Notes under the pieces: generated by a model
Told to the model about the DNA's origin: nothing
What the model saw: only the letters and a program-made list of their open reading frames with translations
Databases searched by the model: none
Origin: an uncultured Alphaproteobacteria bacterium
GTDB lineage: Bacteria; Pseudomonadota; Alphaproteobacteria; Micavibrionales; Micavibrionaceae
Direction: 5' to 3'
DNA: 64,000 nt
NCBI GenBank assembly: GCA_963702155.1
Contig: OY969717.1
Coordinates: forward strand, 657,563 to 721,562
Position numbers and translations under genes: made by a program
Part shown: piece after piece, positions 1 through 64,000 of the stretch
How the letters are laid out: every line of letters begins with the position of its first letter
How positions within the stretch are numbered: the first letter of the stretch is position 1

Positions 1-41
1 AAGCAGGGGGTTGCAGGTTCGAAGTCCTGCAGGGCGCACCA
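1..41 (+). tRNA. 3' end of a tRNA gene, truncated by the window edge
   Basis: T-arm-like hairpin GCAGG/CCTGC around TTCGAAGT, then a 7-nt acceptor strand AGGGCGC, discriminator A and encoded CCA. The T-loop reads as 8 nt, so it is atypical or carries an indel. Confidence 0.55.
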
Positions 42-468
42 TTTACTCTCAAAACAAATTTTAAGACGATAAAAAGGGCGGTATTTACCTTTGCTCATAA
101 CTGTAAGTCTAGTTTTTAAACAAAATACATCACATATAAAAAAAGGTCCGGAGACCTTTTAAAAAGATGCTCCGGACAAACGGCGGTAATAGAGGGTGTG
201 TGCTTATTGTTATATGCCATTTCTAAAACCGTTGCAACAAAAAAAATGGCTTTTTTTGTAAAAAAATTTCAAAACCGGAACGATCTAATAAAATAAAAAT
301 AAAGATCAATAAAAGGATTTTAAATATAATTATTCATAGAAATAAAAAAGTATAATGAGTAAATATATACACAAAAAATAAGTAATAAGAGATTTATTTT
401 ATTAAATATTACTAGAAATACAAAAAATATGATTTGTTTATACTTCAAAGGGAAGTAGAAGTTCTACC

Positions 469-1341
469 TCAAGAAGACTTTGCAATCTCGTAGGCAGACG
501 CTTTATGCCCCCATTCGCTCCATGAACCATCAAAAACCGAGATATTCTTATATTCTGCTTCATAAAAAGCCAGAAAAATAACACATGCGGTAATACCGCT
601 ACCACATGTCGCTATGATAGAATCCCCTTCATTGATACCAATATCTGAAATAATAGAATTCAAATTATCTTTTGATTTAAAAAATCCGGTATCAGATTGA
701 ATGAATATATCTGCTGGCACATTTATACTTTTTGGAATATGACCCGCACGCATATTTGCTCGTGGCTCTGGCACTTTACCTGAAAAACGGGCAGGGTTAC
801 GCGCATCTAAAATATGAAAACCATCCTTACCTATCGAATTTTCTACGTTTTTTATACCAATATAAAAGCTGGACTGAAAAACGGCGTTATATTTTTTTTG
901 TTGTATTGTGCTTTGAGCATCACTTGAAACAACAGGATATCCGGCCTTAACCCAAGCCGGCAAACCTCCATTAAGTATATAAACTTCCTCATGACCGAAT
1001 GTTTTAAACATCCACCAAGCCCGCGCAGCGCCCATTTTTATACCATCCTGACCATACACTATAACAGTATCTTCTCGCGAAATACCCTTAGCTCCGACAT
1101 AATAACTAAAATGGTCTGCGTCAGGTAAAGTATTTGGAAAAACCGAATTTGGATCCGAAGCAGCGCGAATATCAAAATAGCGCGCATCTTTTATATGTGC
1201 GTTTTGATAAACGGCAAATGCATCTTTCCCTTGATTGGGCAAAACAAAGCTTGCATCTAGGACAACAAACCGGCCTCTATTTAAAGAGCCAGAAGATAAC
1301 ATCGAATGAAGTTTCTGCGGTGATAATAAAACACTACGCAT
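469..1341 (-). CDS. sseA: 3-mercaptopyruvate/thiosulfate sulfurtransferase (tandem rhodanese domains)
   Basis: 290-aa ORF with two rhodanese-like halves. Active-site loop CGSGITAC matches the CG[ST]GVT motif of 3-MST. Confidence 0.85.
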   Translation of the reverse strand: MRSVLLSPQKLHSMLSSGSLNRGRFVVLDASFVLPNQGKDAFAVYQNAHIKDARYFDIRAASDPNSVFPNTLPDADHFSYYVGAKGISREDTVIVYGQDGIKMGAARAWWMFKTFGHEEVYILNGGLPAWVKAGYPVVSSDAQSTIQQKKYNAVFQSSFYIGIKNVENSIGKDGFHILDARNPARFSGKVPEPRANMRAGHIPKSINVPADIFIQSDTGFFKSKDNLNSIISDIGINEGDSIIATCGSGITACVIFLAFYEAEYKNISVFDGSWSEWGHKASAYEIAKSS

Positions 1342-1406
1342 TAAAAAGTCCTTATAATATATATAAAAATTCGAAGTAAAAGCGGTTTTTCACACTACTA
1401 TATCAG

Positions 1407-1440
1407 TAAAAAAAGCCTGAAACAAAGTCAGGCTTTTCTT
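1407..1440 (-). terminator. Rho-independent terminator downstream of the 1458..1949 gene
   Basis: Hairpin AGCCTGA/TCAGGCT (1414-1434), flanked by an A-run on plus, which is a T-run on minus. Confidence 0.6.
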
Positions 1441-1457
1441 GAAAAAATATTAAAAAA

Positions 1458-1949
1458 TTATGCGGCTATGTTATAAGCATCTTCACGATTAAATATATCT
1501 TTAACTCTATCTTTTTGCTCATCATTATTAGTATCAACAGCTATAAGAATAGATCCGTTTTTGATCTCGTCTTCATAAATTTTTGCTTCATGTTCTGGAA
1601 TGCCGGCACCAACCATTGCGCCAACTAATCCACCTGCTGCTGCACCAGCTCCAAGACCCGCCAAGGCAGAAACTATAGAGCCAACAACAACAATATTTAG
1701 ACCAGGAATAGTCATTGCAGTAGCGGTAGACAGAGCACCAATAATTGCACCTATAACACCGCCAACAGTCGCGCCTGTGGCCGCACCTTCTGGCATTTTA
1801 CTTTCTTCTTCAATATTAAAACTTTTCCCGCGCGTCTCATCAGTCATGATAATACTGATTTGCTCATCAGTAATTCCAATAGCTTCAAGCTGATTTAATG
1901 TGCTCTCTGCCGCTAATTTTGTTTTAAATGTAGCTGTAACGTTTGACAT
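1458..1949 (-). CDS. General-stress-type membrane protein with a glycine-zipper C-terminal half
   Basis: 163 aa. Gly/Ala-rich hydrophobic segment (GAATGATVGGVIGAIIGAL...GAGAAAGGLVGAMVGAG) typical of glycine-zipper stress proteins. Confidence 0.6.
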   Translation of the reverse strand: MSNVTATFKTKLAAESTLNQLEAIGITDEQISIIMTDETRGKSFNIEEESKMPEGAATGATVGGVIGAIIGALSTATAMTIPGLNIVVVGSIVSALAGLGAGAAAGGLVGAMVGAGIPEHEAKIYEDEIKNGSILIAVDTNNDEQKDRVKDIFNREDAYNIAA

Positions 1950-1987
1950 GTGATTTCCTTTTTAAGTGATTTAATTTATACACCACT

Positions 1988-2013
1988 AATGAAAAGAAAG
2001 GTCTATAAGTTCC
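1988..2013 (-). promoter_or_regulatory. Candidate ECF (EcfG-like) promoter, GGAAC-N17-CATT
   Basis: The minus strand reads GGAAC, 17 nt, then CATT, about 40 nt upstream of the 1949 start codon. Confidence 0.35.
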
Positions 2014-2174
2014 TTTTAATACTTTAACAATGCAAACATTATGGATGAATAAAACATAATTTGTAAAAAGTACTCGAAAAGGTCTTTTGGAGTTTTTAAT
2101 AGACATGGTTTACTCCATTATAAATGTTTATATACTTCAAAAAACCAAATCCGATTTAAAGGTTTCTCAAAAAT

Positions 2175-3407
2175 ATGAACATCTATTTTTTCAGTTTATT
2201 AATTATCGGCATTTCAGGGTTGGGAATGACGTGGATACCCGCATTGGCAAAAAAGATATGTATATCTTATTCTCTCGTATTTGTAGCTTTCGGCATGTTG
2301 ATTTACTTGGTTTTTCCGGATTTGAATTGGCCGGACCCTCTAAAAGATACAAAACTTACATTACATTTTACTGAAATAATTGTGATCATTGCGATCATGG
2401 GAACAGGGCTGAAAATTGACCGCGCGCTATCTTTTAAAAAATGGCGCGCCCCTTTGCAGCTTTTAACGATCACAATGTTTTTAAATATTACAGCCATAGC
2501 AGCTATTTCTCATTTTATGTTAGGGTTTGATATAGCATCATCTATTTTGTTAGGCGCTGTTTTATCGCCTACTGATCCCGTGCTTGCAGGTGATGTGCAG
2601 GTTGATGAACCCAACAAAGGCAAAAGCGATGACGTAAAGTTCTCACTTACTGCCGAAGCTGGCATGAATGATGGGCTGGCCTTTCCTTTTGTTTGGCTTG
2701 CTATATTAATTTTAGGAATATCTACAAATAATGATTGGGCCATCGAATGGTTAGGCTTTTACATTATTTATAAAATTATCTGCGGGATAATACTCGGTTT
2801 TATAGCCGGTAAAATTGTAACATATTTGTTTTTCAAACTTCCTGAAAAACATAATATGTTGCATGTACGTGATGGCCTCGTCGCTTTATCGGCAACCCTT
2901 TTTGTTTATGGCGCTACAGAACTTTTACATGGGTATGGGTTCATAGCCGTCTTTGTAACAGCCTTAACAATAAGAAACTACGAACAAGATCACGAATATC
3001 ATGCAAAACTGCACTCTTTCACAGATCAAATAGAACGTGTTTTGCTAGCCGTTCTTCTTATTATATTTGGAGCAATAGTATTAGATGGCGTTCTTGCACC
3101 TTTAACATGGCCTATGATTGGTTTATCCATAGCAGCAATTTTTTTAATCAGGCCAATTTTTGGCTATATTGGACTAATAGGAACCGCTGTAAAAGAAAGC
3201 CATAAGAAAGCTATCGGTTTTTTAGGCATACGTGGCGTAGGGTCCTTATTCTATCTTACATACGGATTGGAAAAAGGTAATTTTATGTATGCACCCGAAT
3301 TATGGGCTATAACGGCATTGACCATCCTAGCATCCATATTTATACACGGTATGAGTGCGCCTTTGATAGTAAGATATTTAAATGTAGATAAAGATAATAA
3401 TGTTTAA
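2175..3407 (+). CDS. Na+/H+ (cation:proton) antiporter, CPA1-like
   Basis: 410 aa, about 11-12 hydrophobic segments, with an SPTDPV motif typical of Na+/H+ exchanger family proteins. Confidence 0.8.
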   Translation: MNIYFFSLLIIGISGLGMTWIPALAKKICISYSLVFVAFGMLIYLVFPDLNWPDPLKDTKLTLHFTEIIVIIAIMGTGLKIDRALSFKKWRAPLQLLTITMFLNITAIAAISHFMLGFDIASSILLGAVLSPTDPVLAGDVQVDEPNKGKSDDVKFSLTAEAGMNDGLAFPFVWLAILILGISTNNDWAIEWLGFYIIYKIICGIILGFIAGKIVTYLFFKLPEKHNMLHVRDGLVALSATLFVYGATELLHGYGFIAVFVTALTIRNYEQDHEYHAKLHSFTDQIERVLLAVLLIIFGAIVLDGVLAPLTWPMIGLSIAAIFLIRPIFGYIGLIGTAVKESHKKAIGFLGIRGVGSLFYLTYGLEKGNFMYAPELWAITALTILASIFIHGMSAPLIVRYLNVDKDNNV

Positions 3408-3598
3408 AATTATACAAAACATTGAGCAAACACATTTGATATCGGGTTAAATTTGGCAAGGAACTTGCTCGCTACACGTACTTATTCTTTATCAATATCT
3501 TGCGGATCAAAAAAACCATGATCTTAAAACTGGGCTAAGCTATAAAGGCAGGTCAAATTATCATAGAAAATAGTTGATATAAGTTAAATTTAATTAAT

Positions 3599-3624
3599 GG
3601 AACATATCTTCAATTCAACTGTTT
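3599..3624 (+). promoter_or_regulatory. Candidate ECF (EcfG-like) promoter, GGAAC-N16-TGTT
   Basis: GGAAC at 3599-3603 and TGTT/GTTT at 3620-3624, about 35 nt upstream of the csbD start. Confidence 0.35.
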
Positions 3625-3657
3625 GTAGATAGCGATTAACAAAAAAGGAGCACTAAA

Positions 3658-3870
3658 ATGAACAAAGATATTTTTGAAGGTAATTGGAAACAGTTTAAAG
3701 GCGAAGTTCAAAAACAATGGGGCGATTTAACAGATGATCAATTTGATAAAATTGCAGGACAGCGCGATAAACTTATTGGTCAAATTCAGGAAAATAAAGG
3801 TATAGCAAAAGAAGAAGCTGAAAAGGAAGTAAATGAATTCGAAAGTCGCTATAATGTCGATAATTCGTAA
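3658..3870 (+). CDS. csbD: CsbD-family general stress protein
   Basis: 70 aa. GNWKQFKGEVQKQWGDLTDDQ...GQRDKLIGQIQE is the canonical CsbD repeat pattern. AAGGAG RBS upstream. Confidence 0.9.
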   Translation: MNKDIFEGNWKQFKGEVQKQWGDLTDDQFDKIAGQRDKLIGQIQENKGIAKEEAEKEVNEFESRYNVDNS

Positions 3871-3955
3871 TGTTTACAAAGTTATCAGTACTGGCTCAAC
3901 AATTGTAACTGCCTATCAAATTATAAAGCATAGAAAAAAAATAAAGGAAAAAATT

Positions 3956-4462
3956 ATGTCACAAGAAGAAATACAAAATATCGAAGATCTATTCAAGCAC
4001 TTGCTACAGGATATGTATTATGCCGAAAATAGAATAAAGAAACAGTTACCTAATATGGCAAAAAAGGCAACACGATCTGATTTGAAAAAAGGCTTTGAAG
4101 ATCATTTAGAAGAAACCAAAGACCAAATATCCAAACTGGAGAACGTATTTGAAATTCTTGGCTATGATAAAGAAAAAGAAAAATGCGAAGCCATTGAAGG
4201 CTTACTTAAAGAAGGTGAAGGCCTGATTAAAGAAACTAAAGAAGGTGCTGTTCGCGATGCTGCATTAATCGTTGCCGCACAAAAAGTCGAGCACTATGAG
4301 ATTGCTTCTTATGGTACCTTATGTGCAATGGCAAATGAACTAGACTACACTGAAGCATCTGGAATATTACATGAGATTCTAGAGCAGGAAAAGAAGACAA
4401 ATGAGAAGCTTACAAAGCTGTCATATAAAACCAATGAAGACGCTGAACAAAAAGCGGCTTAG
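3956..4462 (+). CDS. Ferritin-like DUF892 (YciE/YciF-type) stress protein
   Basis: An internal ATG at 3956 follows AAAGGAAAA. The LFKHLLQDMYYAENRI...LPNMAKKA N-terminus is typical of YciE/YciF. The track ORF starts earlier, at 3833. Confidence 0.8.
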   Translation: MSQEEIQNIEDLFKHLLQDMYYAENRIKKQLPNMAKKATRSDLKKGFEDHLEETKDQISKLENVFEILGYDKEKEKCEAIEGLLKEGEGLIKETKEGAVRDAALIVAAQKVEHYEIASYGTLCAMANELDYTEASGILHEILEQEKKTNEKLTKLSYKTNEDAEQKAA

Positions 4463-4484
4463 GTTTTTAAAATAATTAAAATAA

Positions 4485-4510
4485 GAGCGGGCTATTCAGC
4501 TCGCTTTTTT
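4485..4510 (+). terminator. Rho-independent terminator after the DUF892 gene
   Basis: GAGCG...CGCTC-type hairpin followed by TTTTTTT. Confidence 0.55.
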
Positions 4511-4584
4511 TATAGTGCCACTTTTAATTTTGTAAACATACCTAGGCTTCACGCGCAATATTCTCTAATCAGAAAAAAAATTAA

Positions 4585-4628
4585 ACTAAATGGCGGTGCA
4601 GAGCGTCCAAAAAATAAAAAAATCTCCA
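4585..4628. repeat. Left copy of a 44-bp imperfect direct repeat (partner at 10939..10982)
   Basis: ACTAAATGGCGGTGC(A/G)GAGCG...TCTCCA. 37 of 44 positions identical by eye, same orientation. Confidence 0.7.
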
Positions 4629-4746
4629 GATTACCGCCTTGAATTTAAACAACCTTTTGTAAACCGTTCCTTAGCATGTCCTGAATGACCCACTTTTTAG
4701 GATTTAAACTGTCTACTTAGGGGGCTTAAAAACTGCACCGTGTATA

Positions 4747-4998
4747 TTGAAAATATACACCATCGAAAATTTATGCAAGATGGATTATGATCTTGTCATG
4801 AGGCAAAGAATACACGGCGTTCAAGATCACCCAGAATATGAAACACTAAAGACCTATGACGGCGATGTTGCCGAAGGGCTTTACCGTGTCCGGCTGGACT
4901 ATCATGCTTGGGGCAAATCCACCAACCTGTTTTGTTATTTTACTGATCTCACAACTGATAGCCGCTTTCGTTTAAGTGTTTTTCATCGCGGAGGTTAG
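4747..4998 (+). CDS. Hypothetical protein, possibly a truncated relic
   Basis: 83-aa ORF with a non-ATG track start (first ATG is at MDYDL). It ends exactly where the duplicated MauE segment begins. Confidence 0.3.
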   Translation: MKIYTIENLCKMDYDLVMRQRIHGVQDHPEYETLKTYDGDVAEGLYRVRLDYHAWGKSTNLFCYFTDLTTDSRFRLSVFHRGG

Positions 4999-5303
4999 TG
5001 ATCGGCATGACGATAAAGATGTTTATTGCTATCAGCATGTGCGCTCTGGCTATTCAAAAGCTTCGCGATCTTTATGCGTTCTCAAACCAGTTTATCACTT
5101 ATGATCTGCTGGCCATGCGGTGGGTGCGCTATGCCTATATCTATCCATTTGTGGAAATGCTGGCCGGTGTTTGCATGATCGCAGGTGTATTCATTCCGAT
5201 AGCGGCTCCGGCGGCTTTGTTCATAGGAACCATTGGTGCAGTATCCGTGTTTAAAGCTGTGTATGTAGAGAAACGCGACATCAAATGCGCTTGTGTCGGA
5301 GGA
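4998..5303 (+). pseudogene. 5' fragment of a MauE/DoxX-family membrane protein gene (duplicate of 21922..22227)
   Basis: Collinear with 21922..22227: 6 mismatches in the first ~115 nt, then identical. Homology stops after CGGAGGA at 5303, and the ORF runs into unrelated sequence. Confidence 0.75.
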
Positions 5304-5870
5304 AATTATAAATCTCATCTTCACGAACAATAGTATCGTTACGTTCGCTGTTGATCTCATAATTAGCCATAAGGAAGTAACGCAAGAAACGTAAGGGCTT
5401 TTCTTTGTTTTTTTCAAGCGGACTGGTGATCTTTTTCCATTCATCTTTTAACTGGAAAAATTGCTTGGGTGAGACCTGTGTAAATAATAGATTTTTCAAA
5501 AGATCCATAGGGTTTAGGCCAACGCCGCGCTCGTTAATCGTTTCAAAGATTTTTAGTGCGCTACTTACATCCGTAGAGATTTGAATGAAAACTACATTAT
5601 TGGCTAGATGCCCCCAATACTTTTTCAGTATGGCTTCATCATCATAGTTATTGATCAGGAAGCGATAAATAACGTCATAGGCGTTCAATATATTCTCAAC
5701 AGACCCATAAACCTCAATACCAGAACTTTGAATGTTGGCGCGAACAACTTGCGGATCACCATTCGCTTGAACAATCTTTTCAATAACCTCGCCAGCATTT
5801 TCGTATCTTGGCTCCAGTTTAAGATTAGTTTTAATGTCGCCTTGTGCATCAGTATATACAGACGGTAAAT
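5304..5870 (-). pseudogene. DUF262 (GmrSD-type N-terminal domain) gene fragment
   Basis: The minus-strand frame contains ...FETINERGVGLNPMDLLKNLLF, a DUF262-type motif. The 3' end is cut at the 5303 junction. There is no start codon or DGQQR box upstream, and a further frame break lies near 5870. Confidence 0.55.
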
Positions 5871-6071
5871 CAGGATAGATACTTTTCCATTGCCATAAAG
5901 TCGCTTAGATGCTTCCTAAAAACTTCATTTTTTCCGTAATGAGGATTGTAAGATTTCGGCTGATAAATATTGAAGATGATTTTGGATTTTATGACAGAAA
6001 CACTTTCACGCTTGACATAAATTTCTTATTCATTAATTTGAGAGTATTAAATAAATAGTATAGGATTTTTC

Positions 6072-6809
6072 ATGACTAAGCTCGCAAAAAGCTTGATCAG
6101 GATTGTTGTAGTATCTTCATTAAGTATTATTCTTCTTTATATTCTAGGGGGCTATTTCAGCCATTTAAGGAAAAAGGATCAGGAGATAAATACAAAAGCT
6201 TCAGAGGTTGATGAATATAACTTAGGTGATGAAACAATATTTATTCCTTCTATATATTTCCACAAAATAACAGACATTATGAGTAGACCTAGTGGAAATA
6301 TTGCTGCCTATTCTCCAGGAAACATTCCAGTTTTGCTAAGCGAAAAACAAATAAAGAAATTCAATGTAAATGATAAAGTAATAAAAATTGAATTTTTCGA
6401 CGTCAGCACATCTGAGGAAGTCAACCTTTCTAAAGGCTTGGAAGCAACAAAAAAAGTTTTTGCCTTAAACAAAGCTGCTGGTTTTCAATACGACCTGGAA
6501 TACTTTGTTCATTCTGATGGGAGAGATGTTTACAAAGGTTTATGGGTTGATAATGAAGATCAAGTCGACGCCTCTTATATATTATGCCAGCAAGATAAAA
6601 AGACCGTAACAACATGTGATCACGTGTTTAGAAATAATCAATTTAGCTTTGTTCTAAGATATGACAAGAAACTGCTTAGCGATTGGAAAAATATCAAAAC
6701 CAATATTTCGAATTTATTTGAGTCCTTTAACAATCGTAATGTTGCTAAAAATCATATTATTGAGAGTTTAGAAAAAGAAAAAGAAATACAATTTGGAGTA
6801 ATAGAATGA
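6072..6809 (+). CDS. Hypothetical N-terminally membrane-anchored protein
   Basis: 245-aa ORF in an AT-rich segment with one N-terminal hydrophobic helix. No recognisable motif. Confidence 0.5.
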   Translation: MTKLAKSLIRIVVVSSLSIILLYILGGYFSHLRKKDQEINTKASEVDEYNLGDETIFIPSIYFHKITDIMSRPSGNIAAYSPGNIPVLLSEKQIKKFNVNDKVIKIEFFDVSTSEEVNLSKGLEATKKVFALNKAAGFQYDLEYFVHSDGRDVYKGLWVDNEDQVDASYILCQQDKKTVTTCDHVFRNNQFSFVLRYDKKLLSDWKNIKTNISNLFESFNNRNVAKNHIIESLEKEKEIQFGVIE

Positions 6810-7107
6810 GGATTATCAGATTTTGAATTCCTCGATCATCAGATGTTTACAAACAAATTTTCTCTGCTATGTTAACTGCATGCGAAAAGATCATGTATGA
6901 AGTAAAGTATGATAATAAATAAAAAACCTGCTTTTATAGTTTTGACGTTGACTGTTTTAGTTTACCTCACTTCTATTGATAAAGCTTATGCTTGCCTTAC
7001 AGTCAATGACCCTGTGGAAGTTGCATTTAAAGAAAGCGATGTTGTTTTTTCTGGTAAGCTCGTAGGGTGCGAGTCTAAAAGAAAATAAAAATTTTCTTAA
7101 GTATGAA

Positions 7108-7428
7108 GTGCATCAAATTTGGAAAGGAAATATACAACGAGAGTATCTAAAACCTATTAAAGCATCATGTAATAGTCGGATAGTAAATTATAATTTAGTG
7201 GAAAGCCGAAACCAAAAAATAATTACATATGCTGATCATACCAACGAAAATTTTTATCTAAAAAAATACCACAAAGGAAACTGTGGCGGAAGAACGACTT
7301 TAATTCCTTCGTTTTGGCAAAAAGTATATTATAAGGCCTATTATTTCATAAAAGGGCAACACCATATACCATTCGCTTTTGAGGAAGATTACGAATTATT
7401 AGGCGAACCTAAGCATACCTTTAAGTAG
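7108..7428 (+). CDS. Hypothetical protein, possibly the 3' part of a broken gene that starts at 6908
   Basis: 106-aa ORF. A 59-codon signal-peptide-like ORF (6908..7087) lies just upstream in another frame. Confidence 0.3.
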   Translation: MHQIWKGNIQREYLKPIKASCNSRIVNYNLVESRNQKIITYADHTNENFYLKKYHKGNCGGRTTLIPSFWQKVYYKAYYFIKGQHHIPFAFEEDYELLGEPKHTFK

Positions 7429-7752
7429 AAAGTAAAATACAGATGAGTAATTTAAATTATACAGATGTAATAAATACATCTTCAGTATCTAATTCTGAAA
7501 CAAAAACAAAAATTGAATCCGTGCTAGATCAAATTGATGATACGAATGAGGGGCAGGTTTTACTCCAAAATATACTGCAAGGTGAGATGTATGATATTTT
7601 TGATTTGTAGCTATGTTCTAAATTTATTATTTTTTCGTTTTTGGTCATAATTGATCTCTTTCTCTAATATTTAGAGTAAAACTCAATTTATAGAAATTTT
7701 CTAGAAAAGGTTGTTGTTATAGCCCCCTAGGTCAATTAAGAATTGTTATATA

Positions 7753-8580
7753 TCAAGACGTTGAGCGTTCCTTAAATTCAGGAATCCAACTAGTTTCAAT
7801 TGTTGAGATGGAAATGTTTACTTTCTCTTTTTTCAAAAAATCATGGATTTCAGAAGCCGCAGAGGTATTTTTATATTTATACAGCTTTCGAAGACTATAA
7901 ATTTCCTCAGCACGAGTTTTATGAGCATTCGTCTTCTCAGCATTTTTATTGCCGCCTTTTGAGCCATGTACGGCACTGTAAGATGGCCCTTTAATATATT
8001 GGTACATGCTACTATGTATTTTTGAGAGTGAATCTATCTCGCATTGCTCGTAAGAGTAGAGTGCAAGTTCAACCGCATAAAAAGTAGCAATTGCATACAG
8101 CTCTTTTTCGGATCTTGTTTTCCCTGCTAATTTTAGTGAAAATGGATTTCTTTCTAATTCTTCATTATTTATATACGTATCATCGACAAGGGTTCCTATA
8201 TATTTATTTGAGTCTTGAGGTCTCTCGTCAATGATCTTCTTAAATCGTGAAATCATAATAATTTTATGCGCGTTCATCATAAATTGACCTCTCAACTCTA
8301 AATTAGTTTTGTAAAAATTATCCACCTCATCAATCTCATTGAGCTGATGCACTTCACACATTAAGGCCAAGAAAGCACGCACAGATGCATGCATCATTTC
8401 AGTGCGTTTAATTTTTAAATTTTTAGGTAACTCAACGTGTTTTGAGATGTCGTCTTTCCAAAAATACTTATAAGCATCGCTTAAATATATGGATAAACCT
8501 GTTTTTTCTAAAATTTGTGGGCTTACGAACAAATATTTTAATGTTGACGTATTTGTATATTTTTCATTTTCAAGAGACAT
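7753..8580 (-). CDS. Hypothetical protein, divergent from the DUF2924/recombinase pair
   Basis: 275-aa ORF, AT-rich. The C-terminal segment (SEIHDFLKKEKVNISISTIETSW) looks HTH-like. Confidence 0.5.
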   Translation of the reverse strand: MSLENEKYTNTSTLKYLFVSPQILEKTGLSIYLSDAYKYFWKDDISKHVELPKNLKIKRTEMMHASVRAFLALMCEVHQLNEIDEVDNFYKTNLELRGQFMMNAHKIIMISRFKKIIDERPQDSNKYIGTLVDDTYINNEELERNPFSLKLAGKTRSEKELYAIATFYAVELALYSYEQCEIDSLSKIHSSMYQYIKGPSYSAVHGSKGGNKNAEKTNAHKTRAEEIYSLRKLYKYKNTSAASEIHDFLKKEKVNISISTIETSWIPEFKERSTS

Positions 8581-8673
8581 AATTTTTTAAATAACCTTCT
8601 TCAGATGTTACTCGACTTCTTATGCTTTGTACGCATGTATGGACACTACCATGTAAGAAATAAGGAGTTGAAA

Positions 8674-9084
8674 ATGAAACATAAGAAAGAAATTAATCTG
8701 GCTGATTTGCGTGCACAATGGCAGCAAGCTTGGCAGATGAAGCCTCATAACCGTATCGGACGTAAAATGTTAGAGCGCAGCCTATATTTCAAACGGCACG
8801 AAAAACCATTGCCGCTGCAATCGCAAAAACGTCTTAGTAAGCTTATTCAAAATTATAAACGTAACCCACAATACTTTTCGCAAGGGCATTTGGTTTTAAA
8901 GCCAGGAATGAAAATCCTACGAGATTGGAAAGGCAAAACGCATACCGTAACGGTAACATCAAATGGGTTTAGATATGATGCCAAAAACTATACGAGCCTA
9001 TCTAAGATTGCATCGGAGGTAACCGGATCAAAATGGAATGGCTGGGTGTTCTTCGATCTTAAAGACAAGAAGGGAGCATCATGA
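8674..9084 (+). CDS. DUF2924-family protein (serine-recombinase accessory)
   Basis: ATG at 8674 follows AAGGAG. The motifs LKPGMKILRDWKGKTHTVTV..GFRYDAKNYTSLSKIASEVTGSKWNGWVFF match the DUF2924 pattern. There is a 4-nt overlap with the recombinase gene. Confidence 0.75.
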   Translation: MKHKKEINLADLRAQWQQAWQMKPHNRIGRKMLERSLYFKRHEKPLPLQSQKRLSKLIQNYKRNPQYFSQGHLVLKPGMKILRDWKGKTHTVTVTSNGFRYDAKNYTSLSKIASEVTGSKWNGWVFFDLKDKKGAS

Positions 9085-10622
9085 AACCAGACATAAAAAA
9101 CTGCGCTATTTATACGCGCAAATCTACAGAAGAGGGACTGGACCAGGATTTTAATACGCTCGATGCGCAACGTGAAGCTTGTGAGGCTTATATCTTAAGC
9201 CAGAAGGCCGATGGTTGGAAAGCGATTCAAGCCCATTATGATGACGGGGGCTATTCTGGTGGTAATATTGAGCGCCCTGGACTGCAGAAACTGATGCAGG
9301 ATATTAAAGCTAGTAAAGTCCAAACGGTCGTCGTTTATAAAATTGACCGATTGACGCGCTCGCTGACAGACTTTTCAAAGTTAGTTGAGGTTTTTGATGA
9401 ATACGGAGTAACCTTCGTATCGATCACACAAAGTTTTAACACCACAACAAGTATGGGGCGCTTAACCCTGAACGTACTGTTATCTTTTGCGCAATTTGAA
9501 CGTGAAGTCACGGGGGAGCGTATCCGTGATAAAATAGCCGCCAGCAAGCAAAAGGGTATGTGGATGGGAGGATTCCCACCGCTTGGATATCAGCGTGTAG
9601 AACGAAAGTTATTACCAGATCCGATAGAGTGCAAAACTGTAAAGCTTATATTCAACCAGTATCTAAAGCTCAAATCAGTAAGAGCGCTTGCAGATTTTCT
9701 ATCTGCTGAGAATATAAAAACACCAGAACGCGTGTCAAAAAAATGCCGCTTATATGGTAATAAAGAATATAGTAGAGGGCATCTTTATAAAATCCTCAAT
9801 AATCCTGTTTATATCGGCATGGTACGCCATAAAGACAAAGTTTACGAAGGTCAGCATGAAGGCATTATAGACAAGGCTGTTTTTGAAAGCGCACAAGAAC
9901 TGCTCAACAGGCAAGCCGTTGTAAGAGCAGGCAAGACGATTGATAGCGGACAATTGTTAAAAGGACTGCTCTATGATGTTGATGGCACGATTTATAGCCC
10001 AACATATACTTCAAAAGGTAAAAAGCGTTACAGCTATTATATCAGTCAGAATTTACTCCAATATCGTGACCACCCAAAAGGCGTTTTAGCGCGCATCCCA
10101 GCCCATGAAATTGAAAAGGCAGTCACTTGTGGTTTGAAGTCATGGCTATCCGATGACGCCAATCTTGTGGAATTATTTCCCTCCGTAGCTCGGCAGACTC
10201 TAAAATGGATTTCAAATCAGCATTTAGATATTTTGCACGATGATGTGCGCGCCATTTTAAGTATGGTTGTCTTGGCGCAAGATGAAACGACACTCAAAAT
10301 TAACACAGCCAAACTGCAACAATATTTAGAAGATACATTAAAGGTTACGCTTGAAACACCATCTTTAAAAGAGATCTTAGTATTTGTTCTGTATAAAACA
10401 AAGCGCGTAAATAATGGCGCGGTCATTGTTGAAACCAATAGTAGCAATAAAAACATGCTTGATATACCTAATGATCAGCTCGCGCGTATTGTAAAAGGCA
10501 TAGTTTGGCGAGACGAGCACTTTGCCGGTAGCACCCTCAAATCAATCTCAAAAAAGTATCAGCATGGCGAATATTATGTTCATCGATGTATTCATGAGAG
10601 TTTTGACTTTTTGAGCCGTTAA
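9081..10622 (+). CDS. Large serine recombinase
   Basis: 513 aa. N-terminal resolvase domain (AIYTRKSTEEG...DAQREAC, VVVYKIDRLTRS), followed by recombinase and zinc-ribbon-like regions. Confidence 0.92.
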   Translation: MKPDIKNCAIYTRKSTEEGLDQDFNTLDAQREACEAYILSQKADGWKAIQAHYDDGGYSGGNIERPGLQKLMQDIKASKVQTVVVYKIDRLTRSLTDFSKLVEVFDEYGVTFVSITQSFNTTTSMGRLTLNVLLSFAQFEREVTGERIRDKIAASKQKGMWMGGFPPLGYQRVERKLLPDPIECKTVKLIFNQYLKLKSVRALADFLSAENIKTPERVSKKCRLYGNKEYSRGHLYKILNNPVYIGMVRHKDKVYEGQHEGIIDKAVFESAQELLNRQAVVRAGKTIDSGQLLKGLLYDVDGTIYSPTYTSKGKKRYSYYISQNLLQYRDHPKGVLARIPAHEIEKAVTCGLKSWLSDDANLVELFPSVARQTLKWISNQHLDILHDDVRAILSMVVLAQDETTLKINTAKLQQYLEDTLKVTLETPSLKEILVFVLYKTKRVNNGAVIVETNSSNKNMLDIPNDQLARIVKGIVWRDEHFAGSTLKSISKKYQHGEYYVHRCIHESFDFLSR

Positions 10623-10782
10623 ATTCCCTGTTATTAACAATAAATTCCCTGTTAATTTTGAAAATTTTTTGCCACAAAAGATGTGAAACCTATGTATTCT
10701 CTGCTGTGCAGCTGATTTTCCCACGAAACCAAACATTAAAAAACAAAAATTCCCTGATAATTCCCTGTTTAACAGGGAATTC
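10622..10782. repeat. Cluster of AATTCCCTG(T/A)T motifs, including a perfect 11-bp-arm palindrome
   Basis: AATTCCCTGTTA at 10622 and 10643, AATTCCCTGAT at 10748, and the palindrome AATTCCCTGTT-T-AACAGGGAATT at 10759..10781. Confidence 0.8.
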
Positions 10783-10938
10783 ATGCGTTTGACCATTCGG
10801 GATATAAACCAAAGAGAGAAATGAGTAATATTAGGGTTATTCAAAGATTCTCTGGGAATCGTCAAAAACATGACAAGCTCAAACACCGCCTGTAGCGGGG
10901 AATCACGTGTAATATTCTCTGAAAGAGGGGAAAGGTAG

Positions 10939-10982
10939 ACTAAATGGCGGTGCGGAGCGACTAAAAAGAAAATAAGTCTCCA
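10939..10982. repeat. Right copy of the 44-bp imperfect direct repeat
   Basis: See 4585..4628. Confidence 0.7.
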
Positions 10983-11082
10983 ATGCAAACTGTTGTAAAA
11001 CAAAAGAAAAATTTTTTTCTATTTATACCTTGTCTCTACCGACCGCTTATATTTTAGAAAGATAGCAATTATTGAAACCGAT

Positions 11083-11409
11083 CTAAACCATTTTTTTGAT
11101 CACCCATGTAATAACCCCATATATTTTGAGGTCTTCTAGCGTGTTAAATGGCGGGAGGTTGTCAGCCTTATTGTGAGGAAGGAGGTCTATGTTATTCCCG
11201 TTGATGTATAGCCGTTTAATATAAATCTCATCACCAACCTCAATCGCCACAATATTTTCATGCTCGGCCTTACGTTTCACATCAACCAAGAGGTGATCTC
11301 CATCCTCAATATGGGCTTCAGGAATTGAACCACCTTGCGCCATGATGATCTCCAGGTCGTCGATGCTTTCAAAAAGCAGAGCTTGAATGTTTGCTAAATT
11401 GTTGTCCAT
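11083..11409 (-). CDS. S24 (LexA/UmuD-like) peptidase domain protein without a DNA-binding domain
   Basis: Start MDNNLANI at 11409, 1 nt after the czcD stop. GGSIPE..IEDGDHLLVD (Ser) and IYIKRL (Lys) match the S24 catalytic dyad context. Confidence 0.6.
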   Translation of the reverse strand: MDNNLANIQALLFESIDDLEIIMAQGGSIPEAHIEDGDHLLVDVKRKAEHENIVAIEVGDEIYIKRLYINGNNIDLLPHNKADNLPPFNTLEDLKIYGVITWVIKKMV

Positions 11410-11410
11410 A

Positions 11411-12295
11411 TCACACCTCACTACATTTATTGATTTCAAATTCTAAAGTTGAATGTTCGATAGAATGATCGTCATGAAGCATAGTTTTTAGATGTTTTTT
11501 TGTTGCTTCCATCTTATCCATATTCGAGAGAACAACGTGCGCTTCCAAGGCATTGCGTTGCTCGTCAAGCTGCCATACATGAACGTGATGAACATTCTTT
11601 ACGCCTTCAATATTTTCCATGGCGGTGGTTATATCGTCGATGCTGACATTCTCTGGTGTTCCTTCCATAAGCAGGTGAATTACTTTCGGAATTTCTGAAA
11701 AACCGTGATAGAGGACATATCCGGCAATGAGCAGCGTCATGGCCGCATCCGTCCATATCCAGCCATACAGTAAAATCAGCGTTCCGGCGATAATCACACC
11801 CACGGATGCTGCCGCATCTGTTAAGTTGTGCAGAAATGCCGCTCTAATATTCATGCTGTTTTTGGATTGGCTGTAGGTCAAAAGAGCTGTAAAAATATCC
11901 ACGACCAAGGCAATAGCCGCCACGATAACAATCGTCCATCCTGCAATCGGCTCCGGCGTTATAAAACGCATAATCGCCTCGTAACACAGATACAATCCAA
12001 TAATGATCAAAGTGGTCAGGTTAATGAGCGCGGCTATGGTTTCAGCGCGTTTGTAGCCAAAGGTTTTAAATTGATCTGGTGGTTTTCGACCAATCCGAAT
12101 AGCCACCAGTGCAATAAATAGCGAGGCCGCATCACTGAAATTATGCAGGGCGTCGGCAATCAAGGATAAGCTGCCGGAGATTATACCACCAATAACCTGT
12201 GCCACTGTCAGCAATATGTTTGCGCCCACCGCCCACCATAAGCGTTGTTCTCCTACTTCAGACGGATCTCCGTGATGATGATGTCCATGTCCCAT
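11411..12295 (-). CDS. czcD: Cation diffusion facilitator (Zn/Co/Cd efflux)
   Basis: 294 aa with an N-terminal HGHHHHG tract. IADALHNFSDA and FGYKRAE motifs, six TM segments and a C-terminal cytoplasmic domain. Confidence 0.9.
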   Translation of the reverse strand: MGHGHHHHGDPSEVGEQRLWWAVGANILLTVAQVIGGIISGSLSLIADALHNFSDAASLFIALVAIRIGRKPPDQFKTFGYKRAETIAALINLTTLIIIGLYLCYEAIMRFITPEPIAGWTIVIVAAIALVVDIFTALLTYSQSKNSMNIRAAFLHNLTDAAASVGVIIAGTLILLYGWIWTDAAMTLLIAGYVLYHGFSEIPKVIHLLMEGTPENVSIDDITTAMENIEGVKNVHHVHVWQLDEQRNALEAHVVLSNMDKMEATKKHLKTMLHDDHSIEHSTLEFEINKCSEV

Positions 12296-12298
12296 ATT

Positions 12299-12643
12299 TT
12301 ACCCCAATACGTTTTTCATGATGAATTGATGCAAGAAATATCCAGCCACCAATAGAGCAAGCCCCACGCCATAGCTAATCCAGAAATTCAAATCCCATTT
12401 TTCAATAAAGAAGAAAGGCAGGAAAAACAGCCATGAAATCGGCACCGCAAAAATAATGCTGCGCGCGTATTGTGCGGTTGTCGCTGTGTCCTGGTATTGA
12501 ATATAAGAAAACGCTATGGCGAGAATGGAAACCAGCGGCAAGGCCGTTATAAACCCTGCCAGCTCTGGTTTTTTCCCCGATAGCCAGGATGCAAAAGCAA
12601 TCACTAAAGCAGCAATACCGATTTTTAAAGCCGTGAAAATCAT
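12299..12643 (-). CDS. Small four-TM membrane protein (DUF3147-like)
   Basis: 114 aa, four hydrophobic segments, sits within the czc operon. Confidence 0.55.
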   Translation of the reverse strand: MIFTALKIGIAALVIAFASWLSGKKPELAGFITALPLVSILAIAFSYIQYQDTATTAQYARSIIFAVPISWLFFLPFFFIEKWDLNFWISYGVGLALLVAGYFLHQFIMKNVLG

Positions 12644-12654
12644 GATCGCTCTTC

Positions 12655-12891
12655 CTACTCTTTTTGTTCTCTGGCCTTGCGTTTCTCATAGATCTCGACA
12701 CGCACTTCTTTTTTGCATTCAAGGCGTTTTTTGACGGACGGATAACGCGCCTTTGGGCATCGTTGTTGTTCGATACTGCTGAAACGCGGCATCTCCTTGA
12801 TTTGGTCCGGCGTGTAATCACTCACATCCGCGCGGGCTGTTCCAAGGCCGATAGTCAGTACGGCGGCAGTTAAAAGCATTAATGTTTTCAT
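12655..12891 (-). CDS. Small exported protein of the czc operon
   Basis: 78 aa with a signal peptide (MKTLMLLTAAVLTIGLGTARA), two Cys and a basic C-terminus. Confidence 0.5.
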   Translation of the reverse strand: MKTLMLLTAAVLTIGLGTARADVSDYTPDQIKEMPRFSSIEQQRCPKARYPSVKKRLECKKEVRVEIYEKRKAREQKE

Positions 12892-12905
12892 AGTTTTTTC
12901 TCCTT

Positions 12906-16097
<3,192 letters not shown>

Positions 16098-16104
16098 CTA
16101 CTTT

Positions 16105-17241
16105 TTAATGTTCGTGCGCTGCGCCGGATTTCAAAATATCGGCCTTGATAATAAAACTGCCTTCGCTGACATAGCTCTGTCCTGCGCTCAAGCCGCTTGT
16201 GATTTCAATATACCGTCCGTCAGACACGCCTGTTTTGACGGGCTTCATCTCATAATTATTGCCGTCTTTTATGAACACGACGGTTTGATCTTCCATTGTT
16301 TGCAAAGCGGATTCCCGCACGGCCAGAGGCACCTGCTTTTGTGAAACGCTTACATCGCCCTCGACAGTCGTGCCTGGCCTCCACATGCCATTTTCATTGC
16401 TCATTGGTGCAACAGCCACAAGCGTTTGGCTCAAAGCATCTGCGGTGGGAAACAGCATTGAGATTGTTGCATCTTGTTCTTTGCCTTCATCAAGCGTGTG
16501 AACGCGAACGCTTTGCTGCGTGGCGACAACATCAGCATCTTTGGGAAAAATGTGGAACTTTGCCCAGACCGTTGAAAGATCAGCAATTGTAAACAAAGAC
16601 CCATCACCCGCAACGTCACCTAGGTTGGTATTTCGCATCAAAATGGTGCCATCAATCGGTGATGTGACACTATATTCTTTAAGGCTTTCATTGCTCTCGA
16701 CAATGGCCAGCACTTGGCCTTTTTTAACAGTTTCACCCAGATTAGCTTTGACGCTGCGGACAATGCCAGGAAACCGCGCCCGCACTTCGGCTTTCGTATT
16801 TTGGTTGATCGTGATGCGTCCCGTAAGAGCGACAACATCCCCAATCATGGCCGGAGCGGTTTTCTCAATCATAACGCCAGCCTGTTTTGCGGCGTCTGGT
16901 GCAATTTCAGTTTTGCCTTCTTCGTGTTCGTCACCATGATCGTCATGTCCACCGTGACCATGGTCATCGTGGCTATCTTCCTTTTCATGACTGTCATGGC
17001 CGTGATCATCATGAGAGTCGCCGTCTTCGGAATGATCATCGCCATGGTCGTCGCCATCGCCTTCATCATGCCCGTCTTCATGCTCATGTCCGTCATCATG
17101 GCCGTGGCCTTTTTGTTCGTCATGTCCATGATCGTCATGCGTTTCTGTTTCCGCTTTTGCGGAGGTAATAAAGGCGGGTGTGAGTTGCCACGCAAATAGC
17201 GCAAGCCCCAACACAAATAGAGATAAGAGTTTTTTAGTCAT
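16105..17241 (-). CDS. czcB: RND efflux membrane-fusion protein with a His/Asp-rich N-terminal extension
   Basis: 378 aa: signal/anchor, an ~80-aa HD-rich tract, then an HlyD-like barrel-sandwich region. Confidence 0.9.
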   Translation of the reverse strand: MTKKLLSLFVLGLALFAWQLTPAFITSAKAETETHDDHGHDEQKGHGHDDGHEHEDGHDEGDGDDHGDDHSEDGDSHDDHGHDSHEKEDSHDDHGHGGHDDHGDEHEEGKTEIAPDAAKQAGVMIEKTAPAMIGDVVALTGRITINQNTKAEVRARFPGIVRSVKANLGETVKKGQVLAIVESNESLKEYSVTSPIDGTILMRNTNLGDVAGDGSLFTIADLSTVWAKFHIFPKDADVVATQQSVRVHTLDEGKEQDATISMLFPTADALSQTLVAVAPMSNENGMWRPGTTVEGDVSVSQKQVPLAVRESALQTMEDQTVVFIKDGNNYEMKPVKTGVSDGRYIEITSGLSAGQSYVSEGSFIIKADILKSGAAHEH

Positions 17242-18517
17242 TGGTTTTTCCTTCTAAGGTTGCTTGAGAGAAATGTTCGATCAGGGGGCTATGTGTCCCC
17301 ATCAGGAAATCGGTTTGTGCCTTGGCCTCATAAACGCTTAACAGACTATCCAGCCGTGCTTCACGCACTTCGTACAAAACGCGCTGTGCATCAAGCAAAT
17401 CGAGGAAACCAAAAGCACCACGGCCATAACCGTCATCGGCCTGATTGTAGGCTTTCTGTGCGCTCGGGATGATTTCATTCTGATAACGCTCCGCCTCGGC
17501 CAGAGATGCCGCATAATTTTCCCATGTCTGAATAGCCGATTGACGCAAAGCCAGACCAGCCGCATAGGTTTCGGCATCGGCTTTGATCATATTGGCCTTG
17601 GCTTCCTTTATACTGCCCTGATTGCGGTTAAAAACCGGAAGCGGGAATGAAACACCGGCCACCAGTGCCGTGCTGTCATTCTCATTGAAGCGGCGAATAC
17701 CCAGCCCGAAAGTCGGATCCGGCACGGCCTGTGATCGCGCTAAATCCAAAGATGATCGCGCTTGCATTTTGGCAAATTCCTGCGCTTTCATTTGAGGGGC
17801 GTTTTGAATGGCTTGTAAAAGACTTTCTTTTTCCAGCAAGTCCGGCAACGATCCGATATCAGCGTCCACGGTCAAATCAGCGGTATCTACACCACCCAAC
17901 AATCGTGCGAGATCATTTTGCGCGGTGACCAATTCCTGTTCAGCGCGCCTTTGTTCAACCTCGGCGGCGGCTTGTTCGATATCCGCTTTGGTGTGTTCAA
18001 TCTCTGCGGATCTTGCCGCTCCGACACGTTTTTTAACGATGTCGTGGGTTTTATCAGCCAGCGCAAGGCGTTTATCCGCCAAGGCAACGCGTTCCTGTGC
18101 TACGGCCACACGCATATAGGTGTAATCGGTTTCGGCCAAAAGGCTTAAGGCTTGTGCCTTGGCCTGTTGCTGATTGATGTTATATGAGAAACCCGCGACC
18201 TTTGTGCGATTGCCGCGCTTTCCGCCCATCTCAATTTTTTGCTCAATACCAAGCGTAAGCTCCGCGCCATCAAAGCCTTCATTTTCATCGTCTCCGGCAA
18301 AGTTTTCTATTTCAAAAACCGCATCGGGGTTTGGAGGGAGTGAGGCTTGAAGGCGTGAGCCGTCCGCCGCATCAATATCTGCCAATGCCGCCTTATAAGT
18401 CGGGTTATTCTGTAAGGCTGTTTGAAGCGCCGCCTGTTTATCCAGCGATTCAGCTCTGGCGAGTGTTGGTTGCCATAAAAGCATAGCCAGCGCGGACGTA
18501 TAGAGTAATTTTTTCAT
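17234..18517 (-). CDS. czcC: Outer-membrane factor (TolC-like) of the heavy-metal efflux system
   Basis: 427 aa with a signal peptide and duplicated OEP coiled-coil repeats. Overlaps the czcB start. Confidence 0.88.
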   Translation of the reverse strand: MKKLLYTSALAMLLWQPTLARAESLDKQAALQTALQNNPTYKAALADIDAADGSRLQASLPPNPDAVFEIENFAGDDENEGFDGAELTLGIEQKIEMGGKRGNRTKVAGFSYNINQQQAKAQALSLLAETDYTYMRVAVAQERVALADKRLALADKTHDIVKKRVGAARSAEIEHTKADIEQAAAEVEQRRAEQELVTAQNDLARLLGGVDTADLTVDADIGSLPDLLEKESLLQAIQNAPQMKAQEFAKMQARSSLDLARSQAVPDPTFGLGIRRFNENDSTALVAGVSFPLPVFNRNQGSIKEAKANMIKADAETYAAGLALRQSAIQTWENYAASLAEAERYQNEIIPSAQKAYNQADDGYGRGAFGFLDLLDAQRVLYEVREARLDSLLSVYEAKAQTDFLMGTHSPLIEHFSQATLEGKTND

Positions 18518-18652
18518 CGTGTGTTCCTTTTTTGAGTCAATAAGGGGGTAAGGCGGCGCTCTGTTTCAAAGCGCAGTCTCAAAGAAATAAGGTCGCAAAA
18601 TTGCTCCGCTTATGGCACGAGCCAAAAAGCGGATATACTACGCCTTACAGAT

Positions 18653-18973
18653 TTATGATTTGGGGGGGCGTTTAAGGCCGTAAATAAAGTCCGATACGAA
18701 TATACTCGCAGGGCGGACTTGAAGCTTATCCTTCGCAGAGGATGGTAAGCTGGTAATTTGGTTAGAGTTGTTCATGACGTGATGAATGCAGCAGCCGCCA
18801 CACGCTATATCACAATCCTTGCTTCCAAGGGGGTTATGGTCGCCTGAATCATCCAAATCAACTGAAATGGAAATCTCGGAAGGAGAATCAATACTGGCAT
18901 GAGCATGTGTAGCGCTGACCGTCATAGAGACGATCATGGCAAACAACGTGAATATCAAAAAAACTTTGCTCAT
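18653..18973 (-). CDS. Small periplasmic Cys/His-rich protein (CzcI-like position), C-terminal RPPKS
   Basis: Start MSKVFLIF at 18973. Signal peptide, DCDIACGGCCIHH cluster. First gene upstream of czcC. Confidence 0.6.
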   Translation of the reverse strand: MSKVFLIFTLFAMIVSMTVSATHAHASIDSPSEISISVDLDDSGDHNPLGSKDCDIACGGCCIHHVMNNSNQITSLPSSAKDKLQVRPASIFVSDFIYGLKRPPKS

Positions 18974-19101
18974 GATTTCAAAGTACCATTGAAGTGTTAG
19001 CAATTCAATAATGAAACTTGAATATTATTATCAAAGGTTTTTCAAGAGCTTTCTGAGTAACCAAAGTGACATATGCACCGAATTAGATTATAATGATAAA
19101 T

Positions 19102-19452
19102 ATGAAGCGTTTTATTTTGATGTTTGTTGCAGTGATGTTTCTTGCCAATGCCTTTGCGGTATCGGCATGGGCAAAGCCGTGCATGAACATGGATATGGCT
19201 TCATCAAGCCAGCAAACCATGGATATGAGCGATATGCCTTGCCATGAGGACAAGGAACAAAAATCCCCCACGAAACATTGTGACGGGGTGTGCCTTTGCC
19301 TTCATGTCTCTATCAATCAAACACCTGTTTTAAACGATCAAGCCAGCTTGGATGTGCCTTCAGGCCAGAGCGAACGGCTTGATGCTACAAACGAGCGTGT
19401 TGCATCCATGGCAACAGCCCCCCTTAGGCGCCCTCCAAAATCTAACTCCTGA
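19102..19452 (+). CDS. Small periplasmic Met/Cys/His-rich protein, C-terminal RRPPKS
   Basis: Start MKRFILMF at 19102. Signal peptide, then PCMNMDM...MDMSDMPCHED...HCDGVCLCLH. Shares its C-terminal motif with 18653..18973. Confidence 0.6.
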   Translation: MKRFILMFVAVMFLANAFAVSAWAKPCMNMDMASSSQQTMDMSDMPCHEDKEQKSPTKHCDGVCLCLHVSINQTPVLNDQASLDVPSGQSERLDATNERVASMATAPLRRPPKSNS

Positions 19453-19524
19453 TATTTAAGCCATCAATGGCTTTTCTTGCCGTGCCTTTGCACGGCCTAA
19501 TCTCACACATATCAGGAGATCATT

Positions 19525-20167
19525 ATGCGATATGTACTTTATGCCCTTATTGGAATGGGGCTAATTATTCCAAATGTTGCTGACGCACGACCTGTATCTT
19601 ATCCGGGCGGCTGGACGGTTATGTTGATGAATGATGGCGATAAAAACAGCGCCCACATTCATTACTCACCGACGGCAAAAACGTCGGTGGGTTATAAATT
19701 TGAATACTGGCGGGACAAGGAATTTACCTTAAACGCCGTTCAAATGAACAACCTTCTCAAACGCTGGAACAAAAAAGACAGCCAAGCCAATTATATTTAA
19801 AGTCCGGCTTTGGTGTTGCATACAGCGATGAAGGCGATTTCGACGGTGAAACCAAGCGGCAGGGTTTACAGGCATTGCCGCCGATTGGGAAAACCGCCGT
19901 TTCTTTACCTCATACGAAAACCGCTACACCGAGGCCGGAGAGATTGATGATTTTTATCAGCAATCCGCCCGTGTCGGTTTTGCGCCGTATGAAGGTGATT
20001 ACGGCGATCTGCATACATGGCTGATGCTTCAAGTCGAGCATATGCCGGAAGCGGATAACAATTTCACCGTCACGCCACTTGTGAGGCTCTTTAAAGATGT
20101 TCACCTGTTTGAAGCAGGCATGAACAATCGCGGAGAAGTCCTCTTTAACTATGTACTTCGGTACTAA
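19525..20167 (+). pseudogene. Outer-membrane beta-barrel-like protein gene with about two frameshifts
   Basis: The signal-peptide ORF 19525..19800 continues in other frames (GFTGIAADWENRRFF...LFNYVLRY, ending in an aromatic residue). Confidence 0.55.
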
Positions 20168-20222
20168 ATCAACTTGTCTCGGCTTGCGCGTGACGTATTA
20201 AAACTGAAAAAGAAAAAATATA

Positions 20223-20557
20223 ATGAAACATTTAACTTTATTACTAACTGCATTAACCCTCTCTTTTGCCGCGCCTGTTTACGCAGCGGAAGACGTCCAA
20301 CCTATGCAAGCAGAGCAAGCCGTTCAATCCGGTGATGTCCACGTAAGCGTCAATGGGCTTGTTTGTGATTTCTGCGCTCGCGCTCTTGAAAAAGTGTTTG
20401 GCAAAGAAGAAGACGGTCAAAGGGATTGATGTAAATCTTGATACGAAAATTATCACGATCAACTTCAATGAAGGCCAAACGCTTAGACGATGAGACAATG
20501 ACAGAACTTATCACGGATGCTGGCTATAATGTGGAAGGCATACATCGTGTCGAATAA
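20223..20557 (+). pseudogene. Periplasmic heavy-metal-associated (MerP-like HMA) protein gene, frameshifted
   Basis: Signal peptide plus GLVCDFCA metal-binding loop. The reading frame breaks near 20415 and resumes as VKGIDVNLDTKIITINF...ITDAGYNVEGI. Confidence 0.6.
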
Positions 20558-20945
20558 CGCTGAACCCACGCTTTGGCAACATACTGTCATGCCAACCCTT
20601 AGCCTATTTACCAGTATGGGAACGCTCATTTGCTGTGCGCTTCCAGCTTTACTGGTAACGCTTGGCATGGGCGCGGCATTGGCAGGGTTTGTCGGGGCTG
20701 TGCCGTGGATTACCGCTCTGTCTGAATATAAAGAGTGGGTATTTGCTGGGGCTGGCATCATGCTGGCGTTGTCGGCGTTCATGCAGTGGCGGGGGCGTTA
20801 TGCGCCTTGCCCTGCTGACCCGGCAAAGGCAAAGGCGTGTATGCGGCTTAGAAAAGTCAGTTGGGCGATATTGATCTTCTCGATCATCGTTTATCTGATT
20901 GGCTTTTTCTTTGCCTTTTTAGCCGCAGATATATTCTACGGATAA
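20547..20945 (+). CDS. MerT-like metal transport membrane protein
   Basis: CC pair in TM1 (GTLICCALPALL) and a Cys pair in the loop (CPADPAKAKAC), with overall MerT-like layout. The GTG start overlaps the HMA gene stop. Confidence 0.6.
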   Translation: MSNNAEPTLWQHTVMPTLSLFTSMGTLICCALPALLVTLGMGAALAGFVGAVPWITALSEYKEWVFAGAGIMLALSAFMQWRGRYAPCPADPAKAKACMRLRKVSWAILIFSIIVYLIGFFFAFLAADIFYG

Positions 20946-20951
20946 TAATTG

Positions 20952-20987
20952 AAACAGGCCGGATACGGAACTGTTCGGCCTGTTTTT
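20952..20987 (+). terminator. Rho-independent terminator
   Basis: AAACAGGCCG...CGGCCTGTTT hairpin followed by a T-run. Confidence 0.7.
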
Positions 20988-21015
20988 CCGTTTAACAATT
21001 AGAAGGAAATATAAA

Positions 21016-21524
21016 ATGAAATACTCAAAATTCTTTGCCATGATTGGCACGTCAACCGTAGTTATGTTCGGTTTAATGTATCTTAAACTCATACGCGCTA
21101 GATCATGTGTTTTTCAGTGAAACGAGAACATATATGGCGATTTATATGGGCGCGGCGATGGCAGTTATTATGCTGCTTTTCATGCTCGGTATGTATAAAA
21201 ACAGAAAAACCAACATTCCTTATTTTCCTGGGAAGCGCGATTATATTTGCAGGATCTTTATATCTTGTGCGTTCGCAAATCACTGTAGATGATCAATCAT
21301 GGATGAGCGCGATGATCCCGCATCACTCGATTGCTATTTTGACCAGTGAACGCGCTAATATCGATGATGTTCGTGTCAGTGAATTAGCCGATGAAATTAT
21401 TAAGGCACAACGCCGTGAAATTAAAGAAATGCAATGGTTGCTCGATGATATTGAACAAAATGGTAAGGCCAAAACTCGAAGATGCGAAGCACGTCCAGTG
21501 CCAAAATTTGAAGGAGAATTATAA
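21016..21524 (+). pseudogene. DUF305-family protein gene with multiple frameshifts
   Basis: Three overlapping ORF pieces. MIPHHSIAILTSE...EIIKAQRREIKEMQWLL is the DUF305 signature. The N-terminal TM pieces lie in other frames. Confidence 0.6.
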
Positions 21525-21921
21525 TGAGCGAAGGTAAAAGCTGTTGCGGCTCTAAAGCAGCAAACAATGATGCATCTAAAAACAGGCAAATCTATATCGC
21601 ATGGTGACAGACAAACATATTTGTCCGTACGGCATTAAATCGAAAGACTTGCTTAGAACGGCAAGGATATGAGGTTGAAGATCATCATCTACAAAACGCG
21701 AGAAGAAACGGATGCGTTTAAAGAAAAAGCATGATGTAAAAACTACACCGCAAACCTTTATTAATGGTAAACGTATCGGCGGTCATGATGATCTTGTTGA
21801 GCATTTTGGCATCACCACAATGAAACAAGAAGGTACAACCTATCAGCCTATTATTGCCATTTTTGCTACTACATTTCTTAATGGCACTTGGCGGTTAGTT
21901 GGGCAATGACTGGGGACAATC
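21524..21921 (+). pseudogene. Glutaredoxin-like domain gene, frameshifted, probably once fused to the downstream MauE/DoxX gene
   Basis: Fragments ICPYGIKSKDLL and TTPQTFINGKRIGGHDDLVEHFG (glutaredoxin signature) lie in different frames. Confidence 0.55.
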
Positions 21922-22308
21922 GTGATCGGCTTGACGATAAAGATGTTTATTGCTATCAGTATGTGCGCTCTGGCTATTCAAAAGCTTCACGATCTTTATG
22001 CGTTTTCAAACCAATTTATCACTTACGATCTGCTGGCCATGCGGTGGGTGCGCTATGCCTATATCTATCCATTTGTGGAAATGCTGGCCGGTGTTTGCAT
22101 GATCGCAGGTGTATTCATTCCGATAGCGGCTCCGGCGGCTTTGTTCATAGGAACCATTGGTGCAGTATCCGTGTTTAAAGCTGTGTATGTAGAGAAACGC
22201 GACATCAAATGCGCTTGTGTCGGAGGAGACAGCAACGTACCGCTTGGAGCGATATCCCTAACTGAAAACCTCATGATGATGGGCATGGCGATCTGGATGC
22301 TTTTGTAA
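21922..22308 (+). CDS. MauE/DoxX-family redox-associated membrane protein
   Basis: 128-aa four-TM protein with a CACVGG motif. Full-length counterpart of the 4998..5303 fragment. Confidence 0.7.
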   Translation: MIGLTIKMFIAISMCALAIQKLHDLYAFSNQFITYDLLAMRWVRYAYIYPFVEMLAGVCMIAGVFIPIAAPAALFIGTIGAVSVFKAVYVEKRDIKCACVGGDSNVPLGAISLTENLMMMGMAIWMLL

Positions 22309-22369
22309 AAAAAGGCTTATTCCATTTAACCTCTCCCAATTCCCCGAAAAATGGTTAATATAGTGCTGC

Positions 22370-22567
22370 TATGTCGAAATGGGCATGGTCGGGCAGTAGT
22401 AGACCCGTAACAAGCGTCTGACAAAACGATATTTGTCGCTCTCTGGCTTTATGGCCGGGGGGCGGCAGCGTATGTCCAGAGCCTCGGCTTAAAGGCTGTC
22501 GCGGCTGTCTTGTTACGGTCTACTAACCTCCGGCCACCATGCCTAATAAACGGCATGGTGGTTTTTT
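22370..22567 (+). ncRNA. Candidate structured RNA (unknown class) ending in an intrinsic terminator
   Basis: 15-bp helix 22399-22414/22509-22523, with nested hairpins. Terminator CCACCATGCC/GGCATGGTGG + T6 at 22534-22567. A 5' GGCATGGT (22382-22389) can compete for ACCATGCC. Confidence 0.45.
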
Positions 22568-22599
22568 ATTAGGAGTTTTGCCGCTATGAAAACGGTAAT

Positions 22600-22830
22600 G
22601 AATAATGTAACACTATTTGTTGTGACGGGGCGTAGTAACCCCAACGAATATACGTATGGAGCGCGTGTTTGCGTAATGGCTCCTCTCTACCTTATGGTCG
22701 AGAGGACGTGCGGAATACAATACTCGCTTGCGAGGAATACGCCGTGCATCGATTCGTCGATGTTACTAACCTCTTGGCTACCAGAGGTATCTTGTCACAA
22801 TGCAATGCAGATGAGATATGCGATGGAGCT
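22600..22830 (+). other. Second densely structured segment, either a leader of the XRE gene or an independent RNA
   Basis: At least six perfect hairpins, including CATCGA-TTCG-TCGATG (22747-22762). Shares TACTAACCTC with the upstream RNA. Confidence 0.35.
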
Positions 22831-22840
22831 TAATTAAAAC

Positions 22841-23305
22841 ATGGGACAAACAAACAAAACCCAAAAAACAAAACAAGGTCCGACCGAGGAAGATGTCTAT
22901 ATCGGCATCCGGCTAAGAACCAAACGCTCTATTTTAGGGTGGTCACAGGAGAGATTGGCCAAGGCGCTTGATCTCTCTTTTCAGCAGGTGCAAAAATACG
23001 AAAACGGCACCAACCGCATATCCAGCGGAACACTCTATAAAATCTCAAAAATCCTTGATGTGCCTTTTGATTACTTTGTCTCGGGCATGGAGGAGTATCT
23101 CTTTAAAACACTGGTGGGGTTTTCGGACACGGATCAGGAGCCAATAGATGGCGCACCGTTCGCAAGGCTGGAAGATTATATGTCTGACAAGGAGATTGTC
23201 CGATTCATCAATAAATACCGTAAAATCGCGCATAACCCTAAGCATGTAAAGCTGGTCAATGAAATGATGAATACGCTGGCTAAGAGCAGTCTGGAGGGGA
23301 AATGA
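22841..23305 (+). CDS. XRE-family HTH transcriptional regulator
   Basis: IGIRLRTKRSILGWSQERLAKALDLSFQQVQKYENGTNRIS is a canonical HTH_3 domain. Confidence 0.85.
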   Translation: MGQTNKTQKTKQGPTEEDVYIGIRLRTKRSILGWSQERLAKALDLSFQQVQKYENGTNRISSGTLYKISKILDVPFDYFVSGMEEYLFKTLVGFSDTDQEPIDGAPFARLEDYMSDKEIVRFINKYRKIAHNPKHVKLVNEMMNTLAKSSLEGK

Positions 23306-23604
23306 AACGATTTTTATTTTGTGTTTTGTTATTGGCCGGCTGTACTTCGCAAACCCAATTTGAGAAAGACGCGATTGTGCGCGCAAAACAGGATCCGGAC
23401 ACGGCAGAAAGCTATTTTTTGCAGCGCATCGAAGAGGAGCAGCCGCCCATAGAACAGCAAGCGGTCTACCTATACGCCATGGGCGTGGCCAGTGAGCGCA
23501 TGGGCGATGATATCGAAGCGCTCAATAATTACCTGAGTGCGGAAGCACTGGGCTATGCTAAAGCAACACAAGCTCTGCAACGCATACGAAAAAAGATTCC
23601 ATAA
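23302..23604 (+). CDS. Small lipoprotein with a TPR-like helical repeat
   Basis: Lipobox LLLAGC after a signal peptide. Its start overlaps the XRE gene stop by 4 nt. Confidence 0.65.
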   Translation: MKRFLFCVLLLAGCTSQTQFEKDAIVRAKQDPDTAESYFLQRIEEEQPPIEQQAVYLYAMGVASERMGDDIEALNNYLSAEALGYAKATQALQRIRKKIP

Positions 23605-23621
23605 CCTCAAAATCCGGACAC

Positions 23622-23659
23622 AAAAAAAGCCCCAGACCTGCACGAGGCAAGCCTGGGGC
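23622..23659 (-). terminator. Intrinsic terminator oriented for minus-strand transcription
   Basis: Strong hairpin GCCCCAGACCTGC/GCAAGCCTGGGGC. The T-run is present only on the minus strand (A7 on plus at 23622-23628). Confidence 0.5.
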
Positions 23660-23693
23660 GTTGGAAATCTTATGTATTTTTCAATAATTGCAA

Positions 23694-23722
23694 TTGTTGC
23701 TATTGCGGCAATTGGTTAATAT
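23694..23722 (+). promoter_or_regulatory. Sigma70-like promoter candidate for the NTase cassette
   Basis: TTGTTG, 17 nt, then TAATAT. Followed by AAGGA and an ATG at 23754. Confidence 0.35.
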
Positions 23723-23753
23723 GGCAGTTAATCAAATTTTTAAGGATTTGGAC

Positions 23754-24524
23754 ATGGGGACATCATATCTTCAAAGCCTCTTGGCACAACGTAGTGCATC
23801 TGGAAGTGTTACATCAGCGGTTGATGCGGCGAACAAGCTCATACCTCTTATCAATCGATGGGGTAATGGCTATGTTGCAAATATTTCCCTGTCTGGGTCA
23901 TATGCGAAAGGTACGGCAGTCCAGGGCGGCACAGATGTCGACCTATTCATTTCATTATCCTCAAATCTCAATGACAGTCTCGCTGATATTTACAATACTT
24001 TGTATAATTGCCTAAGCCAGAACGGACATACTGCTCTTCAAAAACAAAATGTGTCCATCGGCACAACAGTGAATGGGTTTAAGGTCGATCTTGTTCCGGC
24101 GAAGAGACAAGATGCATATAGTCAGGATCATAGCCTGTATCGCCGGAAGGCAAACACATGGACAAAAACCAATGTTCAAAAACATATTGATTTGGTTTCA
24201 AGATCGGGACGTTTGAGCGAAATTCGCGTTATGAAGCTCTGGCGCAATCATAAAAATCTTGAATTCCCGTCTTTTTATCTGGAACTCTGCGTTATTGAAG
24301 CTTTAAAAGGTTATGGCCTGATATCGGGAGGAAGCGGCGATCTATCCAAAAATATTGTCCGCGTTCTAAATTATTTAAAGACGGATTTTAAAACAGCGCG
24401 GTTTCTTGATCCTGCTAATACCAATAATGTCATTTCGGGTGATATGACGCTGCAGGAAAAAACCCTTGTTGCCCAGGCTGCAGAACGATCACTCGCCGGA
24501 AGTTGGGAACAATTTATTTCATGA
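23754..24524 (+). CDS. SMODS/CD-NTase-like nucleotidyltransferase (Pol-beta fold)
   Basis: SGSYAKGTAVQGGTDVDLF (GS...DxD), a third acidic strand FKVDLVPA, then W.KTN..KH...R..K.WR and PSFYLE, as in the minimal CD-NTase/OAS-like layout. Alternative starts at 23721 and 23688. Confidence 0.7.
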   Translation: MGTSYLQSLLAQRSASGSVTSAVDAANKLIPLINRWGNGYVANISLSGSYAKGTAVQGGTDVDLFISLSSNLNDSLADIYNTLYNCLSQNGHTALQKQNVSIGTTVNGFKVDLVPAKRQDAYSQDHSLYRRKANTWTKTNVQKHIDLVSRSGRLSEIRVMKLWRNHKNLEFPSFYLELCVIEALKGYGLISGGSGDLSKNIVRVLNYLKTDFKTARFLDPANTNNVISGDMTLQEKTLVAQAAERSLAGSWEQFIS

Positions 24525-24569
24525 ACAGATTCTCTGCTCTCACATCTTCTTGCCGGATTTAACGAGGAG

Positions 24570-25238
24570 TTGTTAAACCAGCTTAAATTAGGCCGAAGCA
24601 CAACAGAACACCCCGTCTTAAAAGGCGATGCCAGTGAGTTGGCATGGCTGGATATGCTCCAAACCTATTTGCCCAAAAGATACGAGGCGCAGAGCGGTGT
24701 GGTGATCGATGCCGAAGGTGCTAAAAGCGATCAGATCGACATCATCATTTTTGATCGCCAGTATTCACCCTTTATCTTTACCAATAACGGCATTCATTAT
24801 GTTCCGGCAGAGAGCGTGTACGCCGTCTTTGAAGTGAAACAGTCTTTGAATAAAGAAAATGTCTCATACGCACAGCAAAAAATAGAATCTGTCCGGTCTT
24901 TAAGCAGAACAAGTTTGCCAGTGCCGAATATTTACGGAACGAGCAAAGCCAAAGAGCCGCATTTTATCCATGGAGGACTATTATGCCTCAATTCGGATTG
25001 GGCGCCGCCATTTGGTCAGCCTTTTGAAAAACAGATGCAGGAGGCCAATCCTGCATCAATGATCAATTTGATCTGCGTTGCTGCAGAAGGGTTTTTTGAG
25101 CTGGGCGATGATGTGCAAGCCTATCAAAAACAAAAGCCGGTTACATTATTCTTCTTTAGAGTAATCAGTCTCCTGCAACAAAAAGGCACCGCGCCGATGA
25201 TGGACATTATGGCCTATGCAAAATGGCTGGATGGTTAA
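24570..25238 (+). CDS. PD-(D/E)xK nuclease-fold protein (DUF6602-like); start codon uncertain
   Basis: SDQIDIIIFD ... VYAVFEVKQSL gives a D...(D/E)xK arrangement. The frame is open from 24525, immediately after the NTase TGA and in the same frame. The only in-frame start is TTG at 24570. Confidence 0.6.
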   Translation: MLNQLKLGRSTTEHPVLKGDASELAWLDMLQTYLPKRYEAQSGVVIDAEGAKSDQIDIIIFDRQYSPFIFTNNGIHYVPAESVYAVFEVKQSLNKENVSYAQQKIESVRSLSRTSLPVPNIYGTSKAKEPHFIHGGLLCLNSDWAPPFGQPFEKQMQEANPASMINLICVAAEGFFELGDDVQAYQKQKPVTLFFFRVISLLQQKGTAPMMDIMAYAKWLDG

Positions 25239-28200
25239 ATTCCCCCAATCAAATTTTTGTAATAAGCATGCTTCTGCATGATCTCGTCTTGCGTTAAAAG
25301 CCGCCCATGAGCATCGCCAAAGTAATACACGCTATCGCTAACGCTGGTGCCTAAATAGAGTTTTTGTGAGAAGGATGTAATTTCATCTTCGGGATTAAAT
25401 GGCATTTCTGCTATGGCGAGGGAACCATTTTCGTACAGGCGCATTTCTGTGTTGTCAGTGACCGCCAGCGTGATAATTACAGGCTTGGCTGTGTCGGTAT
25501 AAAGCCCGTTTGTAATGGTGATGTTTTTATTATCAGCATCGCGGCGTTTGTAATCAATGCGGGTCGGGTCGAGATTGCGACCGACCACCATGGCGCGATT
25601 GCCGTTAAAACCCCACATCTGGTCTTCATTGCCGTTGGCAATATGCGCGACAATCGTGATTGTCATCCCAGCCTTTGCGCCGTAATTGGATAGCAGATAA
25701 CGCAGAGTGCCGTCGGTCACGGAATTGGATTGAATGATGGGCTGGCCATTTATACCGCCCTGGGCATGATATTCCGGTCTTAGTAAAGGGTCATCTTGGC
25801 TTATATGAAAACCATTGCCGCTTTGATCGGTGAGTTGCTCCACACGACCAGAACCATCGAGCAACACCGTATCGGCATTCCAGACCGCATCTACATCACC
25901 GAACGCTTGTGGCGGCGCTGGATTATCAGATACGACGACACGCTGCCGCGCAAACGGCTGTAACGGTTTAGTATCGGCGGCATTGTTAGAGGGAAACTGG
26001 CTCGGCACCGGATAATTGAGCGGCCCATAACCCCATGTCGCTTCAACAATATCGCCATCCTCTATAAAGTCAGCCACAGCCAGATTAAACTCTGTTTCTG
26101 TGGTTTTTTGCGCGGCATATACTTCGCTTTGTTGGCCGTTGATTTCGACATACCAACCTTTGTAACGCAAATTATCAGCATCCTGCGCCAGCGTATCGCC
26201 GCCATCCAGATCAAGAGCAACCTTGATATTGCGCGTATTTTTAAGAGCTGATAACGCGGTCATAGCTGGGCCGAATACGCCCTGGGCATCACGTTTGCCA
26301 ATATAAAACGCGGCAAGATCGGCTTGCCTCTGGCCATATAAAATACGCCCAGCATCATTGAAATGCACCGTATCATCTAAAGGCTGGTCAACCGTCCAGA
26401 CCCCGGGGACAATACATGAAGCCTCTTGTGTGACTTCAATTTGGATTTCTCTAACGCGCTGCCATGCTTGCGCTGCTAGCTCGTTCGTGTCCACGCCTAG
26501 ATAATCAAGGGCAATGACGGCATTCGGGCATTTGGCTTTCATGGCCGCAAACAGCATAAGCAGTGCCTGTTTGTATTGTCCGAAATTCAGATCCACAATG
26601 CCACCATCGGTTTGGCCTTGGTTCCAGTGAATAATCTGCACATCCTCTGGGCTGTCAAAATCGGCATCGATACGGGCAACCCAACTATTATAGGCCGGGC
26701 CGTTTACGATAAGTTCGGCATCATTATTGACCCAATAATTCCCTGTATTTGAAGAACGCAACAAGCCGGATCCTCCGGTTGCGCCCTGTGAGGTTGTTAC
26801 GATATCGAAGTAATCCTTGGCGCGCGCAATATAGGCGCCATCGCCATCACCGCCATTGATTGTGGTTTGCTGTTGCATAAGGGATTGCCCAGCATAGGAA
26901 GCAAAGAGATATTCCAGCTTCGTGGTCTTTTCCCAAACTTCCTCGGCGATCACCTTGCCAACGGTTTCATTGCTGGAGAGCGAATAATGCTGTTCATCGC
27001 CTGGTATCCCTGGCTGGTCTGTTCCTTCAACAAAATAAACGCGGGAGACGTTATCAGCCACATCCTTCTGCCCGTCGATGATGGCATCATAATCAGCTTC
27101 GTCTAAGGAGATATCGGTCGACCATTCGGGCATGCCGACATTGAACCAGGGTAAGCCGGGATATTGTAAGGCCGTGCGGATTTCATAAATGAGAGCCTTT
27201 AATTCGGCGGCGTAATCATTGCGGGGAACATCATTGCCAGCATCGGATTCACCTTGCCCCCATATAATACCGGCCAACTGACCATGTTGGCGCAGCATGC
27301 TTAAGCGGTTGATGGTCGCCATAACAGAGGTGCCAAGCCCTTTAATCTTTGTGCCGCTTGTACGGTATCCGGCGCGTTCACTTTGGGTCGGCCATGTAAC
27401 GGTTGAGCCGCCGATCAAACCACTCCCATTGACGTTACAGGGAACAACGCCGATATCCTGACCCAATAAATCCACCATGTGGTTGGCAAAAAATCCGGCA
27501 TACCCGACCTCCTGAATAGAGTTTTGTAAAACAGGCAGAACGATATTTGTATCATCGGTGTACGGATCTGCATATTGTTTGACCGCACCATCATGGGCGA
27601 AGAGATACATATCACTTATATTCGGATAGACCGGAGAACCAGTGGCAATGCCAACACTGTTGGATTGCCCTAAGAACGCATAAAATTTCTTGTTCGGATC
27701 AAATGTTACACCCGTCAAAATATCTGCGTTGGATGTTAATTTGCGCCCCTGAGTTTGTGTTAAACAGTGATCGTAATAATGGAATTCATGTAAGGTTTCG
27801 GTCGACATACCAAAGCTACCACCCAACTGCGCCAAATCAACGCGGTTTAAACCAACCGGCCTAACAAAATCAGTATCAATGGAGGCATACAATGCACCGT
27901 TAACCCAGCACATCATATGGTTTTCATTCCAGCCTATGGCCACCTTAATGCGGCCACTAGCAAAACAATCCATAAAGCTGTCAAAAACCTCGTTTGTTTC
28001 ACCTTCTGTTTTACAAACAAGCCGAAAACGATCTTGTGTATCGCGCCGCTGTAAAAAAATACTATTTGTTATGTCGCCATCATCAGTCACACCAAGGTAA
28101 AGTGGACTGCCTGATAAATCATTTACATCGGAATCGGTTAGATCCAAAAACACTGTGCCTTGCGCGGCATTGAAATTGGGGATGGTTTCAACACCTTGAA

Positions 28201-28279
28201 CCGGACTTTTATTGATATAGGCCGGACGCGGAAATCGGACGCGTGGTTGCGGCGACATGCGCCCTGGTTGAATAAGCAT
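25235..28279 (-). CDS. Tail fibre / receptor-modifying protein with two SGNH (sialate O-acetylesterase-like) domains and LamG-like ends
   Basis: GQSNSVG...WGQGESD, then a second GQS...WNQGQTD...DDTVHF set. Concanavalin/LamG-like N- and C-terminal regions. Confidence 0.75.
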   Translation of the reverse strand: MLIQPGRMSPQPRVRFPRPAYINKSPVQGVETIPNFNAAQGTVFLDLTDSDVNDLSGSPLYLGVTDDGDITNSIFLQRRDTQDRFRLVCKTEGETNEVFDSFMDCFASGRIKVAIGWNENHMMCWVNGALYASIDTDFVRPVGLNRVDLAQLGGSFGMSTETLHEFHYYDHCLTQTQGRKLTSNADILTGVTFDPNKKFYAFLGQSNSVGIATGSPVYPNISDMYLFAHDGAVKQYADPYTDDTNIVLPVLQNSIQEVGYAGFFANHMVDLLGQDIGVVPCNVNGSGLIGGSTVTWPTQSERAGYRTSGTKIKGLGTSVMATINRLSMLRQHGQLAGIIWGQGESDAGNDVPRNDYAAELKALIYEIRTALQYPGLPWFNVGMPEWSTDISLDEADYDAIIDGQKDVADNVSRVYFVEGTDQPGIPGDEQHYSLSSNETVGKVIAEEVWEKTTKLEYLFASYAGQSLMQQQTTINGGDGDGAYIARAKDYFDIVTTSQGATGGSGLLRSSNTGNYWVNNDAELIVNGPAYNSWVARIDADFDSPEDVQIIHWNQGQTDGGIVDLNFGQYKQALLMLFAAMKAKCPNAVIALDYLGVDTNELAAQAWQRVREIQIEVTQEASCIVPGVWTVDQPLDDTVHFNDAGRILYGQRQADLAAFYIGKRDAQGVFGPAMTALSALKNTRNIKVALDLDGGDTLAQDADNLRYKGWYVEINGQQSEVYAAQKTTETEFNLAVADFIEDGDIVEATWGYGPLNYPVPSQFPSNNAADTKPLQPFARQRVVVSDNPAPPQAFGDVDAVWNADTVLLDGSGRVEQLTDQSGNGFHISQDDPLLRPEYHAQGGINGQPIIQSNSVTDGTLRYLLSNYGAKAGMTITIVAHIANGNEDQMWGFNGNRAMVVGRNLDPTRIDYKRRDADNKNITITNGLYTDTAKPVIITLAVTDNTEMRLYENGSLAIAEMPFNPEDEITSFSQKLYLGTSVSDSVYYFGDAHGRLLTQDEIMQKHAYYKNLIGGI

Positions 28280-28548
28280 TATTGATCCTCCGTTTTTTGC
28301 TGTAAGGCACTATTCACGGCCTGTAATTTGGATTTACAGTCTTTGTGGGCGTACCAGAGGTTGGTATAGTTTTCGGCGATATCGCGCTGGGTCATATCCT
28401 CGCCTGGATAATCCGGCGCATCCTTACAATCCCGAAGCGATTGCGGGATGTCTGGCTCAATCACCTTAATCTGTGTTTGTGGTGCGCCCGTACAGGCGGT
28501 CAATAGTGCCGCGCAGCACAGGAGCGGCAGGTGCATCTTCCTCATCAC
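28279..28548 (-). CDS. o-spanin-like outer-membrane lipoprotein
   Basis: 89 aa with lipobox LLTAC. Its 5' end overlaps the i-spanin 3' end. Confidence 0.65.
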   Translation of the reverse strand: MMRKMHLPLLCCAALLTACTGAPQTQIKVIEPDIPQSLRDCKDAPDYPGEDMTQRDIAENYTNLWYAHKDCKSKLQAVNSALQQKTEDQ

Positions 28549-28831
28549 TGGCTCCTTTTATACGGCCTAAAAGCCGCTCTTGGTTTTTGGCGCGGGTGAT
28601 TTCCCGCATGGATTCTTCCTCCAAGGCTTTGATCTTTGCGGCGGCATCACTTTGAAGCGTGGCAAGGCTGGATTCATAGGAGGCAATGGTGGCTTCAGAG
28701 GCGCGAAGTTTTTGCGTGAGCGTGTCAATGCGGTGGCTCTGATATGTGATCCAGCCTAAAAACACTGCCATCGCTAAAAAGCTGACGACAGGACGCCAAT
28801 ATTTAATCGCGAGATTGATCAAGACGCTCAT
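28466..28831 (-). CDS. i-spanin-like protein
   Basis: Start MSVLINL at 28831. N-terminal TM helix followed by a coiled coil. Confidence 0.65.
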   Translation of the reverse strand: MSVLINLAIKYWRPVVSFLAMAVFLGWITYQSHRIDTLTQKLRASEATIASYESSLATLQSDAAAKIKALEEESMREITRAKNQERLLGRIKGASDEEDAPAAPVLRGTIDRLYGRTTNTD

Positions 28832-29060
28832 TTTGGCCTCCTTTGGTTCTGATATGTGCGGAATACAAATACGCCCCAATCGGCCCCGATGCTAAAATGC
28901 CGATATAGGTCAGCACCGCTTTAAGCAGACTAATATCGGCACCGCCATAGAGCTGATAAAAAATCAGCACATGCGGCAAAATTACAAAGGCATAAATGGC
29001 CGTCCAAATCGCAAGCGTTCGGCGCACCTTTATGGGATCGTTAGTATCGGGTGTGATCAT
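28803..29060 (-). CDS. Holin candidate (two TM helices)
   Basis: Start MITPDTND at 29060 after GGAGG. Two hydrophobic helices and a charged C-terminus. Confidence 0.55.
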   Translation of the reverse strand: MITPDTNDPIKVRRTLAIWTAIYAFVILPHVLIFYQLYGGADISLLKAVLTYIGILASGPIGAYLYSAHIRTKGGQNERLDQSRD

Positions 29061-29540
29061 ACGGAGCCTCCTTCGTAAAGTTGGATGACGGGTTCGGATT
29101 TTTGTAAAAAACCATCGACGGTGCCTGCGCCCAGATGCGTGTTGTAATAACGCTTCCAATATTTTGCCATGCCGTGCCAATCTCCCGCTTGTGGAAGCGG
29201 TTTTGAAAAACGCAGATAGAAAATCCGGCACATCGCGGCGGCATAAAATAGATTGCCGCGCAGTTGATCGAGCAGATCCATATCACGCATTGTCAAACCT
29301 TTTAAATCGGCAACCAGGCGTGGCTTCCCGCTTAAATACCGCGACCAGATATCGTCATGCGTGGCTGGCTCCATTTGAAACAAGGCCGCGCGCTGGGCCG
29401 CGCCCGACTTGCTGGATATATTGGGCTTTGCTTTCCGCCATAGCGGTCGCCATAACCAGTTGCTCGGCCTCTAAGGAATACGCATTAATCCAGTCGAGCG
29501 CAGGCACCACCACATAGTGGCGGAGTTGTTTAATATTCAT
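29057..29540 (-). pseudogene. Lytic-transglycosylase-like endolysin gene with a 1-nt frameshift
   Basis: ORF 29355..29540 (…AMAESK…GPARGL) and ORF 29057..29383 (FQMEPATHDD…) join as ...ES...GLFQME... if one base near 29385 is removed. Confidence 0.65.
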
Positions 29541-29562
29541 GATGATCTCCTATTTGATTGGG

Positions 29563-30021
29563 TTATTGTTGTTTATCGCAGGGAGCAGAAACGCCCATGA
29601 GCTGAAGCTTGAGTGATTCTAGTTCTGTAGAGAGCGCGGTTATAGAATTGCGATTTTCTGTTTGTTGCTGACGGCGTTGAATACGCTCATCCTCTAGTTT
29701 TTCAGAGATATTGGAACGCAACATACTGCCATCACGATCTGTAAACCGATCTGTATTCACCGCGTTAATTTTATCGGTATTGCGCTCAATCTGTTTTGCT
29801 ATGGCAATTTGCGCTTCCTGCATTCGAAGTAAAATATCATTTTGCGAGTCCTGTTTTTTCTGCAGACCCTCCAAAAATATGGTCGTGGTTTCTAACTGCC
29901 TGTCCTGATTATTCTGATCATTTTGATAGACGTAAATTGCCAGCCCTATGAGAGCCATTGCGAATAAAAGTGAGTTATTGAGCGCCTCAAAAATCGGCGC
30001 AGGTTTTTTGCGTTGAGCCAT
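29563..30021 (-). CDS. Membrane-anchored coiled-coil protein
   Basis: Start MAQRKK at 30021. One TM helix and a Q/E/R-rich coiled coil. Confidence 0.5.
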   Translation of the reverse strand: MAQRKKPAPIFEALNNSLLFAMALIGLAIYVYQNDQNNQDRQLETTTIFLEGLQKKQDSQNDILLRMQEAQIAIAKQIERNTDKINAVNTDRFTDRDGSMLRSNISEKLEDERIQRRQQQTENRNSITALSTELESLKLQLMGVSAPCDKQQ

Positions 30022-30044
30022 AAGTTTTCCCTTTTTTGGTTGGT

Positions 30045-30554
30045 TTAATAGGTTGAAATTACGATCCATTGCCCACCATCGCTGTAGATGGTGATGGCGG
30101 CGAAATGTGAGGTGAGCGTGAATATTTGTGCATCTGCGCCACCCGATCCGTTTTCAAGCTGGACTTTGATCGTGTTACTGGTCGGGTCGATTTTCTTTAT
30201 GGTCGACATGCGCCCTGGGGCTTGATTGGGGTGCGGCAATTCAAACTCAATATTGCCGTCAAAAGCCGAGACCAGATAAACGCGGTTGAGCATATCGGAT
30301 TGGAACAGGCCGTTATCCGTATCAGAACGCTGGATATAGCGGCTCGGGCGTGGCATTCGGTTATCTTGACAAATCCACCATGTCGCGCCGTTTGAGACCA
30401 GCGTGACCGTGTCGTATTGCTGAAGCAGTGTGAGTGTTCGGTTATCCGGCCCCGCGCCACTTTCTTCTTTCACGTATATGGGATTGCTGCGAAGATCCGC
30501 TTTTTTAAGCGTGACCCAGCGACCAACGGCATTGCCAGCATTAGGCAGGATCAA
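30045..30554 (-). CDS. Hypothetical tail-fibre-module protein
   Basis: 169-aa ORF between depolymerase and lysis genes. No motif recognised. Confidence 0.45.
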   Translation of the reverse strand: MILPNAGNAVGRWVTLKKADLRSNPIYVKEESGAGPDNRTLTLLQQYDTVTLVSNGATWWICQDNRMPRPSRYIQRSDTDNGLFQSDMLNRVYLVSAFDGNIEFELPHPNQAPGRMSTIKKIDPTSNTIKVQLENGSGGADAQIFTLTSHFAAITIYSDGGQWIVISTY

Positions 30555-30567
30555 ATCATAGGATTTA

Positions 30568-31675
30568 TTAAATGAGCTTAGGACGATAAAATGTGTGCGT
30601 CAGGTCAATGCTGATATTGCCGACATGATCGACGGCGGGATCAATATAGGTCGTGCCGCGTGTCATGCCGTCAACATGGACATCGGTTAAATACGTGTCC
30701 TTCAAAAAGTTTCTAATCGGGAATCCGGCATCAATGGCTTGATATTCGCCCTGCAAAGTCGGATCCCATATAGCCGCACCGCCTGTGACCGAAAACAGTC
30801 TTACAATCGTATTATCGATGGCGCCGTTATCAATACGGATGGCTGGAGCCAGTCCCAGGCTCTCGGCATAAAAGTTGGTAATCACGTTATGCCGCGCCAA
30901 AAAGCCCAGCCTGAAACACGCCTCGGCGGTGACATCGACGTTGGCCTCACAATCGACGAATGAATTATTATATTGCCCTGTAGAGACAAAAAACCCTGCG
31001 CCGGACATAGCCGCAGAGAGCGAGTACACTCGAACATCATGGAATTTATTGGCGTTGGGGCTGTCTCCAAAGGTGCTGGGATCGTTCCAATCATCCGGTG
31101 TGGTGGTGAGCAATACACCATTAATTTGCGGTCTGGCGACCAGAACGCGGCTGATATTATTCCAGTAACAGGGGCGATCAAAGCTATTCCAGCCATCCAG
31201 TGTCACGCCGATTTTGGCATCCCATATGGTGACGTTTTCGACCACGTTTTTGACGCAGGGGCTGACTTTTCCAGCCATAAAGATGGCAGAGCCACCACCC
31301 ACAATGCGGACATTGGCCAGCCTGCGAATACCCTTCAACAAATTCCACCGCATTGAAATCGGCACTATAAGGCGGCACGGCGGCTTCGTTTAACGGGCCG
31401 TCCTGCGCCTGAATAATCGACATATCGCCATATCCAATAAGGCTCATGCCATATCCCAAAACGATCCGGTCGGTGATCCGGTATGATTTAGGGCCGAGCA
31501 AACAAACCTTGTTTTCGGTCAAACATTGATTGATCGCCGCCGTATCATCATTAATGCCGTTGCCAAGTGCGCCGTAGTCTTCGGGCCGCGGCGTTTCGCG
31601 AGAACCTAGATATTGGCGCAACTCCTGTTTGTTGACGCTTTGACCAGGGACTAAAATTTCCTCAATAGTGGGCAT
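30568..31675 (-). pseudogene. Right-handed beta-helix (pectate-lyase-3-like) tailspike/depolymerase gene, frameshifted
   Basis: The N-terminus EDYGALGNGINDDTAAINQC is the Pectate_lyase_3 signature. The frame changes near 31335 into ORF 30568..31365. Confidence 0.65.
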
Positions 31676-31691
31676 GGATTATAGCTCCCCC

Positions 31692-32972
31692 TTATAATTC
31701 GGCACTGGCAAGAATGGTTCCGCCTGCGCCGCGATGAATGTAATGCCGCCCAGATGTAAGGCCGGAAAATAAGGCAATATCTAAACGGCCACGCTGGGCG
31801 TTATTTTCATGGGTTGAAGAGATGTTGGCACTGGACTGGCTTTTATCCGCGACATAGCCGTCAGTCATATCAAGTGCGGCATCCAGCTCATAAGCTGGCG
31901 CGGCGCGCATATCAGGATGAACGACCGTGGCTTGCATATTGGAGCCTGAATTGGCGACCGCCGCTACAATCGCGGCAGGCTGGACAAAGCGATGCACCAG
32001 CTTTTCTTCTAAAGCCGCAGGACGAAATTCAAGTGCCTGTTGAAATGCGCCGATGGAAAACTGCAATTGCCCTAAAAAGATATCCTTGGTGGTGATCGCG
32101 CCGCAATCGACCTTGATCTCAATTTCAATCCCGTTCCGGCAATCACCCATATCGGCCACACTCAAAGCGATATCGTCATTGGTGTTATTGGCAACGGTAA
32201 CTGTCGCACTTTCAATTTCAGTGACAGATGAGAAATCATCCTCGGCATCGGCTTTATTGACGGTGATAATATAATCCTGCGTGGAGCCGATATCGTGGTA
32301 AGTGCGCGCTGAAAAATACGCGCCTTTATCATAAAAATGCCGTGCATCTTTGGATTCAATGCGATGCCGGAATAAAACTGCGCCGGAGCCTGTAAGCGTT
32401 GCATTCTCGACCATACAGGCCAGTCCGGTTGTTGTTAGTGTATAAGCTCCGGTGAACCGTTTGATCGTGCCTGCCGATACGCTTCCTTCGGCTTTGACGG
32501 CCAGCAAATCCACCGCGCCATATTGCCAGCTCGTGCTTAGAGACAAATCACCACGATGCGATACAACGCAATGGCCATTAATAATGGCGTTAAGCGCCCC
32601 CGGGGTGGGCTTATTGATCAAATCATCATAATCACCGCTGGTGGCAACGGAGGCGAGATCACCAGGCTGTGTGGCCGTATCAGCCTTTACGCCTTGTGCT
32701 GCCGTTGCAAAAACGGTCTCATCTTGTAAGGCAGTATCGGCTTTGGCACCTTGTGCGGCGGTGGCAAAGTCACCAGTGTCACTTCCTGCGGCGGTTCCGG
32801 CATCGCTGATATCGGATAAAGTGTGGCCGTGGCCGTCCGCAGATAGTCCTTCTTTGAAATCGTTAGGAGAAGCACGGCGCGTAGCACCGTCTTGAACAAT
32901 GGGTATATCTTCATCACCCACCAAAGGCGTGACAGCAGAGGGTAATTCGGAGATTTTTTTCGTCGTGGTCAT
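31692..32972 (-). CDS. Tail fibre protein
   Basis: N-terminus KISELPSA...IPIVQDG, then repeated AAQG(A/V)KADTA units and DYDDLINKP, typical of phage fibres. Confidence 0.7.
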   Translation of the reverse strand: MTTTKKISELPSAVTPLVGDEDIPIVQDGATRRASPNDFKEGLSADGHGHTLSDISDAGTAAGSDTGDFATAAQGAKADTALQDETVFATAAQGVKADTATQPGDLASVATSGDYDDLINKPTPGALNAIINGHCVVSHRGDLSLSTSWQYGAVDLLAVKAEGSVSAGTIKRFTGAYTLTTTGLACMVENATLTGSGAVLFRHRIESKDARHFYDKGAYFSARTYHDIGSTQDYIITVNKADAEDDFSSVTEIESATVTVANNTNDDIALSVADMGDCRNGIEIEIKVDCGAITTKDIFLGQLQFSIGAFQQALEFRPAALEEKLVHRFVQPAAIVAAVANSGSNMQATVVHPDMRAAPAYELDAALDMTDGYVADKSQSSANISSTHENNAQRGRLDIALFSGLTSGRHYIHRGAGGTILASAEL

Positions 32973-32996
32973 GAGTAAGGCTCCTTCATATGTTTA

Positions 32997-34811
32997 TTAT
33001 TCGAGGACAAGAACGACCGTCTCGTCTCCGGTGGTTGTGGCTTGGACGGGTCCAGCGAAATCTGATTTGTTGCCATAGCGATCAACAGCGCGGAGCCAGT
33101 AATAAAACTCGGTATTGCCGATAAGCAGATTGCGGGTGAATGAGTTGTCGTAGACTTCCAAAATCCTTGCGGCATCAACATCCGGCGTGGCGGTGTTGCT
33201 GGTTTTTTCAAACACCTCGACATAGCGGAAATCGCTCTCGGTAATGGGATCCCAGCTCACCGTGATAAAATCATCGCCAGCCGTGGCCGTGACGTTATTC
33301 GGCTCATTGGGTGGCACAGATTGATTGTTCGGAATCACAACCTCCGGCGCATCACCGATAGTGCGAAGGTCGGCTTCATCGAATGTGTAAATCGTTTCGC
33401 CGTCTTCATCGAGCGTGAGATCCACACCCATATCTTCAACCATTTGCCAGTTACTGACGCGGCATGGCAGACCGTTTAATCCAAAACGCGGCAAATCCAG
33501 CGCGACCGTGTGTCCGGCGGCAATCTGATATCCGGCGAGGTTGGCGGGATATTAAATCTGGCGCTGTCTGCGAATTTGCTCCAGCGCAATACGGGCAATA
33601 CGCTGCGCCATGGTGTGCGAGGTGGTAAACGATAAGTCCAGGGTCGTAAAAATCTCCTCACCATCATCCTGCGCCACATAGAGACTGCTTTCCACGGATG
33701 GGTAATCGGTGGATTGATAATTATGATCCGGCGATACGAATGCACCTTTAACGCCATTGAAGAGCTGACGCTTGGAGCGGTGCGGACGCATAATAACCGC
33801 ATCGCGTAAGTAGCTTTCATCAAAGGTTTTAAGCGGCGGACTATATGCGCCGACATGCAATCGCCATGTGCCGCCTGTGTGAACCAAAAATCCGGCACAG
33901 CTTGACAACATCTGCTCTAAAATATCGCGTGGGCTGTCGGTCAAATCGACCACGCCATTGCATGTGTAACGCTTTTCCGTGCCGTCTAGCGTGTTGACCA
34001 CCTCATCGCAGATATTGGCGGCGGCGATAAAGGAATTGAGATCAATCTCTCCAATCGAAGCACCCAGGCCAAAATCAGAGAGCAAATAATCCAAAACACA
34101 AAGTGCAGCATTGTTGGAATATGCGGTGCTTTCATCACGCGGATCATAGACTTTCCGGCCTTGTACCAGCGCAGATATATTCGGTGTCCCGCTGGGATAG
34201 GCTTTCTCGTCATAGCGCATCTCCGCGTGGATATAGGCAAGACCGCGTAAACGGTGGGCGTTTGTCCATTTGCCATCGGCATTGGCAGTGAGGACAGGAT
34301 CTGCTTGCTGGTCGATATCGCCCAGATGTTTATACACGCTGGCATAAACCGTGCTGTCCCGCTTATAAGGCTCGGAGGTGGCATCATCGTTGCCATCCAA
34401 AGGCACGACTTCATCATTGAAATAAATATCGCCAATGGCCTCCACCTCATGAGCGGCAAGCACAATCACCCAATGAAGCATATCCAGCTTGGCATCCCCC
34501 GCATTAACCGGACGGCTATGCGTAAATACTAACGGGCCGGAGACGCGCACCTCGCCATAAACAATGCGGTGCGAGACAATCGGCTGGTTAATCATCTGCG
34601 TCCGGCCACGGCTTCCGTTTGATATGGAGGTGACCGATGCGGCGCTAAAATCAGGGCGTTTCGGCTTAGGTGCAAATAATGGTGCGGTAAAGGATACAAC
34701 GGCAGAGCCGACGACACCGCCAACAATCGCGCCGATAATACCGCCGCCAACAACGCCGGAGACAAAGTTGGATGCGACCGCGCCTAAAACAACCGGAATG
34801 ACCTGGGGCAT
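32997..34811 (-). pseudogene. Host-specificity (lambda J / GTA g15-like) tail protein interrupted by an in-frame TAA
   Basis: ORFs 33552..34811 and 32997..33494 are in the same frame, separated by one TAA at 33552-33554. The C-terminal piece has an FN3-like domain and no ATG start. Confidence 0.7.
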
Positions 34812-35233
34812 TATCCAATCCTCCAGGCACGCTCGGCTTCAGCTAAAGGAAAGCCGATCAAGCCATCTTCCCCGGGGGCGAAAATATATTGCCCACCGCA
34901 GATGCCGAGCGTATCGCCACGACCGATATCGAATAAAACAACATCGCCGCGTTGCATGGTGAGAGGCGCGATTTCAGGAATGCTGTAGTTTTTGGCTTCG
35001 GCTTCTGCGATGCCTTTAACGCCGCCGCAGCGTTTTAAAAGCGCGGCACCTTCACGCATATTGCTATAGCCGCGATATGGCTCTGCGATATCGGTACCAG
35101 TGATCGCTTCCACGCAATCCATAGCGAAAAGGCAGCAATCATTTTGCCCCCACGTAAACGGCGTATTTCGCGCAGCGTCGATAACACGCGCCAAGTGATC
35201 CGGCCAATCGGCCAGTCTGGTTAATGTGGTCAT
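34811..35233 (-). CDS. NlpC/P60-like tail-associated peptidase (GTA g14-like)
   Basis: Start MTTLTRL at 35233. WGQNDCCLFAMDCV carries a catalytic-Cys context. Confidence 0.6.
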   Translation of the reverse strand: MTTLTRLADWPDHLARVIDAARNTPFTWGQNDCCLFAMDCVEAITGTDIAEPYRGYSNMREGAALLKRCGGVKGIAEAEAKNYSIPEIAPLTMQRGDVVLFDIGRGDTLGICGGQYIFAPGEDGLIGFPLAEAERAWRIG

Positions 35234-35246
35234 GTGTGTTGATCCT

Positions 35247-35825
35247 TTAAGTGTCGGCGGCTTCACGGCCCCATACGATTTGCTTGTCCTGCAGGCTTGG
35301 GACGTACTCCAAACCCTTGTCGCCTGGATAGCGGCCTTGCTGTTCCGCATCCGTATAACGGCGTGTGCGAAGCCGCTCTAAATCACGCAGGCGGCTTTCG
35401 GCAGTCACTGTAATGCTGGCTGTATCACCGCCATCGGCGATTTCTGCCGTATCCATGCGCCCGTCAAAAATCAGCACCGGATCCATGATCAATGTGCTGA
35501 AATTCGCATCCATAAACCCGAGATACATAAGCGCTTTTTTGCCCTGTATCGGATAGGAGCTGATTTTATTAACCAGATCGGCGGGAATGCCGGAGAGTTG
35601 AAAGCTGGCACCTGTGGCGCGAAGCTCGGTTGTTTCTTCTATCGTTGAAACCTTGCCGAGCGTTCCAGCCCCATAATAGGTTTTGCCGTCATACACCAAC
35701 TCACCAAGACCGCTCCATGCGCGATCTATGGTTTCGTCAAATTCAAACTCTGCCATTAAAATCGGGCGCACCACCTGCTTTTCCGTCTCATCTGACAGAG
35801 TGGAATTTAGGCGTTTTTCGCTCAT
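35247..35825 (-). CDS. Distal tail protein (DUF2163 / GTA g13-like)
   Basis: 192 aa with the FEFD....RAWSG.G.L..DG.TY.G.G.LG pattern. Confidence 0.5.
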   Translation of the reverse strand: MSEKRLNSTLSDETEKQVVRPILMAEFEFDETIDRAWSGLGELVYDGKTYYGAGTLGKVSTIEETTELRATGASFQLSGIPADLVNKISSYPIQGKKALMYLGFMDANFSTLIMDPVLIFDGRMDTAEIADGGDTASITVTAESRLRDLERLRTRRYTDAEQQGRYPGDKGLEYVPSLQDKQIVWGREAADT

Positions 35826-35854
35826 AATGGTTTAGGTCAATATCTGTTCAAATT

Positions 35855-36809
35855 TCAGTGAATAGCTGGATCGGTTGGGTGGCCGCGCGGGTTTTCTGCG
35901 CCTTCATCATCGGTTAAGCGCATCAAGACCAGGATGCCGTCTAAAATTAAGGGTTGTTCGGATACGGTTGTTCTAAGGCGCGGTTCAATGGTCATGAACG
36001 CCATGCCGTCAATATCAGTGACCACATCGGAAATAATCAAATGGCCGTGGCCGGTTGCTGGCATAATGCTGTCGCCAGCCTTGCTAATCGCCGCATAGGG
36101 AGCCATGCCACGCACAAATAAACGATGCTGACCGCCTTGCACCAATATCGGCTGGCCTTCGCCTTCAATAAAGCCGCCACTGATTTGAAGCGGTATGGCT
36201 TCACGCTCTTCGGTCAGGATTATAAAACCTTCCTCGATCTGAAACGGCATAGCCTCACCACATTCAATGGTCAGCAAAAAACCACGATCCGTCTCAAAAG
36301 GGATGCCGATATTTTCTGCGAATAAACCATCTCCGGCTTCGGTCAAAAGCGCCAAACCTTCGTCACTCTCATCCGGCAACAATAAAAGCGCATCAAACAC
36401 GCCGCCAAATAACGGCTCATATTCCGTGCCTAAGTAACGGGCCTTCCTCATAGGTTAAAAAACCATCTTCGATGGTTTGATCGTCAAAATCATAACGATC
36501 ATCAAAAAACGTCAGGCCAATCTCATCGGCATAGTCATCCATGCTTTTGGTGACCGGAACGGCCTTATTGCGCCGAAAATCCGGCACCAGCACAGGCGTA
36601 ACTGATCCGCGCATCGAGGCGATAAAGCCGTCCATAATGCGGCTTCGCACCGCATCCAGCTCAAATTCAAACTCGGCAAACCACCGCGCAGCGTCTCGTC
36701 CCAGAACCTGAAATTGTCCGGTGTAGGATGAAATGTGTCGTGCGCTGGGATATGCGAGATAAAAGCTCTGACTTTGCGGATATATTCCTTCCGGCCAGTC
36801 CAGCGTCAT
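35855..36809 (-). pseudogene. Paralog of the 36806..37411 tail protein, split by a frame change and carrying 18-aa tandem repeats
   Basis: The N-terminal half (36417..36809) and C-terminal half (35855..36451) each align by eye with the halves of the neighbouring gene. The two frames overlap at 36417-36451. Confidence 0.5.
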
Positions 36810-37411
36810 TGCGGCAATACCTCAATCAATTCCATTTCAAAACTGGTGAGCCGCCTTGCATCGGTGGCGTTTTCAGTCTGATCATCATCTGCCAAACGCA
36901 TGCGGACACGGCAATTATCAGTCACAAGCGGCCCGACCGTAACGGCCTCACGCAAGCGCGGGGCAATGTTTACGGTGGCATCGCCACTGCCATCGGCATC
37001 AACATCGGATAAAACAATATGAGTGCGTCCGGTGGAGACCTGAATGAGATCACCGCTTTTTAAAACGCCTGTGGCATTGGCGGTAAAGCCGCTCAAATTC
37101 AAAGATGTGCCGACACCGCCATCCAGTTGCGGGGATCCGGCCAAGGAGCCTTTGGCTTTAAGTCTGCGAAAGTCCGGCATAAACACATGCCCGACCGCAC
37201 CGCGAAGTGTGGCCAAAAACGCATCCAGTCTGCGCGAGTCCAATTCCGACCGCACCAGCGATAATTTGCTAACCCAGCGCGCCGCATCACGCTCTAAAAC
37301 TTGAACCTGTCCAGTTAAAGGGTTTTCAAAGCGTGTGGAGACGGTGCGAATATAAAAACTCTGCTCCCCTGGGCGCAAATCCAAAGGCCAGTCCAGTTCG
37401 ATATCTGCCAT
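36806..37411 (-). CDS. Distal tail protein (GTA g12-like position)
   Basis: 201-aa ORF directly downstream of the tape measure gene. Confidence 0.5.
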   Translation of the reverse strand: MADIELDWPLDLRPGEQSFYIRTVSTRFENPLTGQVQVLERDAARWVSKLSLVRSELDSRRLDAFLATLRGAVGHVFMPDFRRLKAKGSLAGSPQLDGGVGTSLNLSGFTANATGVLKSGDLIQVSTGRTHIVLSDVDADGSGDATVNIAPRLREAVTVGPLVTDNCRVRMRLADDDQTENATDARRLTSFEMELIEVLPQ

Positions 37412-37432
37412 GTCGCTTATCCTTTCTCTGGC

Positions 37433-39862
37433 CTATTCAAATCGAGAGCCGCGCCGTTGCCAGCTATCAACCGTGCGGCGTTGCGCGACTTGTGCGGAGG
37501 TTTCAATAATGCCTGGGATCCGTGCGTTCAATGCTTCATCGACAGCTTTACGAACAGAAACGGATGTGGCTGTGGGATCGGTAGAGCCTCTGGCATCAAC
37601 GCTGATGGCAAAGAAACTGCCAGAACCACTGCCAATCGCTTCCACGCCCAGATTACCGTTTGATGTACGGCGCAATGGTAATACGGCCTCGGGTCCGGCT
37701 TCACCCATAAGCCCCATGCCTTTGGCCATGGGGAATACAGTGGGCGCGCTCACAACGCCGCCACGGGCAAAGGCTGTGACATTGCCGTTATTAAACGCGG
37801 CGCCTTTTGCAAAGAAGCCGCCGAATAAATTACTGAAAAAGCCACCACCTCCGCCGCCACCGCCACCGCCACCGGAGCTTTGACCGCCGAAAATGTTGCC
37901 GATGAGACCGCTTAAACCTTGGGCAAGCGGTCCTGTGATTTGAGTGCGTACCAATAGCCGCGCCACATCTTCCAAGATTGAATCCACCAGCTCTTTAAAC
38001 TCAAACTTTCCGGTGGTGGCGGCATCGACCAGTGCGTCTTCCAATCCCTGCATGGCGTTGGTAACCACACGCTCCACATTCGCCGCCATATCGGTGGCTT
38101 CCTCGGCATATTTATCTAAAGCGCGTTTGGCACCGTCGAACCATTTGGTGCTGGCTTGCTCCAATTCGTCATAAGCCTGTTTTCCAGCCGCTTCAAACTC
38201 CTCTAAGGATATTGCACCTTCTTCGAGCAGCTCATTCAGCTCTTTCATCCGGTCGTTATATCGATCCTGCGCGGAGATATTCTCTTCGGTGATTTTCTTA
38301 ATATCCTCGATGAGTTGTTGTTTGCGGCGTTCAACTTCCTCTTCGCCTTCCTTGGCCTCTTTGAGACGAAAATACTCTTCGACAAGACGCTGGATTTCCT
38401 GTCCTTCTTGCGATTTGAGAGCCACGCCTGCGGATTGGAGCTGATTATAAAGCTCTTGTGTTTTTTCATCACGGAGCAGTTGCTGATTGCGGAATTTTAA
38501 GCTCTGCGTGATCTGGTCAATTTTCTTGCGCTCGGCCTCTAATTGTTTGATGAGGGCTTTTTGCTCTTTGGTTTGTTTTGCAGGGCGTGTACTAGCGGCA
38601 GCGGCGGCCTGGTTCGCTTGTTTTGTTTTAGAGGCGGTGATCTCGGCCTGACGCTGTAACTCCTTCAGGCGTTTTTCCTGTTCCCGCAATCCCTGTATGG
38701 ATTCCTTAGACGGCCCGAAATCAAGCGTCCCAACAAATTGACGGGCGTTATCGGCAATAGCGGCATCGACGGCGGCGCGGAGATTATTAATGGCACGAAT
38801 GCCTTCCGTTTCAACGCCCGGGATAGAATTGACCACAGCAACGACCGCATTTTGCAATCCTTCCAGCGTGATTAATAATCCGCGCGCCAAGCCCAGCACG
38901 ACCGTTTGAACGGTCAGGAATGAAGCCTTAATGAACCGTGCGGCGAAGAAGGCTGTTTTTTCAACGATGCCCACGGATTCGGCAAAAGCCATTTGTCCGG
39001 TGACGGCTTTGGAGGCCACACCGATAGAGCGTGCAAAGGCATCTGTAAGATCGGCCAGAAATTCAATAATGCCGCTTTCACCGATGGTGCGTGATAATTC
39101 CGTCCACGCATTATCCAGCCGCGTTAAGGATCCGCTGATTGTATCATCCAGATCCGATGCCGCGCCGTCATAGCCTTCCAACGCCGTAACGAGCGTGGTG
39201 GCGAATAGATCAGAGGTGACTTCTCCGGCATTAACCAAGCGACGGAAACCACCAGCTGACAATCCAGCGGCTTTGTCCAACTCCTGCAGGAGACCAGGCA
39301 ACGGTTCTACCACCTGATTGAGTTCTTCAGCACGAAGCGTTCCGGCTGACAAACCCTGCGATAGCCCAAAAAGAACACGCTCAATATCTGCGCCGCCAGC
39401 ACCCAATCGGGCGGCGGCATTGACCAAACCTTCAGAGAGCTGGTTGACCTGTTCACGATTTAAAACACCGCTGTTTTGCAAGACCAAGAGCCGCGCATAA
39501 CCGTCTGATAGTGTTTCAATGCCGACATTCAATTCATCGGCTTTGGCCTTTAAGAAATCCTGCGTGTTGGCGTAATCTTCGGAGCTGTTGGTTAAGGCTT
39601 TGAGACGCAAATCCAGTTTTTCAAAGGTCTGGATATTCCGGAAGATGGATCCGGCAGATGCGGCGGCGGCAAAGGCTGGCACCAGTGTCGATGTAATATT
39701 CCGCGCCACGCCAGCTAGAGCCTTGTTGGTGCGGCCTGCGCTGACACGTATCTTTTTAAGCGCACGGTCGCCCTTGTTGCCAACTTGATCCAGATCGCGG
39801 GATACGCGAACGGATCCGTCAACTTTCAGACGGATAACGTAATTGGACTGCCTATCGGCCAT
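37433..39862 (-). CDS. Tape measure protein
   Basis: 809 aa, alpha-helical/coiled-coil, with a Gly run and GG-rich C-terminal part. Position is between chaperone and distal tail genes. Confidence 0.88.
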   Translation of the reverse strand: MADRQSNYVIRLKVDGSVRVSRDLDQVGNKGDRALKKIRVSAGRTNKALAGVARNITSTLVPAFAAAASAGSIFRNIQTFEKLDLRLKALTNSSEDYANTQDFLKAKADELNVGIETLSDGYARLLVLQNSGVLNREQVNQLSEGLVNAAARLGAGGADIERVLFGLSQGLSAGTLRAEELNQVVEPLPGLLQELDKAAGLSAGGFRRLVNAGEVTSDLFATTLVTALEGYDGAASDLDDTISGSLTRLDNAWTELSRTIGESGIIEFLADLTDAFARSIGVASKAVTGQMAFAESVGIVEKTAFFAARFIKASFLTVQTVVLGLARGLLITLEGLQNAVVAVVNSIPGVETEGIRAINNLRAAVDAAIADNARQFVGTLDFGPSKESIQGLREQEKRLKELQRQAEITASKTKQANQAAAAASTRPAKQTKEQKALIKQLEAERKKIDQITQSLKFRNQQLLRDEKTQELYNQLQSAGVALKSQEGQEIQRLVEEYFRLKEAKEGEEEVERRKQQLIEDIKKITEENISAQDRYNDRMKELNELLEEGAISLEEFEAAGKQAYDELEQASTKWFDGAKRALDKYAEEATDMAANVERVVTNAMQGLEDALVDAATTGKFEFKELVDSILEDVARLLVRTQITGPLAQGLSGLIGNIFGGQSSGGGGGGGGGGGFFSNLFGGFFAKGAAFNNGNVTAFARGGVVSAPTVFPMAKGMGLMGEAGPEAVLPLRRTSNGNLGVEAIGSGSGSFFAISVDARGSTDPTATSVSVRKAVDEALNARIPGIIETSAQVAQRRTVDSWQRRGSRFE

Positions 39863-39874
39863 TATTTATACCTT

Positions 39875-40675
39875 TTAAGAAACGGGGTCGGTGGGATAAG
39901 GATTGTCGGAATGCGGTGACTCATCGTCTTTTTCGCCAGCAATGGATTCCAGCAATCCAGCTTCACCGGATTGCAGAAGCGGCACGACCAGCTCAAGATC
40001 GCAGTTTTTGGCTTTGGCCAGCTCTAAGGCCGCTGCCATATCAATGCCGAGGATTTTGCCGGAAGGTGCGATTTTGAGTTGCGATGTAATGCTCTCCAAA
40101 ATTTCCCATGCCTGCTGTTCCTGTATGATGAGCGGCTGATATTTTTGATAAGGGCAGATGTTCTCAAAAGCGCAGGATAAATCCTGTTCTTTACAGGTCG
40201 CGCAATAGGACGGGCCACCGCTCTTTTTATAATGCCATGCGGTGAGTTTGCGGATGCGTTCCCGAGCTTCGCCAAGTAAAAACACATAACGTGTGAAGAG
40301 CTGGAAAAACCGTTCTGCATACTCCGATATGTCCATCACCTTGCGAATGTTGGCGTCGGTGGGATCGGCTTCTTTTTTGCCGTCATCATCCCATACGCCT
40401 GTCCATGAGACGATATGCGCGATGGCCAGTTCCTTGATTAAATAATCGAGATACAGGGCATTGCGCTCCAACGGGTCACGCAAATTGACGGGCATCTCGG
40501 TCATGAATCCGGCGGCTTCAACATCTGCCAGACCTTTATCAAGATCGGCAATTTTCTGTTGCGCGGTCATCGTGGCAACTGAATAGCCAAGCGTGGTGAG
40601 CGGTTTGACCGTAACAGTAAATCCGCTCACCACCTCTATGGTGTATGGCTCTTTAGGGGTTTTTAGAGAGATCAT
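39875..40675 (-). CDS. Tail assembly chaperone candidate
   Basis: 266-aa ORF between the tube and tape measure genes. Call is by position only. Confidence 0.4.
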   Translation of the reverse strand: MISLKTPKEPYTIEVVSGFTVTVKPLTTLGYSVATMTAQQKIADLDKGLADVEAAGFMTEMPVNLRDPLERNALYLDYLIKELAIAHIVSWTGVWDDDGKKEADPTDANIRKVMDISEYAERFFQLFTRYVFLLGEARERIRKLTAWHYKKSGGPSYCATCKEQDLSCAFENICPYQKYQPLIIQEQQAWEILESITSQLKIAPSGKILGIDMAAALELAKAKNCDLELVVPLLQSGEAGLLESIAGEKDDESPHSDNPYPTDPVS

Positions 40676-41943
40676 GTGTATTGTGTCCCATCCAAATCAT
40701 TGATGAGAGCGACAGTCAGCATATGACCTTCAGCGGAGTTAAACGCGCCTTGGAAATCAAAGCTGGCTTGCACACCGCCTGGGCCGTCCACGGAGAGTTT
40801 CGGTTTTGGCAAATACACCTCATGCGCCGTGAGCTTTAAGATCAATCCGGCGTTAAGCGTATAGGCAAAATCCAAATCGACAGGCGTTCCGGCAGAGGCT
40901 TTATCCACTAGCGTGGTATCAGCAAATCGCACCTCAATGGTTCCGGTTAAAGCGGCAATCGTTGGATCCGCGCCGTCAATCAAACCGTCATCACGGATGG
41001 TTTCGATTTTTTCCATGTTGTTGCTGTATGCGACCGATCCCGCAGTGAGGTTTCCGATATTTTGGCCTTCGCTTTTAATGCTGCCCTGAAACTGGCTAAT
41101 CCGGTTGAATGTTAACTCCTGCGGCGTTCCGCCTTGGCTGGTATCATTACGAGTTTCAGATTGGGCAATCACACCGACGGTGGCCGCCGCCGCACCGGAG
41201 CGTTGGAAATCCAGTGCAAAGGTATTTATCACCACGCCCTTGTGCATAAAAAAGGCAGGGACTTTCGGCATTCCAACCTCAACGGAATAACTCGGCAGCG
41301 TATCCTGGCCGGAGATAAATTTATGCTCCGTGCCGCCGCCTTGTAATGTTGCCGCACTGCGCGTGGCAACGGTGCTATCCTCGGCCAGCGTAAATGTGTT
41401 TCCGGCAGTACCAGCAGTGTCGTGTGTAATTTGCAAACGCTGGGTTCCGGTCGGACGGCTGTAAGTGGCATCATCCACATCATCATCAGCGGAGGCATTG
41501 AGCTGGCTGACAGCATTATTGACGGTCTCAATAACCGTGCCGCCGATTTCAATTTCATCACCCGCCGGAGATCCGGCAACGAATGTAAATTCAACGCCAT
41601 TGATGGTAAGCGTATCGTTTACATCAGGCTGGGCAGAAAAATCATAATATCCGGTGGCCGGAACATTGCTGGATGTTGGATCCCCCAACAAGCCGGTCAG
41701 CCAAAATCCCATAAAACGTGGATCAACGGGGACGGAAATATCGCCCTCATTATTGATAACATCCCGAAGAGGTTCGAGCGGGTCACGGCCATAACCCAGA
41801 ACCGCGTCCTCGATCAAACCTTGTTCACTGGATAGATCGGAGCTGTTGAAGGGCATCCGATAAAAATTGCCGCTAGGCTGTTCTCCATACGTGGTCTCAC
41901 GTTTTAGATACAGCCGTGCGTTTGAGCCATATGCGCGCGCCAT
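40672..41943 (-). CDS. Major tail (tube) protein with an inserted domain
   Basis: 423 aa, in the position after neck genes. Beta-rich. Confidence 0.55.
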   Translation of the reverse strand: MARAYGSNARLYLKRETTYGEQPSGNFYRMPFNSSDLSSEQGLIEDAVLGYGRDPLEPLRDVINNEGDISVPVDPRFMGFWLTGLLGDPTSSNVPATGYYDFSAQPDVNDTLTINGVEFTFVAGSPAGDEIEIGGTVIETVNNAVSQLNASADDDVDDATYSRPTGTQRLQITHDTAGTAGNTFTLAEDSTVATRSAATLQGGGTEHKFISGQDTLPSYSVEVGMPKVPAFFMHKGVVINTFALDFQRSGAAAATVGVIAQSETRNDTSQGGTPQELTFNRISQFQGSIKSEGQNIGNLTAGSVAYSNNMEKIETIRDDGLIDGADPTIAALTGTIEVRFADTTLVDKASAGTPVDLDFAYTLNAGLILKLTAHEVYLPKPKLSVDGPGGVQASFDFQGAFNSAEGHMLTVALINDLDGTQYT

Positions 41944-42029
41944 GGTGTTTTCTCCTTTTTTGGTTGGTGGAATAAAAAAAGCCGCCCATCAAAAAATCGA
42001 TGTGCGGCCTAGTTTGGGGGGTGGAAAAC

Positions 42030-42464
42030 CTAACTCAGTGGTGATGCCGCCTCATATTCTAGAAGCAATGGGATTGCGCCGGATTTGACGGCATGTGAGC
42101 CTGGAATAATCTCGACGGTGACATCGGGGCGTGAATAGGTCATTCCAAAAATAGCCCCACTCAAATCAGGGTCATTGCGTAAAGCGATGCCAATATCTTT
42201 TACAATCGTGTCGAACAGCGTATCGCGGGAGCTTTGTGCGCCGTCTGCCACGTAAATTTCAATCTCGGCTTCGTGATCATAATAAACGGGGTCATAGCCG
42301 CCCAGGGTTTCATCGGCGACCCCGGGGTTTCCGTCCCGCAAAATCACCAAGCCTTCAGGCGGTATTTTCTCCGGCACAGATGCATTGCGTTCGAATGCGG
42401 CTGTTGTTCCGGCATCGATCAAAGTGGCAAGCGATTGCAGGACGGATTCAGGTTTACTGGTCAT
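42030..42464 (-). CDS. Tail terminator/completion protein candidate
   Basis: 144 aa. Call is by synteny. Confidence 0.45.
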   Translation of the reverse strand: MTSKPESVLQSLATLIDAGTTAAFERNASVPEKIPPEGLVILRDGNPGVADETLGGYDPVYYDHEAEIEIYVADGAQSSRDTLFDTIVKDIGIALRNDPDLSGAIFGMTYSRPDVTVEIIPGSHAVKSGAIPLLLEYEAASPLS

Positions 42465-43099
42465 CGGTATTTTTGCTCCAGCAGATTAATATGTTTGATG
42501 CCCCATTGATCAGCGATCTTTTGGACATCCAGTTTTTTCGGCATTTTGGCGGTGGGGATCAGAATAAACATCACCACTGTGGTGAGACCTTTTCCGGTTT
42601 TTAAGGCGCGTTTGCTGGCCTTGCGAAATCCGCGAAACTCACCTGTTTTGCGGCTGTAAGAGGCGCGGCGGTCGTCGGCCACCAAAAATGCTGTGCCGCC
42701 ACGCGTTTTTACAAACCGGAGAGGCCCTTTATTTTCGACATAGTTTTTCGGTGTAGGCTTGCGCCGATTAATCCGTTTCGGGGCATTTTTCGTGGGGATC
42801 GCCAGATATTTGCCTTTTTTGGCTTTGATCAGCGTTCCTTGGTCGAATGATTCAATAATTTGTGGTGCGCGGGAATAAACAAAGCCGCTAATCGTATTCT
42901 TGCGATCTTCATAAAAATTAGACCGCCATGTGCGCGATAACCTTACGCCCATGCCGGAGCCTGTTATATCGCCGCGCAAATCCTTTTTAAGCCCGTTTGT
43001 GGCATCCTTGGTGGAGGACTTGGCAATTTTGCTTATAAGCTCACGCTCGGTCTTTAATCGGGCGCGTATGCTGCCAATTTGCTCGGCTGTTAATCTCAT
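42461..43099 (-). CDS. Neck/head-tail joining protein candidate
   Basis: 212 aa, basic. Call is by synteny. Confidence 0.4.
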   Translation of the reverse strand: MRLTAEQIGSIRARLKTERELISKIAKSSTKDATNGLKKDLRGDITGSGMGVRLSRTWRSNFYEDRKNTISGFVYSRAPQIIESFDQGTLIKAKKGKYLAIPTKNAPKRINRRKPTPKNYVENKGPLRFVKTRGGTAFLVADDRRASYSRKTGEFRGFRKASKRALKTGKGLTTVVMFILIPTAKMPKKLDVQKIADQWGIKHINLLEQKYR

Positions 43100-43419
43100 G
43101 CGGGGCGTGCGTCTATAATCCAGACCAATCCTTCGACATCTTCCAGCCTGGGCTCTGCCTGAATGAGATAATCGATTGAATTGACATTGAGCAGGCCATT
43201 CTCGGCAGGACTGCCAAGATCGGCCACTTTGATTTCAAAAAACAAACTGTCAAAAGTGATCTGCGTCTCCCCCAAATCAAGGAGGCTATCTCCTCGACGG
43301 GGGAGAACACGGATCGGTACGGCGGAACCGCCCAAAGGAATATCAGGCGGAGTATATGTCGCATCCAGCCCAAAAAGCTGAAACGCGGCATCAATAGCTG
43401 CCTGACCATAAGCACTCAT
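43096..43419 (-). CDS. Head-tail connector protein candidate
   Basis: 107 aa. Call is by synteny. Confidence 0.4.
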   Translation of the reverse strand: MSAYGQAAIDAAFQLFGLDATYTPPDIPLGGSAVPIRVLPRRGDSLLDLGETQITFDSLFFEIKVADLGSPAENGLLNVNSIDYLIQAEPRLEDVEGLVWIIDARPA

Positions 43420-43928
43420 TTTTGCTCTCCGCCCCCAGTGGCCTTCGGGTCACCAGTTGTTGAGTTAGTGTCCGGATTATCCGGATTGGCATCAGGATCT
43501 GCATCCGGATCATCATCCTCATCATTGTCATTGCCGTCATCGAGATCATCGGATCCGTCTTGGGCATCGAGAAGTGCTTTCGCATCTTCTTTTTTCAATG
43601 GTTCGGTGTTGATCGGATTGCCCTCCGGATCTAGCACATCCCATTTGCCAAAGCCCTTATGCACCATCTTAAATTCGGATGGTTCAGGGTGATCTTTGGC
43701 AGATGTTTGTTCCAAACGGTCAATCCATGCCTTGGGAATATCGCCTTTGACGATGCCGATTTCCTCGCCGTATTTGAATTCCACCGTTTGCAAAACCTCA
43801 TATTGGTTTTTGCGCTTGGTTTTTTTCAAAGCCTCGGTGCGGATATCGGCTTGCTCTTTTGTCAAAGCCAAAATAAAGCCAGGGGCAAAGCGAACTTTAA
43901 CCCCTGTCACTGTGTAGGACGTTGTCAT
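43416..43928 (-). CDS. Hypothetical head-module protein with an acidic D-rich tail
   Basis: Start MTTSYTV at 43928. The C-terminus reads DGSDDLDDGNDNDEDDDPDADPDANPDNPD. Confidence 0.5.
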   Translation of the reverse strand: MTTSYTVTGVKVRFAPGFILALTKEQADIRTEALKKTKRKNQYEVLQTVEFKYGEEIGIVKGDIPKAWIDRLEQTSAKDHPEPSEFKMVHKGFGKWDVLDPEGNPINTEPLKKEDAKALLDAQDGSDDLDDGNDNDEDDDPDADPDANPDNPDTNSTTGDPKATGGGEQK

Positions 43929-43939
43929 GAAAACCTCCT

Positions 43940-44884
43940 TTATGTGAGCTGCGCTAGGCAGGCATGTTGCCAGAAACCGTAGCCCACATTGCGCCATGTA
44001 TCGACGCCATAGTGATGCTTCTTCTCCTTAAACTCTAATTCAGAGCCTTCAGCGATAGCATCCATGCGGACGGGGTCTTCCTCTTGACGGATGAACGGTT
44101 TGACCGATCCGTCGGTGCGGAACACAGCCAGCTTATCAGTCCATGTGAGGCGCGGATTTTGCGCGACAGATAGGCTGACCTCATCCATGACTTTGACAAT
44201 ATTTGTCTGACCATGGGTGATCACCGGAGCGGCAACAGCGGCCTTGGCAATATGCCATAGGCTTGTCGGCACCATCACAGCGAAGCTGCTGGCGTTTTCG
44301 TTCAACGGCTCTCCAGCTTCATCTTTGAAGGAATAGAGCTGCTGTACCATTTTTAAAATGGCCAACTGCAATTCCTCGACGGATGGATTGGCTGTATTGC
44401 CGTGAACCTCCGTGGGCAAGGCGCTGATATCGATAGACAGCTTATTACTTTGCACGCCACCCTCAATCGGGTGATCGGTATCAAAGAAATATTGCCCGTC
44501 ATAACAGACCTGACTTTCCCCGCCCATAACAAGCGTGGAGAGCAGTTTTGCCCAATGGGAGTTTGTGCGGTCGGCCAGCTCGTTTACACGAACCAAGATT
44601 TGCCCCGTTTTATCACGGCGCATTTCTTTGACCAGAACCTCCAAAGTTGCTTCGAAGTGACGGTTTTCAATAGTGATGCCGTTCTCTTTGAAGCCTTTGG
44701 CTTGGCGACCGCCAACCCACTCACGCATGGCAGGCACTTGGCCGAGCCATTTGTAAGTTTCGGACTCCTGGTCGGAGATAAAGTAGTTAGAGAGTGCCTC
44801 GACCCACTGAAGGCCAGGGTTTTGCTCTAACCGCTGATAGTACGCGCCAATAATGGCGCGCGAAGATAATCCTTGTCCGGACAT
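43940..44884 (-). CDS. Major capsid protein (Mu gpT-like)
   Basis: SRAIIGAYYQRLE...ETYKWLGQVPAMREWVGGR matches the gpT-type head subunit pattern. Confidence 0.8.
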   Translation of the reverse strand: MSGQGLSSRAIIGAYYQRLEQNPGLQWVEALSNYFISDQESETYKWLGQVPAMREWVGGRQAKGFKENGITIENRHFEATLEVLVKEMRRDKTGQILVRVNELADRTNSHWAKLLSTLVMGGESQVCYDGQYFFDTDHPIEGGVQSNKLSIDISALPTEVHGNTANPSVEELQLAILKMVQQLYSFKDEAGEPLNENASSFAVMVPTSLWHIAKAAVAAPVITHGQTNIVKVMDEVSLSVAQNPRLTWTDKLAVFRTDGSVKPFIRQEEDPVRMDAIAEGSELEFKEKKHHYGVDTWRNVGYGFWQHACLAQLT

Positions 44885-44942
44885 GGTTTCGTTTCCTTTC
44901 TATAAAATTAAGGGATTATGGTTGGGGGTTAAGCAGTGACGC

Positions 44943-45353
44943 CTAGGAAGTAACAAGCGTGTCAAACGTGACAATGCCCACACCTGCAGAGACGAAACGC
45001 GCCACCCGTCCAATAAACGTGTTACTGGTCGATGTTTTGGTGAACGTATCGTCATCAGAGGCGTAAACGGCGGCACCGATATCGGTGATCACCAGCGAGT
45101 CGACAGCCACTTCCACCGCACCTTTGGTGCGGACGCGGACATGCTTATCGCCTGCGGCGCCGTCTGAATTGTCGCATTTGGTTTCGGCAAATCCGGCAAA
45201 GGCATCGCCAGCCTGTAAGGGCCGTGCGTAACCTGTACCGGAGACGATGCCGACCGCAGCGCCTTCGTAAATGATATCGGCTGCAATAACAGGCAATTCA
45301 TTAATTGTGCCCAGCTCAAAAGGTCGCTGAACGTCTTTAGCCAACGTGGTCAT
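44943..45353 (-). CDS. Head decoration/cement protein (DUF2190-like)
   Basis: 136 aa between the protease and capsid genes. Confidence 0.6.
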   Translation of the reverse strand: MTTLAKDVQRPFELGTINELPVIAADIIYEGAAVGIVSGTGYARPLQAGDAFAGFAETKCDNSDGAAGDKHVRVRTKGAVEVAVDSLVITDIGAAVYASDDDTFTKTSTSNTFIGRVARFVSAGVGIVTFDTLVTS

Positions 45354-45390
45354 ATGATTTCTCCTATTTTATGTTGGTTGGGGGGTGGGT

Positions 45391-46755
45391 TTATGAGCGA
45401 TTCAAAATTCGAACCTGTCCGGCTTCCTCTGCTTTCACAAAGGCGGTATAGGCATCGAGAGTTTTGAATTCCTTGCGGATTTTGGGATCCTTATCCCATG
45501 TCGCCTTGGCACGTTCATCGACTGGCAAATCAGGATCAACCGGATCTTGCGCTTGCGCTGGATCAACGCTGGGTTCCAAAGACGGAACGCTTTCAGCACT
45601 AGCTTTCATCGCTGATAATGCGTCCGATCCTTTTTGCTTTTCACAAGCAAGAATCTGCATCGCCAGCTCTTCAGCCGTGGTTTTGCCATCAGATTTGGCC
45701 TTTGCGACCATATCCTCGTACCCGGGCATTGCGACATCTTCAATTTTCATGATGCGCTCACGCTCGGATGTGGCTCCGGCTTCTTGACCATTATCGAATT
45801 CCGCTTTTGTTGCGGCCTCCAAATCGTCAGAAGCAGTTTCTTTCCCTTCATCAATCAGGCTTTGAGCGATGGTGGGGAAGCGTTCTTTAATAAACGCCGT
45901 GGTGATTTGACCCAGCTGGATCGTCTCACCGTTGCCTTCTTTTACGGAAGGCGTCTCTTTTTCATGTTGCATGGTGGCAACTCCTTTCGGTTTTGGTTTG
46001 AGGGTGGAGACAAGAGCCAGCGCGTCTTTTAACCCGCCGACCATATCCGTCATGCCGACTGACATGGCGGTTCGGGCAGGAAGAACATCTCCCTGACCGA
46101 ATTCTGATAGAACCGTTTCCGGTGATACGCCGCGATGAAGAGCTACGGCTGCTATAAACTCATCCTCCATGGCATCGATGCGTGCCTGGATGGAATCTTT
46201 GCCTTCTTTTGTGGAGGGCGAGATGTTTTTGCGCGGCGCATTTGAGGAGACAAATTTTACCCAGCGGCTGTCTTCAGCTTTTGGCACCGCCATGGCCACG
46301 CCGATGGAGCCTTGGAATGTTGTCGAGCCGGCCACGATTTTATCGGCGGCAGATCCAATCCAATATGCGGCACTGGCCATGTTGCCGTAGGAATAGGCAA
46401 CAATCGGTTTTTGACCGCGCGCGTTATAAACCGTGTCGGCAAATTCCTGCACACCCGTAATCAAACCGCCTGGGCTATCAATCCGCAGAACAATGCCGTC
46501 AATCGTTGGGTCATTCATGGCCTCGGCAAAAGCGGTTTCTAATTCCTGAATAGATGTGCCGCCAAATAACAGGATTAAAATATTATGATACGGCGTGATG
46601 ATGGACGTAACATCCAGCACTGCAATCCGGTCATGATGCTCAACGCCAGGCGATAAAGTGGGTTGGGGCTGGCCTTGTAATAATGTCGGTGCTTCGTGGG
46701 GCAGCATATCAAGCTGGATCGCCAGTCCTGCACCGGATGGAATATCCCAGGTCAT
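45391..46755 (-). CDS. S49 (SppA/ClpP-fold) head maturation protease with a scaffold-like C-terminus
   Basis: Start MTWDIP at 46755 after AAAGGAGGA. IDSPGG and GNMASAAYWIGSAADK are S49 motifs. Confidence 0.85.
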   Translation of the reverse strand: MTWDIPSGAGLAIQLDMLPHEAPTLLQGQPQPTLSPGVEHHDRIAVLDVTSIITPYHNILILLFGGTSIQELETAFAEAMNDPTIDGIVLRIDSPGGLITGVQEFADTVYNARGQKPIVAYSYGNMASAAYWIGSAADKIVAGSTTFQGSIGVAMAVPKAEDSRWVKFVSSNAPRKNISPSTKEGKDSIQARIDAMEDEFIAAVALHRGVSPETVLSEFGQGDVLPARTAMSVGMTDMVGGLKDALALVSTLKPKPKGVATMQHEKETPSVKEGNGETIQLGQITTAFIKERFPTIAQSLIDEGKETASDDLEAATKAEFDNGQEAGATSERERIMKIEDVAMPGYEDMVAKAKSDGKTTAEELAMQILACEKQKGSDALSAMKASAESVPSLEPSVDPAQAQDPVDPDLPVDERAKATWDKDPKIRKEFKTLDAYTAFVKAEEAGQVRILNRS

Positions 46756-46756
46756 A

Positions 46757-47092
46757 TTAATCCTCCTTTGTGGCTTCGCAGATGTAGAGAACACCGTCCG
46801 TGCCGTTGGACAGGACGGAGAGTTTTTCGCCCTCGGTCACGGTTTCGACCCATGGTGTTTTTTCGGCTAATGGAAAGCTGGTGCCGTCATCGGCGGCGGT
46901 GGGATTATCACCGACATTGATAAAACATTCCTGCGTGGCATAGAGCCGGATGAGCGGTGATGTGAAAACGGCGGATGGGGCAGCGGTGCCGGAAAAGGCA
47001 ATGCGTTGAACGCCTGCGCCGTATGTCCATTGCGGGGCTTGGACAGACACATGCGTATTGCCGCTCACCGCGCATTTAATGCGTGAGGTCAT
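46757..47092 (-). CDS. Hypothetical protein between the portal and protease genes
   Basis: 111-aa ORF, tightly packed. Confidence 0.45.
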   Translation of the reverse strand: MTSRIKCAVSGNTHVSVQAPQWTYGAGVQRIAFSGTAAPSAVFTSPLIRLYATQECFINVGDNPTAADDGTSFPLAEKTPWVETVTEGEKLSVLSNGTDGVLYICEATKED

Positions 47093-47118
47093 GGGGGTCT
47101 CCTGTTGGTTTTGGGTTT

Positions 47119-48690
47119 TTAATCGTTGTCGGAATTGGTAGGGGTGATTGGCTCTTCCGCGCCTGCGGTGGGTTCGTCCAATCCAGCTTCCAAGCGCATT
47201 TTATGTTCTTTAGTGCGCTGGGCGTGTTTGCGCTCCCAATCACCGCCTGTTAATCCGGCAGTTTCTTCAGCCAGTGTTGAAATACCCAGCTCGACACGTT
47301 CGCGGGCGGCGCGACCTTCTTTGAGTTGGTCAATTTGTCCGCGTGGTGGCCCTATCCATTCCGCGCCCAGATAAGCGCGGCGAATAAGAGGATCAGTGAA
47401 AAATCCAGGCGCGTTTAAATATCCGCGCGCAACGGCCTCGGTAATCACAGCTTCATAAACGGGCTGGCAAAATACGCTGGCCGTCCAGTCACGGCGGGAT
47501 TTGAAAAACTTCCACGCCTCCAATAATGCGGCCTGTGCCGCGCTGTAACTGGCGGTGAAATGCTTAACCAGCAATTCAAACGGAATTTCTAATGCCACAC
47601 CGACTTGGCGCATAATGGCCAAAACAAACCCGTCAAAGGCTTGGTTGGGGCGTTTCGGATCAGCAATTTCAATGGATTCATGGGGCAGTAAATCCAAAAT
47701 GGCGCCGGATCCAAGCTCAAAATCTTTATCGTTGCTGGCAGATGGTGCCTCATCGCCCATGGACGATATGCCATCCGGATCTTCGGAGCGTACAAACACC
47801 GTGAACATGGAAGAGATCACCGCACTCATCAATTCGGCTTCGGTGTATTTATCAATCTGTTTGAGGCTTTCAATCACAGGCGACAAATATGGCGGTGTGC
47901 GTGTTTGCCCTGGGCGTTTGCGCGGGATGAGGTGATAAACCAAAGGCAGACCGTCAGCACCATAGGCAGGCACACGCACGGTTTCGGTGCGTTTTTTATC
48001 ACCGTAATCATCCGGATGCCCTTGGCGCATATGATAGGCCAGCGGCGCACCATAACTGTCCATTTCAACACCGCCAGCCATAGATGGCGTGTCTTTGGTA
48101 AAGCTGGGGTTGAGAACGCGGTCGGCTTCAATAACCTGTAAGGCGGTGCCAAACATGCGCCCGGGACGATCAATAAAACGCCGGATCACAAATACGTCTC
48201 CGGCCTCTAGCACCGAGCGAAAACTCAAATCCTGCAGACCGCAAAAGTTTTGAATGCGGCTGGCATCACAATCGGCATTATCAGCCCAATAATTAAACAG
48301 CCGTTCGGCCTGTCGTTCAAATTTAGAAAACACGGCTTCATCTTCACCGAGGACAGGCCGTAAAATCTCACGATCTATCCGGCTTTGCATTTTTAAACCC
48401 ACACCGATTGTGTTGGTGACGACCGTGTTGATCGCGCCTGTGGCAATCGGGGCATTGCGGATTAAATCACGGCTACGGTTTCGAAGCTCCTGAATATCCG
48501 GCAAGGTGGCGTTATCGGCACTGCCAACGCTGGGCTTCCAATTTTGGGTTTGCCGTCGGTCGCGCCGTGCGCCTGTATGCCCTCCGGTTAAGGCCAGCAT
48601 ATGACGGGCGGCGAGACGTTTTAATCCAGCTTGCGGATCAATCCAGCTCACCACATGGTCGGCCAGATTCATTTTGGCTTTCTCAAACAT
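47119..48690 (-). CDS. Portal protein, lambda family
   Basis: 523 aa. The N-terminal pattern ...RDRRQTQNW.P...SADNA.LPD...LRNRSRDL.RN.P is typical of lambda-type portals. Confidence 0.88.
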   Translation of the reverse strand: MFEKAKMNLADHVVSWIDPQAGLKRLAARHMLALTGGHTGARRDRRQTQNWKPSVGSADNATLPDIQELRNRSRDLIRNAPIATGAINTVVTNTIGVGLKMQSRIDREILRPVLGEDEAVFSKFERQAERLFNYWADNADCDASRIQNFCGLQDLSFRSVLEAGDVFVIRRFIDRPGRMFGTALQVIEADRVLNPSFTKDTPSMAGGVEMDSYGAPLAYHMRQGHPDDYGDKKRTETVRVPAYGADGLPLVYHLIPRKRPGQTRTPPYLSPVIESLKQIDKYTEAELMSAVISSMFTVFVRSEDPDGISSMGDEAPSASNDKDFELGSGAILDLLPHESIEIADPKRPNQAFDGFVLAIMRQVGVALEIPFELLVKHFTASYSAAQAALLEAWKFFKSRRDWTASVFCQPVYEAVITEAVARGYLNAPGFFTDPLIRRAYLGAEWIGPPRGQIDQLKEGRAARERVELGISTLAEETAGLTGGDWERKHAQRTKEHKMRLEAGLDEPTAGAEEPITPTNSDND

Positions 48691-48726
48691 TCAAAGTCTT
48701 TCCTTAAAATTTACCTGTGAAGATTC

Positions 48727-48936
48727 TTAAATCGGTATTCCGCCGCGGGCGCGGATGCCTTTGCCGCCACGCTTCACTTTTGCTTCATAACGGGCTTCCA
48801 GCTTTTGGAGGCTTTCGATATCGGCATGAGTGACCTCGCGGCCTTCATAGGCAACTTTTTGACCGCCCAGCAAAATATTATCGATAGCCTTGCGGATATT
48901 GGTCAATTTGCTCTGTGCGTCTTCAAGATCACTCAT
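48727..48936 (-). CDS. Head-tail joining protein gpW-like
   Basis: 69 aa between the TerL and portal genes, with a gpW-like sequence. Confidence 0.7.
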   Translation of the reverse strand: MSDLEDAQSKLTNIRKAIDNILLGGQKVAYEGREVTHADIESLQKLEARYEAKVKRGGKGIRARGGIPI

Positions 48937-50840
48937 GATCGAACTCCTTTACTGCGGACGCGCCGTCCGGATTTAGGTTTTGGCTTCGGTTCGCCTTCTT
49001 TTTCCTGATTGGCCACATGGGTTAAATGCGCCTCAAGATCACGCCAGTGGCGTTCGCTGAAACGATCCAATCCCTCCATAGCGGCGGCGGCTCTGGCATA
49101 GACGTAACAGTCCAATGCTTCGTTGCGCTCACGCAGTTTCTGCCATTCACGGATGGCATATCCCGCGCGGTTGCGCTTTGTAATGAGCTGCTCCGAACAC
49201 ACTTGCCTCATAAACTCTTCATCCATTTTGGGGAAATGGACGAAGCCAGGGGGATACGGATCACCGCTTTCATCGGTGGGCGGTAATTTTCTCAAATTCC
49301 CGAACAGCTCCAGCTTGGCGATATGACCGGATACAGGCCGGATACGAATACCGCGCCGAAGCTTTTTACCGTCGTGGCCGGTTTCAACAGCCGTGGCGGT
49401 ACCGACAAGCGCAGAACCACGCGCAACACCTTTGACGGCCACCACCAAAGAGGAGGATTGTTTACGAACCCAATCGTAGACCTCCTGCGTGGCGTAACCG
49501 CTATCAATGGCGATGCGTTTTAATGAAAGCTGGCATCCCAGCTCATGCGGCCACGTATCGTTGGTTAATTTTGTCAGACGATTCCAAACATCTTGTCGGC
49601 TGGTATCGCCGTCCAAAACGCGGTGTTCAATAAGCCAGCATTCTTTTTCGCGTCCCCATGCCCAGATCGAGGCTTCAATCCGGTCTTTTTGAACGTCAAT
49701 GCCAGCGGTAAGGAAAAAGCCGCCCTTGGGAACCGCACCAACTTTATAATCCTCGCGGCGTTCATATAAACGCTGCCAGTCTGGGGCTTCGCCGGATTCC
49801 ACGAATGTTTCTCCAAGCTCGGTATTTTTGAAGGCTTTGATCGCCGCATCCGAGCCTTGGGCATCCTTCCATGATTTGGCAATATCAACCCATGACCGCC
49901 AACCAACTGGCGAGTACAGCGATGAGAGGTGAAACCCCGCAACTTTGGAGTTGACTTTTTTGTCTTCTGGGGCTGTGGCTTCCCAATAGCCGTTTTCCAG
50001 CATCCATGTTTTGTGATGCTCATCGATAAAGTCATCACAATGTTCACATTGATATCTGGCCAGCTCCGGTTGGTCTTTTGGCCATTTGAGTTGTTCAAAT
50101 TTGAGCCATTGGGACGATCCACAATGCGGACACGGCACCATATAACGGCGTTGGTCGCTTAATTCATATTCGCGTTCAATCCGCGATATGCCCTTAATCG
50201 TGGGCGTAGAGACCAGAAAAATCTTCCGGCGTGAGAATGTCCGCGTCCGTGCTTCAGCCAAAGCAATCGGATCACCTTCATCGTCGATGTCGCCAGGATA
50301 AGCGTCAATCTCATCCAAAAACAAAAACCGGACAGGCATGGAGCGCAGTCCGGTTGCGCTGTTTGCGCCCGTTAAAATCAAAACGCCGCCCTGAAATTCT
50401 TTAGACAAGATCGTGTTGCCGCTATCACGGCTGCGGGCAGGTTTGATCTTCTCGCTTAAGATCGGGCTTTCAGCAATCAACGGATCCAAGCGTTGTTTGG
50501 ATGTCCGTTTGGCCATTTCCACCGTGGGCAGAACCGATAACATCGGCCCTGGCGTGTGGTGAATAACAAATCCAATCCAGTTATTACCAGCCTCGGTCGC
50601 GCCGAGCTGGGAGCCTTTCATGAAAACAACGCGCTCCATATTGGAGTGCGGTGATAGCGCATCCATAATCTCTTTGAGATATGGTGTTCTGCTTGTGCGC
50701 CATGGGCCAGGCTCGGCAGATGACTTACTGGATAAGCGGCGATATTCGTCCGCCCATTCGGATACGGTAAGTATCGGATCGGGTGTAAGGCCGTGCCGAA
50801 ACGCCGTTCCATAGACGGTGTCTGCGTTCGGCATGGTCAT
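48933..50840 (-). CDS. Terminase large subunit (GpA-like)
   Basis: 635 aa. Walker-like KGSQLGATE, an FLDEID acidic motif and a CPHCG...CEHC zinc element, as in GpA terminases. Confidence 0.9.
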   Translation of the reverse strand: MTMPNADTVYGTAFRHGLTPDPILTVSEWADEYRRLSSKSSAEPGPWRTSRTPYLKEIMDALSPHSNMERVVFMKGSQLGATEAGNNWIGFVIHHTPGPMLSVLPTVEMAKRTSKQRLDPLIAESPILSEKIKPARSRDSGNTILSKEFQGGVLILTGANSATGLRSMPVRFLFLDEIDAYPGDIDDEGDPIALAEARTRTFSRRKIFLVSTPTIKGISRIEREYELSDQRRYMVPCPHCGSSQWLKFEQLKWPKDQPELARYQCEHCDDFIDEHHKTWMLENGYWEATAPEDKKVNSKVAGFHLSSLYSPVGWRSWVDIAKSWKDAQGSDAAIKAFKNTELGETFVESGEAPDWQRLYERREDYKVGAVPKGGFFLTAGIDVQKDRIEASIWAWGREKECWLIEHRVLDGDTSRQDVWNRLTKLTNDTWPHELGCQLSLKRIAIDSGYATQEVYDWVRKQSSSLVVAVKGVARGSALVGTATAVETGHDGKKLRRGIRIRPVSGHIAKLELFGNLRKLPPTDESGDPYPPGFVHFPKMDEEFMRQVCSEQLITKRNRAGYAIREWQKLRERNEALDCYVYARAAAAMEGLDRFSERHWRDLEAHLTHVANQEKEGEPKPKPKSGRRVRSKGVRS

Positions 50841-50882
50841 TCATCATGTTTCAATTTTTTAAAAATTTTGTTGTGGATTTGA

Positions 50883-50914
50883 CTGGACTTCCGTTTTTTC
50901 CCAAGCGTTCATGG
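50883..50914 (+). promoter_or_regulatory. Promoter cassette copy 1: CTGGACTT-N10-CCAAGCGTTCATGG
   Basis: One of three copies with identical spacing. GGAC-N17-CGTT resembles ECF-type promoters. Followed by an A(A/C)CGAAAGG leader and an ATG. Confidence 0.55.
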
Positions 50915-50959
50915 CATCACACGATGAGCGTGTAACCCATTCAACCGAAAGGAAAAACA

Positions 50960-51352
50960 ATGTCTAAAACTCAAACAAAGCCCAAAGTGGCACCTAAACA
51001 GCCGGATCTTAAAAAAGATGAGGCGGTAAAACCAAAAACCGCACCCCCAACCACAGTAGAGGCCAAAAAACCGGAAGCGGACAAACCCAAGGCAGAGCCA
51101 GCCAAAAAGGTCACCAACAAACAGCGAATGATCGATATGCTCAATCGCCCCGATGGTGCGACCGATGCCGAGCTGGTCAAAGCCTTTAGCTGGAAAGGCA
51201 ATCATGTCGCCCGAGGCCAACGATCCACACTCGCCAAAGAATACCGCGAAAAGAAAACGGGCTTGATGCTGTGTAAATTTACGCGGACACCCAGCGGTGA
51301 CACCGCATATAAGATTGAGCCAATCGAAGAAGAAAAGCCCCAAGCGGCGTAA
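50960..51352 (+). CDS. DUF3489-family protein with a Lys/Pro-rich N-terminus
   Basis: MLNRPDGATDAELVKAFSWKGNHVARG fits the DUF3489 pattern (GAT..EL....W..HS.RG). Confidence 0.65.
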   Translation: MSKTQTKPKVAPKQPDLKKDEAVKPKTAPPTTVEAKKPEADKPKAEPAKKVTNKQRMIDMLNRPDGATDAELVKAFSWKGNHVARGQRSTLAKEYREKKTGLMLCKFTRTPSGDTAYKIEPIEEEKPQAA

Positions 51353-51461
51353 ATATGGGCGAGTGTCGGGCAATGAAGCCCGACACTCTATTCATTGAAT
51401 ACTAGGAAAGGAGCATTGCAATGAAATCTCTAAAAATACGATCATATGATGGTGTTTTTTG

Positions 51462-51493
51462 CTGGACTTACAGGTGTTTCCAAGCGTTCATGG
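51462..51493 (+). promoter_or_regulatory. Promoter cassette copy 2
   Basis: CTGGACTT at 51462 and CCAAGCGTTCATGG at 51480. Confidence 0.55.
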
Positions 51494-51525
51494 ATGTATA
51501 AAAACAAACAACGAAAGGCAATATA

Positions 51526-51747
51526 ATGAACACACAAACCAAACAAACAGCCGCTGAAAGCGTTGAGATGAGGTTATTTAGAATTAACGTCCAACTTGAC
51601 CGCCTTATGCGTCATAACAAAAAACAAGAACAAAATTTTGACCCAGATAAGGTTACATGGGCAGATGATGGCACACTCGGTCACATCGAAGCCAAGCTTC
51701 AAGAATTAAGCGACTTTGTTTTTCAAGAAGGCGAACACACAACATAG
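51526..51747 (+). CDS. Hypothetical small protein
   Basis: 73-aa ORF preceded by promoter cassette 2 and the AACGAAAGG leader. Confidence 0.5.
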   Translation: MNTQTKQTAAESVEMRLFRINVQLDRLMRHNKKQEQNFDPDKVTWADDGTLGHIEAKLQELSDFVFQEGEHTT

Positions 51748-51760
51748 AAAGGGACACCCC

Positions 51761-52057
51761 ATGACTGACGAAAAAATAATCCGTAAAGAAATGAAACAAT
51801 TACTGGCACATTTCGATGATAAAAAACTCGATAATATCTATTATCTGAAATTCAGATGGGCAGATGAAAGCGAATATGAAGACTTTGAAGAGTACAAAGA
51901 CGTTGTTAAAAAGCACCTTTCAAATTCAGTCTATAAATTCATCTCGCTCGATAAGCGATTTAAATTAACGGTCGAAAACACGGAAACAAATAACATATTC
52001 GCGGTATCATTTAAAAATGATGGCGTGTCCGTCAATTACAAACAAAAAGCCGCATAA
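51761..52057 (+). CDS. Hypothetical small acidic protein
   Basis: Start MTDEKIIRK at 51761. More AT-rich than its neighbours. Confidence 0.5.
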   Translation: MTDEKIIRKEMKQLLAHFDDKKLDNIYYLKFRWADESEYEDFEEYKDVVKKHLSNSVYKFISLDKRFKLTVENTETNNIFAVSFKNDGVSVNYKQKAA

Positions 52058-52060
52058 GGA

Positions 52061-52092
52061 CTGGACTTGCTCCGCGACCCAAGCGTTCATGG
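52061..52092 (+). promoter_or_regulatory. Promoter cassette copy 3
   Basis: CTGGACTT at 52061 and CCAAGCGTTCATGG at 52079. Confidence 0.55.
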
Positions 52093-52113
52093 GTCTAACG
52101 AAAGGAGCAAAAT

Positions 52114-52362
52114 ATGACCGATAATCAAGAGCCGTCATTACAACATACAGTCCGGTGCAAAGCCATGCATGCCAATATTGAGGCCATGGAATACATCGTT
52201 AATAATCTACTCATCCAAATCAAGGCCGCACACGAGAAAGCCCTCTATAACAACAGTGAGGAAGCCATGACCGAATTGGCAAAAACAAAACCAACACTTG
52301 AAGCCATAGCCGCATTATACGAGGCCACAGATAAGCTGAATACAAACGTATTACAGTTTTAA
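52114..52362 (+). CDS. Hypothetical small helical protein
   Basis: 82-aa ORF after cassette 3, with RBS AAAGGAG. Confidence 0.5.
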   Translation: MTDNQEPSLQHTVRCKAMHANIEAMEYIVNNLLIQIKAAHEKALYNNSEEAMTELAKTKPTLEAIAALYEATDKLNTNVLQF

Positions 52363-53606
52363 TCCTCGCCGAATTCTTTTCCGGTCTCGGCATGCGTGGC
52401 CGTCTTGCCTGTGTGATCCTGCCAACGCTGCACAATCACATCCACATACTTCGGATCTAGCTCTATAAGCCGTGCGGAACGCCCTAGATTTTCAGCCGCA
52501 ATCATTGTGGTACCCGAGCCACCGAACGGATCCAGCACGATATCCTGTGTCTTTGATGAATTTTTTATAGCACGTTCCACCAACTCCACTGGCTTCATAG
52601 TGGGGTGAAGCGTCTGCAGATGCGGACGGTTGATATGCCAGATATCACTCTGGTCACGCGCACCGCACCAATAATGATCGTTGCCCTTACGCCAGCCATA
52701 TAAGATCGGCTCATATTGTTTGTGGTAATCAGACCAGCCAAGCGTGTAATGGTTCTTAGCCCAGACAATATGCGTGGAGACATAGCCGCCAGCCTCTTCA
52801 AATGAACGGTGGAGGTTATGCATCTCACTGCCAGCCATACAGATATACAGCGCACCCTTGGTGTATTCGATGGCCACGGCACATAGGTCGGATAAGAATT
52901 TACCAAACTCCGCACCGAGATTATCGTTCATAAGGTCACGGCCTTTGACCTTCTTACCCTTGGCACGGGCGCGAACCTCTTCGGTCTTACCGTAATCAAC
53001 ATTATATGGTGGGTCGGTAAAGCACATATCGGCCAGCTCTTCCGCACCGAACAACCGTTCGTAATCAGATTTCTTTGTGGAGTCACCGCATAATACTTTG
53101 TGCTTACCGCATATCCATATATCACCCAGACGAGAGACGGGGTTATCCGGTGGCTCTGGCGCGGTATCTTCTTCCTCGCGTGCCTGGTCGTCATCCTCTT
53201 CAGGATTGAGTAAGCCATCTATGAACGCTGCTTCCAACGCAGTGATGTCTATATCGAAGCCTTCCTCATCCAGATAGCCCAGCTCCTCTGCCAGTTTTTC
53301 TTCATCCCAGCCGGAGTTGAGTGCGATACTGTTGTCAGCAATAGTCAGAGCGCGCCGCTGGGCTTCGGTCAATCCTTTTAGGATGATCACAGGAAGCTCT
53401 TTATAGCCTATGTTTTGTGCCGCTTCTAAGCGACCGTGGCCAGCAATTATAATATTGTTCTCATCGATAAGGATCGGGTTATAGAAATCAAACTCAAGCA
53501 TCGACCGTTCAATCTGTTTGATTTGATCGGTGGGATGCGTCCGTGCGTTGTTATCGTAGGGGACGATCTCTTCAATGGGTCGGTACTCGACCTTCAATTT
53601 GTTCAT
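52359..53606 (-). CDS. ParB-like nuclease domain fused to an N6/N4 DNA methyltransferase
   Basis: N-terminal ParB/Srx box (ILIDENNIIIAGHGRLEAA). The MTase core has DPPYN and a C-terminal DPFGGSGTT. Confidence 0.88.
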   Translation of the reverse strand: MNKLKVEYRPIEEIVPYDNNARTHPTDQIKQIERSMLEFDFYNPILIDENNIIIAGHGRLEAAQNIGYKELPVIILKGLTEAQRRALTIADNSIALNSGWDEEKLAEELGYLDEEGFDIDITALEAAFIDGLLNPEEDDDQAREEEDTAPEPPDNPVSRLGDIWICGKHKVLCGDSTKKSDYERLFGAEELADMCFTDPPYNVDYGKTEEVRARAKGKKVKGRDLMNDNLGAEFGKFLSDLCAVAIEYTKGALYICMAGSEMHNLHRSFEEAGGYVSTHIVWAKNHYTLGWSDYHKQYEPILYGWRKGNDHYWCGARDQSDIWHINRPHLQTLHPTMKPVELVERAIKNSSKTQDIVLDPFGGSGTTMIAAENLGRSARLIELDPKYVDVIVQRWQDHTGKTATHAETGKEFGED

Positions 53607-53832
53607 ACTGGCCTCTATTACGTGAAGTGTGTGCGAATTATTTTTCGTAACGAAATAAAAAAGGTACTGTGACGCGCCGACGTAAAGGGGCGGCGAACGC
53701 GCGATATTTATTTAGCGACAGGGTTGCCAACTTGGTTGCGGTAACATGGTTTCGGTGGTCGCAAGCATTTGATTTATTTACACAATCACCGAAACGAAAC
53801 CGCCGCTTGGTTTCGGTGCTTATGATCCGGCT

Positions 53833-55122
53833 TCATCGGCAATGCAGAGAAGCGTATAAAGTTCGAAACGCATACGCTGCCACCAGTGGCACCACGCCAT
53901 TTCCACAGAGCCGAAGTCTGTCCACCCGAAAGGCCATCCCATCAGCCATTCGGTGAACAGCGGGTTTAAGCGCATATCCGATATCTTCCCATCTTTCATG
54001 GTTGCTGGGAGATGGTGGCCAGACTGGAATGCCAAGGTCGGAAGCGATATCTGCTGTGTTTTCCGTGGCTTCATCCCGGGGCTGTCTTTCCAATCCCGAG
54101 CGCACGGTGTCGGCCATGCCTTGGCTTGCGCCGTCAATGAGCTGTGAGCCTGATTTGTCCGGTCGTCCATCCGTTTCAGAAATGTTTCCTGTTTCTCGCC
54201 GCTTTCTTGCGCCCGCGGGGTCAGCCATTGTTTCGCTGTTTCCGCAAGGCCGTTGCTGAAATTCGCGCTGGTCGATCCTGGTTCCTGCGCTCTGGGTGTT
54301 GGCCAGTTGATTTTCGCCGTCTTGTATTTCTGGCCGGTTTGTTTCTTCTGCAGATCCTGTTTCGTATAAGGAAAATCCTTCGGTTGCATAACAGTCTCTG
54401 CCAGCGATGGTGTCCGCAGTACGTTGCGCCCATCTTTCCGGATCATCTTTTCCGGTGGTCTGGCTTTGTTGGTATTCGCATCGGTCGCCGTCACCGTCGG
54501 CCACATATGCCGGACTTGATCTCGAAGCATCAGCGGCATGTTCGCTTCCATCTTTTCCTTGAATTTTTGAGGACTTAGACATCCGCCCGTTGCCTCGGTC
54601 GCTTTCACGGTGCGCCATAATGAAGAGCCGTTCACGTTTATGCGTTGCACCGACTTCTTCCGCTGTAAACAAGCCCGCCGCAACGCTGTAACCCATTGAT
54701 CGTAAGTCGTCGTGGACTTGCTGAAAGCCCAAACGTAAATGGTGAGAGACGTTTTCAAAGAAACAGAGTTCCGGCTGGATTGCGGCGACAATGTCTTTGA
54801 TATAAGGCCAGAGATGCCGTGGGTCTTTTTCCCCGCGCTTGACTCCGGCGATTGAGAACGGCTGGCACGGATATCCTGCAGTGAGGATATCCACGCATCC
54901 GCGCCACGGTTTTGGATCGAAGGTCTTAACGTCAGACCAGATAGGTGCGGCATCCATGGTTTCATCTTCCATGCGCGCTGCAAGCTGCGCGGCAGCATAG
55001 GCTTCCCCCTCGACATAACAAACGGTTCTTGCTTCAGGCACTCCGAGCTTAACGCCGAGTTCGAGTCCGCCCGCACCGGAACAGAGGGACAGCACTGTTG
55101 GGGTATATGGATCCACATTCAA
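53833..55122 (-). CDS. DNA (cytosine-5) methyltransferase
   Basis: Motifs LCSGAGG (I), GYPCQPFS (IV), ENV (VI), RERLFI (VIII) and GNGVVP (X) all lie in this frame. A second, fully overlapping 432-codon ORF exists (see findings). Confidence 0.8.
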   Translation of the reverse strand: MNVDPYTPTVLSLCSGAGGLELGVKLGVPEARTVCYVEGEAYAAAQLAARMEDETMDAAPIWSDVKTFDPKPWRGCVDILTAGYPCQPFSIAGVKRGEKDPRHLWPYIKDIVAAIQPELCFFENVSHHLRLGFQQVHDDLRSMGYSVAAGLFTAEEVGATHKRERLFIMAHRESDRGNGRMSKSSKIQGKDGSEHAADASRSSPAYVADGDGDRCEYQQSQTTGKDDPERWAQRTADTIAGRDCYATEGFSLYETGSAEETNRPEIQDGENQLANTQSAGTRIDQREFQQRPCGNSETMADPAGARKRRETGNISETDGRPDKSGSQLIDGASQGMADTVRSGLERQPRDEATENTADIASDLGIPVWPPSPSNHERWEDIGYALKPAVHRMADGMAFRVDRLRLCGNGVVPLVAAYAFRTLYASLHCR

Positions 55123-55150
55123 AATGATTTTTAAGTTTTAGAAAAATCGG

Positions 55151-55648
55151 TTAAACGACCGCAGGTTTTTTCCATTGAAGAGAATCTTCATCGAACCTGT
55201 ATGCAAAACCAAAGTGTCGCTTACAGCATTGCCGTATTTCAGTTACAGTAGCTTTGCCCCAATTTGGCAGAAGTAATAAGTCTGCATCGTTCAAATCCAA
55301 AACTTCATTCAAATTTTTGACACCAATGGATAAAAAGGAATTTACAGTTCTAGTTGAGAGATCAAGGTAGCGGATAGACAAATCAGGAATTCCCTGACTA
55401 TCTATCGTTTCACCGTCGTGAGCTTCAATATGAGCTTCAACATGTGCCGTCATATCTTTTTGATGTTGAACGAGCTTTTTGAGTTGTTTGTTTTCAAAAC
55501 GTAATTTCCAACTATGCTTCACGATGATTGTTTTTATTCTACCCGGGGATAGGTCAAAGCGTTTGGCAAGATCACTAAAACCCACACGCTCGTTAAGCCA
55601 GATATCGAATATTTTCTCGTTTCTTTCTTCTTTTTCAGGATCACGCAT
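55151..55648 (-). CDS. Mor/C-like HTH activator fused to an RNA polymerase alpha-CTD-like domain
   Basis: The N-terminus ERNEKIFDIW..GFSDLAKRFDLSPGRIKTII is Mor-like. The C-terminus LDLSTRTVNSFLSIGVKNLNEVLDLNDADLLLLPNWGKATVTEI parallels E. coli RpoA CTD [44 protein letters not shown]. Confidence 0.65.
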   Translation of the reverse strand: MRDPEKEERNEKIFDIWLNERVGFSDLAKRFDLSPGRIKTIIVKHSWKLRFENKQLKKLVQHQKDMTAHVEAHIEAHDGETIDSQGIPDLSIRYLDLSTRTVNSFLSIGVKNLNEVLDLNDADLLLLPNWGKATVTEIRQCCKRHFGFAYRFDEDSLQWKKPAVV

Positions 55649-55662
55649 CTTTCCTACCTGCG

Positions 55663-56208
55663 TTAAATTGGTTTTTTCGTGAGTTCGGCCAGAGCTTTGT
55701 TAAGTTCTTCCTGCAATTTTTTATGAATCTCCGCAGCATCGTTAAGGCTTGCCAATACAGGAGCCAAACGGTCAGGGATATTGAGAATATTGTCGCGTAC
55801 AGTGCGTGCCTGCTTAAACGCTGCGGCACGGACTTCATCCACATCCACGTATTTGCCGCCTTCAACTTTAGCTTTGATTTCCAGTAATTTTGCTTTTTCA
55901 CTTTCACTTTTGATCCGTGTTTTGAGAAGCAGTGTTGGCAGTTGTGAATCTGATAGTGGGCGTGGCGCGGACACATTGACCGCCGCGCTCTCAATCGCAT
56001 TTTCTGCTTTTCGGTCTTGATGTGTTTGTCTTGCGGGTTCGCGCCGCGCTTCCAATATGGCATCGGCCTGTACTGGATCGATCTTGTCATTAATCGTAGG
56101 AATAACACCTTCTCTGATAAGCCGACCGATATACTGGCGAGAAACGCCGCGTTGCTCTCCGTAATCGGTGCGCGTCAGGAGCTGTTTTTTCTTTGATTTT
56201 TTGGCCAT
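55663..56208 (-). CDS. Putative terminase small subunit (Nu1-like HTH protein)
   Basis: N-terminal HTH (LTRTDYGEQRGVSRQYIGRLIREGVIP) and a coiled-coil C-terminal region resembling small terminases. Confidence 0.5.
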   Translation of the reverse strand: MAKKSKKKQLLTRTDYGEQRGVSRQYIGRLIREGVIPTINDKIDPVQADAILEARREPARQTHQDRKAENAIESAAVNVSAPRPLSDSQLPTLLLKTRIKSESEKAKLLEIKAKVEGGKYVDVDEVRAAAFKQARTVRDNILNIPDRLAPVLASLNDAAEIHKKLQEELNKALAELTKKPI

Positions 56209-56323
56209 GAAATTTTTGGAAGAATTTTTGAGGGGATAAATTGAAGTCAGATTTCCCGATCATGCGTTTTATGATGCATCAATTCGGCAAAAAACCCGCC
56301 ACAAATTTCCGTGACCGATGCGG

Positions 56324-56797
56324 TCACGTTTTTTTGTTATTTAAATCAACGTCTTGATATGTGGGATAGGATTTTATGATAACGCCTTCGGGGTCATGTG
56401 CGTTCAATTTTGCAACAATCTTCATAATGCCGTAATTCAAACGGCGCCGACCTGTGGTCTCTGATATTTTCAATTCATACTCAATGACCTTCCACGGCTT
56501 ACCCATAGCACGCCGCCATATAACTCTGGCTTCCTCTGCATTTGCCCACCGTAACCAGCAGGCCACATGATCATGAAAATCAACTTCGCGGGAGAGAGCG
56601 TATCCACGACTTTTATCGCCTGGGTCGCCTTGAATAATCTCCATTAAGTCACGCAGAACGGGAGGCCAGACAGAGAAATAGCCTTTTGGTTTTACGCTAG
56701 GAAATTTCTTTTCGATATCGGCAGCTTTTCGGATGTAAGAAAACACCATTTCATCCGTCCAATATGGCTCTGGTGGTGGCCCGTAATGGTATGTCAT
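56324..56797 (-). CDS. Hypothetical protein with a sigma-region-4-like HTH
   Basis: WKVIEYELKISETTGRRRLNYGIMKIV resembles a region-4/LuxR-type HTH. Confidence 0.45.
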   Translation of the reverse strand: MTYHYGPPPEPYWTDEMVFSYIRKAADIEKKFPSVKPKGYFSVWPPVLRDLMEIIQGDPGDKSRGYALSREVDFHDHVACWLRWANAEEARVIWRRAMGKPWKVIEYELKISETTGRRRLNYGIMKIVAKLNAHDPEGVIIKSYPTYQDVDLNNKKT

Positions 56798-57006
56798 TTG
56801 GCACCTCCATATCCGTATCTGGCTTCGGCGATCATGAATAAAAAATTGCGTTCATCATCCGTTAAGCGTGTATCCGAAGGGCAAATCATTAAAACGCCTT
56901 GTTCGATCCACGCACGGCGGCGCATGACCTCCATTTCATGACTATCCGCTGGGCTGTCCGGCATGAGTTTTGTTAAAGGGGACTTTCTGGGATATCCGCT
57001 CATCAT
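56794..57006 (-). CDS. Hypothetical small protein
   Basis: 70-aa ORF with overlapping stop/start on both sides. Confidence 0.45.
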   Translation of the reverse strand: MMSGYPRKSPLTKLMPDSPADSHEMEVMRRRAWIEQGVLMICPSDTRLTDDERNFLFMIAEARYGYGGAK

Positions 57007-57512
57007 TTCGCTCCTTCCGGTTTGAGATTTACCGGGCCTTGCTCAATCGCCCAATGCAGCAGTGCTAGAGCATCGGCTTCGTTATGATCGGTGACGCGGT
57101 CGTGTCCAAATTTTTCACGAACCGCTTTGATCATGAGACCCTTGTTGGCGTTGCCTTTTCCGGTGGCGAATTTTTTGATTGTGCCGACAGGAACACCGAG
57201 ATAGGGGACTTGAGCTTCCGGCTCGTCTCCCCACGCCTTGAGCTGGCCTAAAAATTCACCATAGGTGTGTGCGGCAGTGGTTCCGGCATGCCTGCGGACT
57301 TCTTCAAAAACACAAACATCCAAACCCTTGGCCTGTACATTCATGACAGTGAGCCAGCTTCTAAAACGAAGCAGCGCCATGCCGGAGCTTTCAAATCTGT
57401 TTGGTTTGAAGGTTTCGAAACCAGAATGGATTTCGCCTGACGGGGTGAGCAATGCCCACCCCGTTGTGCGGCCTAAATCCAAAGCGAGTGCGGATTTAAA
57501 ACGATTACTCAT
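57003..57512 (-). CDS. RuvC-like Holliday junction resolvase
   Basis: ALALDLGRTTGWA (Asp), VFEEV (Glu) and DHNEADALAL (Asp/Asp) match the RuvC catalytic layout. Confidence 0.8.
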   Translation of the reverse strand: MSNRFKSALALDLGRTTGWALLTPSGEIHSGFETFKPNRFESSGMALLRFRSWLTVMNVQAKGLDVCVFEEVRRHAGTTAAHTYGEFLGQLKAWGDEPEAQVPYLGVPVGTIKKFATGKGNANKGLMIKAVREKFGHDRVTDHNEADALALLHWAIEQGPVNLKPEGAK

Positions 57513-58060
57513 GCCGCACCTGCCTTGCGAAACTTGATCTCGCCATTCAAATCGAGATGTCCATCATCCTGTTTTTCCGGAGGCGTGGTTTTTTCGATTA
57601 AAGCCTCCAGTGCAAGAAGCTCATCTTTGCAAGACATATCCTCTGGCGATTCCTTCGAAATCCTCGCGGCTTCAGCGACCGCTTTTTCAGAGATTTGCTT
57701 TGTTTCGACAGGCAGAAACGGGACATTGTGCATTCCAAAAAACGCCTTGATCACACCGATGCAAATTACTCTGCGTAACGATATTTCCGTATTTGTGTCT
57801 TTGAGCGTTGGAACCCTCATGACGATGCCGTCAATTTGCCCAACAAGCTCCAACATCGCAGTCATCTCGTCTTCGAGCTGTGTGATTTGATTGGGGAATG
57901 AGCGCAAAGTTGAGAATTTCATATCGGTGCTTTGATACGAACAGACATCACCATCGGCAGATATCATTGCCCAGGCAAATTTATCCTCCAGTGAAATTGC
58001 AAAAAGTGCGTGTTTGGGTTTGCCGTCTTTGACAAACTGTTTCATTGTTTTCTTACTCAT
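57509..58060 (-). CDS. Hypothetical protein, possibly a degenerate RuvC-fold paralog
   Basis: Start MSKKTMK at 58060 after AACGAAAGGAAAG. ALFAISLEDKFAWAMI and DELLALEALIE parallel the neighbouring resolvase. Confidence 0.45.
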   Translation of the reverse strand: MSKKTMKQFVKDGKPKHALFAISLEDKFAWAMISADGDVCSYQSTDMKFSTLRSFPNQITQLEDEMTAMLELVGQIDGIVMRVPTLKDTNTEISLRRVICIGVIKAFFGMHNVPFLPVETKQISEKAVAEAARISKESPEDMSCKDELLALEALIEKTTPPEKQDDGHLDLNGEIKFRKAGAA

Positions 58061-58297
58061 GATCTTTCCTTTCGTTGGTGTGGTTTTGAGTAAATACAGC
58101 GGTTCGAATTTGATCGGATCGCTGCTGGTTATTCCCAGGATTGGGAAACTTTTTTGAAGCGCGCGCGGATGCCTTTCCATACGGGATGGGCAAACACTGC
58201 AAGGTTTGCCCTCTCCCGTAGGGAGAGTACCCACCCGCACTAACATCAATATTTGATAAAACCTTTGCTCTGCTTGACTTAGAGGGGCGGTTTATAT

Positions 58298-58417
58298 GTT
58301 GGGGTTTTAAGTTGGGGGGAACCCCAACACCCAACTTACCTAAAGCAAGGCTCTGTAAGGGATTGGGTGAGCTGGGGTAAAAAACCCCAACTTCCCCAAC
58401 ATGGCGAAAACCCCAAC
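58298..58417. repeat. Iteron-like cluster of the CCCCAAC/GTTGGGG heptamer
   Basis: GTTGGGG at 58298 and 58311. CCCCAAC at 58322, 58385, 58394 and 58411, plus ACCCAAC at 58329. Includes the inverted pair GTTGGGG-GGA-ACCCCAAC. Confidence 0.75.
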
Positions 58418-58447
58418 ATAAAATGGCAATTATTTGCAAATAAAAGG

Positions 58448-60622
58448 TCATTCTTCATACCCCTCCAGCTCCGGCCATTCACGCGGATCAGTCACTTCTT
58501 TTGTGTGGTTATCGGCACCGCGATAGTGGGTTGGTAAAATCTCGACCATCTGGTCTTCGTGCGGATATCTCATGTGCTGGACAACCAGATAACCGTTGGT
58601 GGATTTGCTTTTGCCAATGCCTAGATCCGGCAATTCCTTGACGTATTTTATGTATCCTTTTTGGAGCAGGACTTTGACGCGTTCCTTGATGCTATAAAAA
58701 CCGCCCAATCCTTCCTTGTTTTCAAAGGCTCGGCAGAATGCATCTGCGGTGTAGAGTTCTCCGGCTTTGCTTTCTTTGGCAAGCATGAAAAGGACACGAT
58801 CATTTTTGCGGTCACGCTCTGCATCAAGTTTTCCGCCGTATTTTGCATTGGCGAGGCGTTGAACAGCCATATCCAATTCGACCCATTGGCCATCCACTTT
58901 ATCGACGAGCTTGTTATCAATGGCCGGGCCGTTTCGAAGCTCGAAGATCAACATTCTCTCGCTTTTGAGTTCGTCTTCTCGAAATAACAAAATCCCTGTG
59001 CTGTAATAACTCCGCAGGGATCCGGCACCACTTAAGGCTTGGAACGGATCATCTTTAAATTGCGCTTTGGAGAGCTTTTTAGTGTGGTGGATGAGGATAA
59101 CGCCGGAGCTGGGATTGACCATCTCGCGCAGTTTTTCAACGCGCTCCTGAAGGAAAAACAGCATGGAATTATTGTCGTTCTCGCCACGGCTGTCGGGGCC
59201 ACCGTCAAAAACATTGCGGATCGGGTCGATACAAATAATGTCCGGACCGTCAGGGAATTTTGATTTTATTGTTGCCGCCGCCATTTCAACGCCATCCTCA
59301 TCGAGAATGAATTTTGTGCGCGGCGTTATAACGATATTTTCAGCGGCTTTTTGGGCGAGATCACTATCCGAGACAATTTGCCGGATTCGCTCTCTCAAAT
59401 ATGCATATTCAATTTCGGCCTGTAGATAGAAAACCTTTAATGGTCTGGGAGGTCGGAAATTTAAAAACGGCAATCCCGCCGCCATATGCACAAGCATGGT
59501 GAGGACAAAATCGCTTTTCCCAACCTTGGGCGATCCGGCAAAAACAGCGATGCCACCAGGCGTTAAAATGCGCGGCGCGATAATGTCATCCGGCATGGGA
59601 GAGATATCATCAAAGAGCTGCTGGAGGGTATATGCCTCAAACTGGGGCTTTTCAAACCTATGGTCGGGTGTGGTGGCCGTTTCTAAGAAATTTTTAACGT
59701 CAAAACTCTCTTCGGCACCATCGGCAGCATCCCATTTTTCGGGCTTGTCCTCGGGCGGCAACAGCATGTGAACCGATTTGACCTTGGTGTGTTTTAGAGC
59801 TTTGGCAACGCGCTCTGCATAATCTTTGCCCGGGACATCATTATCCGGCCAGATATAGACGTCTTTGCCATACAGCGGCGACCAGTCCGTTTTATCGACG
59901 GGTGCGTTAGCACCGTTCATGGTGGTTGTGGCGCAGTATCCTTGCTGGATAAGAGCTTCGGCGCATTTTTCGCCCTCGCATAAAATAACAGCATCGGTCT
60001 TGATGATGCCCGGGATGTTATAGAGTGGCCGTGGATCCGGTGCCTCATATTTTCCGGTCAAAACATTATATGGACGGAAGATTTTGCGCCGACCAACTGG
60101 GTCATGACGATAAACACAGGCAATCAATTTGCCGTTCTCGTCAAAATAGTCCCATTTTCCGGTATATGGCCCCAGATTATCCTGTGGCGGCTTTTTCTTT
60201 GTCCGTTCGCTCTCCGGTGGCTTGGGCTTCTCCGTGACTTTGCTGCGCTCCCCCAGATATGTACGCAAACGCCTGATAACCTCGGAAAAATGGTGTTTTG
60301 CGTCCAAACTGTGATACGCGGCAAATAAATCGAGAATATCGCCGCCTTGACCTGTGGCGAAGTCAGTCCACAAGCCGGCCTTTTTGCCATTCAGCTCAAC
60401 GACCAGGCTTTCCCCAGCTTTTCCGCTCACATCACCGATTTTAAATTTGCCTTTATCGACGCATCCGGCGGGGAACAGGCCGAACAAATTGTTTTCAAGA
60501 TTGTCTAAAAACTTTTGCTTCAGCTCTTCCTTGGTCATCTCTTCCTTGATTTCAGGCGCGATCTGGTCTTCCGCGTTGTTAAAATCAAAATAAGAGTCAG
60601 TGGTGGGAGCTGTTTCGCTCAT
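58448..60622 (-). CDS. Bifunctional primase (Toprim) / RecA-fold replicative helicase
   Basis: Start MSETAPT at 60622 (ATGA overlap). Toprim motifs ILCEGEKCA and VYIWPDNDVPGKDYA. Walker A GSPKVGKSDF. Confidence 0.82.
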   Translation of the reverse strand: MSETAPTTDSYFDFNNAEDQIAPEIKEEMTKEELKQKFLDNLENNLFGLFPAGCVDKGKFKIGDVSGKAGESLVVELNGKKAGLWTDFATGQGGDILDLFAAYHSLDAKHHFSEVIRRLRTYLGERSKVTEKPKPPESERTKKKPPQDNLGPYTGKWDYFDENGKLIACVYRHDPVGRRKIFRPYNVLTGKYEAPDPRPLYNIPGIIKTDAVILCEGEKCAEALIQQGYCATTTMNGANAPVDKTDWSPLYGKDVYIWPDNDVPGKDYAERVAKALKHTKVKSVHMLLPPEDKPEKWDAADGAEESFDVKNFLETATTPDHRFEKPQFEAYTLQQLFDDISPMPDDIIAPRILTPGGIAVFAGSPKVGKSDFVLTMLVHMAAGLPFLNFRPPRPLKVFYLQAEIEYAYLRERIRQIVSDSDLAQKAAENIVITPRTKFILDEDGVEMAAATIKSKFPDGPDIICIDPIRNVFDGGPDSRGENDNNSMLFFLQERVEKLREMVNPSSGVILIHHTKKLSKAQFKDDPFQALSGAGSLRSYYSTGILLFREDELKSERMLIFELRNGPAIDNKLVDKVDGQWVELDMAVQRLANAKYGGKLDAERDRKNDRVLFMLAKESKAGELYTADAFCRAFENKEGLGGFYSIKERVKVLLQKGYIKYVKELPDLGIGKSKSTNGYLVVQHMRYPHEDQMVEILPTHYRGADNHTKEVTDPREWPELEGYEE

Positions 60623-61377
60623 TTCGCGTCCTTCCAGCACCGATCCTGCCAGTCACAGAATTTGCACACGAAAAAAGTCGGGGATTTTGCTACGCGGGGG
60701 AGTTGTTCATGGTGGTCACAGGCCGTGAGGATTTTGACGGCGCGGTCGCTCATTTTTTGCGCCAACGCGCCATCAAAAGGCACCAGCTCATGGTGAAGCT
60801 CTGCCGTATCTTTGTTTATGGCCGTAAAAAAGGCTGGATTTTGCGATATGCCCTCAATCGAACCTTCCATATACGCCTGATAAATGGCCATCTGCGTGGC
60901 ATAGACGGGCTTGGATGCCACGACACCTTTTTTGACGGTATCATTCCACGATTTATTATTGAGCGATTTGCATTCCCACAGCATCGGATAGGAAAGCCCC
61001 AAATCTGGCGATCCTGCGGTGATAATGCCATCCACATGCCCTCTGATTCGGCCTTTAGCGACAGAGAAGCCGAATTGAGACCCATCTGCCTTTTCGGTGA
61101 AGATTTCAAAACCAGCTTGCCGGAGCCATTTGATTGTCAGATCCTCAAAAACGTGTCCGGCGGCGAATATCCGCAGCGTTCTACCGCTAAACTCACGGCC
61201 TTCATCTTTTGGTGTGTTGAGATGCTCATATTGAAGCGCACGATCACACTCTGCGCCCAGCCGTGATGCACCGAGATAATCACGCGGTTTCTGCAGACCA
61301 TTTACAGTCGTTAAGGCCGTATCAATGCGATGGTTGATTTTATCGGCGAAGGTTTCTCTTGAATTAAAATCAAGCAT
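60619..61377 (-). CDS. PD-(D/E)xK exonuclease, Cas4/RecB-like, with a C-terminal Cys cluster
   Basis: GHVDGI...LWECKS (D...ExK), a QMAIYQAY motif, and terminal C..C....C (FVCKFCDWQDRC). Confidence 0.75.
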   Translation of the reverse strand: MLDFNSRETFADKINHRIDTALTTVNGLQKPRDYLGASRLGAECDRALQYEHLNTPKDEGREFSGRTLRIFAAGHVFEDLTIKWLRQAGFEIFTEKADGSQFGFSVAKGRIRGHVDGIITAGSPDLGLSYPMLWECKSLNNKSWNDTVKKGVVASKPVYATQMAIYQAYMEGSIEGISQNPAFFTAINKDTAELHHELVPFDGALAQKMSDRAVKILTACDHHEQLPRVAKSPTFFVCKFCDWQDRCWKDAK

Positions 61378-61754
61378 CAGTGTTTCTTCTTTGGTTTTGG
61401 CTGGTTGTCGGGGAAGTTGGCGAACAAATAATCCTGATAGCCTGTGATCACGACCTCGATCATCGTTAGGATCTCGCCACGGCTGTAATCTTGGAGAGGA
61501 CGGTGCATACCGATTTCAGTCACGTATTCAGCCAAAGGCTGGATGGCGGCTTCCATGGCCTCTTTCTCTTGTTTTGAGGGGTCAATCATTGGATATCCTT
61601 CCTTTTTCATGAATGAAGCCCATCGGTTCATGCATTCCATCGAGCAGAATTTCCGGCGGGTTTTGTCTTTGCGTTTGTCAAAAATTTTGAAAAGCGGATT
61701 CATCCAGCCAAAGCCGCGAGATTTCCGTTTGCAGATGGCACATAAAACGGTCAT
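61377..61754 (-). CDS. Small zinc-ribbon-like protein
   Basis: 125 aa with CAIC...CSMEC. Confidence 0.5.
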   Translation of the reverse strand: MTVLCAICKRKSRGFGWMNPLFKIFDKRKDKTRRKFCSMECMNRWASFMKKEGYPMIDPSKQEKEAMEAAIQPLAEYVTEIGMHRPLQDYSRGEILTMIEVVITGYQDYLFANFPDNQPKPKKKH

Positions 61755-63445
61755 GCGGCATATCCTTTCGCCGCGTTAAATACGAGATCGCGGATTTTTC
61801 TGCGGTTGAATTGGAATGTGATGAGGACGGAGGCTTTGTAGCGCGTCAGGCTATAATCCATTCGGTATTTGTCCGGCAAAATATCGAGCTGTTTTTCAGT
61901 GGGGGACTGTTCTAACCAGCGTTTTGATTTGTGCGCGGACGCATCGCTTTCGTTTTGATTAAGCCAGTCATTCGCGGCGGCAAGAGCCACCAGCTTTTCG
62001 CTGACAGATAAAAGCCTTGGGCGTTCGTTTTGTGATGCGCCGACAGCAAACCAGTGGCCGTTCAAGGAAAACACACCAGCCCATGCTTTGAAGCCGTTGG
62101 CAATTAATGCGGAATGGTCATCAAGCGGATCAACCCAGAGGAAGGAGGATTGTTTGAATAGATCAATCTCCGTCATAACGAAGTCGTCTAAATTGCCGCC
62201 ATGTCCTTCTTCATCGCCTTGGCCTTCATCCTCTTCCTCGGCCACAAAGTCATATCCGCATAGCAGGCATTCTTGCGCGCTGGCCGGAACAATACCGTCG
62301 CACTCTGGGCATTCCTTTGTTGGCGCGTCCTTGTTTTTGCTGGGATCCAGATCAACGCCTTGCTCCAAAGAGCCATGCATCAATGAGGATGTGCCAAAAT
62401 CCAGCACGATGCAGTCGCTTTTTTGAACGCCAGGGAATTCGTTCGGATCAACTGTCCGCAGGCCGCGGCCCACCATTTGGATCATGGTGGATTTGTAGGA
62501 GCTGGGGCGCAGGAGGATAACGCATGATGTGGGCGGGTAATCCCAGCCCTCGGTTAAAACGGCGACATTGACAATGACCTTGGCTGTGCCATTTGTAAAT
62601 CTCTGCAATTCATTCTGGCGATCATTGGTGTTTAGCTTGCCATGTACAAAGGCGGTTTCTATACCATTGGCCTGAAACGTCTCTTGAATTTTGGCGGCGT
62701 GATCGACGGTCGAGCAAAAAATAACAGTTTTCCGGTCGGCGGCGTGTTTACGCCAATGATCCACAATGGCCTGGTTAATCGGCGCCTTGTTCATAATCGC
62801 TTCGACCTCGCGCATATCGAAATCATCGACAGTCTTGCGAACGGACTGGAGCTGTGCCTGTGTGCCTTCAATATCGATGACAAAGGTGCGCGGCTTTACG
62901 AGATGGCCGGAGGCAATCAGCTCGGCAATGGATATTTGATCGCCCACATTTGAAAATATCGGACGTAATGCTTTTTTATCGCCGCGATTGGGCGTGGCCG
63001 TAACACCGAACAGCTTTAAATTCGGATTGGTGTCATAGGCTTGATTGATAATGCGCTGATAACTCTCTGCCGCAGCGTGGTGCGCTTCATCGACCACGAT
63101 CAAGTCGAGATGTGGCATTTTATCAACGGAATGCTGGCGCGATAGCGTCTGCACCATGGCGAACGTCACATTGCCGTCCCAGCTTTTCGTTTTGGCATCA
63201 TAAACGGATGTAGAAATGGAGGGATTTACGCGCAAAAACTTATCATTGTTTTGCTCGGTCAGCTCATCGCGGTGTGCGAGAACGCATGCTTTGTCAGCAC
63301 CGTTTTTGAGAAGTTCCCCAACAACGCCGGAAAGCATGATCGTTTTTCCGGCTCCGGTTGGAGCAACCCCAAGGGTGTTTCCATGTTCGTGGAGGGCATT
63401 AACACAGCTCTCCACGAACACCTTTTGGCGTGGCCTTAAAATCAT
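61751..63445 (-). CDS. Superfamily-2 DEAD/DEAH-box helicase with a C-terminal zinc ribbon
   Basis: Motifs APTGAGKT, VVDEAHH, TATP and QMVGRGLR, plus CPECDG...CLLCG. Confidence 0.85.
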   Translation of the reverse strand: MILRPRQKVFVESCVNALHEHGNTLGVAPTGAGKTIMLSGVVGELLKNGADKACVLAHRDELTEQNNDKFLRVNPSISTSVYDAKTKSWDGNVTFAMVQTLSRQHSVDKMPHLDLIVVDEAHHAAAESYQRIINQAYDTNPNLKLFGVTATPNRGDKKALRPIFSNVGDQISIAELIASGHLVKPRTFVIDIEGTQAQLQSVRKTVDDFDMREVEAIMNKAPINQAIVDHWRKHAADRKTVIFCSTVDHAAKIQETFQANGIETAFVHGKLNTNDRQNELQRFTNGTAKVIVNVAVLTEGWDYPPTSCVILLRPSSYKSTMIQMVGRGLRTVDPNEFPGVQKSDCIVLDFGTSSLMHGSLEQGVDLDPSKNKDAPTKECPECDGIVPASAQECLLCGYDFVAEEEDEGQGDEEGHGGNLDDFVMTEIDLFKQSSFLWVDPLDDHSALIANGFKAWAGVFSLNGHWFAVGASQNERPRLLSVSEKLVALAAANDWLNQNESDASAHKSKRWLEQSPTEKQLDILPDKYRMDYSLTRYKASVLITFQFNRRKIRDLVFNAAKGYAA

Positions 63446-63470
63446 TGGAATGTCCTGAAAAAATTAAGGG

Positions 63471-63971
63471 TTACTGCGCCCAGGATGGTTTGCTGGGGTT
63501 GTCTGGTTGCTGTGGCGATGCTGGTTGTTGTCCGGCATTTTGCTGTGGCGGCGGTGACTGATTATTTTGCGGCATCGCATAGCCATTGGCGGCAACAAAG
63601 CCCTGATAATCTTTATTATCCGGTGTGATCGCCGTGCGGATTTCGTTTTTATCGTCATCACGCGTGTCTTTGCCGACATCAATCAAGGCCAAAAACTCAA
63701 TGCCATCGAGGTCGGCAAAGCCAGATATGCGGCGTTTGTTTTGTGCTTCAGGCGAGTTGTCCTTCGGATTAACGCCTCTGGATGAATTCAATATGGCTTT
63801 CACGAAAGATCGGCCCATATCTGCCCACTTAGGCCCGTTGGGAGAATGCAGTCCGATATTGCTCCAAACCTTACGCTTCGCAAATTTTCCTTCTGTGATT
63901 ACAAATTCACAATCAAGATAAATCGCGCCCGTTGTGTCGTTGCGCTTGGCATAGCCGCCAGTCCAACCCAT
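63471..63971 (-). CDS. Hypothetical replication-module protein with a Q/P-rich tail, possibly ssDNA-binding
   Basis: 166-aa ORF. The frame stays open upstream to the window edge, so the true start may lie beyond 64000. Confidence 0.4.
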   Translation of the reverse strand: MGWTGGYAKRNDTTGAIYLDCEFVITEGKFAKRKVWSNIGLHSPNGPKWADMGRSFVKAILNSSRGVNPKDNSPEAQNKRRISGFADLDGIEFLALIDVGKDTRDDDKNEIRTAITPDNKDYQGFVAANGYAMPQNNQSPPPQQNAGQQPASPQQPDNPSKPSWAQ

Positions 63972-64000
63972 GCTCGGATCGTCATATCCGCCTGGTTTGA

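Follow-up and report, generated by a model that had tools for sequence, protein, structure and literature searches.

The locus

The window (the whole 64,000-nucleotide stretch of DNA that was analysed, from the genome of an uncultured alphaproteobacterium) carries a MauE-like gene and a czc metal-efflux island, followed by a non-coding region and then by genes for an XRE-family regulator and a small lipoprotein. Beyond the lipoprotein gene lies a SMODS/DUF6602 pair, and prophage tail genes, encoded on the opposite strand, run toward this block. The element described here stands at the head of this XRE-lipoprotein(-CBASS) block of accessory genes, which lies past those for the tail fibre.

A sequence-only reading of positions 22370-22567 had proposed a highly structured RNA of about 200 nucleotides, devoid of a convincing open reading frame, with a 15-bp long-range helix, nested hairpins, a terminator and mutually exclusive pairings. 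All its main features were found in the window sequence where it had placed them, and no credible reading frame spans 22370-22567. Positions 22356-22567 probably form a self-contained cassette, composed of a putative promoter, a leader with two boxes, an 87-nt antisense RNA and a terminator. This unit (cassette 1) is followed in tandem by a second (cassette 2). The features of both are given in Table 1.

Table 1. Features of the two cassettes and of the genes that follow them, in window positions
Feature	Position	Strand	Basis or remark
Putative -10 hexamer TAATAT, cassette 1	22356-22361	+	putative; read from the sequence
5' hairpin H0, GCTATGTC with GGCATGGT	22368-22389 (arms 22368-22375, 22382-22389)	+	in minimum-energy fold
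b1 box TAGTAGA, leader	22397-22403	+	pairs with b' 22519-22525
a1 box CGTAACAAG, leader	22406-22414	+	pairs with a' 22509-22517
Leader hairpin TGACAAA...TTTGTCG	22419-22438	+	A3 columns 42-48/59-76
ALT hairpin, GTCGCTCTCTGGC with GCCGGGGGGCGGC	22435-22466 (22435-22447 with 22454-22466)	+	in full-length minimum-energy fold
Predicted mature c4/Xcc1-like antisense RNA, 87 nt	22453-22539	+	predicted ends
P1, 9 bp	22453-22461 with 22527-22535	+	closing stem
P2, 8 bp	22462-22469 with 22495-22502	+	inner arm
P2a, 4 bp, UUCG-type loop	22479-22482 with 22487-22490	+	covaries
P3, 5 bp in A3	22503-22508 with 22515-22520	+	presents a'
a', P3 loop and flank, CTTGTTACG	22509-22517	+	recognition segment
b', single-stranded linker TCTACTA	22519-22525	+	recognition segment
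ACCA 3' end	22536-22539	+	directly after P1, near-invariant
Intrinsic terminator, GGCCACCATGCC-loop-GGCATGGTGG-T6	22532-22567	+	terminator scan
Promoter-like site TTGCCG-17 nt-AATAAT	22578-22606	+	consensus match only
Cassette 2, complete second element	22623-22783	+	R1 30.7 bits, E = 1e-5
Cassette 2 b1 hairpin	22627-22642	+	
Cassette 2 a1 ACGAAT	22644-22649	+	a' ATTCGT at 22752-22757
Cassette 2 b' TTACTAA	22763-22769	+	3' end ACCA
XRE-family HTH regulator gene	22841-23305	+	Pfam HTH_3, E = 8.8e-15; directly after cassette 2
Small lipoprotein gene	23302-23604	+	ORF, lipobox-type N terminus; overlaps end of XRE gene

The inner domain of cassette 2 is of the Xcc1 type and has no GUAUGUCCA/UAAAG motif, its a address differs from that of cassette 1, and no terminator precedes the XRE gene. 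It is likely that this unit forms the 5' untranslated region of the XRE-lipoprotein operon at the accessory end of the prophage. An ORF of 83 codons (22586-22837) overlaps cassette 2 and is best not called a gene. The same tandem layout occurs in one relative (locus L098), whose second unit differs from that of the window by compensated changes in both boxes (TGATAA/TTATCA and AACAAG/CTTGTT).

A further copy of the element (copy 2; C1:1976415-1976617) is present in the same genome and is 90% identical to the window copy. Its surroundings comprise, in order, a metal ATPase gene, the RNA, an XRE gene, a lipoprotein gene and converging tail genes, and the XRE-lipoprotein pair there (L011 5224-5761) is homologous to that of the window.

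Folding, promoter and terminator

Folding had been named as a check on the proposed structure. The calculated folding energy of 22360-22570 on the + strand is -103.4 kcal/mol, far below the mean of its dinucleotide shuffles (-67.7 +/- 4.4 kcal/mol; z = -8.2), and none of 200 shuffles was as good. The signal on the - strand of the same stretch is much weaker (z = -4.6). This fold, together with the intrinsic terminator at its end, bears out a structured non-coding RNA of about 200 nt. The terminator had been described as canonical and was called as such by the terminator scan: its hairpin (22532-22563) has 12 pairs, seven of them G-C, and is followed by the T run. The 5' arm of this hairpin includes the ACCA end of the antisense RNA. 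An equivalent hairpin with a U run was recognized in 70 of 114 family members.

The TAATAT hexamer at 22356-22361 was not called by a scan for the sigma-70 consensus; TAATGT-like hexamers exist in relatives at an equal distance upstream of the 5' hairpin. Judging from the sequence, the transcript of cassette 1 probably starts around 22365-22370, and a hairpin equivalent to H0 is found in copy 2 and in relatives. The sole sigma-70-like site in 21800-23200 is that at 22578-22606, from which cassette 2 and the XRE operon could be transcribed.

A family of related elements

A BLAST search of 40 relatives detected the core in 13 genomes, often in multiple copies, and a search for the conserved-core pattern in species-representative genomes yielded more than 118 stretches. 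The hosts of these pattern matches are Micavibrio-like and other Alphaproteobacteria, several Verrucomicrobia, a Planctomycetota MAG and a few Gammaproteobacteria MAGs, and just two of the matches belong to IMG/VR viral contigs. In total, 115 distinct elements were extracted, and 66 non-redundant ones were aligned (alignment A3). The invariance of GTATGTCCA, GUAUGUCCA/UAAAG and TAAAG..GTCGCG in this set is partly a product of the search pattern.

A covariance model (R1) built from A3 scored 136.6 bits at 22387-22539 and 137.2 bits at copy 2 in the source genome, and also recognized cassette 2 (Table 1). Across the order, R1 matched 142 of 201 genomes (~70%) and 57 of 71 genera, with 1-14 copies each; across a sample of the class it matched 67 of 401 genomes (~17%) and 61 of 308 genera. 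One additional R1 match in the window (59447-59578 on the - strand, 15.5 bits) falls within an ORF for a primase-like protein of 730 aa, where the Rfam Xcc1 score is 21 bits, and was discarded as a chance match.

In the relatives, the next gene begins 70-95 nt past the RNA and is very varied, with lipoproteins, zinc-ribbon membrane proteins, GIY-YIG, Mrr, NERD, DUF4268, DUF2846, Sel1, GYF and XRE proteins among the cargo. The Pfam families found in 42 downstream proteins are scattered, and most of these proteins have none. Among the genes upstream are probable integrases, transposases and a group II intron reverse transcriptase, identified from N-terminal sequences only.

The probable integrases and transposases near some relatives, the tRNA-like end of the RNA and the location of both copies at a prophage or island edge raise the question of whether the element is a tRNA-like attachment site, that is, an ACCA-ended RNA gene that serves mainly as an integration target and so acquires variable cargo. 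We hold this to be very unlikely. No duplicated fragment of the RNA 3' end was found elsewhere in the genome, and hence no direct repeats of the attL/attR type, and the cargo of the relatives follows the RNA so closely, and with a ribosome-site signal, that the two appear to form one transcription unit.

The long helix and its address boxes

In the 15-bp helix of the sequence-only reading, GTAGACCCGTAACAAG (22399-22414) pairs with CTTGTTACGGTCTAC (22509-22523). Most of the differences between copy 2 and the window copy are concentrated in two blocks, one per side of this helix, where CGTAACAAG/CTTGTTACG is replaced by CGCTAATAC/GTATTAGCG and complementarity is kept. Covariation was assessed by an unbiased scan of all column pairs of A3, followed by pair counting. 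The b1:b' pairing (columns 11-17/177-183) comprises seven pairs that are 94.4% paired, with both sides changed in six of the seven. The a1:a' pairing (columns 24-33/161-172) likewise has seven pairs, is ~90% paired and shows four to five pair types per column; columns 28:171, for example, contain AU 23, UA 19, GC 9 and CG 7. When the 3' partners were slid as a control, pairing fell from 90-94% to 34-46%. The block swap and the 66 homologues together confirm the helix, and covariation in homologues, which had been suggested as a check, is found for it.

In the long helix, two recognition segments, a' and b', are base-paired to the a1 and b1 boxes of their own leader. By the measure of these alignments, both pairings are under strong selection and hypervariable in sequence. 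The 115 elements carry 103 a-b combinations on a conserved scaffold, with 87-95 distinct a boxes and 29-43 distinct b boxes (87 for a' and 29 for b'). This diversity is the pattern of a specificity determinant, comparable to that of the heteroimmune P1 and P7 c4 RNAs, and not that of a ligand pocket.

These results bear directly on the logic of a riboswitch or attenuator that the sequence-only reading had put forward, with a metabolite sensed through a terminator and an anti-terminator. The conserved inner domain (GUAUGUCCA...UAAAG), the terminator and the existence of alternative pairings would all suit such a device. However, the invariance of the inner motif stems in part from the search pattern and does not extend to cassette 2, and the two sides of the covarying long helix, which are the most variable parts of the element and change together, constitute an address rather than an aptamer. 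The downstream genes are functionally unrelated across ~100 loci, with no metabolic theme; the elements occur in 1-14 copies per genome and in mobile contexts; and no Rfam riboswitch model matched, either in the window at gathering thresholds or in the permissive scan of 22200-22900. A metabolite sensor would be expected to behave in the opposite way, and we reject this proposal as scarcely credible.

Two incompatible folds

The claim of mutually exclusive pairings has held up, because two incompatible folds both covary in the 66 homologues. The open set consists of the b1 hairpin, the leader hairpin, P1, P2, P2a and P3, and the closed set of b1:b', a1:a', ALT and P2a. In A3 the open fold (leader hairpin, P1, P2, P2a and P3) is 96.4% paired, a value matched by none of 500 shuffles, and 277 of its cells are changed on both sides, compared with 76 in the shuffles; sliding its 3' partners lowers pairing to 34-51%. 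The leader hairpin taken by itself is 93% paired, with both sides changed in six of seven pairs. Folded alone, 22453-22539 adopts exactly the open structure (-42.9 kcal/mol).

ALT has 12 bp and is 93.9% paired in A3 (columns 72-84/105-116). Its strands are drawn from the 5' arms of P1 and P2 and from the leader hairpin's 3' arm, and it is incompatible with all three helices. A triple covariation links the alternatives, in that a G-to-A change in column 116 is accompanied by changes in columns 72 and 148, the two positions with which it can alternatively pair. As far as sequence comparison can tell, the open and closed folds are both conserved, and they cannot coexist. The best-supported alternative pairing is that of ALT versus the c4-like closing stems, not that of a terminator versus an anti-terminator.

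The three nested hairpins listed in the sequence-only reading fared differently. GACAAA/TTTGTC is conserved and covaries in A3; AGCC/GGCT also covaries, its true form being a GAGC-CUCG-GCUU tetraloop hairpin; CTCTGG/CCAGAG is not conserved (59.6% paired, compared with 59.0% in shuffles). Two other candidate pairings were rejected: an extension of the rod, in which CCGGGG of the leader would pair with the 3' arm of P1 (80.5% paired versus 78.8% in shuffles, with no covariation support), and a leader pseudoknot of CGG with CCG, which is paired in just 61.5%.

In the window, the precursor has a calculated energy of -103.4 kcal/mol in the closed fold and of -81.5 kcal/mol when the leader and the mature RNA are folded apart. 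The advantage of the closed over the open fold averages 15.4 kcal/mol among 114 elements and is >5 kcal/mol in 99% of them. According to these calculations, the closed fold is strongly favoured as long as the precursor is uncleaved.

Candidate targets and the proposed anti-terminator pairing

The 5' copy of GGCATGGT that had been reported at 22382-22389 is indeed present, but its place is the 3' arm of H0. The anti-terminator that it was thought to form with ACCATGCC can pair, and strongly so in the subfamily of the window, although support across the family is modest. In the window, the 3' arm of H0 and the 5' arm of the terminator give -13.5 kcal/mol, near the top of 114 elements, whereas over the family the mean for own arms differs from that for non-own arms by a small amount (-8.6 versus -7.7 kcal/mol; permutation p = 0.0002). 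On these energies, a GGCATGGT-ACCATGCC anti-terminator is possible in the window subfamily.

Across the family, b' pairs better with its own downstream start region than with those of others (-8.60 versus -7.63 kcal/mol; permutation p = 0.0002), a small preference of ~1 kcal/mol, and the corresponding result for a' is marginal (p = 0.027). This duplex test was restricted to start regions, since a longer downstream stretch is swamped by terminator sequence. At one locus (L100), the arrangement CGGGAGTT-GTAAG-ATG-GCATTAC looks, from its sequence, like a true b2-a2 site. The duplex scan of the window revealed no convincing a2/b2 site at the XRE ribosome-binding site, and in a whole-genome pattern search with unit 1 and copy 2 the sole full b-a match was the cassette's own leader.

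That the own leader is the only full target in the genome suits a purely cis-acting structured leader, with the a1:a'/b1:b' rod as its functional state and no sRNA acting in trans. Such a leader might be a stabilising or RNase III-processed 5' structure, or an attenuator choosing between termination at 22532-22567 and read-through. The stability of the closed fold, 15-22 kcal/mol beyond that of the open one, and the better pairing of the H0 3' arm with its own terminator arm point in the same direction. However, a static rod leaves unexplained the covariation of P1, P2 and P3, which cannot form when the element is closed, as well as the near-invariant ACCA after P1 and the fact that the sequence of the helix is hypervariable and not merely complementary. 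The rejected rod extension toward the terminator also counts against it. We therefore regard a cis-acting leader as unlikely, and prefer an antisense RNA.

Relation to Rfam families

An Rfam scan, which had been recommended as a check, gave no match at gathering thresholds, either in the window or in 19 homologous member loci. A permissive scan of 22200-22900 matched sRNA-Xcc1 (RF02221) at 22453-22543 (36.5 bits, E = 1.2e-4) and, in a second stretch starting ~240 nt downstream of the first, at 22697-22786 (38.6 bits, E = 3.6e-5); C4 (RF01695) matched at 22447-22541 with 21.9 bits. The gathering scores are 53 for sRNA-Xcc1 and 45 for C4, and the window matches are sub-threshold for both. The isrK and c4-a1b1 models gave no sequence-level match at E <= 10 in 22200-22900, and BLAST of 22370-22840 against 50,697 phage records gave no match.

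The 3' half of cassette 1 (22453-22539) resembles the antisense RNAs of phage immunity, and together with the leader it has the a1b1-a'b' architecture. The c4-like identity is argued from the sub-threshold but significant sRNA-Xcc1 and C4 matches, from the open fold that the segment adopts when folded alone, and from the covariation of P1, P2, P2a and P3. The element is, in our judgement, likely to be a new, widespread and uncatalogued variant of the c4/CI antisense-RNA cassette.

Interpretation and proposed mode of action

Our main reading, to which we assign a probability of about 70%, is that the locus carries an antisense cassette of the c4/CI (IsrK-C4) kind, as two tandem units at the accessory end of a prophage. 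It is supported by the fact that both copies head an XRE-lipoprotein pair converging on prophage tail genes, and by the precedents of c4 and IsrK-C4 in P4, P1, P7 and N15 (PMC3632133). It is weakened because the Rfam scores are sub-threshold, the window has no a2/b2 site and the own leader is the sole full target, and also because the ribosome-site signal is small and the downstream genes are not antirepressors as in classic P1.

By analogy with the known systems, processing, action in trans and the regulatory outcome can be outlined as follows. The primary transcript would be a self-masked precursor. In the open fold, the ACCA-ended stem would be a substrate for 5' cleavage of the RNase P type, as in P1 c4 and P4 CI, and this predicted cleavage would free the mature RNA. 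Given the large stability advantage of the closed fold, the precursor would need a kinetic route to reach the open form that RNase P could cleave. The mature RNA might then pair, in an address-specific manner, with leaders that bear the same boxes. These leaders could belong to transcripts being made from the cassette itself or to transcripts of a related element entering the cell, and the mature RNA of some family members might, in addition, bind the ribosome-binding site of the following gene. Such pairing would either promote termination at 22532-22567 or prevent translation, and expression of the downstream accessory genes would thereby stay low. The diversity of addresses would prevent cross-talk among the 1-14 copies in a cell.

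A broader proposal, which we advance tentatively and hold to be possible rather than probable, is that the whole family consists of address-programmable, self-masked 'pro-antisense' RNAs. Each would be a portable 5' control module on horizontally acquired cargo, alternating between a closed precursor and a tRNA-like repressor released by RNase P, with at least 100 orthogonal addresses in the family. If this were true, each acquired gene would receive an insulated, self-limiting circuit that excludes incoming elements of the same address, with lipoproteins, nucleases, defence genes and regulators as cargo and Alphaproteobacteria and some Verrucomicrobia as hosts.

The present results add a well-supported RNA family to a predatory, small-genome lineage of Alphaproteobacteria with almost no described regulatory RNAs. 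This family, with its own putative promoter and terminator and 1-14 copies, is missed by current Rfam thresholds. Covariation for both of two alternative folds is uncommon among bacterial sRNAs, and this makes the family well suited to studies of how RNAs refold and how precursors are masked. With ~100 address variants found in nature on a single scaffold, it also offers a ready candidate set of orthogonal RNA-RNA regulators.

Comparison with known systems

The 'c4 antisense RNA' and a separate 'c4-a1b1' motif were described by Weinberg et al. 2010 (PMC2864571). Barquist et al. 2013 presented P4 immunity as a pair of an IsrK-like (seqA) and a C4-like (CI) RNA, with structurally similar systems in P1, P7, N15 and some lambdoid prophages (PMC3632133). 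Multi-copy chromosomal C4-like RNAs, apparently processed at GG, exist in Acinetobacter baumannii; in C4-like RNAs a' is the specificity loop and b' occludes the ribosome site (PMC5320573).

The top-scoring Rfam model for both cassettes is sRNA-Xcc1, with which they share the closing stem, the second hairpin, the linker AAC-CCC and the CCA end. The sRNA-Xcc1 inner domain, AAUACAAUAC...GGAAUA, is also present in cassette 2, whereas that of cassette 1 differs (GUAUGUCCA, a UUCG-type hairpin and UAAAG). sRNA-Xcc1 has been described as an integron-borne, trans-acting sRNA of Xanthomonas, and the window element differs from the RNA so described in being a leader-paired cassette.

In hok mRNA, the full-length molecule is kept inactive by long-range pairing between its 5' and 3' ends, its folding is guided by metastable hairpins, and it refolds into the active form once processed. 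Only this fold-back logic is shared with hok, a type I toxin-antitoxin system, and there is no homology; the molecule masked here is an antisense RNA and not a toxin mRNA.

Premature termination is said to have been described for P4 immunity by Sabbattini in 1995 and Forti in 2002. It is the known outcome in P4 (PMC3632133) and an outcome proposed here too. The P4 CI RNA of the IsrK-C4 pair is cut from the leader of the operon that it controls, as we propose by analogy for the window element, and P4 seqA is a complementary site upstream in the same transcript, as are the leader boxes here. In contrast to P4, the window has no downstream seqC-like site, and other genes would be controlled. The setting of c4/CI systems, in a phage immunity region with control of an antirepressor or replication operon, is not that of the window.

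The c4 RNAs of P1 and P7 (immI), with their upstream c4-a1b1 leader motif, have several features in common with the window element. Like them, it comprises a predicted small structured antisense RNA within a longer transcript, with a closing stem and a CCA-type 3' end, and it has the c4-type arrangement of closing stem, inner arm, hairpin, a' loop and single-stranded b'. The a' and b' segments of both are complementary to upstream b1-a1 boxes of the same transcript, and the boxes differ among otherwise similar elements (the basis of heteroimmunity in P1 and P7). The small family-wide preference of b' for its own downstream start region is reminiscent of the match between b' and the ribosome-binding site in the phage systems. 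Unlike P1 and P7, the window has no a2/b2 site, and the genes downstream are those for an XRE regulator and a lipoprotein, with diverse cargo in the relatives, instead of icd/ant. The hosts also differ, being Alphaproteobacteria and some Verrucomicrobia here. Furthermore, the window element has a larger inner domain and a strong intrinsic terminator directly after the RNA, and its family adds to the P1 and P7 design a conserved ALT hairpin and a far more stable self-paired precursor.

Genomic context of the two RNA copies

The antisense RNA cassette of the window (cassette 1) and its second copy in the same genome (locus L011) are both flanked by heavy-metal genes on one side, namely a P-type ATPase gene at L011 and MauE/czc genes in the window, and on the other side by an XRE-lipoprotein pair, which at both copies converges on prophage tail genes. 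The genome therefore has two related prophage ends adjoining metal-resistance genes. Relative to L011, the window copy has acquired the second tandem element (cassette 2) and a SMODS/DUF6602 pair.

Features discussed in the text (window coordinates unless stated otherwise)
Feature	Position	Strand	Remark
GGAGGTTAGT	4990-4999	+	exact complement of ACUAACCUCC in the RNA
RNA neighbourhoods	21922-28279; L011 2799-7108 (C1:1971415-1981617)		
Internal loop GUAUGUCCA / UAAAG	22470-22478 and 22491-22494 (family alignment columns 119-127 and 142-145)		flanks UUCG-type hairpin
83-codon ORF	22586-22837	+	overlaps cassette 2
L098 second cassette	L098 5230-5380	-	compared with 22406-22414 and 22509-22517
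Weak family-model match	59447-59578	-	15.5 bits, E = 0.05

The reading frame over cassette 2 is probably not a gene; at locus L098, conservation of the RNA sequence alone accounts for a similar 83-codon 'ORF'. Cassette 1 and the second L098 cassette, though built on differing scaffolds, have the a address AACAAG/CTTGTT in common, which suggests that addresses recur, or swap between scaffold types.

Possible target and further family copies

The metal island is bracketed by MauE gene copies, and the GGAGGTTAGT site is located right at the start of the orphan 5' copy (GTG at 4998 or ATG at 5007). Its complement in the RNA comprises the pairing segment b' and the 3' arm of the closing stem P1. 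By chance, about 0.02 such matches would be expected in the window; the site could be a trans target of the RNA, or else a coincidence.

The weak third match, to which Rfam sRNA-Xcc1 gives 21 bits, falls within a 730-aa primase/helicase-like prophage gene and is probably due to chance. The verrucomicrobial chromosome CP170506.1, from a Chthoniobacteraceae MAG, carries at least six family copies (loci L039, L041, L051 and L083), two of them, at L051, spaced 128 nt apart with a repeat period of 292 nt. Several of these copies are followed by small proteins of about 65–73 aa that closely resemble one another at the N terminus; among them the L039 protein was scanned, and it contains a GYF domain.

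Invariant internal loop

The internal loop of the RNA is unpaired, yet invariant, BLAST-derived relatives included; it is a possible motif for tertiary contacts or for protein binding. At the equivalent place cassette 2 has instead the Xcc1-type AAUACAAUAC / GGAAUA.

Follow-up and report, generated by a model that had tools for sequence, protein, structure and literature searches.

A prophage-adjoining Type I CBASS cassette in an uncultured Micavibrionaceae bacterium with a frameshifted and probably inactive or attenuated NucC effector

Organisation of the cassette and its flanks

The window analysed here, a stretch of 64,000 nucleotides from an uncultured member of the Micavibrionaceae, incorporates a cassette of approximately 1.6 kb located beside the end of the structural and lysis genes of a prophage. 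Two adjacent plus-strand genes had been proposed in a sequence-only reading of this DNA and these are real, with open reading frames (ORFs) at positions 23688-24524 and 24570-25238. The following features could be distinguished:

23629-23659, minus strand: terminator-like hairpin for leftward transcription, with a 13-bp stem (13 pairs, nine of them GC) followed by a T-run (tail TTTTTTTGTG); left edge of the cassette
23661-23700, plus strand: promoter-like site TTGGAA-16-AATAAT (23661-23688; 9/12 match), in a noncoding block (approximately 23671-23700; TATGTATTTTTCAATAATTGCAATTGTT) conserved with the closest relative, locus L001
23754-24524, plus strand: CBASS CD-NTase (oligonucleotide cyclase) of 256 amino acids, intact, on the basis of PADLOC, Pfam, a family alignment and an AlphaFold model
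24521-24562, plus strand: native nucC ATG overlapping the cyclase TGA (ATGA) and heading an out-of-frame 13-codon ORF, MNRFSALTSSCRI, with its stop codon TAA at 24560-24562 (from translation; the junction is conserved in relatives)
24524-24525, plus strand: one-base insertion, AA in place of a single A in relatives (alignment of CATGAACAGAT in the window with CATG-ACGGAT in L001)
24525-25238, plus strand: NucC reading frame of 237 codons and a stop, with full-length homology and no in-frame ATG, GTG or TTG before 24570
24570-25238, plus strand: 222-aa ORF from the first in-frame start in the start-codon list, a TTG, as annotated publicly (P0001)

Similarity to L001 starts around the right arm of the hairpin, and the noncoding block is nearly identical in the two loci, while their coding regions share only about 80 % identity. 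The cassette had been credited with a promoter of its own. One site with a -10 element conserved in L001 lends this some support, but the number of promoter-like sites in the region (five, with 6.2 expected by chance) does not exceed chance. The genes to the left encode an XRE protein and a lipoprotein. Their description as host-side is questionable, as the left flank may itself belong to a mobile island. The XRE protein shows a weak match to capH (3.8e-6), which falls among matches to many generic HTH models. Given that no PADLOC match to a CapP metallopeptidase occurs beside the operon, and that the XRE gene is not conserved beside the cassette in L001 or the other related loci, a role as a CapH-like dedicated CBASS regulator was rejected.

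The right flank is a prophage encoded entirely on the minus strand, including genes for TerL, the portal, protease and major head proteins, the tape measure protein and a J-like tail fibre. The TerL protein is closest to those of Ralstonia and Rhodobacter phages, pointing to a proteobacterial host. The GTDB representatives do not include the source organism, their best match being a Micavibrio MAG at 66 %. While the prophage itself had been recognised correctly, the identification of the gene adjoining the cassette as the last tail-fibre gene is unproven, as its 1014-aa product carries a SASA esterase domain, has no PHROG match and is encoded after an Rz-like spanin gene. Searches of phage and E. 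coli genome collections returned no near-identical DNA, and no Rfam match at the gathering threshold was found across the whole window.

The upstream gene encodes a CBASS cyclase

The product of the first gene matches the PADLOC cyclase model PDLC00803 over its full length (E 3.7e-84) and the Pfam SMODS domain at 38.2 bits (cut-off 26.5), while its scores against the NCBIfam CBASS cyclase models lie under their cut-offs. Translation had previously been taken to start near 23694. Comparison with homologues, including that of L001, and an AAGGA Shine-Dalgarno sequence 8 nt upstream place the start at the ATG at 23754 instead. The motifs quoted earlier for both genes are all present, and in the cyclase these comprise LSGSYAKGTAVQGGTDVDLF, VDLVPA, WTKTNVQKH, KLWR and SFYLE. 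The GS motif (S47-G48-S49) and the catalytic residues D61, D63 and D112 are invariant in the family alignment, every invariant column of which is retained by the protein.

An AlphaFold model of the cyclase (pLDDT 81) is nearest to PaCdnD (6P82) and EcCdnC (6P80/6U7B), with E values of about 1e-9, and the top matches in the fold search were 6P82, 6P8U, 6U7B and 6P80. The best matches by fold and sequence, PaCdnD, EcCdnC and Bacillus cereus CdnD, give TM scores of 0.55-0.70 at 15-21 % identity. From this fold similarity we infer a short CD-NTase of CdnC/CdnD-like type. Together with the ligand-pocket residues conserved in the downstream protein, it also suggests that the product is most likely 3',3',3'-cAAA. 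Among the PDB matches found, none represents a solved structure or biochemical study of the short cyclases of approximately 252-258 amino acids.

The downstream gene encodes NucC

The second protein matches the PADLOC NucC effector model PDLC00745 over its full length (E 5.7e-89), a further PADLOC NucC model (1.2e-56) and Pfam DUF6602 (E 3.9e-33). The SMODS/CD-NTase-like and DUF6602 PD-(D/E)xK domain calls made previously are thus correct, and the Pfam search returned both domains as predicted. Among solved NucC structures, matches were obtained to 6P7O of E. coli MS115-1 (1.8e-63), 6Q1H (9.7e-61), 6UXF (3.5e-53) and 7ZGV (5.4e-43). NucC is a CBASS nuclease of the restriction-endonuclease fold that is activated by cAAA, which it binds in a pocket created by homotrimer assembly (Lau et al., bioRxiv 10.1101/694703). 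SAVED and CARF domains are absent from the protein, as had been stated. Since the cAAA pocket is formed by the trimer itself, no such domain is needed.

The motifs DQIDIIIFD and FEVK are present, and the IDx30EAK active site is retained, with QID...FEVK aligned to QID...FEAK of the E. coli protein (D73, E104 and K106). The equivalents of R53, Y81 and T226 in the E. coli cAAA pocket are conserved in the alignment within LPKRY, DRQYSPF and KGTAPM. In the gate loop, the H136 and Y141 that form the E. coli latch are substituted, with PVPN[IV]YGTS in the window and its close subfamily against PIPHAGGTY in the E. coli protein, giving N136, S141 and a tyrosine at position 138. As the gate loop is of unchanged length, a variant latch is likely. 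The N-terminal alpha0 helix is encoded at 24525-24600 and comprises residues 4-25 (22 residues) in the structural model.

A two-gene CBASS operon of known type

A Type I CBASS is by definition a two-gene operon consisting of a cyclase and an effector. No PADLOC match to Cap2 (E1/E2), Cap3 (JAB), HORMA or TRIP13 was found in fourteen flanking ORFs, and the HORMA protein and TRIP13/Pch2-like ATPase that mark Type III CBASS are absent from the flanks in the window and from the related loci with the same cyclase family. Furthermore, 83 related loci revealed no recurrent third gene, each flanking gene family being confined to at most seven of them. On these grounds the locus was assigned to Type I, and its PADLOC label would be CBASS Type I. 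The prophage-edge position proposed for the cassette was judged right, and so was its probable anti-phage role.

Approximately 4000 NucC clusters and approximately 2000 clusters of the short cyclase were found. NucC is encoded directly downstream in 67/82 loci selected on the cyclase alone, with an NTGA stop/start overlap in 64 of the 67, while a cyclase of the same family lies directly upstream in 12/80 loci selected by NucC. The short cyclases of approximately 252-258 amino acids pair almost exclusively with NucC.

The same arrangement of a CD-NTase followed by NucC, lacking Cap2, Cap3, HORMA and TRIP13, is found in the XpCdnC03-NucC Type I operon, which has already been challenged with phages (bioRxiv 10.1101/2023.05.21.541620). 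The cyclase in the window differs in being short (256 amino acids), and its nucC is frameshifted in the second codon. Type I CBASS with NucC are detected by the identical PADLOC cyclase and NucC models. The Type III CBASS of E. coli MS115-1 and Pseudomonas aeruginosa ATCC27853 (CdnC/CdnD, HORMA, TRIP13 and NucC; 6P7O, 6P7P, 6Q1H, 6P80 and 6P82) served as further references. These share with the window the NucC active site, the cAAA contacts, an encoded alpha0 helix and the nearest cyclase fold. In contrast, the locus in the window lacks HORMA and TRIP13, and its cyclase is approximately 50-60 residues shorter and 15-21 % identical. Relative to the E. coli MS115-1 NucC, the latch is replaced (PVPNIYGTS) and the nucC start is disconnected. 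The effector family is also shared with the NucC proteins of type III CRISPR systems in Vibrio metoecus (6UXF; E 3.5e-53) and Serratia (7ZGV; E 5.4e-43), the former likewise prophage-encoded. There, however, the signal originates from Cas10, whereas the upstream gene in the window encodes a CD-NTase. No cas genes (cas10, csm or cmr) were matched among the tested ORFs, the neighbours being the XRE, lipoprotein, CD-NTase and phage genes.

The pairing of a nucleotidyltransferase with a bare PD-(D/E)xK protein had been put forward as an undescribed architecture, and possibly as a new defence pair or toxin-antitoxin-like module. RefSeq-style annotation, which reads just "nucleotidyltransferase" and "DUF6602 domain-containing protein", and the sub-threshold NCBIfam scores could be read in this way, but a minimal signalling or toxin-antitoxin-like pair distinct from CBASS is refuted by the full-length PADLOC matches to described CBASS cyclase and NucC models (E 1e-84 and 1e-89), the matches to NucC structures (E 1e-63), the published NucC mechanism and the Type I cyclase-NucC operons already tested against phages. 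Rather, these generic labels mask a very common CBASS type. The architecture, effector mechanism and family models have all been published previously, and with architecture and mechanism known beforehand the locus carries little weight as a discovery. Its window-specific feature is one extra A that disconnects nucC from its normal start codon.

A one-base insertion at the cyclase-nucC junction

The junction of the two genes, where the frameshift was overlooked in the sequence-only reading, reads ATGAACAG in the window instead of the expected ATGACAG, with one extra A after the native nucC ATG at 24521. This places the ATG out of frame. The cyclase and NucC consequently share one reading frame, parted solely by the TGA at 24522-24524, and the window is the only one of the 83 loci in which nucC lies in the cyclase frame. 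Positions 24525-24569 encode the conserved NucC N-terminus, TDSLLSHLLAGFNEE, but contain no start codon in this frame. Initiation at the TTG at 24570 drops sixteen N-terminal residues, including twelve of the 22 in alpha0 and the invariant LL pair of this helix. Alpha0 forms the trimer-trimer interface required for double-strand cleavage. The N-terminus is complete in every one of more than seventy relatives. Since the native ATG is out of frame and the first available start cuts into alpha0, the NucC effector is probably crippled or weakly made, although the truncated protein might retain some activity. The locus is, with high confidence, a prophage-adjoining Type I CBASS in which the nucC frameshift has probably rendered the system inactive or attenuated.

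The extra A, seen in one genome and one Logan contig, could stem from an error in sequencing or assembly, or belong to a minority allele. The system would then be intact and functional, with a true junction of ATGACAGAT and a 238-aa NucC starting with MTDSLL, which is an unlikely but not a trivial alternative. Without the extra A, the NucC N-terminus shows a gap-free alignment with those of all relatives, and neither gene has any other defect, with every catalytic and ligand residue in place. The source contig of 2.33 Mb suggests a long-read assembly. The independent Logan contig (L164; run ERR12040027), however, also reads CATGAA, and over 937 nt it does not differ from the window. It may share its sample with the window. 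Its break exactly at the insertion, 3 nt beyond the TGA, and a mismatched base 2 nt before this end could reflect read heterogeneity. It was retrieved with a 267-aa version of the cyclase, the sole exact-product look-up to yield a contig. Look-ups with the exact 222-aa NucC, 256-aa cyclase and lipoprotein found no other assembly on record that spans the junction, and the exact junction sequence is absent from viral contigs. Further arguments against an error are that AA is not a long homopolymer and that no intact allele of more than 90 % identity occurs among 5.8 billion clustered proteins. Widespread assembly indels were rejected as a cause, as none of the tested overlapping ORF pairs of the window represents a split gene and all large genes are intact.

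Alternatively, the frameshift may be real and NucC still made, with the translationally coupled 13-codon ORF ending at the TAA at 24560 and ribosomes re-initiating at the TTG at 24570 to give small amounts of NucC without residues 1-16 and an attenuated, partly active system. The geometry suits termination-reinitiation, with ATGA coupling, a short ORF and the sequence TAA-CGAGGAG-TTG, in which the TTG lies 7 nt past the stop. Furthermore, the catalytic core and cAAA pocket are untouched, and the 222-aa ORF is the publicly annotated one. However, initiation at a TTG is weak, the GAGGAG abuts this codon with zero spacing, the truncation removes the part of alpha0 described above, and all of the more than seventy relatives retain the full N-terminus. 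This reading is considered unlikely.

Programmed recoding, by read-through of the TGA at 24522-24524 to form a cyclase-NucC fusion or by a +1 frameshift after the ATG, would make use of the shared frame with its single TGA, but was rejected as extremely improbable, as inspection of 24521-24562 by eye revealed neither a slippery sequence nor a stimulatory element, the arrangement is unique among the 83 loci, the others having an NTGA overlap that sets nucC in the +2 frame, and a fusion would place a 256-aa domain on alpha0, which must pack at the hexamer interface.

Predicted function and effector decay

By analogy with the characterised counterparts in E. coli and P. aeruginosa, the cyclase would respond to phage infection by producing a cyclic trinucleotide, probably 3',3',3'-cAAA, one molecule of which would occupy the three-fold pocket in a trimer of NucC. 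Pairing of two such trimers through the N-terminal alpha0 helices would then yield a hexamer that is expected to cut double-stranded DNA without sequence specificity, killing the cell before phage release (abortive infection). In the Type I CBASS in the window, the extra A breaks the conserved ATGA stop/start coupling, and the native ATG opens the 13-codon dead-end ORF. In the preferred reading, NucC would go unmade, or be produced at a low level through re-initiation, minus sixteen residues that include over half of alpha0, leaving a system that is probably inactive or attenuated with an intact cyclase.

It is conceivable, but very doubtful, that the frameshift is both real and maintained, with an intact cyclase accompanying a NucC that, deprived of most of alpha0, binds cAAA without forming an active hexamer, or with the junction acting as a reversible on/off switch for the toxic effector. 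If the former were true, truncated NucC might serve as a cyclic-trinucleotide sponge or dominant-negative subunit, damping CBASS and type III CRISPR signalling of the host or of rival elements.

Damage to the effector is also seen in related loci, with a frameshift inside nucC in approximately seven and only a 5' remnant left in two. Effector decay thus looks recurrent in the NucC-cyclase family, a pattern consistent with selection against a nuclease that is toxic through abortive infection, and a caution against scoring such loci as active defence systems.

Identity of the two genes

The cassette is one more example of an already known system, Type I CBASS, composed of a short CdnC/D-like cyclase and a NucC endonuclease; it does not represent a new defence architecture. 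Two plus-strand open reading frames (ORFs) lie in the flagged interval, at 23688–24524 (gene 1) and 24570–25238 (gene 2), and this two-gene observation is real and far beyond chance. All motifs cited in the sequence-only reading were found in the translations, and its domain predictions were confirmed by profile searches, with SMODS in gene 1 (Pfam, 38.2 bits against a cut-off of 26.5) and DUF6602 in gene 2 (Pfam, E = 3.9e-33). The gene identities are settled because both proteins have matches in the defence-specific PADLOC library: gene 1, end to end, to the CBASS 'Cyclase' profile PDLC00803 (E = 3.7e-84; residues 25–277 on profile positions 4–252 of 253), and gene 2, likewise end to end, to 'Effector: Endonuclease (NucC)' PDLC00745 (E = 5.7e-89), and to a second NucC model (E = 1.2e-56). 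Gene 2 furthermore matches the solved NucC structures of E. coli MS115-1 (6P7O; E = 1.8e-63), P. aeruginosa (6Q1H; E = 9.7e-61), Vibrio metoecus (6UXF; E = 3.5e-53) and Serratia (7ZGV; E = 5.4e-43). Sequence matches of gene 1 to solved CD-NTases are weak (B. cereus CdnD 9SA4, E = 1.2e-6; EcCdnC, 7e-4; PaCdnD, 5e-3); its AlphaFold model (pLDDT 80.9) adopts the CD-NTase fold, with PaCdnD (6P82, 6P8U) and EcCdnC (6U7B, 6P80) as best PDB matches (E about 1e-9). These two enzymes are cAAA synthases and the natural partners of NucC. Alignment with 20 homologues and the closest relative locus, L001, places the cyclase start at ATG 23754 (256 aa), with AAGGA 8 nt 5' of it, and all invariant family columns are present, including S47-G48-S49, D61, D63 and D112.

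NucC has a restriction-endonuclease fold with an IDx30EAK active site (D73, E104, K106) and forms a homotrimer which binds one cAAA per three-fold pocket (R53, Y81, T226 and the V227 backbone), beneath a 'gate loop' whose latch consists of H136 and Y141 (Lau et al., bioRxiv 10.1101/694703). Both latch residues are essential in the E. coli enzyme. Two cAAA-bound trimers join via their alpha0 helices, N-terminal to the 23–34 linker, and in the hexamer so formed active sites lie side by side for double-strand cleavage, reducing DNA to about 50-bp pieces (bioRxiv 10.1101/694703). It is thus the oligomer itself that provides the ligand sensor, which explains why no SAVED or CARF domain had been seen; the undescribed architecture proposed from their absence was a mistaken conclusion. 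Alignment to solved NucC shows that the equivalents of D73, E104, K106, R53, Y81 and T226 are all kept in the window protein. The gate loop (24930–24950), of equal length in both, reads PVPN[IV]YGTS in the window NucC and its nearest subfamily, whereas that of E. coli NucC reads PIPHAGGTY. The H136/Y141 latch is absent from the window protein and its subfamily (P0002–P0014), with a Tyr two positions earlier, and the loop may form a variant latch.

CBASS type and linkage of cyclase and effector

No PADLOC match to Cap2, Cap3, HORMA or TRIP13 was obtained in the XRE protein, the lipoprotein or 10 further ORFs on both sides. Eighty-three loci, the window included, in which NucC comes directly after a member of the short cyclase family were gathered, and flanking ORFs within 3 kb were clustered. 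The commonest flanking family, a serine-recombinase-like protein, occurs at only 7/83 loci, and the window's XRE protein and lipoprotein fall in none of the recurrent families of this set. Type I CBASS is by definition a self-contained two-gene module (bioRxiv 10.1101/2023.05.21.541620), and with neither ancillary genes at the window nor a recurrent neighbour among the 83 loci, the cassette can thus be assigned to this type. A Type I operon, 'XpCdnC03-NucC', restricts phages in a phage-challenge panel (bioRxiv 10.1101/2023.05.21.541620).

Co-localisation of the genes in other genomes, on which the sequence-only reading had staked its proposal, was observed whether loci were chosen by NucC or by cyclase. 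Each of the two families is very large (4033 NucC matches at E<=1e-10; 2013 cyclase matches at E<=1e-5). The short cyclase lies directly upstream in 12/80 genome loci chosen by NucC, the remainder presumably using other cyclase clades. Where the cyclase alone served as the criterion for choosing loci (2 viral, 80 metagenomic), NucC lies immediately downstream in 67/82, and most of those lacking a NucC call are too short to tell. A few have no recognisable effector. In L094 (1658–2070) and L160 (1369–1878), a predicted membrane protein of ~170 aa (MN.L...LGYIGALES...) replaces NucC after the short cyclase, which may represent effector swapping.

A one-base insertion at the stop/start overlap

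The cyclase stop and NucC start codons overlap as NTGA in 12/12 genome loci and in 64/67 metagenomic and viral loci (52 ATGA, 11 GTGA and 1 TTGA), with NucC read in the frame of the overlapping NTG. A divergent subgroup (L083, L103, L105, L106, L112, L125, L139 and L152), with NucC about 35–37 % identical to that of the window, has a ~40-nt intergenic gap and no such overlap. In the window, both genes share one frame, with a lone TGA (24522–24524) between them, and the codons for the conserved NucC N-terminus (TDSLLSHLLAGFNEE...) follow right after this TGA, without an in-frame start codon; this frame relation is unique among the 83 loci. The window reads CATGAACAGAT where L001 (proteins 80 % identical) reads CATG-ACGGAT. 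The one extra A puts the native nucC ATG (24521) out of frame, and the ORF that now begins at this ATG encodes MNRFSALTSSCRI and closes with TAA 24560–24562.

The first in-frame nucC start is TTG 24570, as in the public annotation, giving 222 aa versus 238–248 aa in relatives; GAGGAG abuts this codon with zero spacing. An AlphaFold model of the entire NucC reading frame has alpha0 at residues 4–25; initiation at the TTG (residue 16) would cost this helix 12/22 of its residues, the invariant LL pair among them. The insertion at the conserved overlap has thus probably disabled or attenuated nucC. Retention of the alpha0-truncated protein as a cAAA sponge or switchable effector is unlikely.

The extra A is itself likely to be real. 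An independent Logan assembly contig, L164 (939 nt; run ERR12040027), which may derive from the same sample, agrees with the window at every position from 23589 through ...TTTCATGAA, and thus reproduces the doubled A; it extends 3 nt beyond the TGA, has a single mismatch 2 nt before that end (L164 930–939 = window 24518–24527), and leaves nucC uncovered. The window assembly does not look error-prone, and TerL, portal, tape measure, the 1014-aa protein and a 1059-aa RND pump have profile matches over most of their length. L164 is the only independent contig with the window's cyclase, and it breaks exactly at the frameshift site; the break and end mismatch might reflect heterogeneity among reads. 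Five suspicious overlapping ORF pairs were ruled out as split genes.

Frameshifts occur inside nucC in about seven related loci (L090, L120, L124, L126, L155/156 and L157), so that effector decay seems common, and in L130 and L133 nucC is reduced to a 5' remnant; the cyclase is intact in all of these, the loci having been selected for intact cyclases, which biases the comparison. This suggests recurrent effector decay, a pattern to be expected where the effector is a toxic nuclease acting by abortive infection; some of the frameshifts could be assembly errors.

Flanking regions and mobility

Features flanking the cassette
9081–10622: large serine recombinase (Resolvase and Recombinase domains), preceded by a DUF2924 gene (region 8605–10622)
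11411–12295: CzcD-like gene, right of the recombinase
12906–18517: RND/MFP/OMF efflux genes, right of the recombinase
right of the recombinase: DUF305 and MauE genes
23659–23629, minus strand: strong terminator hairpin, just left of the cassette
25235–28279, minus strand: 1014-aa protein with a SASA (sialate O-acetylesterase-like) carbohydrate-esterase domain, immediate neighbour of the cassette
28466–28879, minus strand: Rz-like spanin gene
33552–34811, minus strand: J-like fibre
37433–39862, minus strand: tape measure
43940–44884, minus strand: major head protein
47119–48690, minus strand: portal
48933–50840, minus strand: TerL
within the prophage, minus strand: protease
further right in the prophage, minus strand: small terminase, primase/helicase and methylases

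As had been noted, a prophage adjoins the cassette on the right; its genes all lie on the minus strand. The description of the adjoining gene as its last tail-fibre gene is unproven, given that the 1014-aa protein carries a SASA domain, has no PHROG or PADLOC match and is encoded downstream of the spanin, outside the tail module; it may be a tailspike-like esterase. Its stop codon and that of nucC overlap by 4 nt, convergently. Late transcripts of the phage could extend antisense across the cassette as far as the terminator hairpin, which would place the cassette inside the phage transcription unit. Further right, at 53820–55122, where AT skew is strong (-0.25), two long minus-strand ORFs of 432 and 429 aa overlap almost fully in different frames; the C-terminal part of the one that starts with ATG is DNA-methyltransferase-like, and a second methylase (N6_N4_Mtase) lies at 52359–53606.

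Similarity to L001 begins near the hairpin and ends right after the nucC stop codon, delimiting a mobile unit of about 1.6 kb, and the L001 flanks are unrelated to those of the window. A noncoding stretch at 23671–23700, in which the predicted -10 hexamer lies, is nearly identical in L001, and the unit probably carries its own promoter, as proposed. With a GC content of 0.43–0.45, the cassette is poorer in GC than the prophage (0.51). The short cyclase family occurs in 2 of 2.9 million viral contigs; its carriage by phages is thus uncommon.

The 'host side' of the cassette (1–22308) may belong to one large composite mobile island that takes in the prophage as well. The serine recombinase sits exactly where GC rises from 0.35 (1–8600) to 0.41–0.47. 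Just upstream of the XRE gene are two plus-strand matches (22453–22543 and 22697–22786; 36.5 and 38.6 bits, E = 5e-4 and 2e-4), below the gathering score of 53, to sRNA-Xcc1 (Rfam RF02221), an integron-cassette-associated sRNA family. The ends of the two copies are conserved (TCTCT..TTATGG and TACTAACCTC.GGC.ACC) and the middle is variable.

Follow-up and report, generated by a model that had tools for sequence, protein, structure and literature searches.

In the window, i.e. the whole 64-kb stretch of DNA analysed here, a cargo slot lies between the terminase large-subunit gene on one side and methylase genes on the other, and its genes run opposite to the remaining phage genes. The earlier note described small plus-strand genes behind three promoter/leader cassettes; its start codons (ATG at 50960, 51526 and 52114) are correct, but the region holds four plus-strand genes, designated here A to D. 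The bipartite motif CTGGACTT-N10-CCAAGCGTTCATGG that defines the cassettes has three exact matches, all on the plus strand (50883-50914, 51462-51493 and 52061-52092) and each 5' of one of these small genes, against a chance expectation of 0.00 in 100 shuffles. No fourth site was found across the 64 kb with up to three mismatches allowed, and the 14-mer CCAAGCGTTCATGG searched alone with up to two mismatches retrieved only the same three sites in the window. The 10-nt spacers and the flanks are unlike among the three copies, which excludes a recent block duplication.

Copy 1 (50883-50914) is divergent from the terminase large-subunit gene and has counterparts at the equivalent place in related prophages L001 and L003-L007. 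It consists of a −35-like TGGACT (50884-50889) and CCAAGCGTTCATGG (50901-50914), within which GTTCAT (50907-50912) would occupy −12 to −7; the predicted transcription start is the A after C at 50919, 7 nt past CAT. Downstream are the Shine-Dalgarno region ACCGAAAGG (50944-50952) and gene A (50960-51352, 130 aa), which encodes a disordered, Lys/Pro/Ala-rich N-terminus followed by a DUF3489 winged-helix domain (Pfam PF11994, E = 2.9e−08). The AlphaFold model of this protein reaches pLDDT >90 at residues 50-125, with a helix-helix-helix-strand-strand layout, and its structural matches are generic winged-helix ones. In essentially all relatives, the module begins with gene A. The cassette is closed by a plus-strand hairpin resembling an intrinsic terminator, with an 11-bp stem (51361-51388); the same hairpin is present in L001, and among the units of the window it is the only one of its kind. 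A remnant ribosome-binding site and start are visible at 51406-51424.

Copy 2 (51462-51493; predicted start 51498, an A after T) precedes gene B (51526-51747, 73 aa, phrog_14596), a gene of unknown function that is weakly related to genes of the Roseobacter phages RDJL Phi 1 and Phi 2. Gene C (51761-52057, 98 aa, no family) follows gene B and has no motif copy of its own, from which we infer that the two are co-transcribed. Copy 3 (52061-52092; predicted start 52097, an A after T) begins 4 nt past the stop codon of gene C and precedes gene D (52114-52362, 82 aa, no family), convergent with the minus-strand ParB-N/DNA methylase gene (52359-53606). The signal would therefore define three transcription units, A, B-C and D. 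Between motif and start codon, A(A/C)CGAAAGG elements (five in the window, 1.0 expected) are indeed present in all three cassettes (50944, 51510 and 52097) and represent Shine-Dalgarno regions; the distance of about 30-45 nt given for them earlier is loose, since they start 30, 17 and 5 nt past the final motif base in copies 1, 2 and 3, respectively.

The window motif turned out to be one variant, designated M, of a bipartite signal family with about 290 instances on about 150 phage and prophage contigs; the majority variant, R, reads GCTTGGCTT-N8-AACAGCGCGTTCAT. The carriers are AcaML1-like temperate phages, with Micavibrio, Ralstonia and Acidithiobacillus as the named hosts. A scan of 185,579 genomes with the 20 fixed bases gave two matches, both 5' of a DUF3489 gene, both prophage-type copies and neither at a host gene. 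Five related prophage loci have the motif (0-2 mismatches) 5' of the DUF3489 gene and again 5' of the next cargo gene, and the M variant occurs in 22 further metagenome loci. The R variant is found in this module both in AcaML1 and in a prophage at 712-717 kb of the R. pseudosolanacearum GMI1000 megaplasmid, and the joint pattern matches at least 120 viral contigs, with up to seven same-strand copies per contig. The two variants were never seen together in one locus (0 of 155), and the GC contents of their contigs overlap (35-66% for the exact M variant, 54-70% for R). Subtypes designated CAGC, CAGA and GAAGC can be distinguished as well. In the complete genome of the A. caldus phage AcaML1 (JX507079), the only four copies are on the minus strand (22258, 21126, 20448 and 3029): three belong to the gp32-gp27 module, and the fourth precedes gp4 (DUF2924) and the recombinase gene. 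Among cultured phages the module was found only in AcaML1 and two Ralstonia prophage records, apart from distant RDJL and Bordetella matches. The earlier note had also seen an imperfect dyad in CCAAGCGTTCATGG; only four of its seven pairs are symmetric and its position is offset from that of the R-variant dyad GAAC-N5-GTTC, so this dyad is probably not the conserved feature.

Genes served by the signal include those encoding DUF3489 (51), a 122-aa family (45), DUF6900 (38) and DUF2924 (33), among others, i.e. the winged-helix gene, variable small cargo genes and the DUF2924/serine-recombinase operon. Besides AcaML1, 33 viral loci and about eight metagenome loci have a motif copy before DUF2924/serine recombinase; in two of the loci, L141 and L149, an M-variant copy heads the recombinase operon upstream of replication genes on the same strand. 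By analogy with these two loci, the contig is predicted to have a fourth M copy past position 64000, on the minus strand before a DUF2924/serine-recombinase operon that would lie a few kb upstream of the gene at 63471-63971. The cargo between copies is far from constant: genes B and C are missing from L001, other cargo fills the same slot in L003, L004 and L006, in the last case a mer operon (merRTPA), and the gene D homologue in L001 lacks its own motif copy. Like morons, the promoter-gene-terminator cargo units of temperate phages, the cargo occurs in certain close relatives and is missing from others. In the window a promoter is predicted for all three units, and a terminator-like hairpin follows gene A only.

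Such variability raises the question of whether the repeats, instead of being transcription signals, mark cassette boundaries or recombination sites by which cargo is shuffled. The changing cargo between copies, the motif-less gene D homologue in L001 and the remnant start at 51406-51424 would all be expected of shuffling sites. Nevertheless, we regard this as very unlikely, because the gap to the downstream start codon is fixed, the orientation is strict and there is no conserved dyad of the kind found in attC or att sites; moreover, if promoter copies recombined by homology, as has been proposed for the mobile regulatory cassettes of T4-type phages, shuffling would follow as a by-product. 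Integron attC sites in particular were rejected, given the lack of a conserved dyad and the tie of the motif to the downstream start codon, and no tyrosine integron integrase was found in the module. Binding sites for small terminase or cos sites were likewise discarded: in AcaML1 one copy is found some 17 kb off, at the integrase operon, and arrays of as many as seven copies stand before genes.

The geometry of the signal is that of a promoter. In a logo of 207 unique instances, positions −2 to 7 and 14 to 28 are conserved and positions 8 to 13 variable; every instance has C or T at position 34 and 81% have a purine at position 35, which gives a pyrimidine-purine step 7 nt past CAT. This conservation, together with the step, places TTGGCT at −35 to −30 and GTTCAT at −12 to −7. 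The motif is always co-oriented with a gene, and a start codon lies 3' of it in 284 of 291 instances, at a median gap of 35 nt (5-95%: 18-42 nt). Judging by geometry, from which both the start and the −35/−10 assignment are drawn, the signal would be a promoter of the sigma-70 family, with TTGGCT or TGGACT at −35, a 17-bp spacer if GTTCAT is taken as the −10 hexamer, and initiation 7 nt further on. The −35 element agrees with TTGACA at four of six positions in TTGGCT and TGGACT and at five of six in the variant TTGACT. The −10 element is peculiar: compared with TATAAT, GTTCAT and GTTACT keep T−7 and lack both A−11 and T−12, and a scan with the sigma-70 consensus did not call the motif. The conservation of GCGTTCAT is in part built into the search patterns; in a comparison less subject to this bias, upstream of family genes in the same loci, GCGTTCAT or GCGTTACT is still found in nearly all cases, though these loci were preselected in that each had one exact copy.

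Other explanations for such conservation fared poorly. Translated from the reverse complement, the motif gives MNAW... or MNALFxxEAK(R) and shows a hint of 3-nt periodicity; antisense coding was nonetheless rejected, as in 11% of 239 unique copies the reverse-complement reading frame meets a stop in the first 10 codons, and in 33% in the first 20, and nothing is conserved past the motif. Copy 2 of the window reads MNAWKHL* in this direction. An Rfam search for known RNA families gave nothing below E = 0.99, and the consensus RNA structure of DUF3489 leaders is weak (−2.5 kcal/mol, three pairs with compensatory changes). The earlier proposal of a dedicated, repeated transcription signal agrees well with position, orientation, geometry and conservation over about 150 contigs, which support a transcription signal rather than a coding or mobile sequence. 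Several known signals were compared as well. By eye, the GG-N10-GC register of sigma-54 lands in the variable spacer. Sigma-32, RpoE/AlgU and sigma-28 promoters, compared by way of their consensus sequences, show partial −35 likeness (CTTG, ACTT), with spacing off by 2-5 bp and a different −10. The LexA box CTGT-N8-ACAG has only six of its eight positions matched in the R variant and does not occur in the M variant, and the alphaproteobacterial box GTTC-N7-GTTC is absent.

The earlier note favoured promoters of alphaproteobacterial ECF sigma factors, in which case the host EcfG-type or another ECF factor would make the genes stress-induced, GGAC-N17-CGTT mimicking GGAAC-N16/17-CGTT. The string is literally there in all three window copies (as GGAC-N17-CGTT or GGACT-N16-CGTT), so that CGTT stands at the right distance from GGAC, and GGACT of the M variant is nearer to GGAAC than TGGCT of the R variant. 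Like EcfG promoters, the motif is bipartite, and the distance that separates the GGA of its −35 block from the CGTT of the −10 region is comparable. However, both variants (TGGACTT in M; TTGGCTT or TTGACTT in R) lack the AAC that forms the core of the ECF −35 element, and the conserved blocks are far longer than an ECF site. The signal is not confined to Alphaproteobacteria, the hosts that have EcfG/NepR/PhyR: Ralstonia and Acidithiobacillus phages have the same −10 block, GCGTTCAT, in the same module, joined to a sister −35 block. Contigs that keep the exact M variant span 35-66% GC, and both exact matches among the 185,579 genomes are prophage-type rather than at host genes. The assignment to EcfG is not supported on these grounds, and we give the ECF reading very little credence.

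Putting these observations together, we estimate at roughly 0.65 the probability that the repeats are promoters of one conserved class, belonging to a large AcaML1-related lineage of temperate phages and read with the help of a dedicated factor. Sequence comparison shows a conserved bipartite signal between non-conserved spacers and flanks. Host RNA polymerase would read block 1 (TTGGCT, TTGACT or TGGACT) as a −35 element through region 4 of a sigma-70-family factor, and block 2 (GCGTTCAT, at times GCGTTACT) would be a non-canonical −10 region without A−11. The class would serve the DUF3489 gene, small accessory genes with copies of their own and the DUF2924/serine-recombinase (integrase) operon. 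Efficient or regulated initiation would need a dedicated specificity factor co-evolving with the bases at about −37, −34, −32 and −19 to −15. Within a phage, identity is 0.92-1.00 at motif positions −2, 1, 3 and 18-20 and 0.77 at 16; between phages it is 0.45-0.89 at these positions, while the spacer is at about 0.3 in both comparisons. A −10 region without A−11, combined with variant bases that are uniform within and different between phages, makes such a factor likely. Alternatively, a repressor (immunity) operator superimposed on an ordinary promoter, or adaptation to a host factor, could explain the uniformity within phages.

The operator explanation deserves consideration in its own right. 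According to it, the repeats are ordinary host sigma-70 promoters, early or constitutive, lying under a phage repressor operator, with no special sigma factor or activator involved and with the variant bases as immunity determinants. Convergence of −35 variants on TTGACT at 17-bp spacing fits this idea, as do positions that are uniform within and variable between phages, much as in immunity operators. The copy in L141 and L149 could be a leftmost early promoter, as it heads the recombinase operon upstream of same-strand replication genes. Yet GTTCAT and GTTACT lack A−11 and T−12, the bases that matter most for sigma-70, and the copies do not drift toward TATAAT, as expected of a sigma-70 site. 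In addition, the rest of the AcaML1 genome, with its likely early switch region (6600-6827), has no isolated occurrence of either block. We consider this reading possible but unlikely.

As to the dedicated factor of the favoured promoter-class reading, the leading candidate is the DUF3489 protein, as an autoregulator of the whole set, because no other protein with a DNA-binding fold accompanies the signal in every case. Its recognition helix, GWQAHTVRG, is nearly invariant over the R subtypes and is also found in L002, which has the M variant; this rules out that the helix tracks the variant-specific bases. More specifically, a phage protein, perhaps DUF3489 acting in sigma appropriation or as a sigma-like factor, might redirect host polymerase to GCGTTCAT lacking A−11, a tentative proposal that we consider rather improbable. 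The search for a sigma factor or activator present in every motif-bearing phage found none; the early proteins that AcaML1 has in common with the window are enzymes of replication and recombination.

The earlier note pointed instead to two unusual proteins of the prophage, an alpha-CTD fusion (55151) and a region-4-like protein (56324). Neither co-occurs with the motif, which argues against either as the cognate factor: the former has no match in 120 motif-bearing viral loci and the latter, a DUF6362 protein (56324-56797), is undetectable in AcaML1 despite its four motif copies. In favour of the DUF6362 protein as a divergent phage sigma factor, in its model the C-terminal four helices superpose on ECF sigma region 4 (rmsd 1.4-2.3 Å over 56-61 residues with 28-30% identity for SigL, 3hug; TM 0.79 for SigR, 5fgm), and the conserved parts of the motif coincide with the promoter parts touched by sigma factors. 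On the other hand, the Foldseek E-values are weak (0.2-3), the N-terminal half of the model has low confidence, and DUF6362 is found in 24 of the searched loci (21 of 120 viral loci by tblastn), the loci being short. Its gene lies just upstream of the small terminase gene, a place more typical of a late-gene regulator. It is thus highly improbable that DUF6362 reads the motif. A PDB sequence search with DUF6362 and DUF3489 gave nothing significant.

The repeats belong to a promoter-like signal, conserved and with an odd −10 box, of temperate phages that are widespread and common in metagenomes but have almost no experimental literature. In our literature search the motif strings were not found as a regulatory element, the DUF families of the module had essentially no studies, and no transcript maps turned up for cultured phages carrying the module; the passages on AcaML1, promoters and morons in a Paraburkholderia phage paper citing AcaML1 do not mention the motif. 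With about 25 conserved positions the signal has a very high information content, is unchanged in genomes of 35-66% GC and marks a defined gene set (integrase, DUF3489, DUF6900 and several unannotated families). It therefore offers a simple sequence handle for finding the regulon, predicting co-expressed accessory genes and fishing for the protein that reads it. The cassettes would also account for the slotting of cargo into prophages, including the mercury-resistance operon of one relative. If a phage factor does read GCGTTCAT, a private promoter class kept across phages of Micavibrio, Ralstonia and Acidithiobacillus would control the integrase and a set of shufflable small genes. The T4 middle and late, lambda CII and Mu Mor/C promoter classes each opened new ways of RNA polymerase reprogramming.

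Among known systems, the CII-dependent promoters of lambda (PRE, PI and PaQ) resemble the present class in being few, alike and non-consensus and in belonging to a temperate phage; they serve the integrase gene and others and mostly read against the lytic genes. They depend on one phage factor, and their sites are TTGC-N6-TTGC repeats straddling the −35 region of promoters with ordinary weak −10 boxes. By contrast, the motif has a −35-like block plus a 15-nt block over −21 to −7 and up to seven copies per phage; the TTGC-N6-TTGC repeat is absent from both variants, and no CII homologue was seen in motif phages. Near-identical cassettes before several operons are likewise a feature of the KorA/KorB regulon of IncP and the ArdK regulon of IncN/IncW plasmids, in which the regulator is encoded in the first repeated cassette and the operators are short palindromes over sigma-70 promoters; the motif variants, in contrast, share no common palindrome, and their carrier is a tailed phage. 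Phage-specific promoters before many small genes are also found in T4 middle promoters and in the host-takeover and cassette arrays of SPO1 and T4-type phages, and the repeated regulatory cassettes of T4-type phages, like those described here, favour gene shuffling. T4 middle promoters, with their MotA box and AsiA-mediated sigma appropriation, have a normal −10 and a replaced −35 element. T4 and SPO1 are lytic, whereas in the motif it is the −35 element that looks normal and the −10 that is odd, and the set includes the integrase operon of a temperate phage.

Exact copies of the bipartite motif CTGGACTT-N10-CCAAGCGTTCATGG were found by pattern search of the window at 50883, 51462 and 52061, all on the plus strand and each before a plus-strand gene, in agreement with the earlier note. 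No fourth site appeared in the window even at three mismatches, shuffled sequences yielded no match, and the 14-mer alone (≤2 mismatches) retrieved only the same three sites; spacers and flanks are unlike between the copies. Copy 1 precedes gene A (50960-51352), which encodes a DUF3489 protein and is followed by a terminator-like hairpin (51361-51388). Copy 2 is shared by genes B (51526-51747) and C (51761-52057), and gene D (52114-52362) lies downstream of copy 3. The A(A/C)CGAAAGG elements (50944, 51510 and 52097) are present as ribosome-binding regions of these cassettes, but the offset of about 30-45 nt given for them does not hold as a constant, because they begin 30, 17 and 5 nt past the motif. 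Genes A-D form an island oriented against the remainder of the prophage, gene A being divergent from the terminase large subunit gene gpA (48933-50840, minus strand) and gene D convergent with a ParB-N/N6-N4 methylase gene (52359-53606, minus strand). Further along the minus strand are genes for a C5 methylase, the alpha-CTD protein, the small terminase (55663-56208), DUF6362, RuvC, primase, Cas4-type exonuclease and helicase; the island and the methylases thus have the small terminase gene on one side and the large one on the other. About 5 kb separates the two terminase genes, and this part of the window (region 50841-56208) contains the counter-oriented cassette array together with the genes for two DNA methylases and the alpha-CTD protein.

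The motif was also sought outside the window, as had been suggested, and it or a sister variant was recovered from two genome loci, at least 120 viral contigs and 22 additional metagenome loci. The genome scan covered 185,579 genomes, one per species, with 20 fixed motif bases, and in both loci the motif lies just 5′ of a DUF3489 gene: L001 is a close prophage relative within a Micavibrio MAG, and L002 is a MAG of 61% GC in which the motif is followed by DUF3489-DUF2924-serine recombinase. Contigs with close gene A homologues carry the motif at 0-2 mismatches before DUF3489 and before the next plus-strand gene. The cargo of the slot differs among these relatives: L003 and L004 have different small genes, and L006 has merR-merT-merP-merA. 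In L006, a close relative of the window's prophage, the mercury-resistance operon (4872-7661; merR, merT, HMA protein, merA) lies downstream of DUF3489 in the same slot. A sister variant and the majority form, R (GCTTGGCTT-N8-AACAGCGCGTTCAT), precedes DUF3489 and subsequent small genes in Acidithiobacillus phage AcaML1 (JX507079) and in a prophage on a Ralstonia megaplasmid; both share with the window the module of primase ... methylases, counter-oriented DUF3489 array and terminase, in that order. The viral contigs were matched by a joint degenerate pattern for R and the window's variant, M (TGGACTT ... CCAAGCGTTCATG), with up to seven same-strand copies per contig among the matches listed; the 22 metagenome loci came from a scan with M. 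A slightly relaxed local search yielded 291 instances among the loci collected. M occurs in 31 loci (35-66% GC) and R in 124 (54-70% GC), and none of these loci has both.

The first gene 3′ of the motif belongs to DUF3489 in 51 loci, a 122-aa family in 45, DUF6900 in 38, DUF2924 in 33 and a 119-aa family in 19; many of the others are singletons that belong to no family. Exactly four copies are present in the complete AcaML1 genome, all opposite in strand to the lytic genes: three in the gp32-gp27 module and one before gp4 (DUF2924), followed by serine-recombinase genes. M precedes a DUF2924 gene in ~8 metagenome loci. A serine recombinase was confirmed directly downstream of DUF2924 in L143, L144 and L149; L141, with a disrupted DUF2924 reading frame, likewise has one. 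The recombinase operons of L141 and L149 are upstream of, and on the same strand as, the replication genes; orientation relative to lytic genes is not universal. Taken together, the first-gene families, AcaML1 and the metagenome loci indicate that the signal marks a regulon of integrase, DUF3489 and accessory genes. On a conjugative megaplasmid of Paracoccus aminovorans (p_IV; locus L008, ~2000-2750), homologues of gene B and DUF3489 are adjacent without the motif, so this gene pair also exists outside phages, and DUF3489 genes do not carry the motif as a general rule. In the AcaML1 locus L132 (8089-9231), the first motif copy, its ribosome-binding site and an ATG (~8365) in frame with gp32 (DUF3489) lie inside gp33 on the opposite strand. 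gp33 is annotated as 'terminase small subunit gpNu1', and gp23 is the protein resembling the window's small terminase; the annotation of gp32 and gp33 may need revision.

A logo built from 207 unique instances shows conservation at positions -2..7 (GCTTGGCTTC) and 14..28 (GAACAGCGCGTTCAT) but not at 8..13; every instance has C/T at position 34, and 81% have A/G at position 35. Downstream of 284 of the 291 instances there is a start codon, at a median of 35 nt past the motif (5-95%: 18-42 nt). If position 35 is the transcription start, TTGGCT (TGGACT in M, TTGACT in some) would occupy -35..-30 and GTTCAT -12..-7 with a 17-bp spacer, and the conserved stretch at -21..-13 would span the zone where sigma factors read the extended -10. 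With C-A, T-A and T-A at positions 34-35 of copies 1, 2 and 3, starts are predicted at 50919, 51498 and 52097. The earlier note favored ECF promoter geometry; the spacing of CGTT does fit a host EcfG promoter, but the AAC core is absent and the signal is also used outside Alphaproteobacteria. The main rival to a promoter class with a dedicated factor is a plain sigma-70 promoter overlaid with an immunity operator, which would account for the sigma-70-like -35 block and for uniformity within a phage, but not for the -10 block. GTTCAT lacks A-11 and T-12, as does GTTACT, found before most 122-aa family genes; the copies show no drift toward TATAAT, and a sigma-70 consensus scan did not call the motif sites. 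A coding origin was rejected, because the antisense reading (MNAW.../MNALFxxEAK) is broken early in one third of copies, and no known RNA family was found for the motif.

Copies within one phage are identical at 0.92-1.00 at positions -2, 1, 3, 18, 19 and 20 (0.77 at 16), whereas between phages identity there is just 0.45-0.89; in the spacer it is ~0.3 within and between phages alike. The copies are therefore old, yet held uniform inside each phage. Judged from sequence, this uniformity and the strict separation of M and R despite overlapping GC point to a specificity factor co-evolving with the phage, which might act as activator, sigma-like factor or repressor. No cognate factor was identified among the phage proteins considered (alpha-CTD, DUF6362, shared early proteins and DUF3489). 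The two proteins to which the motif had been tied fared poorly. The alpha-CTD protein appears confined to Micavibrio-type phages, with no hit in the 120 viral motif loci, and DUF6362 (56324-56797, minus strand) is not detectable in AcaML1 with its four copies. In the former (55151-55648, minus strand; 165 aa), Pfam recognizes the C-terminal domain of RNA polymerase alpha (E = 8e-10; E ~2e-4 against PDB alpha subunits), and it did not confirm the 'Mor' label given to the N-terminus. In the AlphaFold model of DUF6362, four C-terminal helices superpose on ECF sigma region 4 and the N-terminal half is uncertain; since its gene immediately precedes that of the small terminase, DUF6362 may be a late-gene regulator. 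The early proteins that the window has in common with AcaML1 are enzymes of replication and recombination. DUF3489, modeled with confidence as a winged helix preceded by a disordered, basic tail, is the one DNA-binding-fold protein always linked to the signal, but its recognition helix is near-invariant over motif subtypes, and it is thus a candidate rather than a finding.

A recombination site would be another reading of the repeats, but start codons follow at a fixed distance and no common dyad exists, both of which speak against it. The cargo itself has probably moved by recombination between motif copies, because the L001 homologue of gene D has no motif copy of its own and a probably vestigial ribosome-binding site and start persist at 51406-51424. 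There, within 51406-51502 (plus strand), a strong ribosome-binding site (GGAAAGGAG) and ATG (51422) open a 26-codon ORF running through copy 2. The ribosome-binding site and start of the D-like gene in L001 (5570-5600) match this stretch, which probably remained from insertion of the B-C cassette.

In the literature searched, the motif was not found as a regulatory element, and there is essentially no work on the protein families concerned. Phage-specific promoter classes served by a dedicated factor, and promoter cassettes repeated ahead of small genes, are already known in kind; the motif itself, its odd -10 region, the gene set and the breadth appear undescribed so far.

The longer leader of gene A (50915-50943) contains a short hairpin, ACACG-ATGAG-CGTGT. 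The DUF3489 leaders of L001, L002, L003, L004 and L006 each have a hairpin too, of differing sequence and in L002 a long GC one; folding them to a consensus gives a weak structure (-2.5 kcal/mol), with 3 pairs showing compensatory changes. A second pair of DUF2924 and large serine recombinase genes (8605-10622, plus strand) occupies an AT-rich region, ~15 kb away from the structural genes of the prophage, with no motif copy upstream. Its recombinase is 47% identical to that of AcaML1, and the pair is probably a separate integrative element.

Follow-up and report, generated by a model that had tools for sequence, protein, structure and literature searches.

A cytosine methyltransferase locus with two co-extensive reading frames that probably encode two subunits

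The locus described here, a 1.3-kb prophage gene on the minus strand of a 64,000-nucleotide stretch of DNA (the window), probably encodes a two-subunit C5-cytosine DNA methyltransferase whose chains are read from two co-extensive frames of one mRNA. Frame A would provide an α subunit made up of the catalytic large domain (motifs I–VIII), a disordered linker of ~185 residues and a C-terminal module with WPPxP...W and motif X. Frame B would provide a β subunit that begins at a separate ATG, lying 2 nt before the α GTG (ATGTGG), and runs through a short MW(L/I)Y(L/I)P motif and ~165 largely unconstrained residues over the catalytic core into a small domain, which comprises a WPTP-repeat recognition region and motif IX. 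By analogy with M.EcoHK31I, α and β would assemble into the complete enzyme; both products are presumably made, in a ratio that initiation at the shared start region may set. Direct support comes from the openness of both frames, the alternation of selection between them, the conserved β start and N-terminus, and the absence of frameshift signals.

In bacteria and phages, long overlaps between genes on the same strand are rare, and claims of them are often met with doubt. The comparative evidence for a long overlap is strong here: purifying selection alternates between the frames, stop codons are actively avoided and a second start is conserved. If the gene is translated in both frames over its whole length, it would rank among the longest and most widely distributed dual-coding genes conserved on one strand in prokaryotes, and its specificity-determining domain would sit in a frame left out of most annotations. 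The usual annotation in cultured phage genomes is a single methyltransferase; frame B is otherwise entered as “hypothetical”, “Mte8-like” or a second methyltransferase. Clustered at 50% identity, the family comprises at least 3,000 clusters; the two-frame layout appears, from sequence, to be shared by thousands of related phage genes for which only one frame is usually annotated. Specificity prediction or structure modelling from the annotated protein would mislead, because the middle of A is a shadow and the recognition domain lies in frame B. The family would also offer many natural split methyltransferases for targeted-methylation engineering, as done with M.EcoHK31I, and a tractable system for dual initiation at adjacent start codons, since relatives occur in phages of E. 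coli K1, Klebsiella and Salmonella.

Two open frames and their stop avoidance

The two reading frames are laid out as follows.

53833..55122, minus strand: frame A open reading frame (α), 429 codons from TTG 55122, likely start GTG 55116
53820..55118, minus strand: frame B open reading frame (β), 432 codons from ATG, in the +1 frame relative to A

Both had been placed at these coordinates by the original prediction, in agreement with the open reading frame listing, and each is without stops over ~430 codons. The peptides named there are all present, in frame A LCSGAGG, GYPCQPFS, ENV, RERLFI and RVDRLRLCGNGVVP, and in frame B LWRTVKATEATGG, MWPTVTATDANTN, NWPTPRAQEPGST, QWLTPRAQESGEK, AWPTPCARDWKDS and RLNPLFTEWLMGWPFGWTD; the (L/M)A(D/N)(T/P) strings of frame A are indeed one-nucleotide shadows of W-P-T-P codons. 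The database protein P0001 starts at the GTG of frame A.

Frame A has 5398 homologues, with full-length coverage in most among the matches listed, and 659 homologues are called in frame B, with query coverage >80% in most among the matches listed. A frame B profile matches 31,277 cluster representatives, of which 3,030 reach E ≤ 1e-30; in most, the protein begins with the conserved B start codon. Frame B has no match in Pfam or NCBIfam, and its profile gave a single chance match only against PDB sequences. Relatives of the locus were seen in Micavibrio-like and other Alphaproteobacteria. Megablast detected no match to the locus among phage records or complete E. coli genomes, nor did the E. 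coli phage homologue match E. coli genomes. Literature searches with motif strings, “Mte8” included, returned no description of a two-frame methyltransferase family.

That a second frame would stay open this long by chance had been judged unlikely, and permutation tests bear this out (P ≤ 0.0004). The protein of one frame was kept while its codons were redrawn from window codon usage or shuffled synonymously within the gene. With the A protein kept, redrawing from window usage gives an expectation of 9.0 stops in the +1 frame and none of 5000 redraws was stop-free, and the within-gene shuffle gives 5.7 expected stops (P = 0.0004). With the B protein kept, 19.3 or 12.4 frame A stops are expected, and again 0/5000 sequences were stop-free. 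The +1 frame of other long open reading frames in the window carries ~4 stops per 100 codons.

The openness is a property of the family. Of 162 loci with a GC content of 0.46–0.72, nearly all have a +1 frame that is stop-free over 90% of A or more; the open +2 frame covers 0.1–0.6 of A. An open reading frame in the +1 alternative frame, on the same strand and within the α gene, is kept in ~150 of 164 loci. Codon usage in frame A is reshaped so that TGA is avoided in the +1 frame: an NTG codon is followed by an A-initial codon in 0 of 618 cases, against 1015 of 3884 in flanking open reading frames, and CTC and GTC are favoured over CTG and GTG. By comparison, 33 single-chain relatives have a mean of 9.2 stops in the +1 frame, and none is open. 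Three explanations had been offered at the outset. Openness forced by the repeat structure is ruled out by the permutation tests and the single-chain controls, a protein that passes from A to B to A is disfavoured for the reasons given below, and an overlapping, dual-coding gene is the option that stands.

Selection along the gene

Selection was mapped by codon-position variability in 83 non-redundant homologous loci. Purifying selection is seen in both frames and alternates between them, acting on A in codons 1–170, B in 175–360, A in 365–380, B in 381–400 and A in 401–429. AF2 confidence tracks this mosaic, with α 1–176 and 410–427 and β 171–270 modelled confidently, α 177–360 disordered and β 1–170 not confident. 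Judged by its motifs, neither frame is a complete enzyme, as A has motifs I–VIII and X only and B has the putative recognition repeats and motif IX. Each frame shows homology to successive portions of the single-chain enzymes.

The 5′ part of the gene combines the catalytic region in A with a passenger segment in B.

54595..55098, minus strand: α large-domain part with motifs I–VIII, A residues 9–176, marked by a PF00145 match and third-position variability
55066-55086, 54853-54876, 54748-54756 and 54619-54636, minus strand: α motifs LCSGAGG, GYPCQPFS, ENV and RERLFI, respectively
54609..55100, minus strand: β N-terminal passenger, B residues 7–170, overlapping the α catalytic core and kept open

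The C5-methyltransferase core, with motifs I (FxGxG), IV (PCQ), VI (ENV) and VIII (RxR) in one chain, is present in frame A, which matches PF00145 with E = 1.4e-31 (residues 9–221, profile positions 2–213 of 324). Frame A third positions are the most variable throughout the large-domain stretch, where AF2 pLDDT is mostly 70–96. Foldseek matches α to M.HaeIII and M.HhaI (1dct, 2uz4) over ~170 columns; frame A aligns with both enzymes in sequence, and homology to solved enzymes stops at residue 173.

In the β passenger variability peaks at the B second position, which is the A third, constraint is limited to scattered residues, and pLDDT is mostly <50; most of β residues 1–170 show no amino-acid-level selection. 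Some A third positions are nevertheless fixed for a B residue, e.g., H128 (CAT, 82/82) and V77 (GTG, 82/82). Even the passenger parts may carry some dual constraint. An “NTG codon” test was circular, the search having been conditioned on W in frame B; it serves only to show that the frame A residue varies (V/L/M) where the frame B W is fixed. Because residue-level selection is slight and the AF2 fold poor, the case for translation of β 1–170 is built on the avoidance of stops together with the conserved start and N-terminal motif.

In the middle of the gene the roles are exchanged.

54039..54608, minus strand: β recognition-domain region, B residues 171–360, with W-P-T-P-x-A-x-D/E repeats
54468-54506, 54270-54308, 54192-54230 and 54081-54119, minus strand: W-P-T-P-x-A-x-D/E repeats in frame B
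54043..54594, minus strand: α passenger linker, A residues 177–360, a low-complexity shadow of the β repeats

Here the B third position is the most variable and the B second the least, and identity in the middle region is 0.55–0.66 for B vs 0.29–0.41 for A. AF2 gives pLDDT 73–96 for β residues 171–270; Foldseek found no significant match for the β model, whose confidence is low overall. A tblastn search matches phage cytosine-methylase genes in their +1 frame. The original suggestion that WPTP..A.D repeats and an EWLMG.P.GWT box are features of phage cytosine methylases is borne out. The α linker has many indels and pLDDT 26–41 along with its low identity, and is kept stop-free against an expectation of 3.2 stops across loci and 5.2 for the window. 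Frame A has no recognisable recognition domain or motif IX.

Towards the 3′ end, selection changes frame within short distances.

53989..54021, minus strand: α segment WPPSPSNHERW, A residues 368–378, frame-A-selected between two frame-B-selected stretches
53916..53972, minus strand: β motif IX RLNPLFTEWLMGWPFGWTD, B residues 383–401, with the frame A shadow HRMADGMAFRVD
53857..53919, minus strand: α motif X and C-terminal helix RLRLCGNGVVPLVAAYAFRTL, A residues 402–422, under frame A selection
53823..53915, minus strand: β C-terminal tail, B residues 402–432, overlapping α motif X

Within the first of these segments A third positions are the most variable and identity is 0.59–0.69 in A and 0.40–0.44 in B; P369, P372 and W378 are invariant in A1 and 99–100% conserved in the 83 loci. 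Frame A third positions are then fixed across motif IX, so that the B residues P, E, L, M, G, P and T are identical in 83/83 loci (G in 76 and W in 82). This motif aligns by hhalign with motif IX of single-chain enzymes (probability 95%, E = 1.8e-8), and homologous motifs IX, encoded in frame, occur in 350 Mycobacterium phage records and others. Judged by this homology, the gene is not a case of de novo overprinting, because the small domain that single-chain methyltransferases encode in frame is a homologue of the frame B part.

Motif X of α returns to an A identity of 0.88–0.99 with A third positions the most variable, and the α helix 410–427 has pLDDT 81–92. In the β tail AF2 predicts a helix at 405–431 (pLDDT 80–87), and A third positions are fixed at L413 (NTG), R420 (NGA) and T421 (ACT). 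The B stop lies 13–16 nt past the A stop in 56 of 83 loci; in the locus L054, β ends directly after motif IX. A likeness between α RVDRLR and single-chain SRNDQLR, considered as evidence that both overlapping motifs function, was dropped because the GWT codons fully force RVD.

Start region and competing explanations

Two further features lie at the extreme 5′ end.

55113..55118, minus strand: overlapping start ATGTGG, B ATG at 55118-55116 and A GTG at 55116-55114
55101..55118, minus strand: β N-terminal motif MWIHIP, family consensus M(x)W-[LI]-Y-[LIVF]-P

A B-frame start beside the A start is present in 82 of the 83 non-redundant loci, 18 with NTG-TGG and 64 with ATG-xxx-TGG. The W and P of the N-terminal motif are present in 82/82 loci. 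Its variation falls on B third positions (~1.4 bits), with none on the B second positions of hydrophobic codons, and the frame A reading of the same bases is not conserved. This third-position wobble shows, at the level of sequence comparison, that the W-L-Y-L-P motif is selected in frame B. No recognisable Shine-Dalgarno sequence lies upstream of ATGTGG in the window.

These observations bear on where β begins. Two subunits could be made with β initiated solely within the gene, ahead of the recognition region, so that the first 100–165 B codons are untranslated and their openness is incidental or serves another purpose. We think this unlikely, although the N-terminal part of β does vary in the manner of frame A and is modelled by AF2 with low confidence, Paenibacillus phage Bloom (12 nt after GGGAGG) and E. 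coli phage fKuEco01 have internal β starts, and the β of M.EcoHK31I likewise lies inside α (PMC2836561). An untranslated N-terminal region fits poorly with the absence of any +1 stop from the first 166 codons in all 80 loci tested, where P(0) averages 0.44 per locus and is 0.003–0.04 in low-GC loci, and with the complete lack of NTG-A pairs. The start codon and W-L-Y-L-P are also conserved at the extreme 5′ end with frame-B wobble, and it is at this motif that called B-frame proteins start. The fullest form of the two-subunit reading is that the whole ~1.3 kb is translated in two frames across a very large phage and prophage family, the ancestral small domain having been displaced into the +1 frame and near-coincident starts (AUGUG-type, or ATG-N-ATG coupled to an upstream stop) giving both subunits at a single initiation region; on this extended claim we are evenly divided.

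Alternatively, ribosomes could join the frames into a single polypeptide through programmed frameshifts at two places, a +1 shift behind motif VIII and a −1 shift behind motif IX, restoring the order I–VIII, recognition domain, IX, X. The coarse selection pattern is indeed A-B-A, and a conceptual A-B-A chimera, proposed earlier as a search query, is collinear with single-chain actinophage enzymes and aligns end to end with Mycobacterium phage Moonbeam gp69 (E = 7e-37). We nevertheless regard such a product as improbable. Its passenger segments would be free to gain stops, yet none accumulate, and the conserved B start and N-terminal motif would be left without a role. An X_XXY_YYZ heptamer occurs near junction 2 (upstream of GNG) in 0/83 loci, homopolymers after motif VIII reach at most 3–5 nt, and junction 1 falls in an indel-rich stretch. 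Four shifts, not two, would be needed because the A-selected codons 365–380 sit between B-selected segments, and in the loci L089 and L104 the bases of a B repeat, WPTATATD, also encode the conserved A residues (F)ILAY. The called protein P0199, which joins frame A up to ENV to frame B, was considered as a natural fusion and rejected; it is without motif VIII and comes from a single contig, so probably reflects an indel and is uninformative.

A split resembling that of M.AquI is also conceivable, with α limited to motifs I–VIII and β extended by a −1 shift after motif IX into X (recognition domain, IX and X), as the M.AquI split takes this form (PMC3404938). The sub-clade L033/L047/L091 could be read in this way, since its α is in two pieces, broken after motif VIII by a linker region with 8, 14 and 4 stops, with motif X still conserved in frame A downstream. 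Alpha continuity is thus not strictly required, as α is interrupted in these three loci. Frame A reopens there exactly 3 codons ahead of a conserved ATG, which lies ~66 codons 5′ of GNG and 7 nt after GAAGG/GAGGG, and this position fits internal initiation over a shift at the IX/X junction. Like L054 and the phages with internal β starts, these loci are natural variants that count in favour of two separate subunits. A slippery site is absent and the continuity of α in ~150 other loci is not accounted for, so that we give this scheme very little weight. Finally, it is scarcely credible that frame B is untranslated and owes its openness and motifs to codon bias, GC content or frame A repeats, for although long alternative open reading frames are common in high-GC genes and many loci have a GC content of 0.65–0.70, the openness holds at GC 0.46–0.50 and in the permutations, single-chain relatives of equal GC have ~9 stops, and in the middle region and motif IX it is B that is better conserved, with its third position the most variable in the former and its invariant residues fixing frame A synonymous sites in the latter.

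Comparison with known systems

Programmed frameshift genes such as dnaX, IS3-type transposases and the phage tail chaperones G/GT use one mRNA for two frames; they have a conserved slippery site, usually with a stimulator, and their alternative frame is open only downstream of the shift. The present locus has no slippery site, and both of its frames run without stops between a common start region and a common end. Like overprinted viral genes, it has a long same-strand overlap in which selection is traded between frames. Unlike de novo overprinted viral genes, the coding part of frame B appears to be an ancestral small domain, and only the passenger segments would be “new”.

Single-chain actinophage enzymes such as Moonbeam gp69 share the catalytic core (GYPCQPFS, DxRHxWP, APHxRER), LLPTP.A.D-type repeats, the L.P.F.EWMMGWP.GW motif IX and the GNGVVP motif X. 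All of these motifs lie in one frame in the single-chain enzymes, with ~9 stops in the +1 frame. Motifs IX and X are ~14 residues apart in those proteins, while here they occupy overlapping or adjacent bases in different frames.

Natural division of a C5-methyltransferase into two polypeptides that reassemble is known from M.AquI (CYCGRG), which is cut once in the variable region to place motifs I–VIII on one chain and the rest of the variable region with motifs IX–X on the other (PMC3404938). In the present locus motif X would remain with α, the catalytic subunit, and the two frames overlap along the entire gene.

The one characterised precedent for a two-frame split layout is M.EcoHK31I (E. 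coli HK31, YGGCCR), a heterodimeric C5-methyltransferase whose β is encoded in another frame inside the α gene; both chains are required, and they are functional when expressed from separate genes (PMC2836561; PMC3404938). As in that enzyme, the second open reading frame lies in an alternative frame on the same strand within the α gene, and in described layout α has motifs I–VIII and X while β has motif IX. The β gene of M.EcoHK31I is smaller and wholly inside that of α, whereas here the two open reading frames (429 and 432 codons) start 2–4 nt apart and are co-extensive. The recognition domain of M.EcoHK31I is assigned to α, while the recognition repeats here are in β and the middle of α is an unconstrained shadow. 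The present genes are also phage or prophage borne and form a very large family. As predicted from sequence, then, the layout differs from that of M.EcoHK31I in its co-extensive open reading frames and in carrying the putative recognition domain on β.

Two open frames at the methyltransferase locus

The locus consists of two open reading frames on the minus strand:

53833..55122 (-): ORF A, 429 codons, read in frame A
53820..55118 (-): ORF B, 432 codons, in the +1 frame of ORF A and overlapping it completely

All peptides quoted from these ORFs in the original prediction were found at their positions. The match of Pfam model PF00145 to frame A is confined to residues 9-221 (profile positions 2-213 of 324), similarity to the solved M.HhaI and M.HaeIII stops at residue 173, directly past motif VIII, and neither Pfam nor NCBIfam has a model that matches frame B. 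The claim that two such frames would hardly stay open by chance held when one protein was kept constant and its codons were redrawn 5000 times, using either the codon usage of the window or a within-gene shuffle. With protein A held, 9.0 stops were expected in the +1 frame under window codon usage (stop-free in 0/5000 redraws) and 5.7 under the shuffle (P = 0.0004); with protein B held, the two nulls gave 19.3 or 12.4 expected stops in frame A, which was stop-free in 0/5000. The +1 frame of the window's other long ORFs carries ~4 stops per 100 codons. Double openness by chance is ruled out.

The gene lies in a phage-type minus-strand module with the order helicase, Cas4-like exonuclease, primase, small terminase, two-frame gene, ParB-N6/N4 methyltransferase fusion, large terminase, portal and protease. 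Since a database protein identical to frame A is on a 2.33-Mb contig, and the closest relatives are in Micavibrio-like and other alphaproteobacterial genomes, this phage-type module is probably part of a prophage. Neighboring features are:

52359..53606 (-): directly downstream of the two-frame gene; a fusion protein of 415 aa that joins an N-terminal ParB-like nuclease domain to an N6/N4 DNA methyltransferase (match to phrog_498, E = 2.7e-153)
55663..56208 (-): small-terminase gene (phrog_57)
55641..56108 (-): 155-aa ORF in another frame, nearly all inside the small-terminase gene and possibly open by chance

With the fusion beside the two-frame gene, the putative prophage has two different methyltransferases between its small and large terminase genes.

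Family breadth and the mosaic of selection

Frame A has 5398 database homologues; their conservation is high over the first 170 residues and the final ~65 but poor in between, where the sequence is low-complexity and indel-rich. Gene finders have called 659 homologues in frame B, most with >80% query coverage among the matches listed, and an exhaustive search with the frame-B profile returned 31,277 cluster representatives (3,030 at E <= 1e-30), the majority of the best matches starting at the profile's first positions. Our set of 164 loci was made up of 160 drawn from GTDB genomes and viral contigs, with the window and three annotated phage loci added. A recognizable frame-A ORF is present in 162 (GC 0.46 to 0.72), and in nearly all of these the +1 frame stays open along 90% or more of frame A, compared with 0.1-0.6 for the +2 frame. 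The two-frame layout is a family trait, common to very distant phages: Acidovorax phage Alfacinha1 (where annotators picked frame B), Synechococcus phage Yong-M2-251, Paenibacillus phage Bloom (each frame annotated as a methyltransferase), low-GC phage C75C1 (~470 codons open in the +1 frame), and Escherichia phage vB_EcoS_fKuEco01 (frame B labelled 'Mte8-like'). The beta-type sequence (frame B) of this E. coli phage has matches in 222 phage records, among them phages of Escherichia, Klebsiella, Rhodobacter, Burkholderia, Salmonella and Xanthomonas. Cultured phage genomes mostly annotate the locus as one methyltransferase; in some Guernseyvirinae the frame-B ORF is annotated as a 'putative Mte8-like protein' or a second methyltransferase.

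L201, 802..1626 and 890..1582: locus of Escherichia phage vB_EcoS_fKuEco01; K1H and Salmonella phage W5 are similar annotation cases

Entropy per codon position, computed over 83 non-redundant loci, shows which frame is selected along the gene.

Table. Selection along the two-frame gene (A codons; most variable position; selected frame; mean pairwise identity)
1-170; A third; frame A; A 0.66-0.84, B 0.47-0.66
175-360; A first (= B third), least variable B second; frame B; B 0.55-0.66, A 0.29-0.41
365-380 (WPPxPxxxxxW); A third; frame A; A 0.59-0.69, B 0.40-0.44
381-400 (LNPLFTEWLMGWPxGWT); A first (= B third); frame B; B 0.80-0.90
401-429 (motif X); A third; frame A; A 0.88-0.99

Across codons 381-400, the B residues P, E, L, M, G, P and T are invariant in 83/83 loci (G in 76, W in 82) because frame-A third positions are fixed there, and the frame-A string RMADG.A.RVD is a mere shadow, or off-frame reading, of motif IX. 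In AF2 models, the putative frame-A product (alpha) is confident at residues 1-176 and 410-427, with pLDDT 26-41 for 177-360, and the putative frame-B product (beta) has pLDDT 73-96 for residues 171-270 and mostly <50 for 1-170; predicted confidence follows the same mosaic as selection.

The segments open in one frame while the other is under selection (passengers) stay open although they are not under selection at the protein level. In 80 loci chosen beforehand for open frames (~14 of the 164 failed this filter, several of them truncated or disrupted), none has a +1 stop in the first 166 codons (1.05 expected per locus; P(0) 0.003-0.04 in low-GC loci) or a frame-A stop in the middle (3.2 expected). 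The catalytic part of high-GC loci favors CTC/GTC (0.63/0.64) over CTG/GTG (0.21/0.23), whereas flanking genes show the opposite preference (0.29/0.42 vs 0.47/0.46). An NTG codon followed by an A-initial codon, which creates TGA in the +1 frame, occurs in 0/618 cases vs 1015/3884 in the flanks. As a matched control, 33 single-chain actinophage relatives (GC 0.46-0.71) average 9.2 stops in the +1 frame, which is open in 0/33. The redraw nulls and these single-chain relatives reject openness forced by the repeat structure, an explanation the original prediction had offered; the redraws also exclude codon bias.

With both frames free of stops, one indel at any point of the gene is enough to give a long open chimera, as shown by database protein P0199 (325 aa, 2.8-kb metagenome contig), which follows frame A to ENV and then frame B to its end. 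At locus L078 (~2400..3495), frame A breaks off past 'WPP' into unrelated transposase-like sequence, and the gene was probably disrupted by an insertion sequence.

Probable translation of the two frames

Frame B has its own conserved start. A B-frame start codon adjoins the A start in 82/83 loci, as NTG-TGG in 18, including the window (ATGTGG; B ATG 55118, A GTG 55116), and as ATG-N-ATG-xxx-TGG in 64. In E. coli, AUGUG and GUGUG sites are able to initiate both frames (PMC9841429). The B N-terminus reads W (82/82), L/I/M, Y (70/82), L/I/V/F, P (82/82) and varies only at B third positions (~1.4 bits), the frame-A reading of the same bases being free to vary. Within the catalytic core, several synonymous frame-A sites are fixed (for example H128 CAT, V77 GTG, V136 GTC and A154 GCG, each 82/82; E156 GAA, 80/83), some with codons otherwise in the minority in the gene. 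This keeps particular frame-B residues constant, so the N-terminal part of beta is not wholly free. In the high-GC group, the upstream gene's stop codon lies directly before both starts, which suggests termination-reinitiation coupling into both frames.

In high-GC loci such as L006-L031, the upstream TGA is 12 nt upstream of the B ATG (GTGACATGCATGACC or CTGAGGCGATGCATG), and GAGG spacing is better for the frame-B than the frame-A ATG; in the window, no clear Shine-Dalgarno sequence was found upstream of ATGTGG. In locus L057 the fifth B codon is TAG (ATG GCG TGG CTC TAG), and L015 has one stop (2228..2230) within the B recognition region; these rare exceptions could reflect gene decay, sequencing errors or readthrough.

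We consider it likely that the locus encodes two chains, alpha from frame A and beta from frame B with its own 5′ start, the form in which the dual-coding option of the original prediction stands. In this organism, both products would be made and associate, with the first 165 residues of beta translated and not just kept open. An internal beta start is seen in Bloom, 12 nt past GGGAGG, and in fKuEco01, yet the B start and N-terminal W..P motif conserved in 82 loci make it an unlikely rule for two subunits. A single chain produced by successive +1 and -1 frameshifts, the A-B-A option of the prediction, is improbable: it offers no reason for the open passengers, the conserved B start or the selected B N-terminus, and a slippery heptamer near the IX/X junction occurs in 0/83 loci. 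After motif VIII no homopolymer exceeds 5 nt, and the junction there falls in a stretch rich in indels. Since the A-selected WPPxP...W segment separates two B-selected stretches, a single chain would take four shifts, and in L089 and L104 the bases of the conserved A residues FILAY also encode WPTATATD, the first B repeat. Natural variants, with internal beta starts or an early beta stop, act like separate genes and also favor two chains over frameshifting. Less probable still is a fusion of beta to motif X, and an untranslated frame B is scarcely credible.

In L054, beta stops just past motif IX and alpha continues 175 residues to motif X. One sub-clade has enlarged recognition regions:

L033, 1432..3082
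L047, 1372..2962
L091, 1444..2775

Here, frame A carries 8, 14 and 4 stops in the passenger and reopens 3 codons before a conserved ATG (MGNAD...), which is preceded by GAAGG or GAGGG at 7 nt and lies ~66 codons before GNG, while frame B is open for 435-549 codons. From these stops and the restart, the enzyme is apparently in three pieces, with alpha split into N-terminal and C-terminal parts alongside beta.

Relation to single-chain enzymes and M.EcoHK31I

Motifs IX and X fall within one tblastn piece in 350 Mycobacterium phage records, and in Moonbeam gp69 one frame contains the catalytic core, LLPTP.A.D repeats, EWMMGWPAGW and GNGVVP. A conceptual chimera, A(1-171)+B+A(402-429), aligns end-to-end with gp69 (E = 7e-37), and profile comparison with the single-chain family matches the frame-A family to motifs I-VIII (E = 2e-36) and the frame-B family to motif IX (probability 95%, E = 1.8e-8). 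By these alignments, frame B is an ordinary methyltransferase small domain moved to another frame, not a new protein. Single-chain actinophage enzymes such as gp69 have all motifs in one frame and a +1 frame full of stops, whereas that frame is open here.

In the literature searched, no description of this methyltransferase family was found; the family is of high interest to researchers studying overlapping genes, restriction-modification or the annotation of phages. The kind of arrangement is already known from one enzyme, M.EcoHK31I, where beta (motif IX) has its coding sequence in another frame inside alpha (with motifs I-VIII as well as X), and methylation is regained with the genes on separate plasmids (PMC2836561; PMC3404938); C5 methyltransferases tolerate fragmentation (PMC3404938). 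Compared by layout, both systems place a second C5 methyltransferase subunit, here a predicted one, in another frame of the same gene. Unlike in M.EcoHK31I, the ORFs here are co-extensive with a common start region, beta holds the whole small domain including the recognition repeats, the middle of alpha is a shadow linker, and the arrangement marks a very large phage and prophage family.
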